Part shown: in pieces, positions 1 through 32,000 of the stretch
How positions within the stretch are numbered: the stretch's first letter is position 1
Layout of the letters: each line of letters starts with the position of its first letter
Assembly (NCBI GenBank): GCA_002421785.1
Contig: DIRZ01000002.1
Location: 1-32,000, forward strand
Source: Candidatus Saccharimonadota bacterium
Lineage (GTDB): Bacteria; Patescibacteriota; Saccharimonadia; Saccharimonadales; Saccharimonadaceae
Length of the DNA: 32,000 bases
Reading direction: 5' to 3'
Notes under the pieces: generated by a model
The model's input: the letters and a program-made list of their open reading frames with translations, nothing else
Database searches by the model: none
What the model was told of the DNA's origin: nothing
Position numbers and translations under genes: made by a program

Positions 1-1759
1 CGGTGAAGGCTTCGGATGGGATGTCGACTTTACCGAAACGTTTCATTCGGGCCTTGCCCTTCTTTTGCTTGGCTAGGACCTTTTTCTTGCGTGACACATC
101 GCCGCCGTACAGGCCAGTCGTGACATCTTTGCGATAAGCGCTGAGATCTTCGCGGGCAATGAATTTACCGCCTATAGCAGCCTGTAACGCCACTTGGAAG
201 TTTTGGCGAGGGATGACCTCTTTAAGTTTTTCGACGATTTCACGGCCCAGTCGCTGCGACTCACTGCGGTGTACCATTACGCTAAGGGCGTCTACTTTCT
301 CGCCAGCGACATAAAAGTCCACCCTCACCAAATCTTGCACACGGTAGTTGTCCAGCTCGTAGTTGAAGCTGCCGTAGCCACTGGTGATGCTCTTGAGTTG
401 GTCATAAAAATCAGTCAACAAATTGGCCAACGGCGCTTCGAATGCAATCAGCGCGCGCTTATCGACATAGCTCAGATTTTTGTGCTGGCCGCGCTTGCTG
501 GCAATGAGCTGGATGACCGCACCGACGTATTCATCCGGTACGACTATCTCGCCCTTGATCCACGGCTCGCTGATTTCGACTACTTGTGCCACGTCTGGTA
601 GTTCGCTGGCCGACTTGATATCCAGCAGCTCTCCGCTTGTCATCTTTACTTTGTAGTCAGTCGAGGGGTTGGTGACTACCAGCTCCAGATTATATTCGCG
701 CTCTAGCCGCTCGCGCACGATGTCCATGTGGAGCAGTCCAAGGAATCCGATGCGAACACCAAAGCCTAGCACCGGTGAGTTCTCCGGCGAAAATTGCAGC
801 GCGCTATCACTTAACGAAAGCTTTTCGACCGCTTCTTTGAGTTCCTGGTAAAACTCGTTGCTCTCTGGGAAAAAGCCGGCGTAGACAAATGGTTGGACGT
901 TTTTGTAGCCCGGCAAGGCCTGCCCGGCCGGCTGATTCTCGAGCGTTATGGTATCGCCCACCTTGGCCTCGCGCGTACTCTTGAGGTTGGTCACGATGTA
1001 GCCAATTTCGCCGGTACCCAACTGCTTGCCCGGCGCCATGTCGGGCTTAAGCGCCCCGACTTCCAGGGCTATACCTTTGGCGCTGGTGGCCATCATCTTG
1101 ATGCCGGCATTCTTGGCGATGGCGCCGTCAAAAACCCTAACGTAGAGCACGACTCCGCGATAATCGTCGTAGTAACTATCGAAGATCAGCGCTCGGGTTT
1201 CGGTATTCACGGGTGGCTTGGGCGCGGGCACATCGCGGACGATGCGCTCCAGCACGGACTCGACACCTACGCCAGTCTTGGCCGATATCTGCAGGATATC
1301 CTCGAACTCGCAGCCTAGCAGACTGACTATTTCGGCGCCGACCCGCTCGACGTCGGCCGCTGGTAAATCGATCTTGTTGAGCACCGGAATGATGGTCAGG
1401 TCGGCTGCCATCGCCAGATAGACATTGGCCAGCGTCTGCGCCTGGATGCCCTGGCTGGCGTCCACTACCAGCAGCGCCCCTTCGCAAGCTTCCAGGCTTC
1501 GCGAGACCTCATAGCTGAAGTCAACATGCCCGGGCGTATCGATGAGATTGAGCTCGTAGTCCTTATAACTCATGCGCACCGGCGCCAGCTTGATAGTGAT
1601 GCCCTTTTCGCGCTCCAAATCCATCTTGTCGAGCAATTGCGCCTTCATGCTGCGAGCTTCGACCGTGCCAGTTAACTCCAGCAATCGGTCAGCCAGCGTC
1701 GACTTACCATGGTCAATGTGCGCAATAATGCAAAAATTGCGAATATGGTCCAAATTCAT
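1..1759 (-). CDS. lepA: Elongation factor 4 (LepA), C-terminal end cut by the window edge
   Basis: This ORF is missing from the ORF track because it runs off the window. My translation from ATG 1759-1757 reads MNLDHIRNFCIIAHIDHGKSTLADRLL...DTPGHVDF...NKIDLP, the LepA GTPase N-terminus. Near position 1 it reads ...GGDVSRKKKVLAKQKKGKARMKRFGKVDIPSEAF, the LepA tail. The + strand ORFs at 194-1862 are antisense artefacts. Confidence 0.93.
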   Translation of the reverse strand, partial: MNLDHIRNFCIIAHIDHGKSTLADRLLELTGTVEARSMKAQLLDKMDLEREKGITIKLAPVRMSYKDYELNLIDTPGHVDFSYEVSRSLEACEGALLVVDASQGIQAQTLANVYLAMAADLTIIPVLNKIDLPAADVERVGAEIVSLLGCEFEDILQISAKTGVGVESVLERIVRDVPAPKPPVNTETRALIFDSYYDDYRGVVLYVRVFDGAIAKNAGIKMMATSAKGIALEVGALKPDMAPGKQLGTGEIGYIVTNLKSTREAKVGDTITLENQPAGQALPGYKNVQPFVYAGFFPESNEFYQELKEAVEKLSLSDSALQFSPENSPVLGFGVRIGFLGLLHMDIVRERLEREYNLELVVTNPSTDYKVKMTSGELLDIKSASELPDVAQVVEISEPWIKGEIVVPDEYVGAVIQLIASKRGQHKNLSYVDKRALIAFEAPLANLLTDFYDQLKSITSGYGSFNYELDNYRVQDLVRVDFYVAGEKVDALSVMVHRSESQRLGREIVEKLKEVIPRQNFQVALQAAIGGKFIAREDLSAYRKDVTTGLYGGDVSRKKKVLAKQKKGKARMKRFGKVDIPSEAFT

Positions 1760-1773
1760 TGGTCTCTATTATA
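1760..1773 (-). promoter_or_regulatory. -10 box TATAAT placed 8 nt upstream of the lepA ATG (leaderless-type)
   Basis: The minus strand reads GTTATAATagagaccaATG. There is no Shine-Dalgarno sequence. Confidence 0.45.
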
Positions 1774-1793
1774 ACAGAGGTAGGGACTTTTGC

Positions 1794-3458
1794 TTATTCT
1801 ATGCGAACGGGTTTAAGAATCAGTTTGCGAATCTTATAGAACAACGGCCGGACTTCTTCTAGGCCAAAGAGTGCCGAAACGGCGATGTGGGTCACGAACA
1901 CCGCCAGAGTGATGAATCCGAGTTTGGTACCCAGCGTGATGAAGCCTCGGTCCAGCGCACCAAGCGGGAAATATTGCACGGCGATCAAGCCAGCGATCAA
2001 GCTGAAGCCGGAGACTGACGCGATGCGCACGCAACCGTTGATGAACGCCGGATCAAGCAACTGCCGATCGCGAATTACCATGACGGTAGATAAGATTATG
2101 ACCTCGACCATAGCAACGATGGACTGGGCCAACGCCAGGCCGGCCACGCCGTAGCTGGTCGGTTTCGACAAAAGATAAGCCAGCGTGATGTTGAGCGAGA
2201 TGGTAAAGACCGAGATGAGCAGCGGAGTCTTGGTGTCCTTTTGGGCATAGAACCAGCGCGAGATGAGCGTGTACAGCGTTCTAAAGAAGATGGCACCGAC
2301 CAAGAAGCCCAAAATTATGGCAATCTCGGGCGCATTCTTCGAGAAAATCAAACGCGCCAGATAGCCTCGGGCAAAGAACGCAACGATGGCAATGGGTGCC
2401 GATATCCAAATCATGGTGCGCAAAATCCTTAGAAAATCCCGTCGGAACAAATCAGACCGTCCCTGGCTCAGCCTTTGGTTCAGCCGCGGGAAAGCCGCCG
2501 TGCTGATGGCCGTACCGATGAGCAGCGTCGGAGCGGTGCTTAGGACATAGGCGTTGTTGTAGTAACTGATGAAGCCCTCGCCCAAGCGCCGAGCGAAGTT
2601 AGTCTCGACGATGCTGTTAAGCTGATCGATTCCCTGGTCCAGAGACCTAGGTGGCAGCTGCTTGAGGATGAGGCGAAAATCTTGGCTTTTCCACATAATC
2701 TTGGGGTGCCAACGAAAGCGCAGATTCACCAAGCCGACCGCGATGATTAGCAGCTGGGCGAGTGCCCCGACGAATGCACCGATACCCAACCCAACCAAGC
2801 CGATGTTGTGGCGGAAAATGAAGATACTAGCGATGATACTGGCGTTATAAAACAGTGGTCCTAGCGCGTAAAAGAAAAAACGGCCAAGGGTCTGTTGATA
2901 GCTGGACAAGATACCAGAGATGGTGAACAGCAGTGGGTTGAAAGCCAAAAAGCGCATGATGGCCACCGTGTTATCGAGTGTCTCGCCTTCCATGTCGGGC
3001 GCCACGATGTGCGTGATGAGCGGCCGGGCGAAAACAAATATTATCACCCCGATGACCAACATGATGACCGCTAACAAGTTGAGTAAACTGGATGTCAGTT
3101 CACTGGCCCCACGTCGATCGCCGCGATGCAGGTGATCCGACAACACCGGCATGAAGGCCACGCCCAAGGCACCGGCTGCTATCGTGAAAAAGAAGAAATC
3201 AGGTATGTTGAAGGCTGCAAAATAGGCATCGGTACTATTTGGACCGGTAGCCGGAAAGTTGGAGTTGACCAGCTTGGTGCGCAAGAAACCTAGCAACTGG
3301 CCCACCATCGACGTGGCAATAAGCAATGTCGCCACGCTGGCAAGCGGGATTCGGGATGAGCGTGTTTTCGTGGTTTCTGACGACGGATTCATTAATTTCG
3401 TTTCGCGTGCCCCTGACGGGCTTTGCGCCTTCACCCAGTATAGCGCGCTCGCTGCCAC
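1794..3458 (-). CDS. murJ: Lipid II flippase MurJ (MviN family)
   Basis: The 554-aa polytopic membrane ORF carries AFNIPDFFFFTIAAGALGVAFMPVL, a MurJ-type N-terminal motif. The track start is a GTG at 3458. A TATACT box lies inside that extension, so ATG 3392 (MNPSSE...) is the more likely start. Confidence 0.85.
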   Translation of the reverse strand: MAASALYWVKAQSPSGARETKLMNPSSETTKTRSSRIPLASVATLLIATSMVGQLLGFLRTKLVNSNFPATGPNSTDAYFAAFNIPDFFFFTIAAGALGVAFMPVLSDHLHRGDRRGASELTSSLLNLLAVIMLVIGVIIFVFARPLITHIVAPDMEGETLDNTVAIMRFLAFNPLLFTISGILSSYQQTLGRFFFYALGPLFYNASIIASIFIFRHNIGLVGLGIGAFVGALAQLLIIAVGLVNLRFRWHPKIMWKSQDFRLILKQLPPRSLDQGIDQLNSIVETNFARRLGEGFISYYNNAYVLSTAPTLLIGTAISTAAFPRLNQRLSQGRSDLFRRDFLRILRTMIWISAPIAIVAFFARGYLARLIFSKNAPEIAIILGFLVGAIFFRTLYTLISRWFYAQKDTKTPLLISVFTISLNITLAYLLSKPTSYGVAGLALAQSIVAMVEVIILSTVMVIRDRQLLDPAFINGCVRIASVSGFSLIAGLIAVQYFPLGALDRGFITLGTKLGFITLAVFVTHIAVSALFGLEEVRPLFYKIRKLILKPVRIE

Positions 3459-3534
3459 ATAAACAGAGTAATCGCTACCATTTTTTAGCCATTACATAAG
3501 CACAGAGGCCGCCTGTCAACAACCTGATGAGATA

Positions 3535-6180
3535 CTACTTTAGATGGATGACACCACTATCGCCGCTTATCTCACGCATACCATCATCAGGCGCATTCGA
3601 TTCGGCGGCCGGTGCGTTGGTCGCGGTAGCTGATGTTTTTGATTTACGTTTGCGAACTCGTTTGCGCTTGGGTTTTGTCGGCTCGACGTCTTTTTCAGTC
3701 AGTGTGGTGGGTGGAGCGGTCACGTGGGCCAATGCCGTATGCGCAGCGTCATGTGCGGGTGATTCGTTGCCGGCCGGCTTCGCTGGCGTGGCGGCTGGCG
3801 GCGGAGTGGTCGGCTGGGTGTGCGCCCGCGGAGCCGAGTGATGCGCAGACGAGGGCTGTGGATTACCTAAGTACCGCTCATTGACATAGCGGTCAACGAA
3901 TTCCCGACTGACACCATAGCTGCGCCGACTATTCATTATTATGTGCTCTGAATAATCAGTCTGTTGCTGCGGCAAATTGAGCGATATGGCCGAGAAGCCT
4001 GGCACTTTTTCGCCCTCTATCGTCATGCTGATGACGAAATGACGGTTATGCATGTGGACTAGGTCGTATTCCAAGAATTTCGGCTCAAAGTACTTGAGCA
4101 TGCTGCGGGCATCGTCAGCGCTCATCCTGAAGGCAATTATCGAACCTACGTTGCCAAACACGGCATCCTTTACTTCTACCGACATCTGGGCGATATACTG
4201 GTTGGCCACTGTCAAGTTGAGGCCGTATTTGCGCGCCTCACTCAATATGGTCGCGAAACTATCGGTCGCGAAGTTTTGGAATTCGTCGACGTACAGATAA
4301 AATGGCTCGCGCTGATTAGCTGGGATGTCGGCTCGGCTCATCGCCGCTAGCTGTATCTTGGTGACTAGTAGCGCTCCGAGCAAACTGGCGTTGTCCTCAC
4401 CGACCAAACCACGGCTGAGGTTGACGATAAGAATCTTGCGCTCATCCATGATCTGACGGATATTGAAGCTGGATTTGGGCTGTCCGATGATATTGCGCAC
4501 CAGCGGGTTAGCCGTGAAGGCGCCGACCTTGTTGAGCACTGGTGCAACGGCTTCGGAGGCAAACTTATCATTCCAGCTGGCGAACTCAACCATCCAGAAG
4601 TTGCGCACCACCGGATCCTGGACATGCTGCAGCACCTCGTTACGAAAACGTTTGTCGGTAAGTATGCGCGTGATATCCAGCATGGTCGCATTGGGGTAAT
4701 CAAGCAGTGCTAGCAGGCTGTAGCGCAAGATGTACTCCAAGCGCGGTCCCCAGCTATCGAACATCCGCTTTAGTACGCCAATCAATTCGCTGCAGGTATG
4801 TGTCCGCAATTTCGGGTCATTGACCTCCATGGGGTTGAAGGCGATTGGGAAGTCGATATCGGCCGGATTGAAATAAATCACATCATTGGCCCGGGATGGC
4901 GGAATACGCTTGAGTGTACTGACGGCATAATCACCGTGGGGATCGATGACGGCAAAGCCGTACGGGCTATAAATATCGGATATGGTCAGCAGCTCAAGTA
5001 GGCCGGACTTACCGACACCCGTCTGCCCGATGATGTAGAGGTGGCGTCCACGATCCGTTCGAGGCAAGCCGAAGACCGTATTGTGGCCACGGAAGTTAGT
5101 ATTAGCAACAGGGCTGATATCGGGCCGTGGCGTATCACCGACTATCGGCAAATTGGCCGGTGGCTCAGCCGTCTGGCTGGTGGCCCACAGTATGTATGGC
5201 GTCTCGACATTGGTGTGCGGCAAGTGATACAGCGTCGCAACTTCTTCGATGTTCAGCGTGTAACCAGTCCTGTCAAAATCACGAGTCCGATACAAACGGC
5301 CAACGTATGGATCGTCCGAGATTTTCTTGGCCTCGAAACCGTTCAGATAGGTTGTGTTGAATTGCTTATAGCTGGCCACTATCGATTGCATCTGCAGCTT
5401 GGCTTGCGGCGGCGGGACGTTACCGCGATAAACAATCTTGATCGCCGCCTCGAAGGCGAGCTTGTGGCTTTTTTCCTCAGCGCTGTTAGCTCGGGCTTGG
5501 TCATATTCGGTCAGCTTAGCGGCCGTTCCACCTGGGCCATAATCGGGTGGCCGCCACAGTGCCTCAATCATACTAAGCGGGTTGGATGAACCGGCGCCAC
5601 CGCGCAATTTGGCGACATAGCGCTCACTTTTACGGTGCCAATTCGAGGCGGCGGGGCGAATCAAGAGCTGGATCCAGGCTTCCTCGTCAGCCTTGAACTT
5701 GGCCAGGGTGGCGGTGATGGCGGCCAATGGGTCCACCTCGAAACTTTGGAAAGTCTTGATTGGCAAGGCCTCTTGGCCTGTCATACGAATTTCGGTAGCC
5801 AACATGGTGGTATATGGTTCTTGGTTCGCCGTATAATCCGGCACCTCACTGATTTGGACCGTCGGATATTGGGCGTAGATTTGTTCCTCGACGAAACTTT
5901 TCAGATAGGTCGGCACCCAGACATAAAAGCCGATGCGTTGTTTGATGACGGCTATCTCAAAGCTCAGGCACTCACGAAAAGCCGGTTGCCAAGCTTTCGG
6001 CGACGGTATCGTCAGCAGACCATGCAAGCTGGCAAACATCTGCTCGGCGGCTAGCTCTTTTTTCTCGTTAGTCCGTGGCACCTGCAATAACAGCACTACC
6101 CCGTCATCATCGGTATCTTGCGGTTTTGGAGTTGGTACTCTTGTGTCTGCCATAGCAAATAAAGCCGCCAAAGCGGTCAT
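3535..6180 (-). CDS. VirD4/TraG/TraD-like P-loop ATPase (FtsK-HerA superfamily) with a disordered basic tail
   Basis: Motifs are Walker A GQTGVGKSG, Walker B-like LYVDEFQNF, and ARKYGLNLTVANQ. The N-terminal ~350 aa form a non-ATPase domain. The last ~120 aa are Pro/Ala/Thr-rich and contain KPKRKRVRKRKSK. Confidence 0.6.
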   Translation of the reverse strand: MTALAALFAMADTRVPTPKPQDTDDDGVVLLLQVPRTNEKKELAAEQMFASLHGLLTIPSPKAWQPAFRECLSFEIAVIKQRIGFYVWVPTYLKSFVEEQIYAQYPTVQISEVPDYTANQEPYTTMLATEIRMTGQEALPIKTFQSFEVDPLAAITATLAKFKADEEAWIQLLIRPAASNWHRKSERYVAKLRGGAGSSNPLSMIEALWRPPDYGPGGTAAKLTEYDQARANSAEEKSHKLAFEAAIKIVYRGNVPPPQAKLQMQSIVASYKQFNTTYLNGFEAKKISDDPYVGRLYRTRDFDRTGYTLNIEEVATLYHLPHTNVETPYILWATSQTAEPPANLPIVGDTPRPDISPVANTNFRGHNTVFGLPRTDRGRHLYIIGQTGVGKSGLLELLTISDIYSPYGFAVIDPHGDYAVSTLKRIPPSRANDVIYFNPADIDFPIAFNPMEVNDPKLRTHTCSELIGVLKRMFDSWGPRLEYILRYSLLALLDYPNATMLDITRILTDKRFRNEVLQHVQDPVVRNFWMVEFASWNDKFASEAVAPVLNKVGAFTANPLVRNIIGQPKSSFNIRQIMDERKILIVNLSRGLVGEDNASLLGALLVTKIQLAAMSRADIPANQREPFYLYVDEFQNFATDSFATILSEARKYGLNLTVANQYIAQMSVEVKDAVFGNVGSIIAFRMSADDARSMLKYFEPKFLEYDLVHMHNRHFVISMTIEGEKVPGFSAISLNLPQQQTDYSEHIIMNSRRSYGVSREFVDRYVNERYLGNPQPSSAHHSAPRAHTQPTTPPPAATPAKPAGNESPAHDAAHTALAHVTAPPTTLTEKDVEPTKPKRKRVRKRKSKTSATATNAPAAESNAPDDGMREISGDSGVIHLK

Positions 6181-6487
6181 GACTTATTGTCGCACCTTTG
6201 GCGCGACAAATACATAGCTAGGCAACGGAGCGCACTTGCTAGATGCACTTTTTCATCGTATTATAACCTTGTTTTGTAGAGGCGACTGTCTCCAAGGCAC
6301 TTTTACAAGTTGTTCTCACATTTGGACATGGCAAAACGCCGTGTTTGGCTGCCAATGCATGATGCCCTAGTATCGTACATTCGCAGCCAGACATTGGCAC
6401 GGTATCCCAAGAACCCTAGCGGTTCAAGACCAGCAGTACAGGCCCGAGCGATTGCTCGCGTCCTCATATCCTCCGAAGGAGACCACC

Positions 6488-6826
6488 ATGTCCATACCCA
6501 CCATCGTCCGCCGCCTGCGCAAACCCGCCCTCGTCACCGCTGCCGCCTACATGGCAGTTGGAATCGTCATGGCGGCTCCGAAGATAAGGGCGGACTACCG
6601 TGCACATCACCGGACAAGTCAGCAGCGGAGACGCCAACCAGCGCTCAACATGAGCTTTGTCGATCGTCTCCGAGCCGCCAACCACGGCAACATCGGTGCG
6701 CTCAGAGACCTTTCCCCCGCCGAGCTGGCTTGCGCCACGCTCTACCTGCGCGGCAGCGTCGTCCGGCGCCTGTCAGGCATGGGCACACTCGCCAACCCCT
6801 TCGGAGAAGGGAGACAGCGGCTATGA
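6488..6826 (+). CDS. Hypothetical basic protein with an N-terminal hydrophobic segment (high-GC cassette, gene 1)
   Basis: AAGGAGA lies 5 nt upstream of ATG 6488. Codons end strongly in C/G in this frame. The hydrophobic segment is ALVTAAAYMAVGIVMAAP. Confidence 0.55.
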   Translation: MSIPTIVRRLRKPALVTAAAYMAVGIVMAAPKIRADYRAHHRTSQQRRRQPALNMSFVDRLRAANHGNIGALRDLSPAELACATLYLRGSVVRRLSGMGTLANPFGEGRQRL

Positions 6827-7077
6827 CGCACGACTACGGATCCCCGCCCATCCACCGCGACGAGCCGTCCGAGCCAACGACAATTGCCGTCAGGGATGTG
6901 GATGAGCCTTTCCGCTCACTGCTAATCGACCTCGGTTATGCCGAGAACGAGCTCCTACCCCTCGTCGACGGCGTAATCACCGTCGCTTCCCGAGTTGGCG
7001 ACGCCGATCGCATCTGTCAGATAGCTGAGGAGCGCGGCTACAGTACCCGACGGCGCCTGCCAGAGGAGACCAACTGA
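6823..7077 (+). CDS. Hypothetical acidic 84-aa protein (high-GC cassette, gene 2)
   Basis: Its ATG overlaps the upstream stop as ATGA (6823-6826). GGGAGA lies 8 nt upstream. Codons are C/G-ending. It is the in-frame C-terminal part of track ORF 6310-7077. Confidence 0.55.
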   Translation: MTHDYGSPPIHRDEPSEPTTIAVRDVDEPFRSLLIDLGYAENELLPLVDGVITVASRVGDADRICQIAEERGYSTRRRLPEETN

Positions 7078-7166
7078 TGAACCAACCGGTCTATCAGACA
7101 CTACTAGATGAACGAGGTTGCGGAGTGGTGCAACGAGAACAGCTCACAGGGTGGAGAGACAAGTAA
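7077..7166 (+). CDS. Possible 29-aa ORF coupled to the cassette (TGATG overlap)
   Basis: The sequence is MNQPVYQTLLDERGCGVVQREQLTGWRDK. The only support is the start/stop overlap. Confidence 0.2.
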   Translation: MNQPVYQTLLDERGCGVVQREQLTGWRDK

Positions 7167-7327
7167 GGCAACGGGACGTTGTGGACATAGCTTGAGTGCA
7201 GTAATGCTCTCGCTTCCACAATCATCATCCCCAAGCCCCAACCTCTCTCCACCCTGCAGTTCTCTAAGCCCATAATACATTTGTGAGTTTGGAGAACTGA
7301 CTGCTAACCGTGATATGCTTCACGCCA

Positions 7328-7352
7328 CCAAAGCCGCCTAGTACAGGGCGGC
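7328..7352 (-). terminator. Weak hairpin overlapping the ftsH stop codon
   Basis: The hairpin is GCCGCC-N8-GGCGGC followed by TTT on the minus strand. Confidence 0.3.
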
Positions 7353-9209
7353 TTCTTTTGGAAGGTGGCTGCCCTCTAGAATGGCCTCGGCTTCGGTGCC
7401 TTCGATAGTTTCCTTGTCTAGCAGAACATCCTTGAGCTTCTTTAGGTGGGTCATGTTGGCATTGATAACCGAACGGGCACGATTGGCGGCCTCGGTAATG
7501 AGAGCTTCGACTTCTTCATCAATCAGTTTGGCTGTATCATCCGAATACTCACGTTCATGCACCATGCGGTCGAGCATCATGCCTTCATCGACTTTGAATA
7601 CTTGGTCGCGCAACTTCTTGCCCATACCTTGGTGCGTAATCATGTCGCGAGCAATCTCGGCGGCCTTCTGCAGGTCACTACCACCACCCGTGGTGATATG
7701 ATCTTTCCCATAAACGATTTCTTCGGCGATACGTCCGCCCATGGCGCGCGCCAGGACGTCCTTGAACTCAACCAGGCTGGTGTAGACCCGATCTTCTGGC
7801 GGCAAGAACCATGTCACGCCGCCGGTGCCGCCGCGCGGGATAATTGTGACCTTATGAACTGGGTCGCTGTCTGGCAACACGTGTCCGACCAGGGCATGGC
7901 CAGCCTCATGAAAGGCGGTCAGTTCCTTTTCCTTTTCGCTCATGACCTTACTCTTGCGCTCAGGCCCGATGGCCACGCGCTCGAAGGCCTCGGTGACGTC
8001 TTTGGATGAAATTTGCGAGTGGTTGTTGCGGGCGGCGATGATAGCCGATTCGTTAGCGATGTTAGCCAGGTCAGCGCCACTGCTACCGGCACTTTTAGCG
8101 GCCAGAGCATCGAGGTCGACGTCCTTACCGAGCGGTTTCTTTTCGAAGTGAACTCGCAGGATTGCTTCGCGATCCTTACGGTCTGGCAAGTCGATGTTAA
8201 CGCGACGGTCAAAGCGGCCGGGTCGTAGCAAGGCCGGATCGAGCACATCGGCGCGGTTGGTTGCCGCCAGCACGATGACGTTTTGGCCCTGTTCGAATCC
8301 ATCCATCTCAACCAAAATCTGGTTGAGTGTCTGCTCGCGCTCGTCGTGACCGCCGCCCATGCCTGATCCACGACGCCGGCCGACGGCGTCAATCTCATCT
8401 ATGAAAATAATGCACGGAGCGTTCTTCTTGGCCTTGGCGAACAGGTCGCGTACACGGCTGGCACCGACACCGACGAACATTTCGACGAATTCGGAACCCG
8501 AGATACTAAAGAACGGCACATTTGCCTCACCGGCGACGGCGCGGCTGAGCATAGTCTTACCGGTACCCGGAGGGCCGACCAGCAACACCCCCTTCGGAAT
8601 CTTGGCGCCTAGGCTGGCGAATTTCTTGGGGTACTTGAGGAATTCCACGACTTCTTGCAGGTCTTGCTTAGCTTCGGCCTGACCGGCGACGTTACTGAAC
8701 ATGACCTTGTCTTTTTCGTTGCCGTACAGGCGAGCACGGCTCTTGCCAAAGCTCAACGCCTGGTTACCCTGCCCTTGGGCGCTGCGCAGCATGAAGACCA
8801 AAAATCCACCAATCAGCAATACCGGCACCACCGATGACAAAATAGTGACCCAGGCCGATTCGCCAGAAGACTGCGCCTCGTAGGCAACTTGTACCTTGCT
8901 GTAATCAAAACCGATTTCCTTCAGGCTGGCGTTCGGGTCGGTGAAAGCTCGGAGCGAAGGTTGCTCTTCACCTTTTTTAGTGATATCCAGTTCGTTGTTC
9001 TTGACGAGAATTTGCTTGTACTCACCCTCGTTAGCGGATTTGACCGCTTCGGTCAGGGGTATGGTACGGAGTGTCGAGGGCTGGCTGGTAGCCGCGAAGA
9101 TGACCAAGCCGACTAATATCAACATCGCCACGAAGCTGATGTTCTTCATGGTCCGGCGGTCGTTCGGCCGCTTCCCTCTTGGTGACATGTTTCCCTTGTT
9201 CATTGCCAT
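7338..9209 (-). CDS. ftsH: ATP-dependent zinc metalloprotease FtsH
   Basis: Motifs are GPPGTGKT, the AAA second region of homology, and the HEAGHA zinc site. There are two N-terminal TM segments. Confidence 0.97.
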
Positions 9210-9222
9210 GTCGTTAAGTATA
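9210..9222 (-). promoter_or_regulatory. -10 box TATACT placed 7 nt upstream of the ftsH ATG
   Basis: The minus strand reads GTTATACTtaacgacATG. There is no SD. Confidence 0.4.
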
Positions 9223-9242
9223 ACGCGTCGGCCAAATGTTGG

Positions 9243-10130
9243 CTAGCGCTCATTCATGCGGAGTGCCAGTTTGTTGCTAGAAATCCACATTTGGCTACCG
9301 CGATTCACGTCAATCTGGCTGCCATGACGCCCGGTCTTGGCGCCCACGACCAGTCGCTCGATGGTGGCGCGATCGAATTGTGTCAGACCGCGGTGGCGCA
9401 GCCAGCTAGCCATTACTTCACGAGCAACATTGTGCGGCAAATGGATGAACATCTGGCGATCCAGCACATCAAGCGATGGCTGCATGTGTAAATAATTGAC
9501 CAGGTGCGTTTCGAGTTCCTGGTTAATTTTGTCAGCCTCGCCCAAAAGCGTCGTCAGGCGTTGCCGCTGGGCAACAGTCAGCTTGGGCACCAGTCGATGG
9601 CGAATGTGATTGCGCAGATACACGGTATCGGCGTTGGTGCTGTCCTCGCGCCACTCCAGCCGATGCGCCAACGCATAGGCACGGAGCTGTCGCTTGGTCA
9701 TGTGTAGCAGCGGTCGACGAAGTTTTTCGTGGTCTTTAAGTGAGGTTAGTCCCCGCCGGTTCGTACCGCGTACCAGGTTGATGATGGCCGTCTCGATTTG
9801 GTCATCTTGATGATGTGCCATCAGGATGGCTCGTGCTTTGCTACTACGCTTCACGCGCTGAAGAAATTCATAACGAGCCCGGCGGGCAGTCGCTTCGTTG
9901 GCGTCCGGACCTAGTTTGCCCTCGCCGAACACGAATGGCAAACCATGGCTGGCGGCGACCCGCTGGACTAGCCGACGATCCGCCTCGGAATCATCACGAA
10001 TGCCGTGGTCGAAGTGCGCCACGACCAGCTTGACCCCGTCCATCTGACGTAACACATCGAGTAGCACCATCGAATCCACCCCGCCACTCACGGCGGCCAC
10101 ATAGATGCCCGGCTCGAGTTCAATCTTCAT
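9243..10130 (-). CDS. tilS: tRNA(Ile)-lysidine synthase TilS
   Basis: The PP-loop SGGVDS sits near the N-terminus. The protein is 295 aa. The tilS-ftsH gene order is the widely conserved one. Confidence 0.9.
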   Translation of the reverse strand: MKIELEPGIYVAAVSGGVDSMVLLDVLRQMDGVKLVVAHFDHGIRDDSEADRRLVQRVAASHGLPFVFGEGKLGPDANEATARRARYEFLQRVKRSSKARAILMAHHQDDQIETAIINLVRGTNRRGLTSLKDHEKLRRPLLHMTKRQLRAYALAHRLEWREDSTNADTVYLRNHIRHRLVPKLTVAQRQRLTTLLGEADKINQELETHLVNYLHMQPSLDVLDRQMFIHLPHNVAREVMASWLRHRGLTQFDRATIERLVVGAKTGRHGSQIDVNRGSQMWISSNKLALRMNER

Positions 10131-10145
10131 ATTATCATTATGCCA
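10131..10145 (-). promoter_or_regulatory. Extended -10 TGgCATAAT placed 6 nt upstream of the tilS ATG
   Basis: The minus strand reads TGGCATAATgataatATG. Confidence 0.45.
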
Positions 10146-10181
10146 CTAGCGGTTACGATTCGCACCCAAAGTCGGGCGCTG

Positions 10182-10194
10182 TATACTGCGGGAT
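10182..10194 (+). promoter_or_regulatory. -10 box TATACT placed 7 nt upstream of ATG 10195
   Basis: The sequence is TATACTgcgggatATG with no SD. Confidence 0.4.
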
Positions 10195-10761
10195 ATGAAA
10201 CTACTCTGCGCCACCAGCAACAGCATCAAATTCGGACTTGGCCAACAGATGTGCCGGCGCCACGGTATCGAGCTGGAGCAAATCGTCATCGAAGTAGATG
10301 AGATCCAAGGTGAAGATTCCGAGGAGATTCTACGACACAAAGCTCGCGCTGTCTTTGAACGATTACGCCAACCAGTCATCGTTACCGACGACTCATGGCG
10401 CATTCCCGCGCTCAACGGTTTTCCTGGCCCGTACATGAAATCGATGAACACATGGTTTACGCCGGACGATTTTTTGCGCTTGATGCACGGCGTCCGGGAC
10501 CGCTCGATCATACTCGAGCAACGCATCGCGTACATCGACGAAGCCGAAATAGTTACTTTCGAACATGACGTTCCGGGTCAGCTTGGCCAGAAGGCTAGCG
10601 GTAATTCGGACATCCCCATCACCAAACTCGTGCAACTGGACGTAGACAACGGCTTGAGTATGGCCGAGGTGTACGAACGAGGGCTAGAACACCAACCGGC
10701 CCGTATCGACAAGATGAGTGTGGCCTGGCAGGAGTTTGCCAAATGGTACAAAGCCCGCTAA
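10195..10761 (+). CDS. Non-canonical purine NTP pyrophosphatase (HAM1/RdgB/ITPase family)
   Basis: Family hallmarks are ATSNSIK near the N-terminus, EIQG, and TDDSWRIPALNGFPGPYMK. Confidence 0.8.
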   Translation: MKLLCATSNSIKFGLGQQMCRRHGIELEQIVIEVDEIQGEDSEEILRHKARAVFERLRQPVIVTDDSWRIPALNGFPGPYMKSMNTWFTPDDFLRLMHGVRDRSIILEQRIAYIDEAEIVTFEHDVPGQLGQKASGNSDIPITKLVQLDVDNGLSMAEVYERGLEHQPARIDKMSVAWQEFAKWYKAR

Positions 10762-10798
10762 TCACTAGCTGTTCCGAGATATTCAAATTCGTCTAGAC

Positions 10799-10807
10799 TG
10801 CTATACT
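10799..10807 (+). promoter_or_regulatory. Extended -10 TGcTATACT upstream of the TauE-like gene
   Basis: TGCTATACT lies 25 nt before ATG 10833. It sits in the loop of ACTGCT/AGCAGT. Confidence 0.4.
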
Positions 10808-10832
10808 GAAGCTTAAGCAGTAACACCAAAAC

Positions 10833-11603
10833 ATGACAGATATAATTTTATTTTTGGCGGGCATACTCGTAGGCGGCATCAATGCCATCGCTGGTGGTGG
10901 CATGCTAATCGGGTTCCCTATCCTGCTAGCGACCGGCATACCACCGCTGATGGCCAGTGCCACTACCGGCGTCATCGTACTACCCGGCAATATCGCGGCC
11001 GCGGTCGGCTATCGCTACTATTTGCGCAAAGTTCCGCGCAGCTATTTACTGCTGATTATACCGGTCATCATCGGGGCGGCCACCGGAACCATCCTTCTGC
11101 GTCACACCTCGCACGAAGCTTTTGCCAAATATATTCCTATCCTCATATTGCTGGCCGTCATCATCTTCGCCTTTCAACCCTTCTTGAATAAGTACGTCCA
11201 CGGGAACGTACATGGCCCGGCCAAAGTTCGTCGCCGCGTTTGGCCGATAGTTTGGACTGGTCTTGCCATATTTCCGCTAGCGGTGTACGGCGGATACTTT
11301 GGCGCGGGCTTTGGGTTCATCATGCTGTCGTTCTTTGGCTTTACCAGCTTGCGCGAACACCTCCACCGCATGAACGCGCTGAAAACTGTCATGACCACCT
11401 GTGTCGCCGCCACCGCGCTCGTCGTCTTGGTGGGCTCGGGATTGATCGACTGGCAGCACGGCATGGTAATGGCGGCCGGCAATCTCATTGGCGGCTACTA
11501 TGGCGCGACGGCCACCCAAAAGGTCAGCCTGCCAGCGATTCGCATCGCAATTCTCGTCATCGGTTGTGTCACAACCGTCTACCTCGGCCTCCGCAGCTAC
11601 TGA
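10833..11603 (+). CDS. TauE/SafE (TSUP, DUF81) family anion exporter
   Basis: The 256-aa protein has about 8 TM segments, an internal repeat and glycine-rich GGGMLIGFPILL. Confidence 0.8.
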   Translation: MTDIILFLAGILVGGINAIAGGGMLIGFPILLATGIPPLMASATTGVIVLPGNIAAAVGYRYYLRKVPRSYLLLIIPVIIGAATGTILLRHTSHEAFAKYIPILILLAVIIFAFQPFLNKYVHGNVHGPAKVRRRVWPIVWTGLAIFPLAVYGGYFGAGFGFIMLSFFGFTSLREHLHRMNALKTVMTTCVAATALVVLVGSGLIDWQHGMVMAAGNLIGGYYGATATQKVSLPAIRIAILVIGCVTTVYLGLRSY

Positions 11604-11793
11604 ACCGTAATCGTTATCCGTCACCGGCCTAGCCAACAGGGGCGGCTTTATCCTGGCGCAGGCGACAGTCAAGACAAGACCGCATTAATCCATGCTCCTA
11701 AATTTATTTTTTCAGACGACTATGGGGCCTAGACGCACGTCGCAAGATACGTCCAAGGCCTATGGCGCTTGTAGGCTCGACGTCGGCTTCAAA

Positions 11794-12117
11794 TCAGATG
11801 CCGGAATTTACGACAGCTATCCAATCGACTGCGATAATCAAGACGTAAACTGCAAATGTACCTATAAGCCAACTGTCGGGAGGTCGTTTCCTCAATTGGG
11901 CTCTTGCTACTAAGGTTATGGTAAGCAAAACCGCGGGCACTCCAGATAAGACTGCAAACAATTTCGTTCCCACTGGAGCTAGCCCAGGATCTGGCGTAAG
12001 CCAAAGGACGGTATCCCATACGAAGAAAAACGAAGAGATAGCAATGAAAGCATATGCCAATACTTTTACAGGGGTTAGTTTGTTTGGTTTTTGTGATTCA
12101 AGTTTTTTATTGCTCAT
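11794..12117 (-). CDS. Hypothetical small membrane protein (3 predicted TM)
   Basis: It is a 107-aa ORF with hydrophobic stretches in an AT-richer segment. I recognise no motif. Confidence 0.45.
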   Translation of the reverse strand: MSNKKLESQKPNKLTPVKVLAYAFIAISSFFFVWDTVLWLTPDPGLAPVGTKLFAVLSGVPAVLLTITLVARAQLRKRPPDSWLIGTFAVYVLIIAVDWIAVVNSGI

Positions 12118-12240
12118 ATAGAAATGATAACGGATTAATCCATTATTAGGGTTATGGACTTATCGGACGGCGAACATCCACGCTGAATAAGTATTGGCTC
12201 TGCCGACGGCTATATATAATGAAGCAGCACGTATTCATAG

Positions 12241-12269
12241 TAGTCAACAGGGGCAAACCATGCTACAAT
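12241..12269 (+). promoter_or_regulatory. Candidate promoter of the tRNA-Met locus
   Basis: The arrangement is TAGTCA-N17-TACAAT with an extended TGc. The -10 box lies in the loop of AACAGGGG/CCCCTGTT. Confidence 0.4.
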
Positions 12270-12390
12270 TTCCCCTGTTCTACATGAGACAAACCTGCGG
12301 TTTTTCTCATCGGCCAATCGGCAAAGCCGAGTTTGCAAGCAAACCAAGTTGGCCTGCTCTTTTCCCCTAACGTGCGGAGAGGAGTACGTA

Positions 12391-12515
12391 GCACCCCAAA
12401 ATCTTGAACCAAGGAGCCAAAGCGACTGTTCGTGATTTTGAGAGGAGGGCCGTAGCCGCAAGTCGAAGCTTTTGCGATACCTCGCAAAACGAGACAGAAG
12501 CGTACGGACCGACGA
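12391..12515 (+). ncRNA. Conserved structured tRNA leader element, copy 1
   Basis: It is about 80% identical to 28576-28705. Shared blocks are TTGAGAGGAGGGCCGTAGCCG, CGAAGCTTTTGCGATAC and GACCGACGA. A hairpin TTTTGCGA-TACC-TCGCAAAA lies at 12470-12489. It is non-coding because the two copies differ by indels. Confidence 0.5.
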
Positions 12516-12548
12516 GGCGGCGTAGCTCAGTTGGTTAGAGCACATTCA

Positions 12549-12657
12549 CATTTTGCATTTTCTTGTGGCGGCGTAGCTCAGTTGGTTAGAGCACAGGACT
12601 CATAAGCCTGGGGTCACAAGTTCAAGTCTTGTCGCCGCTACCAGAAGATGCAAAATG
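12549..12657 (+). repeat. 14-bp inverted repeat bracketing the inner tRNA
   Basis: The arms are CATTTTGCATTTTC (12549-12562) and GAAGATGCAAAATG (12644-12657). They form 13 Watson-Crick pairs plus 1 G-U. Confidence 0.85.
12567..12643 (+). tRNA. tRNA-Met(CAU), elongator type, intact
   Basis: The fold is GGCGGCG TA GCTC AGTTGGTTA GAGC A CAGGA CTCATAA GCCTG GGGTC ACAAG TTCAAGT CTTGT CGCCGCT A CCA. The D arm and variable region match E. coli elongator tRNA-Met as I recall it. Positions G1-U72 and A31-G39 are non-Watson-Crick. Confidence 0.85.
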
Positions 12658-12772
12658 CCAGGACTCATATTCGAGGACACGCACAGGAGCCTGCTCCGAG
12701 CATGCCGCAAGGATATACAACGTATAAGCCTGGGGTCACTGGTTCAAGTCCAGTCGCCGCTACCAAAATAAG

Positions 12773-12796
12773 TACCCGAATTCGTCGGGTATTTTT
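12773..12796 (+). terminator. Intrinsic terminator after the tRNA locus
   Basis: The hairpin is TACCCGA-attcg-TCGGGTA followed by TTTTT. Confidence 0.75.
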
Positions 12797-12799
12797 ATT

Positions 12800-12814
12800 T
12801 GGTAGTATATTTTC
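12800..12814 (+). promoter_or_regulatory. Extended -10 TGgTAGTAT placed 6 nt upstream of the Nudix ATG
   Basis: The sequence is TGGTAGTATattttcATG with no SD. Confidence 0.45.
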
Positions 12815-13348
12815 ATGAGTCAGTCAGAAATGATCGATGTGCTCGATCAGGACGGCAATGTCATCAAGACGATTAGCCGCGAAGAGGCCGAGCGCGATAA
12901 CCATCTGACCGAGAACGTGTTGGTTTTCGTCTTTGATACTCGTGGCAATGTATGGGCGCAACTGCGGCCAATGACGAAATCGCACTACCCCGGTCGCTGG
13001 GACATATCGGCTTGCGGCGGCGTGGTCAGCGGCGAATCTTCAGCCGAGGCAGCAGAGCGTGAAGCCCTGGAAGAAACCGGCCTACAGTTAGACCTAAAAT
13101 ACGTCGAGACTTTCCTGAATGTCTTCCCAGGCGATAACGGCGAAAATCGAAAGCGTCTGTCACATCTATATATCGGCATCAGTGATGAGGCACCAGCAGC
13201 CAACGACGAAGTCGATGACTTCAAAGCCTGGCAGCTCGATGACTTATTCGCAGACATCGCAGCAAATCCAGATAAATACATACCATCGTTCGAAATAGAG
13301 CTAGAAAAAGCGTTGACCGCTTACGCCGCCCGAACCAACCAAGCTTGA
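12815..13348 (+). CDS. Nudix hydrolase
   Basis: It carries a complete Nudix box, GGVVSGESSAEAAEREALEETGL (GX5EX7REUXEEXGU). Confidence 0.88.
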   Translation: MSQSEMIDVLDQDGNVIKTISREEAERDNHLTENVLVFVFDTRGNVWAQLRPMTKSHYPGRWDISACGGVVSGESSAEAAEREALEETGLQLDLKYVETFLNVFPGDNGENRKRLSHLYIGISDEAPAANDEVDDFKAWQLDDLFADIAANPDKYIPSFEIELEKALTAYAARTNQA

Positions 13349-13360
13349 TATACTGCCGAT
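13346..13360 (+). promoter_or_regulatory. Extended -10 TGaTATACT placed 6 nt upstream of the maf ATG
   Basis: The sequence is TGATATACTgccgatATG. The TGA is the Nudix stop codon. Confidence 0.45.
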
Positions 13361-13972
13361 ATGCAACGAATCATTTTGGCTAGTCAATCACCCCGTCGGC
13401 GCGAACTGTTGGCGGCCATGGGCGTGGACTTTGATGTCATCCCCAGCCAGTTCGACGAGCATTTGGACGACAGTCGCCAGACGGATGAGGTTGCCAAAGA
13501 ACTCGCCCTGGGCAAGGCCCTGGACGTCGCCCGGACATATCCCGATGCCATCGTCATCGGCTCGGACACCATCGTTACCACCGCGGATGGCAAACAACTC
13601 GAAAAGCCACATGATGCCGACGAGGCGCATGCCATGCTGGAAGGTTTGGCCGGCCAGACCAATATCGTCACCACCGGCTTAGCCGTGCTGCGCCTGAGCG
13701 ATAATACGCAATTGGTTGGCGCCGACAGCGTGTCGGTACTATTCAAGCCCTACGACGAAAAGACTGTGGCCGAATACGTCGCCACCGGCGACCCGCTCGA
13801 CAAAGCTGGTGGCTATGGCATCCAAAGCGGTGCCGCACCGTTGGTCGAAAACATGTCCGGTAACTACGACACCGTAATTGGGCTGCCCACTCACTTGCTG
13901 GCCGACTACCTCGAGCAACTAGGCGTCCAGGCGAAGCCTGTGAATATCACCCCGCCCGTCCCGACAAAATAA
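13361..13972 (+). CDS. maf: Maf-like nucleoside triphosphate pyrophosphatase
   Basis: Motifs are ILASQSPRRRELL and GSDTIV...KAGGYGIQ. Confidence 0.9.
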   Translation: MQRIILASQSPRRRELLAAMGVDFDVIPSQFDEHLDDSRQTDEVAKELALGKALDVARTYPDAIVIGSDTIVTTADGKQLEKPHDADEAHAMLEGLAGQTNIVTTGLAVLRLSDNTQLVGADSVSVLFKPYDEKTVAEYVATGDPLDKAGGYGIQSGAAPLVENMSGNYDTVIGLPTHLLADYLEQLGVQAKPVNITPPVPTK

Positions 13973-13973
13973 A

Positions 13974-13998
13974 ATAGCCCGTTTGACGGGGCTATTTT
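13974..13998 (+). terminator. Intrinsic terminator after maf
   Basis: The hairpin is ATAGCCC-N8-GGGCTAT followed by TTT. Confidence 0.7.
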
Positions 13999-14220
13999 AT
14001 CGTACGTACTAACTATGATTTGTGACTTAGAGTTTGTCGATCAATTTATCGATTCGTCGAAAATCTTTATTGGTCGTGGTTGCATATTCGAATGCTAGTC
14101 CAAAAATGTTTTTCATCTATGTCGTACCTTTTATTTTGTTAATGTTGTTTGTTTTGTGATCATCAAAACTATCCTGTAGTATACACAAGTTTGCGTATTT
14201 GTCAACATACTTATGCTTTG

Positions 14221-15360
14221 CTATTTGGATTTTGGAGTGAGTTCGGGCAATTCCACCTTGTGGGAAGAGCGGTTGAAGGCAACGTACATCTCGAGCGTGG
14301 TCACTATAAGTATCATGAGTACCGGCCCATAGACCACGCCGGCCGCACCGAAAGCGGCGATACCTGCAAAGACGGCCAACAACATCAGTGCCGTATCAAG
14401 ATGCGCATCAGCTGCCACCAATCGCGGCCGTAGCAGGTTATCAATGAATGACACGACCGTCAGATGGAAGATTATCACGAACAGACCCTGCCAAATGTTG
14501 CCGGTAAACAACAGGATGATACCGATCGGAATCGTCACCACGCCGCCGCCTAACGGTATGAAACTTAGGAAGGTCAAAATCACAAACAACAACCAGAAAT
14601 AATCGACTCCCACCACCCACAGGCTAGCGGCACTGGCCAGACCCTGGGCAACCGCAATTACGAACTGCCCCTTCACCATCGCCTTGGTCATTATGATGGC
14701 TCGGCGAATGTAGACATCCATGACATCACGATGGAATGGACTGAGCCCGCGAATGAAGTCCAATAGCTCTCGCTGGTAACGCAACATGGCCATGATCAAA
14801 AATATGGCCACGATGACCGTCGTCACGAAGCCGAAGAAGCCCAGGCCGACTTTCTTGAGCACACTCAGCAGCGCCTGCAGTGCCTGGGTCGCCCCCGACT
14901 TCAGCCAGCCATTCACCTTGGTCCGATCGATCTGGAGTGATTCGCCGCCCGGTAGCGCCGCCAATGTCTTGTTGGCGCGCTCGGTACCGGTGTTTATTAG
15001 CTCCTCAACGTTGGCATTACCAACACTGACGCCGGATTGTTTGATATCGTCCACGACCGAAGCGGCCTGGGTTATGCCAAGCCCGGTGATTATCAATAGA
15101 GGCAACACGGCGGCTACGGTCATCGACACCAGGGTCGCAGCCAGGGCAACTGCCTGGACATGTGTTTTGCGAAGTACCGTTTTGTATATGGGGTTGAATA
15201 CCAGGCTCAAGAGGGCGCTGAACAAAATCACACCTACGAAATTACGCAAAAAATATAGACCGCCAAGCAGCGCGATGATAGTGGCTATTCGCACTGCTGG
15301 CGGAATTTGTTTAACGCGGGTCGGAAGCTTGGTGGGCGCCATGTAGTTATTGTAACCCAT
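14221..15360 (-). CDS. AI-2E family transporter (PerM/UPF0118)
   Basis: The 379-aa protein has about 8 TM segments. The region LSFIPLGGGVVTIPIGIILL is typical of the family. Confidence 0.8.
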   Translation of the reverse strand: MGYNNYMAPTKLPTRVKQIPPAVRIATIIALLGGLYFLRNFVGVILFSALLSLVFNPIYKTVLRKTHVQAVALAATLVSMTVAAVLPLLIITGLGITQAASVVDDIKQSGVSVGNANVEELINTGTERANKTLAALPGGESLQIDRTKVNGWLKSGATQALQALLSVLKKVGLGFFGFVTTVIVAIFLIMAMLRYQRELLDFIRGLSPFHRDVMDVYIRRAIIMTKAMVKGQFVIAVAQGLASAASLWVVGVDYFWLLFVILTFLSFIPLGGGVVTIPIGIILLFTGNIWQGLFVIIFHLTVVSFIDNLLRPRLVAADAHLDTALMLLAVFAGIAAFGAAGVVYGPVLMILIVTTLEMYVAFNRSSHKVELPELTPKSK

Positions 15361-15376
15361 GTGCGCCCAGGTCGTA

Positions 15377-15952
15377 CTAGCGAGTCCGCACCGGCTTGGC
15401 CAGGACGGCGGCCTGCCGGTTCACGTCCATTGCCAGGGCGATTAGCAGCGGTCCGGTGATGAGCGCGTAAACGCCCAGTATCCACACGAACGCTACACCA
15501 CTTTTCTCGGGCTGGAACAACACTAGGACACCGGCAATCGCCGCCATAAGTCCCCCGATTATCATGACCGTCCGGTACATACTTGATCCGTCCTCGAACA
15601 GACCATCCACGACCTCAAACACGCCGCGTACCAGCAACGTGAAACCGACCAGCAGGATGAACGTCGCAAAGCTGACGCTCGGGTGACGCAGCAGATATAC
15701 ACCTACACCTACTTGCGCGACACCGAACAGCAGTGTCAGCATGCGCGTCAGCATGGACTGATCGGTCGCCACGAACCGAGTAAGTCCAAAAACCAGGTCC
15801 ATGACACCATTAATCAATATGAATGCGCTGAACAGATACACCAACGTCACCAGTGTCAGGCCGGGCCAGAATACGGCAGCGACCCCAAACAGTAACGCCA
15901 ACACGCCACGAAGCACTAGGCTCCCACTCAAGTTGGCAGCTTCTTGATACAT
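15377..15952 (-). CDS. HdeD/DUF308 family membrane protein
   Basis: The 191-aa protein has 6 TM segments and LRGVLALLFGVAAVFWPG-type repeats. AAGGAGGA lies 4 nt upstream of the ATG. Confidence 0.75.
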   Translation of the reverse strand: MYQEAANLSGSLVLRGVLALLFGVAAVFWPGLTLVTLVYLFSAFILINGVMDLVFGLTRFVATDQSMLTRMLTLLFGVAQVGVGVYLLRHPSVSFATFILLVGFTLLVRGVFEVVDGLFEDGSSMYRTVMIIGGLMAAIAGVLVLFQPEKSGVAFVWILGVYALITGPLLIALAMDVNRQAAVLAKPVRTR

Positions 15953-16071
15953 ACACTCCTCCTTTTACCTCAACTGTTCCCAAGCTAAATATCCATCCCA
16001 CAAATTCACGCGTCTGTAAATTATCTTACAGTTTATCTGGGCGTCAGAGACTTATAGATTAGGCCGACACG

Positions 16072-16863
16072 TCACGTACATGCCACGACCGCTCCGCCAA
16101 TATCACGGAGCCAGTTCTTCATGTCGGATCCCGCCTGTGCCAATCTTATGATGAGCTGGGCCTGCGTCGCGGGATCGATTCCCGTAGGAGTACCGTCGGT
16201 CAGCCGAGCTACGAATACATCGACTAGGGGCAGATATTTTCGGGTCAGCCGATGTCGCCGGTTGTGATCCGGCACTTCATGCAGCCGGAAACCGTTGGAA
16301 ACAAAATCAAACATCTTCACATGCAATACGTCCGGGTCTTCTATGGCACCTCTGACATGCTCGACATAAAGGGCATCCTTGGCTTCCCGCGTCGGTTTGC
16401 GCCCTTGCCTCCTCAGTTCCGCGGCGAAATCAGGATTCGTCAGCGCCGCATCCAGGCGGGCCACCTTTGGGCCGAACCGGAACTCTAGATAGCCGAGAGC
16501 CAGCTGCACATCATCTTCGCCAGCCAGCCCCGCCTCACGCGCCTTGGCAACAAGTTTGGGCGCATGATCCTCGACCGAGTCATGCATCAAGGCGGCGATG
16601 ACCTTATCGACATCGGGTGTGGCCGAAGTTCGCAACACATTGTGCGCCACCTCGAGCGGATGCTCGATATAAGGCACTCCGTCCGAGCGATCATCCTGGT
16701 CGATATGGACTTCGCACATCAGCCATAGCGCATCCTCCACCTGACGGCGTTCGTCACCTTCAAAAACAGCATCTAGAGTTGTCTGGAATTCGGCGACAGC
16801 CTCCAGCGTCCTCGGTTGGAGGTTCTGGGCTATGAGATCACGCTCGCCTGGCCTATCTTCCAT
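16072..16863 (-). CDS. HD-domain protein resembling the RelA/SpoT (p)ppGpp hydrolase domain
   Basis: Motifs are YIEHPLEVAHNVL and AALMHDSVEDH. There is no synthetase domain. Confidence 0.6.
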   Translation of the reverse strand: MEDRPGERDLIAQNLQPRTLEAVAEFQTTLDAVFEGDERRQVEDALWLMCEVHIDQDDRSDGVPYIEHPLEVAHNVLRTSATPDVDKVIAALMHDSVEDHAPKLVAKAREAGLAGEDDVQLALGYLEFRFGPKVARLDAALTNPDFAAELRRQGRKPTREAKDALYVEHVRGAIEDPDVLHVKMFDFVSNGFRLHEVPDHNRRHRLTRKYLPLVDVFVARLTDGTPTGIDPATQAQLIIRLAQAGSDMKNWLRDIGGAVVACT

Positions 16864-16901
16864 CTACGAGTAATTAAGACAGCCTTAGGCGCACCTGTCA
16901 A
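16864..16901 (-). promoter_or_regulatory. Promoter TTGACA-N18-TTAATT, -10 placed 8 nt upstream of the ATG
   Basis: The minus strand reads TTGACAggtgcgcctaaggctgtcTTAATTactcgtagATG. Confidence 0.45.
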
Positions 16902-16944
16902 TACCATGTCGGCCTAAAGCGGTAACCGGTTAATATAGCTCAGC

Positions 16945-17304
16945 TTATATAAGGGCCTGGAGTTCACGGGCGAGCGCGGGAAATTGGCGTATGGGTGGAG
17001 TATACGTCCCCATAGCCTCACCCCTAGACCAATCTATCCAGACTTCAGATTCCGACAAGTCTCGGATATCCTCGGGCATATCTACCTCAATATCCTCACA
17101 CGTACCATCCGGTTTCTCAAAAGCCGCTCGCACGATCAACCTTCCAGTCATTTCAGTAATAGTGGCGCCCCCCTCCGTCTCGACTTCCCGAATGGCCGTC
17201 TCGCCCAATTTTTTTGTCTCAGCATCAGGTTCCTGCAGTCTCTTGTTGGCCACCTCCCATAACTCACGAATCGCTAAGTGTGCGTCTTGCCGCGTCGTTG
17301 ACAT
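16945..17304 (-). CDS. Hypothetical acidic 119-aa protein
   Basis: It is an ORF with no motif that I recognise. Confidence 0.45.
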   Translation of the reverse strand: MSTTRQDAHLAIRELWEVANKRLQEPDAETKKLGETAIREVETEGGATITEMTGRLIVRAAFEKPDGTCEDIEVDMPEDIRDLSESEVWIDWSRGEAMGTYTPPIRQFPALARELQALI

Positions 17305-17361
17305 AGTCTCTTCCCCTTACGATGGTTGTACTATACAACAAATTAGCATGGTTGTCGCAGG

Positions 17362-17552
17362 TGGTCTTGGGGCGAGGATATCGCGTATCTGCGGCGCACT
17401 CCTCCCTGCGGTACTCGCCCAATAGATGAGAGCACCTTTTGGGCTCCGTTCCTCGTTCGCCGAACCTTATGGTTCGTGCCCTACTCCCGGAAATCGAAGA
17501 TATGAATTAAAACAGTCCTCCATTGGAGGGCTTTTTTAATTCATCTTGGTTC
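17362..17552. repeat. Island-flanking direct repeat, copy A (degenerate tRNA-fMet 3' fragment, about 170-bp unit, then TGGTTC remnant)
   Basis: Positions 17394-17552 align without gaps to 27755-27913. I count 9 mismatches outside a flipped 29-bp hairpin. Positions 17362-17379 are a decayed copy of TGGTTCCGGGGGCAGGAC. Confidence 0.85.
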
Positions 17553-17728
17553 ACCAAATACATTCGAATTGGAACCTTATCTGTTCAGAGTTGGTTAGAT
17601 GGTTAGGGTTATCAAGGGGTGAAATCTCCGCAATTTACTCTGCCGTGCGAGACTAGAACTCAGCCAGTTTAGCTCCTCATGTACATTGAGTAGCTTCCCG
17701 AACGCTTAGAGGTTAATGCTTCATCTTC

Positions 17729-18093
17729 TTATGTTAGTACGAGACTATTTTTCTTTTTTGGGAAAAGTGGTCCGAGCGTAACGTATGAAACGACAAGAGC
17801 TATGGCAAATATAACAATAGCCATTACAACTGCAGTAGCGATTCTTTGAGCTGCATTTGGGGTACCCAAAATTTGGAACAAGGCGGTTAAACACCAAGTC
17901 GCTGCTAGTACCAAAAAATTATCGATGAAACGAGAGTTGCACGACTAAGGTATCGCAAATGTCTTTCCCGCAAAAAGGCATTGTCTTTACTCTCGTGGAG
18001 TATGATTTCAGGATCTCTGCGGATATACAAAAGCCGCATTAAATTAAATCCTGCGCTAAGAACTAAAATGATGCTTATTACGGTTGACGTCAC
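17729..18093 (-). pseudogene. Possible frameshifted 3-TM immunity-like gene (track ORFs 17905-18093 and 17729-17914)
   Basis: The two ORFs overlap by 10 nt in different frames. Fusing them at ...SSIIFW/VLAATWCLTALF... makes one continuous TM helix. The alternative is two coupled micro-ORFs. Confidence 0.35.
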
Positions 18094-18294
18094 TTTTTGA
18101 TGGCATCAATTAGGCCAAATATTACAAATAATATGCCTGTGACTATGGCACCATATGTAGATATTCTTACACTCCGCTCCCCAAAGTGAAGTTTGTAGTA
18201 TCTGTTCTGCAAATCAAGCAGATGCCCCGACAAGGGCCTTGCAAAAAATAATTGATACTATGCCAAGGGTAACGAACAAGTAACCTGGATTCAT
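18090..18294 (-). pseudogene. Frameshifted third paralog of the 2-TM immunity family
   Basis: The ATG 18294 frame reads MNPGYLFVTLGIVSIIFCKALVGASA and then stops at 18216-18214. Another frame continues LLDLQNRYYKLHFGERSVRISTYGAIVTGILFVIFGLIDAIKK. That matches QNEMWKLHFGERSVQISIW... of ORF 19219-19434. Confidence 0.65.
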
Positions 18295-18297
18295 ATC

Positions 18298-18510
18298 CTA
18301 ATGCACTAACATCCGAGCGCTCTGCACCAACAATGATACACCAATCAGAGCCGCAACTAGCCTGTTAACTATGATTGTTTTTTGATCGAATTTTATACCC
18401 CAAGCTTCGTTTTGGACCTTAGCTATATATCGAGCCAACTGGCCGTTAAAGATTATTAGGCTTAGTCCAGCTACAGCTACTAACACTATTTCCAATTTAT
18501 CATGTGCCAT
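18298..18510 (-). CDS. Small 2-TM protein, putative immunity for orphan toxin tip 2
   Basis: The 70-aa ORF lies immediately downstream of the orphan tip. AGGA lies 6 nt upstream. It shares the QNE(A/M)W motif and architecture with 19219-19434. Confidence 0.6.
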   Translation of the reverse strand: MAHDKLEIVLVAVAGLSLIIFNGQLARYIAKVQNEAWGIKFDQKTIIVNRLVAALIGVSLLVQSARMLVH

Positions 18511-18526
18511 ATTATTCCTAAGTATA

Positions 18527-19192
18527 TCACCATGTATAGCTCAACGAGTGGGAGTACCCTCCCGGCAAACCGATCCCATATTCATAGGAGCCATCAGCGT
18601 CACGGCTGCCACTAAGTCCCAATAGCGAGATTGACGTACTTTGGCTTAGCCCCGTCTGTAGGTGGTTGCCCGCAACCCAACTTATACCACGACCCGCGCT
18701 CGAGATACCAATTGATGCACGGAGATGAAGTGTGTGGTCACTATTGAACGCAACCCCTAAGGATACTCCCACTCCATACCTTGCAACACTTACGTCAATC
18801 GCCGTGTACCCAGTAATAGGCACAGGGTGCGGAGCATTGTAAAGTGAATAGGCTGCTTTTAACTTCGTAATATCCGTCCCAGCCACTGTAGCCCTCTTCA
18901 TCGCCGTAGAGTTATCCTTCTTGGCAATGGATACCGTTTTGTAGGCTACCAGTATCCTGGTTGGGGCAGCGCTTGCCTTCTGTAGCCGTGATCCACCTGG
19001 TGCTGACTGGATATTCCTGCCGCTTGGTGCGGGTTGCACTGCACTAATAGTCCCTGCCGGTTGCCAGAAAGATACGCTCCCGGCGGGGCATTGTAACATA
19101 CACATCCCACTCAGGTCATTGAAGTTTATTGGGTCCAGTGAGTAGCTGTAGGCATTGGCATTACCGCCTATGACTGGATCTTTGGATGTAAC
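18527..19192 (-). CDS. Orphan Rhs C-terminal cassette 2 (28 codons of Rhs core end plus about 190-aa toxin tip)
   Basis: The frame is open from 19192 and reads [30 protein letters not shown]. That stretch is nucleotide-identical to the main Rhs gene. A divergent tip follows. The only start is the junction Met (19105). Confidence 0.75.
   Translation of the reverse strand, partial: VTSKDPVIGGNANAYSYSLDPINFNDLSGMCMLQCPAGSVSFWQPAGTISAVQPAPSGRNIQSAPGGSRLQKASAAPTRILVAYKTVSIAKKDNSTAMKRATVAGTDITKLKAAYSLYNAPHPVPITGYTAIDVSVARYGVGVSLGVAFNSDHTLHLRASIGISSAGRGISWVAGNHLQTGLSQSTSISLLGLSGSRDADGSYEYGIGLPGGYSHSLSYTW
19041..19191. repeat. 151-bp perfect direct repeat, copy a
   Basis: It is identical to 20920-21070 (offset 1879). 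It spans the Rhs core-end/toxin junction. Confidence 0.95.
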
Positions 19193-19218
19193 TCAATCGA
19201 TCACAGTCAACCAACGGA

Positions 19219-19434
19219 TTATTGGTGTGACAATGCCTTGACTACGCTCGATATAATGATGAGGACACCGACAAGTCTAAACATCCATATGGAAATCTGT
19301 ACAGATCTCTCGCCGAAATGGAGTTTCCACATCTCATTCTGAGCCTCTATACTCCTTCTGCCAAGGGTATTCGCAAGAGATACAACTATTATCCCGATTA
19401 ACACTCCCACTACTAGTACTTCATGATTATTCAT
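19219..19434 (-). CDS. Small 2-TM protein, putative immunity for orphan toxin tip 1
   Basis: The sequence is MNNHEVLVVGVLIGIIVVSLANTLGRRSIEAQNEMWKLHFGERSV... The track start at 19440 is a TTG, and I prefer ATG 19434. Confidence 0.6.
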   Translation of the reverse strand: MNNHEVLVVGVLIGIIVVSLANTLGRRSIEAQNEMWKLHFGERSVQISIWMFRLVGVLIIISSVVKALSHQ

Positions 19435-19471
19435 TACCAACTCATTATACCTAAATCAATTTACATACTAA

Positions 19472-20071
19472 TCAATAGATTCTCGTGTACGTTATTGATG
19501 CTCCGGGCATGCCGAAGCCTGCAGCCCTTAACCCCTGATAATTAACACTGGCGCAAACGAAGATGCACAGATCTAATGTAACATCCGAGCCCTCTGTGAC
19601 ATTGCCAGAACTCACCGAGTAGCTAGGGCTAAAGCCTGGAGTGCCAATTCCGCCCTGCCAATATCTGCGTGTCACAGTCCCATCAGTAACCAGGCCGTAA
19701 CCTCCAACTATACCGCCGAACCCTGCGTTTACGCCGATAGCTTTACTAGAAGGCCCGACTTCAGTGTGCTGTGGCGCTCCGTATAACTCCATCGCAGGCT
19801 TCAACTTAGTAATATCCACTCCACTCACGGTCGCCCTACCCATCGCTGTAGAGTTATCCCTTATGGCTACCGTGGCCGTCCGATTCGCTACCAGTATCCT
19901 ATTCGATGAAGTGCTGGACTTCTGGATACTCGTACCGCTCCGGGTGGATTGGTAACTGCTGGTAGTTCTGGTTGGCTGGACAGCTCGAGTAGTAGCCGCT
20001 GGCTGTAAGTATGAAGTACTGACAGTACATTGCAGCACGCACATCCCACTCAGGTCATTGAAGTTTATTGA
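19472..20071 (-). CDS. Orphan Rhs C-terminal cassette 1 (toxin tip with a short core remnant)
   Basis: It reads ...[10 protein letters not shown] then CVLQC... It shares a 30-bp perfect match with the main junction. The middle part (NSTAMGRATVSGVDITKLKP) is homologous to cassette 2. The track's N-terminal extension to 20185 overlaps the immunity gene and is rejected. Confidence 0.7.
   Translation of the reverse strand, partial: SINFNDLSGMCVLQCTVSTSYLQPAATTRAVQPTRTTSSYQSTRSGTSIQKSSTSSNRILVANRTATVAIRDNSTAMGRATVSGVDITKLKPAMELYGAPQHTEVGPSSKAIGVNAGFGGIVGGYGLVTDGTVTRRYWQGGIGTPGFSPSYSVSSGNVTEGSDVTLDLCIFVCASVNYQGLRAAGFGMPGASITYTRIY
20041..20070. repeat. 30-bp junction repeat, third copy
   Basis: ACATCCCACTCAGGTCATTGAAGTTTATTG also occurs at 19102-19131 and 20981-21010. 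Confidence 0.9.
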
Positions 20072-20108
20072 ATTGAGTGAGTGGGCATTTTTCAGTAGTA
20101 GAACCGTG

Positions 20109-20408
20109 CTAGTTCCGGGGGTGCTTGCGGTAGAGTATAAGATTAGCCCCCATAATAGCACCAACCAGAAGGTTAAGCCCCGCAAACTCTAATCCAAGTT
20201 TTAGATTACTAACAAGCAGGTAGCCTAAAGGAACGCTAAATACTGCGACAAGAAGCAAAAACCCGAAGTAAGTAGGAAGTCGGGACCTATCGAAGTAAAT
20301 GTCGCGATTTATTATACCCATACGGGGACCACGTATCTGGGAAATAAGAAATAAGACCGTCGCAAATATAAAAGCGATAATTACTAATAGCGTTTGATTA
20401 TCTCTCAT
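20109..20408 (-). CDS. 3-TM small membrane protein, putative cognate immunity of the main Rhs toxin
   Basis: The 99-aa ORF starts 19 nt after the Rhs stop. AAGGGG lies upstream. Confidence 0.65.
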   Translation of the reverse strand: MRDNQTLLVIIAFIFATVLFLISQIRGPRMGIINRDIYFDRSRLPTYFGFLLLVAVFSVPLGYLLVSNLKLGLEFAGLNLLVGAIMGANLILYRKHPRN

Positions 20409-20426
20409 TCATTTCCCCTTCTAATC

Positions 20427-23400
20427 CTAATACTTTAATCCACTAAGATAACCTCTAACATCCTCTTGGATGGAAGTATCTGTTACATCATTGACCTTCT
20501 CGCCTATTGTCATATATGTGAGGAAACCACCCCACGCACCCTTTGTACAACCACTTACAGCCGCAGCTGGGATGCTTACACCCTCCGTAAACATTGCTGC
20601 CATCATACCTGCTGCCATGAATGCCCCACCGGTATATACACATCCCTGACCTACAGCCATTACCGCCCCTCTTATTGAATAACTGCCATTACCAGACGGT
20701 GCTTGCACTACGGCAACCGGAAGCGACTGAACCAAAGGTAACTTGATTCTAACCGGTTTGACAGTGGCCACCGCAAGCCTCGTTGAACTGTCGTAGTGCT
20801 TCGCTATTACAACTGTTTTATTCGCTACGTTTTGTCTCGTTAATGCTGCGCTAGACTTCTGAACGCTAGTCCCCCTCCCTGCCGCCTGATAACTACCCGC
20901 TGTCCGAACTGGTTGTACCGCACTAATAGTCCCTGCCGGTTGCCAGAAAGATACGCTCCCGGCGGGGCATTGTAACATACACATCCCACTCAGGTCATTG
21001 AAGTTTATTGGGTCCAGTGAGTAGCTGTAGGCATTGGCATTACCGCCTATGACTGGATCTTTGGATGTAAAGGCACCGAGTACTGCTAGGTAGACTCTGG
21101 CACCCATTTGAACAGGAGCAAGCCCCATGCTGGTTTCTTCAAGCTTTTGAGCTGAACCACCATAGCCGTAGCTGCCGTCGAGGGTATTGGCTACCCTAGT
21201 GCCACCGGGCAGCATGTTGCCGTATGGGTCGTAGGTGTAGCTGTTGAGCGGACCGTTACCGGTGCTGGTGTTGGCTCCCGCACCGTCCAGTGTGAGTAGT
21301 GTACGGCCAAGTATGCTTGGTAAGCTGTACGTCTTTTGAGCACTACCGGTTTGTAGCGGATGAATGGTCAACAGCACACCACCAGGTAAGCTTACAGACT
21401 TCTCCACGATATCCCAGTTGGCATCCCGAATTATATCCGGAGAGTCTCCGTCACCCGTATAGCCGTAGTACCAGTAGTTATTAACCGTGTACGTTCCCGC
21501 GTTGATATCGTCGTGTTCACGGTACGTGATACGGCCCGTGACGTCACGGTCATAGTACATGGCATCACCATTCTGATTACTATCGTAATTGACCAGGCAC
21601 CAGTTGCGGTCGGTGCTGTCGTAGCACATTCGGAGCGGCGTAGTGCCCGTGCCAAGATAGGTCATATTGCCATGGCCGTCATACTCACTGTAATTGGCCA
21701 CAGGATCGCTACTGGCAACAATCTGGTCGGCATAGTTGTAGCAATACTGAGTAGTCGTTCCGTCCACCGTTCGCCAAGTCATGTTGCCATTCTTGCCCGC
21801 ATTCGGGTTTATGCCGTTGCTAGTGCCACAGTATGTGGCATTTTGACCATCATAGCCGTAGGCATATGAGTCCGAGCCGACGGATGCTGCCGTAAGGCGC
21901 CCTGCTTTGTCGTAAGTATATGCCTGGCTAAGGCTATTTGCGCCGGATTGGACGACGTCTGTCAGTGTTTTACCACTTTGGGTGAAGGTCTTGGTATCGG
22001 AAATGGTCGTGCCATTAGCCAGCGTGTAAGTTAGTGAATTATCACGCTGCATACTATCGTGGCCCACCTGCGCACCTACTTGCTGCCCGGCATTCGGGTA
22101 ATTGACGTGGTCTACACGTCCGTATTGATCGTATGTAACGATTGCGTACGTTGTGCCGTCTAGTACATAGCTCGCCAATCGATACAGATTATCGTATGTA
22201 TATTGCTCCGTGCCCAGATCGCCAACTTTTTGTGTTAGTTGACCGGTGGCATTGTAGTCGTACTCCGTCCAGTTACCATCCACGTCGGTGTAACCCGTAG
22301 TTCGGCCCAGCAAGTCAACGATAGTGATGATTGAGCCGCTACTGTCCCATACTACTGATGTGAACGGATCACCATTACGAGCGTAGTCGTGGCTTACTGT
22401 CCGCGCAGATCCATCACCGATTGCGGGGATAGCCATAGTGCTAACACGGCCACGACTGTCATAAGTTGTGCAGGTCCATGGGTCACTGTTGTAACGATTC
22501 GCCACAACGCGTCCTGCATCGTCATAGATTACTTCGTACACGCGTCCGGCGGTGCTCCCGTCTGGGCTCGCTTCCGTACGGGTCTTCATGAAACCAGCTT
22601 GCTTGTAGGCCTCAACTGTAGTCGTGCATGGGTCATCTCTTGTTTCGGTAGCACCATAATAGGCATAGCTATAGGTCGGGTTGCTCGATGGGCTGCCTGG
22701 CAAACTACTGGATGTTTGGCGCAAGTAGCTTCCGCTTGCCCCTTGTTGCTCATAGGTAGTCTGAGCAGTCAGATTAAGCCCCGTAGGATCAACTGTCGCA
22801 GAGCGAGCCAAACCTAATTCTGGATTGCTACCGTAGTCTGTCGTGACCGTTGTGTTGCCTATAGTGCTATCGTAGACCGTGCCTGAGGTCGGTAAGCTAT
22901 ACCCAGGCTTTAAATAGCCACTCCAGTCACTTGTTGCGCCGAAGCCTCCTTGTTGTTGCACCGTGAGCGTGAACGCACCCGTAACACCTGTTCGGCGATA
23001 CGTTTCAAGCTGGAAACGTTTTGGCGAACTATCAGTGACACTAAACGTTGAATTTGATGTGACACGAGTCGTGGTACTATCTGTCCACTGGTTCAAGATA
23101 AGCTGATCGGCTATCCAAAGCCTCACACCGTCAGGCGTCGTGGCGCTGATCGTGTAGGTACCAACCGGTAACCTTAGCTCGCCACTTGCGCTGAAGCCTA
23201 TGCCCTGCTTACCCGATGATGCCGAAATTGGCGGACTCGTAAAGTCATTCGTTAATGTGCCCGGAGTAGTGGTGTTGATACCAGTAGTGTGCAATTTTGG
23301 AGCGCCATACAGGATACCTGAGGTATCTGTTGATTGCTTAGAGTAGTCAAACCAAGCAACGGATGGGCCTACAATGTTTTCGTCATATCCGGCGTCCGAT

Positions 23401-26400
23401 CGAGCAACTTGTGAGGTATATGTCGAGAGAGGCACCTGATGGGTGGGGTCCGAGGTGTCATACCAAGTACTTGGCGCCGGGCCATAATTGGTTACTGGGC
23501 GATCCTCGTCGTCGTATATGGTCGTGCTCTTCAGGCCAAGATTATTTGTGGAACCGTAGACAAGGTCTTTGTTTTCATCCCACTCTACCGAAGAACTTTG
23601 GTTATTATTATCCGTGACCTTGGTTGTACGGTACAAATCATCGTACTCAACACGCTTCATGAAGCCATTAGGTTCAGTTGCACCCGTAATATTTTCTTCA
23701 GTTGCTCCTGCATATCCAGGCACGTCATTGCCGTTTTGATCCACATATCCTTTTAATCCAGGTAGGTACTTCAAAGTGTACTCAATCCTTGAGCCGTTAT
23801 CGGCTGCGTCTGGCATCTTGACTGATGTCACACGACCTAACTGATCGTATGTTAACGAAGTATTCGCATTGTCATTATCCGCACGATAACCGGCTGCAAT
23901 CGCATCCATCGCCAAACTATCGCGAACTGCGTTCAGACGGTAACCTACCGTACTACCTGAACCATTAGTGACTGCTTCGTAGCGAAGATCGGTTAGGTTG
24001 CTACCGGGCTGAGCAATACGCGCCAGTTGGCCTTGGATGTAATAGAAATGGGTGCTTCGCCCATCATTGGTCGTCACGGCACATAACATTCCTGTTGGAG
24101 TCGTTGCATCGAAACCGGTAGGCGACGTGCCGCAGGACGAACTGCCGCTATAGTAGAGCGTCGCGCTACGAGATTGGTCTACTCCGTCGATTATTTGCTG
24201 AAGATGCGTTGGAGTTCCGCCGTATACATACTTGAGTGCAGCTGGAGTCCTGTCATCGCTCGAGCTCGTTGCGGACGACAATGTCCCATCGCTATTGAAC
24301 ACGTAAGTCATTCCGTCAATATCTTGGAATGTGAAAGTGCCATCTGCATTCCGTACCAAATGGCCGTCCTCATTTACTGGAGGCGTGTAGCCTGAACCCG
24401 TCCATTTATATTCATGGGTAGCGCCCGATGCGTCACTGAGGATAACACTGTTAAGACTAGGTTTTAGATGGTCGTAATTTACTCCCCCAGTTGAGCTTGT
24501 ACTAAGCTGCCAACCAGCAGGTAGCACTTGAGCATTTGGCGAAAGCCAGTCAGAAGGCGTAATTTGCGCCGGAACGGTTGTCCCATTTGAAGTCTTCATC
24601 CAAAATTCAAAGCTGGCAGTAGTGGCTTGGTCAAAATATTCGATGGTTATTGGTACTTGAACGCCTTGGGTAAGATTCATGGTTGTCGTACCCCATTGCG
24701 CTGTTGAAGGCGCTGAGTGGGCGGTCCAGTTGTTATAGACAATGGTGTTGCCTGTACCAACAGTTATTTTTGCTCCATCATCGCTACGCACTCCGAACAA
24801 GTATGTACCGGTTGTGGGTACGGTAAGATAACCAGTCCATCTTGCTAGAAAATCAGCCGGACCACCAGCAACAGGCGCGCCCGTTCCCCAGTTGAAGCTC
24901 AGTAATGGATCCGTTCGCTTCATCACCAAAGGATTACCGCTCGAGAACGTGTTCGTACCATCTAGCCGTGCAAAGTAACTGCCCGTAAGCCCATGCTCCG
25001 TAGCTGCGGGGCGTACTCCAGTCTGCAACCAATCAGATGGAGCAATCTGATCTTGGCCGTCAGGCGTTTTTACGTGCAGCTGGACATTCGCGGTGCTTGT
25101 GTTTTCCCAGTACAGTACGCTAATGGGTACCACCTGACCGGCTTGGAGCGTTGTCGCGGAGCCATAGGTTATGCCCGTGTGCCACGCCGTGCTGTTGTAC
25201 ACTTGCACGCTATTCACAGTTACGCTCATCGTGTCATCGTTAGTGCCCCCGAAGTAATAGCTCCCTGTTTGCGGAGCGATAAAATAGCCATCCCATTGAG
25301 CTGAGTAGTGATCATTTACGCTTGTAGTGAACCCTGGGTTACCTGTGCCCCAATCGAAGTCAACATTTTGGTCTACTCGTGTTATAGCTGGGGTACCACT
25401 GCGGGTATCGTTTGTCCAATAACGGCCGACTAATCCGGCTCGCGAACGAAGAGGAGAGTTGTAGTCCATAGTCACTCCAAGTGACCCGCCCAAAGCATCA
25501 GATGAATGGCTCATAGCGCTGGTCGATACATTACCAGTCGCAAGATCCACACTTACTGGCCCGATATCTTCATATGTCTGAGTTTTATCTTTCCCGGTGC
25601 GTGTATCAATCCTGAACGCCACAGAGGTTCCCCATGCGCTATAGCTAGCAGTAATGGGGTCATAAACCCTGGCTTGAATGTAGTAAGTATTGCCGTCTTG
25701 CAACACATTGTCAGGCGACGTCCACTGACGAGCATTGAGTTTGCCTGAGTCAATAATCGTACCGTTTGCGGTAGGGCCGGTGCTTACCAAGAACTCGTAT
25801 TGTAGCGGCGTGCTGCCATTTGGGTTTTGTTCATAATTAACCGTGAATGATGGCTGAGTTTCGACATACACCTGATCGTCCACGGGGCTTGCTATGCTAG
25901 GCGCTGCTGGGGGACCGCCGTAAGTAAACGCGACATAGCTTCCCGTCGTACCACCGGTGCCCGGATCAAAGTTTTTGAAAGAATTCGTTGTGCCATCTTC
26001 CCCACCAAGCATCAACCATGCACCGAAGTCACCAGCAGCAATTCGCGCCTGATAAATATTAGTGACATCGATGTTCCCTGAAGTTGCAATATTACCGGAA
26101 TCATTAAAGTGGCCACCCTCAAGACAACTTGAAAAACTATTCAAACAAGTTGCATGCCCAACATAATAAGTATGAGTACCAGTAGCCCCGGTCCAAAAAC
26201 TCGCCTGGCGCTGTACTAAATGAAGGCTTGCTTGTGTTAAAAGATTGCTGGAGTTTTTGAATTGATCATATTTGGCATAGAACGCGCTGCGCCAATATCG
26301 CAGGATGTTATTGCTGTCGTACAAAGAACCGGCATATGGGTTACACTCCGTCGAAAGACAGATAAAGCCATCACTCTTAAACGACTTGTAGTTACCACTT

Positions 26401-27563
26401 GTCCGTGTGCCGAAGTTACTGTAATAGGTACTCGGGTCAATGACCGCCGGGAACGCCTTGTCGGGGAGATCCGCCAAATAAGAATCTTCGACGGAAAGCT
26501 TAATGGTATCCGCCGAGTATGTTTGCGTGAATTTACCAGGCTCCGTGACCATACCAAAATTATTTAGAATCAAGTTTGCCGGAGTTACATTGAACTTTTG
26601 GTCTAGGGCTCCGTCGATCGAGTAGTATGTACCAACCTCCTGCTGCCCCTGGTGTTTACCCAGCGTGCCACCGAGCAGTTTGAAACTAAAACTATGGGCG
26701 GAATCTTTGTTCTTGAGAATAATATTCTCCTTCACAGCATCGGTTTGGAGAGAATATTCAACATCCACACCATCCCAAAGGTTGTAATAGTGCACCGTTT
26801 GTTGGCCGTCGGCTTGGGTAATGACGGGCGTGACCGAGTTGGCACCTTCGGGTACATACCCTATCTGATCTGTGCCCATTTTGATTCGAACCATGCCTCC
26901 TGCAAAATCACTTGGCGCGAAGCGTGCCTGCCATGTATTCCCCGATGTCGTGAAGAACGCCTCATTCGTAAACCACGATTCAATATTCCCCCACGTCTTG
27001 CCAAAGATATTTCCAGAGTCAGCAGCGTTTTTGTCTTCGGTGAGGCCAAGATCGATAGTCTTCCACTCTCCGTCCACTTTATAGAAATGAGGAGCGAAAT
27101 AATTCTTGCGCGTAATTGAGCCGTCCGCATTAACTTGGCTCTCCGATGTCGCAGTACGTTCACTGACAATTTCATGAGGGGTGATCGGCGCTTGTTTTTC
27201 AATTGTGCCAAGCGCCTGTTTGCTAGCACCTATGCCCGAATTGCCTCCAAGTACGGAAAGCACATCGATACCGGTCGTATCGGCAGCGGCATCGCCACTG
27301 CCTTTTGTGGGTTGCATACCACTTGGGTAGTTAAAACTATGCTCCTTTGTTGTGGCGTCTTTATCAATGTGGAGGCGCTTAGAGGCATTAGTAAAGTCGT
27401 GTTTCTTATACTGGATATCTACGGCAATGGCAGAAGCGCTGGGAGCACTAAGTCCAGCCAAGAACAACAGAAGAAAAAACAGCGCTGTGAGGCGCTGTAT
27501 AGGTAATTTTCGTAATCTCGTAAAGTTTAGGAGTTTATTGGTAACGCTGAACAATCGGGTCAT
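20427..27563 (-). CDS. Sec-dependent Rhs/YD-repeat polymorphic toxin (WapA-like) with three PA14-like domains
   Basis: I start it at ATG 27563 (MTRLFSV...), which has AGGAGA 6 nt upstream. The signal peptide is [21 protein letters not shown]. Many YD repeats are present ([45 protein letters not shown]). The core-end motif is [29 protein letters not shown] 184-aa tip follows. Confidence 0.92.
20920..21070. repeat. 151-bp perfect direct repeat, copy b (inside the main Rhs gene)
   Basis: It is identical to 19041-19191. Confidence 0.95.
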
Positions 27564-27687
27564 TTTCGGTCTCCTACACAAATTTACTACCGTACTCATA
27601 ATAAGCTTAAGATTTAGTTAAGCACAACCGTTTTGTTCTAAGTCATTGTGGAAAAGTTTACGATACCACTCTGTGCGTGGTTTCGAA

Positions 27688-27721
27688 GAAAAAGCACTCA
27701 CCGTTTGGTGAGTGCTTTTTT
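27688..27721. terminator. Bidirectional intrinsic terminator
   Basis: The sequence is AAAAAGCACTCACC-gttt-GGTGAGTGCTTTTTT. Confidence 0.8.
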
Positions 27722-27913
27722 GGTTCCGGGGGCAGGACATCGCGCGCACTTTGTGCGCACTCCTCCCTGCGGTACTCGCTAAAAAGATGCGAGCACCTTT
27801 TTAGCTCCGTTCCTCGTCCGCCGAACCTTACGGTTCGTGCCCTACTCCCGAAAATCGAAGATATGAATTAAAAAAGCCCTCCAATGGAGGACTGTTTTAA
27901 TTCATCTTGGTTC
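27721..27913. repeat. Island-flanking direct repeat, copy B (18-nt duplicate of the tRNA-fMet 3' end plus the about 170-bp unit)
   Basis: TGGTTCCGGGGGCAGGAC at 27721-27738 is identical to 27908-27925. The rest aligns to 17394-17552. Confidence 0.9.
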
Positions 27914-27982
27914 CGGGGGCAGGACTCGAACCTGCGACCTCGTGGTTATGAGCCACGCGAGCTGCCGCTGCTCCACCCCGGG
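27908..27982 (-). tRNA. Initiator tRNA-fMet(CAU)
   Basis: The reverse complement reads CCCGGGG TG GAGC AGCGGCA GCTC G CGTGG CTCATAA CCACG AGGTC GCAGG TTCGAGT CCTGC CCCCGGA A CCA. The C1/A72 mismatch is typical of bacterial initiators. It closely resembles E. coli tRNA-fMet as I recall it. Confidence 0.85.
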
Positions 27983-28066
27983 ATATCTGGATATATCTTA
28001 TATATACCTTCGGCTGAAGGTAAGACTCGAACATGGTACCAATCTAAGGCTAGCTTGTCAACGACC

Positions 28067-28525
28067 CTACTGACGGTGCAAGAAGAAGTCGACCCATGAC
28101 CGGAAGTTGCGCTGCCAGCCTGGTTGGGCATTGGCGGCGGTAACCTGTTCGTCATAGCCGGGCAAATCCACGGTGTGGGCCAGCGCAACGTCGCGCGGAA
28201 CGATCAGCTCGGTTTCGCCCGGTTTGGCTAAGCCGAAGTTCTGCCTGGCGGATAGCTCCAGGTATTGGTTGGTCTTGTAATATTCGTTCTCTAGCCGCAG
28301 GTTAGTGTTACCTAGCGACTGCAGATCGGTCTGTTGCTGCAACTCGGCAATTTCCTTCTGCAGACGGTAATTGGTATCGATTGCCTTAACGCCGCTCCAG
28401 CTTACCAGTAGTACTATCACGCCGAAGCCAATCAATCCCAGCACTCTCACATCACGGGCCTCATGCAGATAAGGCTTGTACTCTTTGTATTTGGCATTCA
28501 GCCACTGCTTGAGAAAACGAAACAT
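28067..28525 (-). CDS. Septum formation initiator family protein (FtsB/DivIC-like)
   Basis: It has one N-terminal TM segment followed by a coiled coil (LQKEIAELQQQTDLQSLGNTNLRLENE) and ARQNFGLAKPGE. Confidence 0.75.
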   Translation of the reverse strand: MFRFLKQWLNAKYKEYKPYLHEARDVRVLGLIGFGVIVLLVSWSGVKAIDTNYRLQKEIAELQQQTDLQSLGNTNLRLENEYYKTNQYLELSARQNFGLAKPGETELIVPRDVALAHTVDLPGYDEQVTAANAQPGWQRNFRSWVDFFLHRQ

Positions 28526-28556
28526 ATCCCTAGTAGTATATAACCTGTGCCCAATC

Positions 28557-28565
28557 TGGTATACT
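28557..28565 (+). promoter_or_regulatory. Extended -10 TGgTATACT for the tRNA-Ile2 transcript
   Basis: This position predicts a leader of about 130 nt in front of the tRNA. Confidence 0.4.
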
Positions 28566-28575
28566 CATCCCTGTT

Positions 28576-28705
28576 GCAACCACCCAATTTTTCAAACCAA
28601 GGAGCCTATAACGACTGTTTGAAAAATTGAGAGGAGGGCCGTAGCCGTGGACCGAAGCTTTTGCGATACTTCGCAAAAACAAGGCAATGGCGTACAGACC
28701 GACGA
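28576..28705 (+). ncRNA. Conserved structured tRNA leader element, copy 2
   Basis: It is the homolog of 12391-12515. A hairpin TTTTGCGA-TACT-TCGCAAAA lies at 28659-28678. Confidence 0.5.
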
Positions 28706-28781
28706 GGGGGTGTAGCTCAGTGGTTAGAGCAGCGGGCTCATAACCTGTTGGTCGATGGTTCAATCCCATCCACCCCCACCA
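28706..28781 (+). tRNA. tRNA-Ile2(CAU), predicted TilS substrate
   Basis: The fold is GGGGGTG TA GCTC AGTGGTTA GAGC A GCGGG CTCATAA CCTGT TGGTC GATGG TTCAATC CCATC CACCCCC A CCA. The D loop and TTGGTCG variable region resemble E. coli tRNA-Ile2 as I recall it. The Met versus Ile2 assignment is an inference. Confidence 0.7.
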
Positions 28782-28800
28782 AAATGATTTCAGGCGCGAG

Positions 28801-28847
28801 CCTACTAATAAATAACCCTCTGCGATGGAGGGTTATTTATTAGTAGG
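28801..28847. terminator. 20-bp perfect hairpin between convergent units
   Basis: The arms are CCTACTAATAAATAACCCTC and GAGGGTTATTTATTAGTAGG with loop tgcgatg. It covers the stop codon of ORF 28840-29136. There is no clean U-tract. Confidence 0.45.
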
Positions 28848-29136
28848 TAGCAACGGTGTACACCTTGCCGCGCTTGCCCATACGAATGTGAGAGCAGCCA
28901 GTACCGGGTGTAATTTCAAGGGAGCAGTCTGCACAGACAATCGCCTTACTACCGAGCTCACGCGTAATCCGGCGAGTTACTGCCAGCACCTCATTGCCAG
29001 CATCTACGTGCTCATTAAGGTCATCACCGTCAATAGCGTACCCCAAGTCACGTAGTGAGTCTGGGTCACCACCCATCGCTCCAACCGTTCGCAGGTTGTC
29101 GTAAAAGGCTTCGATTTGTTCTGACCTTTTTGTCAT
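28840..29136 (-). CDS. Hypothetical 98-aa protein with C-terminal Cys cluster (CADC...GC)
   Basis: The ORF is preceded by a consensus promoter. I recognise no family. Confidence 0.55.
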   Translation of the reverse strand: MTKRSEQIEAFYDNLRTVGAMGGDPDSLRDLGYAIDGDDLNEHVDAGNEVLAVTRRITRELGSKAIVCADCSLEITPGTGCSHIRMGKRGKVYTVATY

Positions 29137-29171
29137 AATTTCATTATAGCATAAACTGTATGGAATGTCAA
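29137..29171 (-). promoter_or_regulatory. Consensus sigma70-type promoter with a leaderless start
   Basis: The minus strand reads TTGACA-ttccatacagtttatgc-TATAAT-gaaatt-ATG. The spacer is 17 nt with a TGc extension, and the -10 box is 6 nt from the ATG. Confidence 0.7.
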
Positions 29172-29185
29172 TTGATAGACAGTTA

Positions 29186-29210
29186 CAAAAAAGCCCTCCT
29201 GAGGGCTTCC
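29186..29210 (-). terminator. Intrinsic terminator (minus strand)
   Basis: The minus strand reads GGAAGCCCTCAGGAGGGCTTTTTT. Confidence 0.7.
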
Positions 29211-29386
29211 AACACGGATAGCCCTAGGGGGACTTATTTGGCACCTGTTTGTTTGTATTCCTAGCATACTATGCAGTTGCCATAAGCACAAGCAAAATAC
29301 ATAACTACTTATCCACATAGGGTGGCAACCAAACTAAAGGGACTCACCCGTAAAGATGAGCCCCGATAGCTGTGAATCGAATTGAA

Positions 29387-29593
29387 CTATTTCTTCTTAG
29401 AAACAGTAAGGAAACCGTTGCGTGGGTTTTCTTTAACAACGCGGTCTTCTGGAAGGTCTACTGGAGTACCTTTAGCGTTTTTTTCTACCTTTGCGAAAAA
29501 GTAGATAGTTTGTGGTTTACCACCGCGAAGAGTAACTTCGGTCTTGTGTAGGTAGTAGGTTACGCCCTTTGAGTTAGTGTGTTTGTAAGCCAT
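29387..29593 (-). CDS. Small basic 68-aa protein, unknown function
   Basis: AGGAGG lies 9 nt upstream of the ATG. The sequence is MAYKHTNSKGVTYYLHKTEVTLRGGKPQTIYFFAK... Confidence 0.65.
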   Translation of the reverse strand: MAYKHTNSKGVTYYLHKTEVTLRGGKPQTIYFFAKVEKNAKGTPVDLPEDRVVKENPRNGFLTVSKKK

Positions 29594-29629
29594 ATGGTTT
29601 TATACCTCCTATTAGCATCTTACAGAGAT

Positions 29630-29658
29630 AGCTTATCGTGCTTCGTAGGTAGTGTCAA
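29630..29658 (-). promoter_or_regulatory. Promoter TTGACA-N17-TAAGCT for the 68-aa gene
   Basis: The minus strand reads TTGACActacctacgaagcacgaTAAGCT. Confidence 0.5.
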
Positions 29659-29688
29659 CACTTTACACCCCTAGTAATGTAAGAACTG

Positions 29689-30321
29689 TTACATTTCCCG
29701 ATAATGGTACTTCAAGAGGATACGCAAAATGACCATGCTAATCATGCGAATAACGATAATAAACATGAGGCCAAAACAGATAACAATTGACCAACCAGCA
29801 AAGTCTGGAGACCATGCGGGCGAGACAAAGCTATACCGGTACTGCGCAGCGCTCGGAAGCTGCAATTCGGCCGAAGCAATTTCGTCGGCAGGATGTTTGT
29901 TAAGTTCGTCCACATAGCAGCGCACGTATGCCGGGGACCACCCGTTAAATTGGGGTTTACAGACTTCATCGGCCGCCCGACGAATTTCAAGTGCCTTAAC
30001 CGAGCCGCTGCTGCTCGCCTGGGTGGCCTGCCGCTCCACGTCACGGTTGTACTGTTCCTGTAGGTAGAACACCCCTGTATTGGCATTCATGTGCGCAGCA
30101 GAGTACCGCTGTAGATCGTAAATACGTGCAGCAATGTCATCGACGTTCCCTGTTTTATCGGCTGCAGCCACTGCGTGACGCCGGGCAACCATGCCAGTGT
30201 TGTTGAGCCGCAGGAAGGTGGCAGCGAGGAATACCATCAGGATAAGCAGCACGACAAGCCGCCAGGTTTTTACCTGTTGCAACCGCTTGATACTGCGACG
30301 TACCTTGCGTTTATCTGCCAC
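29689..30321 (-). CDS. Hypothetical bitopic membrane protein (N- and C-terminal TM)
   Basis: It is a 210-aa ORF with no motif that I recognise. Confidence 0.5.
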   Translation of the reverse strand: MADKRKVRRSIKRLQQVKTWRLVVLLILMVFLAATFLRLNNTGMVARRHAVAAADKTGNVDDIAARIYDLQRYSAAHMNANTGVFYLQEQYNRDVERQATQASSSGSVKALEIRRAADEVCKPQFNGWSPAYVRCYVDELNKHPADEIASAELQLPSAAQYRYSFVSPAWSPDFAGWSIVICFGLMFIIVIRMISMVILRILLKYHYREM

Positions 30322-30364
30322 TAAAGTTTCCCCACCGTCATGCTACGATACAGTATACCAGGAA

Positions 30365-31573
30365 TTACTTGGCTGCGCGATGAATGAGCAGGAGTAACAA
30401 CCCATAAAAGGCCGCAGCCACAAACATCGCCATCATCCCCTCGCGTAGTCCAAACATCATCATGCAGACATACAAGGTAAAGCAACCGAGCGCCGCACCG
30501 AGACTGAGTATCATTTCGATAAACATCATGTAGGTAATGCGGTAGCCGGAACTATCGGCCACATCAAAAATCACGCGCGTGAGCGGCATCACATAGGCAC
30601 TCGTAGCGATTTCGTTGGCAGTATTGATGCCCATTACCCCAGGAGCTGACGTGACGAATGGTCGGAAAAGGTGGATGACCATATTTGCTGCAGCGCCAAC
30701 AACTAGCAGAACACCGCCCTTGTGCCTATCGACAATTTGGCCAAATGTCCAAGCGGCGATCATGCCAATGAACACTCCGAGTGAAGCGAGCCCTCCGAGA
30801 GCAGCGTAGGTAGCATCGCCATAATTTTCAAACACAAATAGCGTCATAAACAACGTCCAGGTCATGCCACTGGCCACAAAATCAAACCCTATCACGCTTT
30901 CAGCTGCGAGGCTTGACCGCGCGAGGCGCCAAGGAAACCCAGCGATACGCAGTTTATTGCGCGTCATCGTTGGTTCTATGGTCTTGAACAATGGCACCGC
31001 GGCCACAATGAGCATCACGCTCGCGACGATAATAGTGACCTGCGGACCGTACACCGATGCGATAACCCCACCAACGATTGGGCTGACAATTCGCGCAATT
31101 TTGTCGAAAATCTGCATTGTGCCGATTTCTTTGCCGGCATGTTCACTGTTCTTAACTTTTGAAAAATCCACCATATAGCAAAGATCATAAATGGTCGATG
31201 CTATTTGCTGGAATACCCCGAAGGCAACAATCGCCCAAAACCCAAACTCCGGTACCAACAAAAAGGCCACCATCGATGGAATGCGAACGATATTCGCAAG
31301 AAGTATGCCATGCTTTGGACCAAAGTATGCCGCATATTTGGCGGCCACAATCGAAAATGGTACCTTCAGCAGATACAAAACACCGTAAAAGAGTACGATA
31401 AACTCGACCGCATACCCGAGCTTGTACAAATAAACGGCCGCGAATAAATTCACAATGTTAACCGCAAATATCGTCAGAAGGCGTGACGTATAGAGTTCTG
31501 CAATTTCATCAAACGAAACAACACGCCAATAATGGCGACCGGCAAAAATTCGGTTTATCATCACTTTAAACAT
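30365..31573 (-). CDS. MFS-type transporter
   Basis: The 402-aa protein has about 12 TM segments in a 6+6 arrangement. The call is by topology only. Confidence 0.65.
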   Translation of the reverse strand: MFKVMINRIFAGRHYWRVVSFDEIAELYTSRLLTIFAVNIVNLFAAVYLYKLGYAVEFIVLFYGVLYLLKVPFSIVAAKYAAYFGPKHGILLANIVRIPSMVAFLLVPEFGFWAIVAFGVFQQIASTIYDLCYMVDFSKVKNSEHAGKEIGTMQIFDKIARIVSPIVGGVIASVYGPQVTIIVASVMLIVAAVPLFKTIEPTMTRNKLRIAGFPWRLARSSLAAESVIGFDFVASGMTWTLFMTLFVFENYGDATYAALGGLASLGVFIGMIAAWTFGQIVDRHKGGVLLVVGAAANMVIHLFRPFVTSAPGVMGINTANEIATSAYVMPLTRVIFDVADSSGYRITYMMFIEMILSLGAALGCFTLYVCMMMFGLREGMMAMFVAAAFYGLLLLLIHRAAK

Positions 31574-31594
31574 ATGTGTTTTTGTTCATTCCAA

Positions 31595-31633
31595 CCCTCA
31601 TAGTATAGCATACTGCTCATGCTATACTGAGGG
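31595..31633. promoter_or_regulatory. Palindrome made of two back-to-back TGCTATACT promoters
   Basis: The sequence is CCCTCAtaGTATAGCAT-actgctc-ATGCTATACTGAGGG. One -10 box faces the MFS gene and the other faces murC. Confidence 0.5.
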
Positions 31634-31634
31634 C

Positions 31635-32000
31635 ATGAACATCTACTTTTCGGGTATTGGTGGCGTGGGGCTGGGGCCTCTTGCCGAAATCGCGCGGGAT
31701 GCCGGACACACGGTCCGTGGCAGTGACGCGCACGAAAGCCTCACTACAGCCGAACTGCAAAGTCGCGGCATCACGGTTAGCAACGATCAGTCAGGCGACT
31801 ACCTTGCCTACTGCCACGTGCAGCAACCCATTGAGTGGCTAGTGTATACTTCTGCCCTCCCCGACAACCACCCCGAACTCGTAAAAGCACGTCAACTTGG
31901 CATCTACACAGCCAAGCGTGATGAGTTAATTAATTACATCATCAAAGAAAAGAACCTGAAGCTGATTGCCGTCGCCGGTACCCATGGCAAAACAACAACC
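31635..32000 (+). CDS. murC: UDP-N-acetylmuramate--L-alanine ligase (Mur ligase), N-terminal part
   Basis: This ORF is missing from the track because it has no stop in the window. My translation reads MNIYFSGIGGVGLGPLAEIARDAGHTVRGSD...LIAVAGTHGKTTT. Confidence 0.8.
   Translation, partial: MNIYFSGIGGVGLGPLAEIARDAGHTVRGSDAHESLTTAELQSRGITVSNDQSGDYLAYCHVQQPIEWLVYTSALPDNHPELVKARQLGIYTAKRDELINYIIKEKNLKLIAVAGTHGKTTT

Follow-up and report, generated by a model that had tools for sequence, protein, structure and literature searches.

A tRNA-Met gene nested within a twice-broken copy of itself in a Saccharimonadota genome, probably a relic of disrupt-and-replace invasion at the anticodon arm

An intact tRNA-Met gene with anticodon CAT lies on the forward strand of the window (the whole stretch of DNA that was analysed, 32 kb of a Candidatus Saccharimonadota genome), enclosed by the pieces of a second tRNA-Met gene. 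The inner gene, at 12567-12643 and with CCA encoded, was called by ARAGORN and matched the Rfam tRNA family at 67 bits. It is preceded by outer piece a (12516-12544), which corresponds to tRNA-Met positions 1-29 and is identical to the inner gene there, and by a 22-nt spacer, b (12545-12566), of which 12549-12566 form the 5' arm of a clamp helix. After the inner gene come, in order, trailer f (12644-12658), whose nucleotides 12644-12657 are the 3' arm of the clamp; outer piece g (12659-12669, CAGGACTCATA), which represents tRNA positions 28-38, comprising the anticodon loop and the 5' strand of its stem, and which starts exactly at the first base of that stem; insert h (12670-12726, 57 nt), situated in the anticodon loop of the outer copy; and outer piece i (12724-12765), which covers tRNA positions 36-77 in the form of a second allele with the T stem ACTGG/CCAGT. 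Piece i is a direct repeat of 12602-12643; taken as 12602-12646 versus 12724-12768, the repeat is 45 nt long, 89% identical, and begins at anticodon-loop position 36.

The neighbouring genes encode MurJ, a type IV coupling protein, FtsH, TilS, TauE, Nudix, Maf and an AI-2E transporter, and the relatives of the Nudix protein all belong to Candidatus Saccharibacteria/Saccharimonadales and other Patescibacteria. The window holds three tRNA(CAT) genes (12567-12643, 27908-27982 and 28706-28781). Judged by similarity to E. coli sequences, the inner gene resembles elongator tRNA-Met and the gene at 28706-28781 resembles tRNA-Ile2; that at 27908-27982, with C1 opposite A72, is presumably the initiator.

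A conserved structured leader of about 120 nt (12395-12515, forward strand) ends exactly at tRNA position +1, the start of piece a. Its paralogue at 28583-28705, about 83% identical, likewise ends at +1 of tRNA 28706-28781, and pairing in the first helix of the leader is kept through four double-sided compensatory changes between the two window copies. The leader gave no Rfam match in a scan of 11600-12900 at E <= 10. Because it abuts piece a just as it abuts the intact tRNAs at 28706-28781 and in contig L056 of the sister lineage described below, the outer 5' piece marks the native position of the gene. A promoter and a terminator had been proposed in the earlier note to enclose the whole locus. 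The intrinsic terminator (12770-12800, forward strand; 12770-12794 plus a T run) was confirmed, and it is common to the sister lineage described below. The promoter-like site (TAGTCA-17-TACAAT, 12241-12269, forward strand) is a weak one and the only candidate start of the transcription unit; however, it proved no better than shuffled expectation, two such sites being found against 1.8 expected in shuffles.

The pieces 12516-12544 (29 nt), 12661-12669 (9 nt) and 12727-12765 (39 nt) had been claimed to make up a 77-nt tRNA-Met, and re-joining them gave exactly this. The joined outer copy agrees with the inner tRNA-Met(CAT) at 73 of 77 positions, and the re-computed differences are the two compensatory T-stem pairs only (four positions; ACAAG/CTTGT in the inner gene versus ACTGG/CCAGT). 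The sizes of the two interruptions, 116 nt and 57 nt, also held, and the loop-deleted anticodon arm GCACAGGA-GCCTG said to lie inside the second of them was found at 12681-12693, within h. The layout as strictly contiguous pieces fared less well: the reconstruction is exact, but the pieces overlap (1-29, 28-38 and 36-77 in linear tRNA numbering). As a consequence of the junction duplications, in which CA occurs twice and ATA occurs twice, each junction is free to slide by 2-3 nt. All breakpoints of the outer copy fall in the anticodon arm, at 28/29, 32/40 and 36-38, and the outer pieces are without random decay or random substitutions. Such a nested layout cannot be a product of chance. The lack of random substitutions fits a recent event and would also fit selection. 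The compensatory T-stem changes imply that the outer 3' piece was once part of a functional allele from a different lineage.

The earlier note described the clamp as a 14-bp helix of 12549-12562 with 12644-12657. These 14 pairs were confirmed, one of them being G-U, but the helix was understated, since it extends further. Of the 18 nucleotides at 12549-12566, 16 agree with the reverse complement of 12640-12657 (ACCA plus trailer), a score which none of 2000 shuffles reached, and the clamp stacked on the acceptor stem forms a helix of about 25 bp. In the clamp, the inner tRNA's own 3' flank is repeated in inverted form. Flanking inverted repeats elsewhere, examined at 33 tRNAs in related loci, reach only 4-9 bp. 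The clamp was also considered as a general tRNA processing stem, which was ruled out because it is unique among the 33. In the RNA, the clamp and acceptor helix would probably prevent wrong pairing between the inner tRNA and the identical pieces on either side of it, and would probably offer an entry site for a double-strand RNase. Four additional bases, TTCA, stand at the junction of a and b beside the inverted-copy match.

The clamp-flanked tRNA might be taken for a minimal non-autonomous mobile cassette, which inserts into its cognate tRNA gene, complements the damage and is mobilised in trans. At about 114 nt, with inverted ends of 14-18 bp unlike the other inverted repeats among the 33 tRNAs and with a 2-nt (CA) duplication on its flanks, the unit has something of this appearance, and the logic would be that of tRNA-dependent lysogeny (PMC10865867). 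However, the inverted repeats are subterminal rather than terminal, neither the window nor 66 loci nor viral contigs yielded a second copy of the unit of b, tRNA and f, and one instance cannot demonstrate mobility. We regard this explanation as quite improbable.

Since the source is metagenomic and there are short repeats within the locus, mis-assembly of tandem or allelic tRNA-Met copies might account for the arrangement. The locus, at least from 12467 to 12860, was found at 100% identity in seven independent assemblies, which come from different samples and different assemblers: an ENA contig (L044/L057; k141), a JGI draft (L058) and the Logan runs L045, L046, L048 and L049. Moreover, b, f and h are unique, so that mixing of alleles could not make them, and the k-mers used were longer than the internal exact repeats (29 nt and 16 nt). 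The seven agreeing assemblies refute the mis-assembly that the earlier note had listed, and the chance that it nevertheless explains the locus is negligible.

A sister lineage was obtained through a protein database search with Nudix (91% identity; P0002, with cluster members P0114 and P0115), which also recovered the identical protein from other assemblies. There, in contig L056, the order is the leader (...GACCGACGAG), one uninterrupted tRNA-Met, the AAATAAATACCCG terminator and Nudix, with no additional DNA, i.e. an unoccupied site. The flanking DNA is about 88% identical between window and sister lineage, and the leader hairpin co-varies in the comparison of window with L056 (TTTTGCGA-TACC-TCGCAAAA versus TTTTGCC-GAGCA-GGCAAAA). 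Relative to L056, the window has two stretches more, one of 51 nt (b and a second copy of positions 1-29) and one of 122 nt (f, g, h and i). The earlier note had suggested checking in relatives whether the pieces and the clamp are conserved; the nested architecture is absent even from the sister lineage. As L056 has a plain single gene in the same leader/terminator frame, the nested form is lineage-specific. With two lineages compared, the simple arrangement of L056 may be the ancestral one, or it may be the result of a clean-up through two repeat-mediated deletions. At Nudix identities of 69% or less, the tRNA upstream of Nudix is a different one (Gly, Arg or initiator Met) or is missing, and those loci are therefore uninformative on this tRNA-Met gene.

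The sole tRNA of L056 is identical to the inner gene of the window, with the T stem ACAAG/CTTGT, and the same holds for L050. L056 thus carries the inner (A) T stem and not that of the terminator-proximal piece, which means that an extra assumption is needed under any history: either a B-type allele was resident in the window and A arrived with the cassette, or A was resident and the B-type pieces were borne by the element. An intact B-type tRNA was not found in the window, in the compared loci or in viral contigs. Some contigs end at the boundaries of the pieces. Two of them are from other samples: contig L059 (12.5 kb; Logan SRR5323206), which has the same sequence as the window, breaks off exactly at 12544, and L047 begins exactly at 12724. 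The first base of L050 is tRNA position 1, and that of L054/L055 is tRNA position 72. A k = 31 graph would not be broken by repeats as short as those of the window, and the contig ends therefore suggest that alleles without an insert co-occur and diverge at the piece boundaries. The junctions predicted for such alleles are leader GAGCACA followed by GGACTC in the one without b, and GGACTC followed by ATAAGCCTGGGGTCACTGG in the one without h.

The reading favoured by the earlier note was a split or intron-like tRNA. In its full form, RNase III, P and Z would free the inner tRNA, the clamp would hold the outer halves, and, with h taken out, ligation of the pieces would give a second tRNA-Met. 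The pieces do give a perfect cloverleaf with compensatory T-stem pairs and zero random substitutions, a single transcription unit surrounds all of them, and many uncharacterised insertions in rRNA genes of CPR bacteria have been described (PMC11270868). The arrangement also recalls the intron-containing, split and tri-split tRNAs of archaea (Fujishima et al. 2009, cited in PMC10714607): there are three ordered pieces, the interruptions sit at the canonical 37/38 position and in the anticodon stem, and a helix joins the flanks of one interruption. In contrast to the archaeal cases, the window locus is bacterial, has no BHB motif, holds an intact copy inside an interruption and is not conserved in the sister lineage.

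The BHB motif (3-4-3) was sought at both interruptions, all junction slides and bulge registers being enumerated. None was found at either boundary; the best candidate has three of four central pairs, with flanking helices of 0/3 and at most 1/3. When 11600-12900 was compared with Rfam at E <= 10, only tRNA and chance-level matches appeared, with no group I intron, group II intron or self-cleaving ribozyme, and a scan of the window at gathering thresholds likewise gave only tRNA and chance matches, with no tmRNA, intron or ribozyme. The core of a group I ribozyme (Rfam Intron_gpI) is typically longer than 200 nt; the inserts of the window are 57 nt and 116 nt. Among the 24 ORFs scanned in the 32-kb window, no Pfam match to EndA- or RtcB-type families was found.

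Further, insert h sits in the anticodon loop without a helix to direct its removal, and the outer product could not decode even with the inner tRNA released by RNase III, P and Z and the halves kept together by the clamp. Nor is the interrupted gene the sole one, since it encloses an intact copy. In L050 and L056 the only gene is uninterrupted, and an intact copy stands alongside in every analogous case. The split or intron-like reading therefore failed every test run, whether on BHB motifs, on intron and ribozyme families, on the sister lineage or on the intact copy, and a functional split tRNA appears highly improbable. It is just as hard to credit that the outer gene is not dead, i.e. that the 25-bp clamp and RNase P/Z cuts act on it, that h is removed by some CPR activity yet to be named, and that the pieces are joined or held together. 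If it were alive, a bacterial tRNA would be matured from a nested, twice-interrupted gene without BHB motifs. A split tRNA would be the first for bacteria; the evidence points away from it. What the evidence supports is another hypothesis of the earlier note, namely a dead tRNA with insertions and recombination scars in the anticodon arm.

Broken tRNA copies were surveyed in 43 Nudix-anchored loci, fragments being sought within 500 nt of an intact copy. At least 7 of about 30 tRNAs in these related loci have a fragment of 18 nt or more beside the intact copy; several such genes are in L001 (Gly), L009/L033 (Leu), L010 (Val), L035 (Leu) and L042 (initiator Met), and the tRNA-fMet of the window also has a displaced 3' fragment (27721-27738). 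Fragments of tRNA next to intact copies are common in related Patescibacteria. In L010, a second copy of tRNA-Val with a compensatory acceptor-stem change follows directly after the intact one and is disrupted by hairpin insertions rich in GC. Neither in the window nor in the compared loci were further copies of b, f and h found. A likeness of h to the 57-nt segment before tRNA-Gly in L001 was examined as possible homology and dropped, as it is not significant (z = 0.7).

In L042 and L009, a small ORF lies between a decayed 5' fragment and the intact tRNA, and this ORF encodes a GIY-YIG nuclease (Pfam E = 1.6e-17 and 1.3e-15, respectively). It starts at about position 28 of the tRNA in L009 and at 36/37 in L042, which are also the two places where the outer copy in the window is broken. 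From tRNA position 4 on, L042 agrees with L012, L041 and L043 at 100% identity, and upstream it is unrelated to them, which makes the edge of the tRNA a recombination boundary. Three further homologues of the nuclease brought the sample to five independent loci. The nuclease of L062 is 60% identical, and the layout of L042 is repeated there: direct repeat, hairpin, ORF, intact tRNA. The direct repeat of L062 is 33 nt long and consists of the promoter and positions 1-10 of tRNA-fMet. In both loci the first seven bases of the tRNA recur in inverted form as the arms of the hairpin, and these arms co-vary with the tRNA (CCCCGCG...CGCGGGG in L062, TCCCGCG...CGCGGGA in L042). L063/L064 (nuclease 54%) has an interrupted tRNA-Cys-like copy, an intact tRNA-Cys, a terminator, the GIY-YIG ORF and a 3' part running from the anticodon arm onward. 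A direct repeat of 39 nt and 92% identity, with its start in the anticodon loop, bounds the unit; in layout this is the closest analogue of the window. No tRNA was found at the fifth nuclease locus, L065/L066. Thus a broken tRNA copy, an intact tRNA and a GIY-YIG gene stand together at four of five independent nuclease loci (L042, L062, L009/L033 and L063/L064). A search of the 32-kb window by tblastn with two of the cassette nucleases gave nothing below E = 1, so that neither a GIY-YIG gene nor a remnant of one was detected there.

The main rival is that integrase-type att scars produced the 3' repeat and a template switch produced a and b. In its steps, the A allele was resident, and a tyrosine-recombinase element with an attP mimicking 28-77 (B) integrated with a crossover near the 3' end, leaving a regenerated tRNA and a displaced-looking g and i; the element then collapsed to some 15-80 nt, and h would be a second scar, lying in the att core. 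In the template-switch step, replication or repair copied the 3' flank in inverted orientation and then re-copied positions 1-29, giving a and b. The direct repeat of the window, 42-45 nt long and extending between the anticodon loop and CCA, is of the kind that is classic for tDNA (PMC4383910), piece g begins exactly at the anticodon stem, similar displaced 3' fragments occur at the tRNA-fMet of the window and in L035, b equals inverted ACCA plus f at 16 of 18 positions, and the A allele exists as a single gene in L056. Against this, the scanned ORFs near the locus include no integrase (they are TauE, Nudix, Maf or without a Pfam match), the repeats are only 80 nt apart, classical tDNA integration does not yield a 5' fragment, and the TTCA between a and b is left over. 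At least three to four separate events would be needed, versus two insertions for the nested model. We therefore consider this rival unlikely, though worth keeping in mind.

Known tDNA integration scars (Islander, PMC4383910; fragments reviewed in PMC9897764) resemble the locus in the direct repeat of the tRNA's 3' part (anticodon loop through CCA), which comes after the intact tRNA and differs at few positions, in the empty site of a relative (L056), and in the second example in the window's genome, at tRNA-fMet. They differ from it in several respects. The window locus has 80 nt between the repeats and no integrase, it has in addition a 5' fragment (1-29), its displaced copy is itself interrupted, and its pieces surround the intact gene instead of lying on one side.

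The explanation we prefer, at a probability of roughly 0.68, is that the locus is the relic of a disrupt-and-replace invasion of a tRNA-Met gene at its anticodon arm, with a nuclease-type cassette as the most likely agent. Ancestrally, the order would have been promoter, structured leader, one tRNA-Met gene, terminator and Nudix. Foreign DNA would then have entered the anticodon arm of the outer copy twice, near 28/29 and at 36-38, in one or two invasions, the first insert bringing a complete, clamped tRNA-Met of the same kind, so that the inner gene would now supply the function. The junctions of a with b and of f with g restore no tRNA, and the insert holds a complete tRNA-Met(CAT). The whole unit is probably transcribed as one RNA, from which only the inner tRNA would mature, the inner gene being presumably the sole working copy at the locus. 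It looks like a scar at the level of DNA, not like a gene built for splicing.

As to the agent of this invasion, the most likely candidate is a disrupt-and-replace cassette like those that related Patescibacteria still carry intact, where a small free-standing GIY-YIG gene travels with an intact tRNA and is located within or next to broken copies of it. In the window the nuclease gene is missing, and the short remnants b, f and h would be all that is left. Inverted copies of tRNA ends occur in the L042 and L062 cassettes, and the clamp of the window is a feature of the same kind. This most likely link to GIY-YIG genes is drawn by analogy with genomes whose Nudix is only 50-65% identical.

Two known systems come near to a disrupt-and-replace invasion. 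In tRNA-dependent lysogeny (Guerrero-Bustamante and Hatfull 2024, PMC10865867), a host tRNA is likewise broken without being restored and a same-isotype tRNA is supplied. In contrast to the whole prophage, tyrosine integrase and core of about 10 bp in that system, the window has a 116-nt insert that encodes no protein, the replacement tRNA hardly differs from the broken one, and the host is a CPR bacterium, not an actinobacterium. Scans of viral contigs with the tRNA, b plus tRNA, the intact B-type tRNA and h gave zero matches each, and only generic tRNA similarity was found in a phage database; nothing of the 116-nt insert points to a temperate phage beyond this generic likeness to phage and viral contigs. 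In the second system, free-standing GIY-YIG enzymes (T4 SegB, PMC2330249; the non-intron insertions in CPR rRNA genes, PMC11270868), small GIY-YIG genes are likewise associated with genes for stable RNA, and in related Patescibacteria such ORFs lie beside intact and broken tRNAs whose breaks are at the anticodon-arm positions broken in the window. The window differs in having no GIY-YIG gene, and SegB differs in being located between phage tRNA genes, where it leaves no nested fragments. The Patescibacteria proteins, which are predicted nucleases, resemble free-standing homing endonucleases.

The report of insertions with GIY-YIG ORFs in CPR rRNA genes (PMC11270868) does not mention tRNA, and a literature search turned up no paper linking GIY-YIG, tRNA genes and Patescibacteria. 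GIY-YIG genes which travel with an intact tRNA and leave broken, hairpin-studded copies are thus seemingly an undescribed habit of Patescibacteria. The present locus is a compact and fully resolved example of a tRNA gene that was broken and replaced in one step. Such relics are misleading for tRNA annotation and for intron searches in CPR genomes, they are markers of hot spots of gene-order change, and they could account for part of the odd tRNA complements reported in these organisms.

Small GIY-YIG nuclease genes (80-90 aa) were found at four loci of related Patescibacteria, where each adjoins an intact tRNA as well as broken copies of it. Two of these loci concern tRNA-fMet (L042 258-623 and L062 620-1080), one concerns tRNA-Leu (L009 1213-1646, the same in L033) and one concerns tRNA-Cys (L063 454-990, the same in L064). 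The broken tRNA copies at these loci contain GC-rich hairpins. The hairpin of L042 and L062 repeats tRNA positions 1-7 in inverted form, and it covaries with the tRNA. At the tRNA-Leu locus, the 5' fragment of the tRNA has two hairpins inserted in its D-loop (L009 1231-1285), and the loops of these hairpins, CACTAAAGG and CCTTTAGTG, are complementary to each other; ahead of the GIY-YIG start codon, the two could pair as a kissing complex or adopt an alternative fold. The searchable literature gave no description of this combination of a GIY-YIG gene, an intact tRNA and its broken copies.

Broken tRNA copies were also observed at two further loci. On the minus strand of L010 (4845-5087), an intact tRNA-Val is immediately followed by a second tRNA-Val copy, which GC-rich hairpins interrupt after positions 7, 19 and 32, and whose acceptor stem carries a compensatory pair change (G5-C68 to A5-T68). 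The other locus, a tRNA-Gly(GCC) of the closest GTDB relative (L001 2666-2921), lies at the same genomic site as the broken tRNA-Met of the window, that is, upstream of Nudix. Here, the first 25 nt of the tRNA-Gly are copied upstream with their own promoter-like TACAAT, followed by three hairpins in an 86-nt block and then by an anticodon-arm fragment (positions 28-38); no ORF is present in L001 2666-2921.

In the window, two different tRNA(CAT) genes each have, directly 5' of them, a copy of a conserved leader about 120 nt long (12395-12515 and 28583-28705, about 83% identity). Its helix of 12-13 bp retains pairing between the two copies through four double-sided compensatory changes, and covariation in a second leader hairpin was seen in the sister lineage L056. 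The window leader carries AAGGAGCC in the loop and also contains the motif GAGAGGAGGGCCGUAGCC. It gave no match in Rfam, and may represent a processing signal or a so far undescribed structured RNA. Between TauE and this leader there is a gap of about 790 nt (11604-12394), in which no called gene (in the gene tables), no Pfam-matching ORF and no Rfam match was found. Such a length seems unusual for a compact Saccharibacteria genome, and the gap may represent decayed foreign DNA.

The initiator tRNA of the window (27908-27982, minus strand) has a segment of about 165 nt after it, which separates it from a displaced copy of its last 18 nt (27721-27738). The segment has an equally oriented 91% copy at a distance of 10.4 kb (17394-17552, 159 nt aligned), adjoined by a degenerate tRNA-like stretch (17553-17640). 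This pair (27721-27982 and 17394-17640) may bracket an island. The bracketed region (18500-27599) holds a PA14/GLEYA/RHS-repeat protein of 2390 aa (20427-27599, minus strand), and downstream of its gene are repeated modules (18858-21070, period about 940 nt, 70-100% identity), which resemble spare cassettes (toxin-tip or immunity) of a polymorphic toxin locus. Elsewhere, the window encodes a VirD4/TraG-like type IV coupling protein of 881 aa (3535-6180) and has an ORF with a weak Rad52/22-family match (29689-30321, E = 0.0035); each of the two could be part of mobile DNA in this region.

Follow-up and report, generated by a model that had tools for sequence, protein, structure and literature searches.

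The 32,000-nt stretch of DNA analysed here, referred to as the window, carries a Rhs toxin locus that lies between an initiator tRNA gene and a small gene of no known family, and that is enclosed by two short direct repeats (Table 1). Saccharibacteria live as ultra-small episymbionts; their genomes measure about 1 Mb and contain few mobile elements that can be recognised, and the way in which they acquire and exchange weapons such as Rhs toxins is, to our knowledge, poorly known.

The main Rhs protein consists of PA14/GLEYA, YD repeats, a Rhs-associated core (residues 2123–2206), and a putative C-terminal toxin, and it matches the profiles PF05593, TIGR01643, and TIGR03696 (the last at residues 2123–2206). 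Two orphan Rhs C-terminal putative toxin modules (19472–20185 and 18527–19105) accompany it, interleaved with small membrane ORFs (20109–20408, 19219–19440, 18298–18510, and 17729–18233) that are likely to be immunity genes. Within 17729–20408, the Rhs core/toxin junction is also repeated over 160 nt and 55 nt, and the copies of the core junction in the orphan modules are 99% identical. With its YD/Rhs repeats, core, variable C-terminus, small immunity-like ORF, and orphan modules, the locus is, as judged from its sequence, a Rhs polymorphic toxin locus. The GC content is 0.40–0.52 inside the island and 0.54–0.57 in the left flank, and the content between the repeats is thus as an earlier note on this DNA had described it, namely Rhs toxin and immunity genes of lower GC.

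Table 1. Features of the tRNA-fMet/Rhs locus, with positions in the window
Feature	Position	Strand	Description
Promoter-like site upstream of tRNA-fMet	28033..28061	(-)	TTGACA-17-TACCAT with TG extension
Initiator tRNA-fMet	27908..27982	(-)	Anticodon CAT, C1xA72 mismatch; anchors the array
T1 terminator	27863..27905	(-)	43-nt quasi-palindromic hairpin opening U_B; strong T-run faces the tRNA transcript
U_B body	27739..27862	(-)	5' strand complementary to tRNA 3' end, then hairpins 1–3
Core copy 2	27720..27738	(-)	Exact 19-nt duplicate of tRNA-fMet 3' end (GTCCTGCCCCCGGAACCAA)
T2 terminator hairpin	27688..27719	(-)	28/30 identical to the hairpin directly after tRNA-fMet in L046
Cassette stub	27671..27685	(-)	15 nt, CGAAACCACGCACAG, same sequence as block S2 in the L050 unit; remainder of cassette missing
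Main Rhs protein	20427..27599	(-)	2390 aa as listed; likely start ATG near 27563
Orphan modules and small ORFs	17729..20408	(-)	Rhs C-terminal modules interleaved with small membrane ORFs
Distal core remnant	17546..17552	(-)	TTGGTTC (in tRNA orientation GAACCAA), the final 7 nt of a core copy
T1' terminator	17502..17544	(-)	T1 hairpin inverted; strong T-run now faces the plus strand
U_A body	17380..17501	(-)	Hairpins 1 and 2 kept, two compensatory pairs relative to U_B; hairpin 3 decayed
Decayed core copy	17362..17379	(-)	ATCCTCGCCCCAAGACCA, 12/18 to tRNA 3' end; closing stem broken, uncompensated
First flanking gene	16945..17358	(-)	119 aa, no known family; promoter-like site 17330–17358 right after U_A

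The tRNA and the two repeat copies

The tRNA-fMet gene, which scores 61.8 bits against RF00005, is intact at one end of the island and is 100% identical in five relatives (L017, L029, L047, L049, and L053); its promoter-like motif also lies upstream of tRNA-fMet in L029, L047, and L048. A repeat at 28019–28040 was considered as a tRNA fragment and rejected, as it belongs to this conserved promoter/leader. The tRNA 3' end, TTGGTTCCGGGGGCAGGAC (27907–27925), recurs exactly at 27720–27738, 187 nt downstream of the tRNA, and the repeat search thereby confirmed that one repeat copy opens with an exact 18-nt duplicate, which extends to 19 nt. The duplicate bounds the unit U_B distally and the Rhs segment proximally. 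It does not mark the far end of the Rhs island, contrary to what had been supposed; it closes a 169-nt unit that adjoins the tRNA, and the Rhs DNA lies beyond it. At the distal border of the Rhs segment, the displaced tRNA 3' end is represented by a 7-nt remnant at 17546–17552, a direct repeat of 27720–27726 that includes the previously reported TGGTTC (17547–17552). Beyond U_A lies the decayed 18-mer (17362–17379), also reported previously, which matches the tRNA 3' end at 12 of 18 positions; by our own calculation, the chance probability of such a match is about 2e-4 at a fixed aligned position. The sequence just beyond the 7-nt remnant (17553–17652) was rejected as decayed tRNA, as 338 of 500 shuffles aligned at least as well.

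Copy A (17362–17552) and copy B (27721–27913) are direct repeats that are identical at 166 of 193 positions in a global alignment of the full copies, and they bracket 10.17 kb of Rhs toxin/immunity DNA; the island of about 10.2 kb between repeats of about 190 bp that the earlier note proposed is therefore real. The repeat search of the window aligned 17394–17552 with 27755–27913 (159 nt, 91%, ungapped), and a hand count of 9 mismatches over 134 collinear nt is about right according to the alignment. The identity is distributed unevenly, with 144 of 158 positions (91%) in the first 158 nt in tRNA orientation and only 22 of 35 (63%) in the last 35 nt, which comprise hairpin 3 and the 18-mer, and the longest exact run common to U_A and U_B is 25 nt. 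Five of the mismatches represent one event, in which the terminator quasi-palindrome at 17502–17544 is the exact reverse complement of 27863–27905 (43 nt), and four others represent two compensatory base-pair swaps in one hairpin.

Contigs from independent assemblies cross both copies at 99.8–100% identity to the window, two of them (L001 and L002) spanning copy A, with the Rhs orphans on one side and the gene at 16945–17304 on the other, and three (L007–L009) running from the tRNA through copy B into Rhs. The repeat–Rhs–repeat structure is therefore not an assembly artefact, and all same-species contigs found contain the Rhs island. The segment itself opens with the T2 hairpin, which closely matches the tRNA-fMet terminator of L046, followed by the 15-nt cassette stub, and because of this pair of features its start reads as formerly tRNA-proximal DNA.

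The same orientation of the direct repeats at both ends would also be produced by an in-place segmental duplication of the tRNA–unit–gene arrangement, in which Rhs would be native and the copies would simply have drifted. However, the copies have diverged very unevenly, and much of what separates them is structured, namely one inversion and two compensatory pairs. The U_B core is perfect, whereas the U_A core has six mismatches; the Rhs segment differs in GC and opens with another terminator and a cassette stub, and relatives lack Rhs at this locus. Segmental duplication is thus already disfavoured, and we consider it very improbable.

A cassette family at tRNA-fMet

The repeated unit is one member of a family of cassettes, each of which consists of a terminator hairpin, a body of 135–170 nt with covarying hairpins, and a tRNA 3'-end-like 18-mer. 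A cassette is located directly downstream of tRNA-fMet in 8 of the 10 Saccharibacteria loci examined; units are absent at L049 and L041 and truncated in several arrays. The body of U_B is homologous to units in relatives, and it contains hairpin 1 (GAACC/GGTTC), hairpin 2 of 12 bp, and hairpin 3 of 8 bp; it is predicted to form a four-way junction, with z = -7.5 when T1 is included and -5.6 when T1 is left out. The proposed derivation of the repeat from the tRNA-fMet 3' end holds for the 18-mer and for a partly complementary stretch, but the rest belongs to the cassette family and is not an island scar. In the 448 kb of sequence examined, the unit occurs only at tRNA-fMet loci, apart from one weak fragment at 12672–12704, beside a tRNA-Met, and so does not behave there as a dispersed repeat unrelated to island borders. 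The cassette family appears to be undescribed so far.

At loci with two cassettes, the proximal one is intact and the distal one is truncated. In L017, an exact 22-nt duplicate of the tRNA 3' end, at a spacing of 203, closes a complete tRNA-adjacent unit; the unit bodies of the window and L017 are non-homologous, and both are closed by exact duplicates (19 nt at 187 and 22 nt at 203, respectively), behind each of which lie an older terminator and a truncated unit. The order in L029 is tRNA, terminator, complete unit with a partial core, and truncated U-type unit with a 2-mismatch core. The 18-mers track the sequence of the resident tRNA, with GTCCTGTCC in L046 and L048 and CCCGCA in L050. Close relatives with identical tRNAs hold different units, and distant relatives, such as L029 and L017, have near-identical unit parts, which points to turnover over vertical descent. 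All eight full units are without cargo and of similar size, and in single units the 18-mers (2–3 mismatches) are better preserved than the bodies.

The recurrent position after tRNA-fMet and the stronger conservation of the 18-mers than of the bodies would also be expected if the unit were not a scar and served as a functional tRNA-fMet-linked structured RNA, or as a single-strand DNA structure. Transcription of such an RNA would accompany or follow that of the tRNA, and the 3' end of the folded RNA would mimic the acceptor/T-arm strand of tRNA-fMet; the window would then contain two paralogous units, with the Rhs DNA between them for unrelated reasons. The hairpins covary between species and have been replaced wholesale yet retained in position: hairpin 1 shows compensatory changes at 4 of 21 pairs among four sequences, hairpin 2 shows AU/UA swaps, and the stems of hairpin 3 are entirely different between units. 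G.U pairs favour the tRNA strand (17 vs. 6), and the U_B fold has a z-score of -5.6 on the tRNA strand versus -2.2 on the other. The covariation is drawn from hairpin-level comparisons only, the whole-unit alignment being unusable for the fold; the consensus fold on the MAFFT alignment is poor (-3.8 kcal/mol) because hairpin lengths vary.

On the other hand, a strong terminator precedes every unit and leaves no space for a promoter, the CCA end is absent in three of eight units (L050 has GCCA), and the closing stem is good in U_B only. When whole units are folded, L050, L053, L017, and U_A give no significant z-score and the z-scores of L029, L046, and L048 show no strand bias, and the strand asymmetry of folding, tried as a test for RNA, is clear for U_B and not family-wide. 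The loci that lack the unit, the truncated units, and the different unit types of close relatives likewise argue against a functional RNA. When both units were compared with Rfam 15, at gathering thresholds and at E<=10, only the tRNA passed and no family matched, and apart from the tRNA, even the best scores on the two units fall short of half the gathering value and seem spurious. We regard a functional RNA as unlikely. Four further readings of the unit were dropped: tmRNA, with no tag peptide or ARAGORN call; a group I intron, with no Rfam match; a bridge RNA of the IS110 type, with no recombinase ORF adjoining; and a MITE, as flanking repeats of 18–22 nt are too long for target-site duplications.

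Variability of the zone and assembly of the array

Relatives keep the DivIC–tRNA-fMet pair and the HD/DUF308/AI-2E...TauE–TilS–FtsH backbone, and the interval from tRNA-fMet to this backbone ranges from 2 to 15 kb, with different content in each. The earlier suggestion of a variable region linked to tRNA-fMet is thus borne out, with shared flanks and quite different DNA between them. The closest informative relative, L029, whose HD protein is 84% identical, has tRNA-fMet, unit relics, and Thi4/AIRS/HD, with genes of thiamine type in the place of Rhs, which is lacking. The empty site that was predicted (tRNA, one repeat, and the gene at 16945–17304) did not appear: a search through HD-protein homologues reached few relatives, mostly on short contigs, and yielded no exact empty site, and a homologue search with the gene itself yielded one match in another genome, at 50% identity and in an unrelated context.

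The island has no ORF of more than 100 aa besides Rhs and its fragments, and therefore no integrase, and neither Phage_integrase nor Resolvase was found among the 20 window ORFs scanned against Pfam; the ORF list and the scan thus agree with the earlier note in placing no integrase in the island. Viral contigs searched with the 18-mer and with the U and X blocks gave no matches, and BLAST against phages and plasmids matched only the tRNA part and revealed no element with the same arms. A metagenome scan with the unit 19-mer GGTTCGTGCCCTACTCCCG returned three matches, all by chance and in coding DNA of high-GC bacteria.

The reading that we place first, with about even confidence, is that repeated site-specific insertion at core copies of the tRNA 3' end built the array, which is now probably immobile. 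The initiator tRNA 3' end, from the T-loop to CCA, would be a recurrent target of site-specific recombination in this Saccharibacteria lineage, at which small cassettes (a terminator, a hairpin-rich body of about 135–170 nt, and a tRNA 3'-end copy) would insert successively, each newcomer settling beside the tRNA and pushing older cassettes outward, where they would decay or become truncated. The order of the array would then be the tRNA, U_B (the newest, with the exact 19-nt core), T2 with the 15-nt stub and the 10.17-kb Rhs segment, the 7-nt core remnant, U_A (the oldest, with a 12/18 core), and the chromosomal gene. The Rhs segment would be one member of this tandem accretion, joined at a secondary core of which GAACCAA is the only common part, and would not itself have created the 190-bp repeats by insertion. 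As no recombinase is encoded in the array, we infer that the enzyme must act in trans. The proposal of site-specific integration at the tRNA is thereby upheld insofar as tRNA 3'-end copies mark boundaries, but the exact copy bounds only the 169-nt unit.

Successive accretion is favoured by the exact tRNA 3'-end duplicates that close tRNA-adjacent units with non-homologous bodies in two species, by the complete unit followed by a truncated unit with a 2-mismatch core in L029, by the presence of units with matching 18-mers after tRNA-fMet at most loci, and by the turnover of unit types between close and distant relatives. It is also favoured by the difference of the zone in every relative, by the lower GC of the Rhs segment, and by the GAACCAA at core-copy ends that flanks this segment; 7 nt is the size of a tyrosine-recombinase overlap region. 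Elements that integrate into tRNA genes usually supply a terminator right after the reconstituted tRNA end, and the fact that the units open in this way is a further point in favour. Several observations speak against accretion: neither the island nor the other window ORFs scanned contain an integrase; viral contigs, phages, and plasmids yielded no cargo-bearing element whose arms match; and neither an excision product nor an exact empty site was observed. Cargo-less units of similar size are odd as relics of larger elements, and would need either minicircle-sized mobile units or another mechanism. The hairpin covariation and G.U bias suggest a function in place, perhaps as RNA, and the better preservation of 18-mers than of bodies in single units also counts against accretion.

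The T2 start of the Rhs segment fits the transfer of a chromosomal segment equally well, and it is possible, though doubtful, that the locus arose by import through homologous recombination. Adjacent segments would be swapped between strains or species, with the tRNA gene, cores, and units as homology anchors instead of att scars, and with a second joint that is sometimes illegitimate, at a microhomology such as GAACCAA; the Rhs segment would then be the tRNA-fMet-proximal DNA of another genome, as its terminator and cassette stub suggest. Saccharibacteria take up DNA. At the neighbouring tRNA-Met gene (28706–28781), strains that are 99.9% identical on one side turn unrelated exactly after the tRNA. 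The tRNA itself differs between strains from position 27 on; the 5' strand of the anticodon stem is among the parts that differ, and the changes are compensatory. This pattern places the crossover within the 5' portion of the gene, which is identical, and not at a loop. The mosaic identity of U_A and U_B, 91% and then 63%, resembles that left by a conversion tract. However, import alone leaves unexplained both the exact 19-nt and 22-nt core duplications that close tRNA-adjacent units in two species and the regular order of intact proximal and decayed distal units, and the exact runs shared by the two units are short.

Under successive accretion, the island is probably fixed now, with its distal core being decayed, and it could be removed only by a rare event of homologous recombination that joins the two units, which are 91% identical. 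Such loss had been suggested before; it is possible, but it is weakly favoured because the longest exact common run is 25 nt.

Relation to known systems and significance

Islander-type tRNA islands form a comparable tRNA-integrated class. The island described here shares with them the intact tRNA at one end and a composition unlike that of the flanks; it contains no integrase gene. In Dehalococcoides, tandem ssrA-linked islands at the tRNA/tmRNA 3' end have been described (PMC3146451). As in such tandem islands, an intact small-RNA gene lies at one end, direct repeats of its 3' end delimit the segments, the content is strain-variable and of atypical composition, and older repeats are more degenerate; unlike them, the array in the window has no integrase gene, its best-preserved repeat bounds only the 169-nt unit, and the far end of the Rhs segment has 7 nt of core.

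CIMEs (cis-mobilizable elements), which take part in site-specific accretion with ICEs, are kilobases long and are derived from recognisable ICEs with the same att sites. ICEberg 2.0 (PMC6323972) and a review of IMEs (PMC5704250) use the term. CIMEs resemble the window array in having att-type flanks and no recombination or transfer genes, in sharing a single chromosomal target with further att-flanked segments arranged in tandem, and in that they would depend on a recombinase in trans. In contrast, the units of the window are about 190 nt long, and the viral contigs, phages, and plasmids searched contained no parent element with matching arms, such as a known ICE or IME with att sites for this target.

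The array also resembles integron arrays and attC sites, in that units are added beside a fixed site and are imperfect palindromes in which the centres vary and the hairpins are retained, and in that some are gene-less. This is a resemblance only: there is no IntI, attI, or R'/R'' motif, the palindromes come from tRNA 3'-half sequence, the unit ends are tRNA-derived and not of the GTTRRRY type, and no integrase is present among the window ORFs scanned, so that membership is not supported. It is nevertheless conceivable, if quite unlikely, that the units are undescribed miniature cassettes or RNAs of about 190 nt that are specific to tRNA-fMet in Saccharibacteria and that each renew the tRNA 3'-end target, forming an integron-like landing pad without an integrase. 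Around a conserved hairpin module, each unit of this kind would combine the tRNA 3' half in direct and inverted copies, and segments such as Rhs toxin arrays would be added, shuffled, and lost while the single essential initiator tRNA gene remains safe.

The Rhs locus itself is ordinary. It shares with other Rhs/YD polymorphic toxin loci the PA14, YD repeats, core, variable C-terminus, and small immunity-like ORFs, and its two orphan modules with a 160-nt junction repeat would allow toxin switching. What is notable is its Saccharibacteria host and its position adjacent to tRNA-fMet, and as an island it is a fairly ordinary variable island linked to a tRNA.

The wider meaning lies in the plasticity zone headed by the initiator tRNA gene. 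This zone has different content in every relative examined and is organised by small repeated cassettes bearing tRNA-end copies. Should these cassettes be neither recombination substrates nor RNAs, the zone would be a routine degraded tRNA island, mainly useful for the annotation of the Rhs locus; if they are RNAs, they would constitute a new tRNA-linked RNA family; and if they are active recombination substrates, they would form a compact system of gene acquisition without a resident integrase.

Two repeats and the initiator tRNA gene

The window carries three tRNA(CAT) genes, and the initiator tRNA-fMet adjoins one of two repeat units, copy B (27721–27913); the other, copy A (17362–17552), lies at the distal end of the island. 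A repeat search of the window returned a direct repeat of 159 nt at 91% identity (17394–17552 versus 27755–27913) and an exact 19-mer, TTGGTTCCGGGGGCAGGAC, at 27720–27738 and 27907–27925, the latter covering the 3′ end of tRNA-fMet, starting at the final T-loop bases and extending one base past CCA. Global alignment gives 166 of 193 identical positions between the full-length copies, and both repeat junctions are covered by independent assemblies with 99.8–100% identity to the window; therefore, the repeat–island structure is real, and the direct repeats described in the earlier note are confirmed.

In tRNA orientation, identity is 91% in the first 158 nt and 63% in the last 35 nt, which comprise hairpin 3 and the 18-mer resembling the tRNA end (12/18 when taken alone). 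The well-conserved part has 14 mismatches. A single event at the 43-nt terminator, a quasi-palindrome whose copy at 17502–17544 is the exact reverse complement of 27863–27905, accounts for five of them, and two compensatory base-pair exchanges within a 12-bp hairpin account for four. The terminator event is a short inversion bounded by its 11-bp perfect arms; it changes which strand faces the strong T-run and reverses the direction of strong termination.

A family of tRNA-linked units

The unit opens with the terminator hairpin T1. Sequence complementary to the tRNA 3′ end comes next, then three hairpins, and finally the 18-mer. Copy B is predicted to form a four-way junction whose closing stem of 15 pairs takes in the entire 18-mer (z-score −7.5 with T1 and −5.6 without it; −2.2 for the other strand), and the predicted fold of copy A has lost the closing stem. 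The repeat units have no match in Rfam. In several units, the first element is the tRNA-fMet 3′ half in inverted orientation (21–25 of 32 nt). A GC-rich inner hairpin separates it from a partial copy in direct orientation (GGTCAC.GGTTCG), with which it pairs, and such a unit therefore forms a palindrome of tRNA-derived sequence.

Ten independent tRNA-fMet loci were collected by an 18-mer scan of species-representative genomes and from contigs encoding DivIC or HD protein homologues. A unit of the same plan, with a terminator hairpin, a body of ~135–170 nt, and an 18-mer resembling the tRNA 3′ end of its own genome, directly follows tRNA-fMet in eight of them: the window (twice) and the relatives L017, L029, L046, L048, L050–52, and L053. 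L047 has a short version, and L049 and L041 have none. Conserved body blocks include GGTTCGG(C/T)G.A.CGA, CGCAGG-hairpin-CCGAGCAT, GGAGGAGTG, and GCGCTGTCCTG, and the hairpins keep their position while varying in sequence between relatives. A profile built from the eight units and searched over 448 kb of sequence matched only tRNA-fMet loci and one weak fragment (12672–12704) beside the window's tRNA-Met; the dispersed repeat that would have spoken against the earlier note was not seen in these 448 kb.

Covariation of the unit hairpins and an excess of G·U pairs on the tRNA strand (17:6) would suit a functional tRNA-linked RNA, but this is an unlikely reading, as every unit is preceded by a strong terminator and has no promoter, the CCA end is not conserved, whole-unit fold scores are weak and strand-neutral outside copy B, and the unit is absent or truncated in several genomes.

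The Rhs segment and its genomic setting

The Rhs segment proper spans 17553–27719, with GAACCAA, the terminal bases of a tRNA 3′-end core copy, on either side. The DNA just outside copy A, from 17553 on, was rejected as decayed tRNA in an alignment test of that stretch. Between the copies lie a protein of 2390 aa with PA14/GLEYA domains, YD repeats, and an Rhs-associated core, two orphan C-terminal modules in which the core/toxin junction is repeated, and small membrane ORFs, putatively of the kind typical for immunity genes. The junction repeats would allow the expressed toxin to be exchanged for the orphan modules, and they are exactly where metagenome assemblies break. GC content is 0.40–0.52 inside the island versus 0.54–0.57 in the left flank. 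No ORF inside the island could be an integrase, as had been noted earlier, and no candidate was found among the other window ORFs scanned. The terminator T2 (27688–27719), which starts the Rhs segment, is identical at 28 of 30 positions to the terminator directly after the L046 tRNA-fMet, and the next 15 nt are identical to the S2 block of the L050 unit.

The conserved backbone consists of DivIC–tRNA-fMet on one side and DUF308/AI-2E…TauE–TilS–FtsH on the other, and the interval between them differs in every genome compared. An exact empty site, which the earlier note had proposed to look for, was not found in the close relatives examined. In the backbone, FtsH and TilS are neighboured by a VirD4/TraG-like coupling ATPase (3535–6180, 881 aa). 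L048 carries this ATPase too, and it seems to belong to the core genome here and not to a mobile element. In L050, a large serine recombinase (4182–5750; Resolvase + Recombinase, 522 aa) is encoded directly upstream of DivIC together with LexA-like and DUF1508 genes; this region has the look of a prophage-like insert on the side of the neighbouring tRNA-Met.

Features of the tRNA loci, the Rhs segment, and the backbone interval
Feature	Sequence	Position	Strand	Length or remark
Initiator tRNA-fMet	window	27908–27982	minus	C1xA72 mismatch
Rhs core/toxin junction repeat	window	19032–19191, 20911–21070		160 nt at 99%
Third copy, 55-nt core of junction repeat	window	20028–20082		85%
tRNA-Met 5′ fragment	window	12516–12544		29 nt
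tRNA-Met anticodon-stem piece	window	12659–12668		
tRNA-Met 3′ fragment	window	12724–12765		42 nt, compensatory T-stem changes; then terminator
Inverted tRNA-fMet 3′-half copy	L029	339–369		
Inverted tRNA-fMet 3′-half copy	L046	11048–11075		
Inverted tRNA-fMet 3′-half copy	L048	10647–10677		
Backbone interval	L017			about 2 kb
Backbone interval	L049, L048, L046			3–7 kb, unrelated genes
Backbone interval	L029			Thi4 and AIRS
Backbone interval	window			15 kb, Rhs segment included

Origin of the array and other tRNA loci

Next to the tRNA, the window and L017 each have a complete unit whose core is exact (19 nt in the window, 22 nt in L017); the bodies of these two units cannot be aligned with each other. 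Behind the complete unit comes an older terminator, which in the window is T2, and then a unit that is truncated. In L029, a complete unit is followed by a truncated U-type unit, nearer to window copy B than copy A, whose 18-mer has two mismatches. Single units have 2–3 mismatches in the 18-mer, and copy A has six. The window, L029, and L047, which are close relatives, have identical tRNAs yet different units, and near-identical unit parts are common to the distant L017 and L029. This pattern points to repeated insertion beside the tRNA, outward displacement, and decay, and disfavours vertical inheritance of one scar; the interpretation in the earlier note is supported in part. Duplication of the units in place is very improbable.

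We favour site-specific accretion at core copies of the tRNA 3′ end by a recombinase acting in trans, to which we give about an even chance. On this view, a secondary core lying between two units would have taken up the Rhs segment, which is now probably immobile. Metagenome, viral contig, phage, and plasmid searches found no integrase-bearing parent element. The main rival, import by homologous recombination, is possible at well below even probability. In its favour, the start of the Rhs segment looks like the tRNA-proximal DNA of another genome, and at tRNA-Met 28706–28781 otherwise identical strains diverge completely just past the tRNA, the metagenome contigs L007–L010 being 99.9% identical to window 20930–28782 and unrelated past the tRNA 3′ end. 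This tRNA-Met itself differs between strains from position 27 on (anticodon stem, T-loop, compensatory changes), which places a crossover inside the conserved 5′ part of the gene, and a second tRNA thus has a segment that varies between strains (window 28706–32000).

Within 12516–12800, another tRNA-Met (12567–12643) is nested among its own fragments. The anticodon-stem piece is followed by a 55-nt insert that carries the hairpin module ACGCACAGGAGCCTGCTCCGAGCATG, also found in tRNA-fMet units, and an inverted repeat (CATTTTGCAT/ATGCAAAATG) lies on both sides of the intact gene. The ~110 nt directly 5′ of two different tRNA(CAT) genes (12423–12531 and 28612–28721) share roughly 84% identity, with a small hairpin (TTTTGCGATAC.TCGCAAAA) among the parts in common, and may represent a leader or promoter element that both genes use; neither stretch matched Rfam at gathering. 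In L046 (10778–10934), the tRNA-fMet 5′ half, up to the anticodon loop, is duplicated upstream of the intact gene; behind the duplicate come an X-type unit module and then 'TAACCACGAG'. The same module thus occurs not only inside T-loop copies but also inside an anticodon-loop one.

As a tRNA-fMet-linked variable island, the locus is of a general kind already known; what is unusual about it is the conserved family of small cassettes that bear the tRNA end and structure the array.
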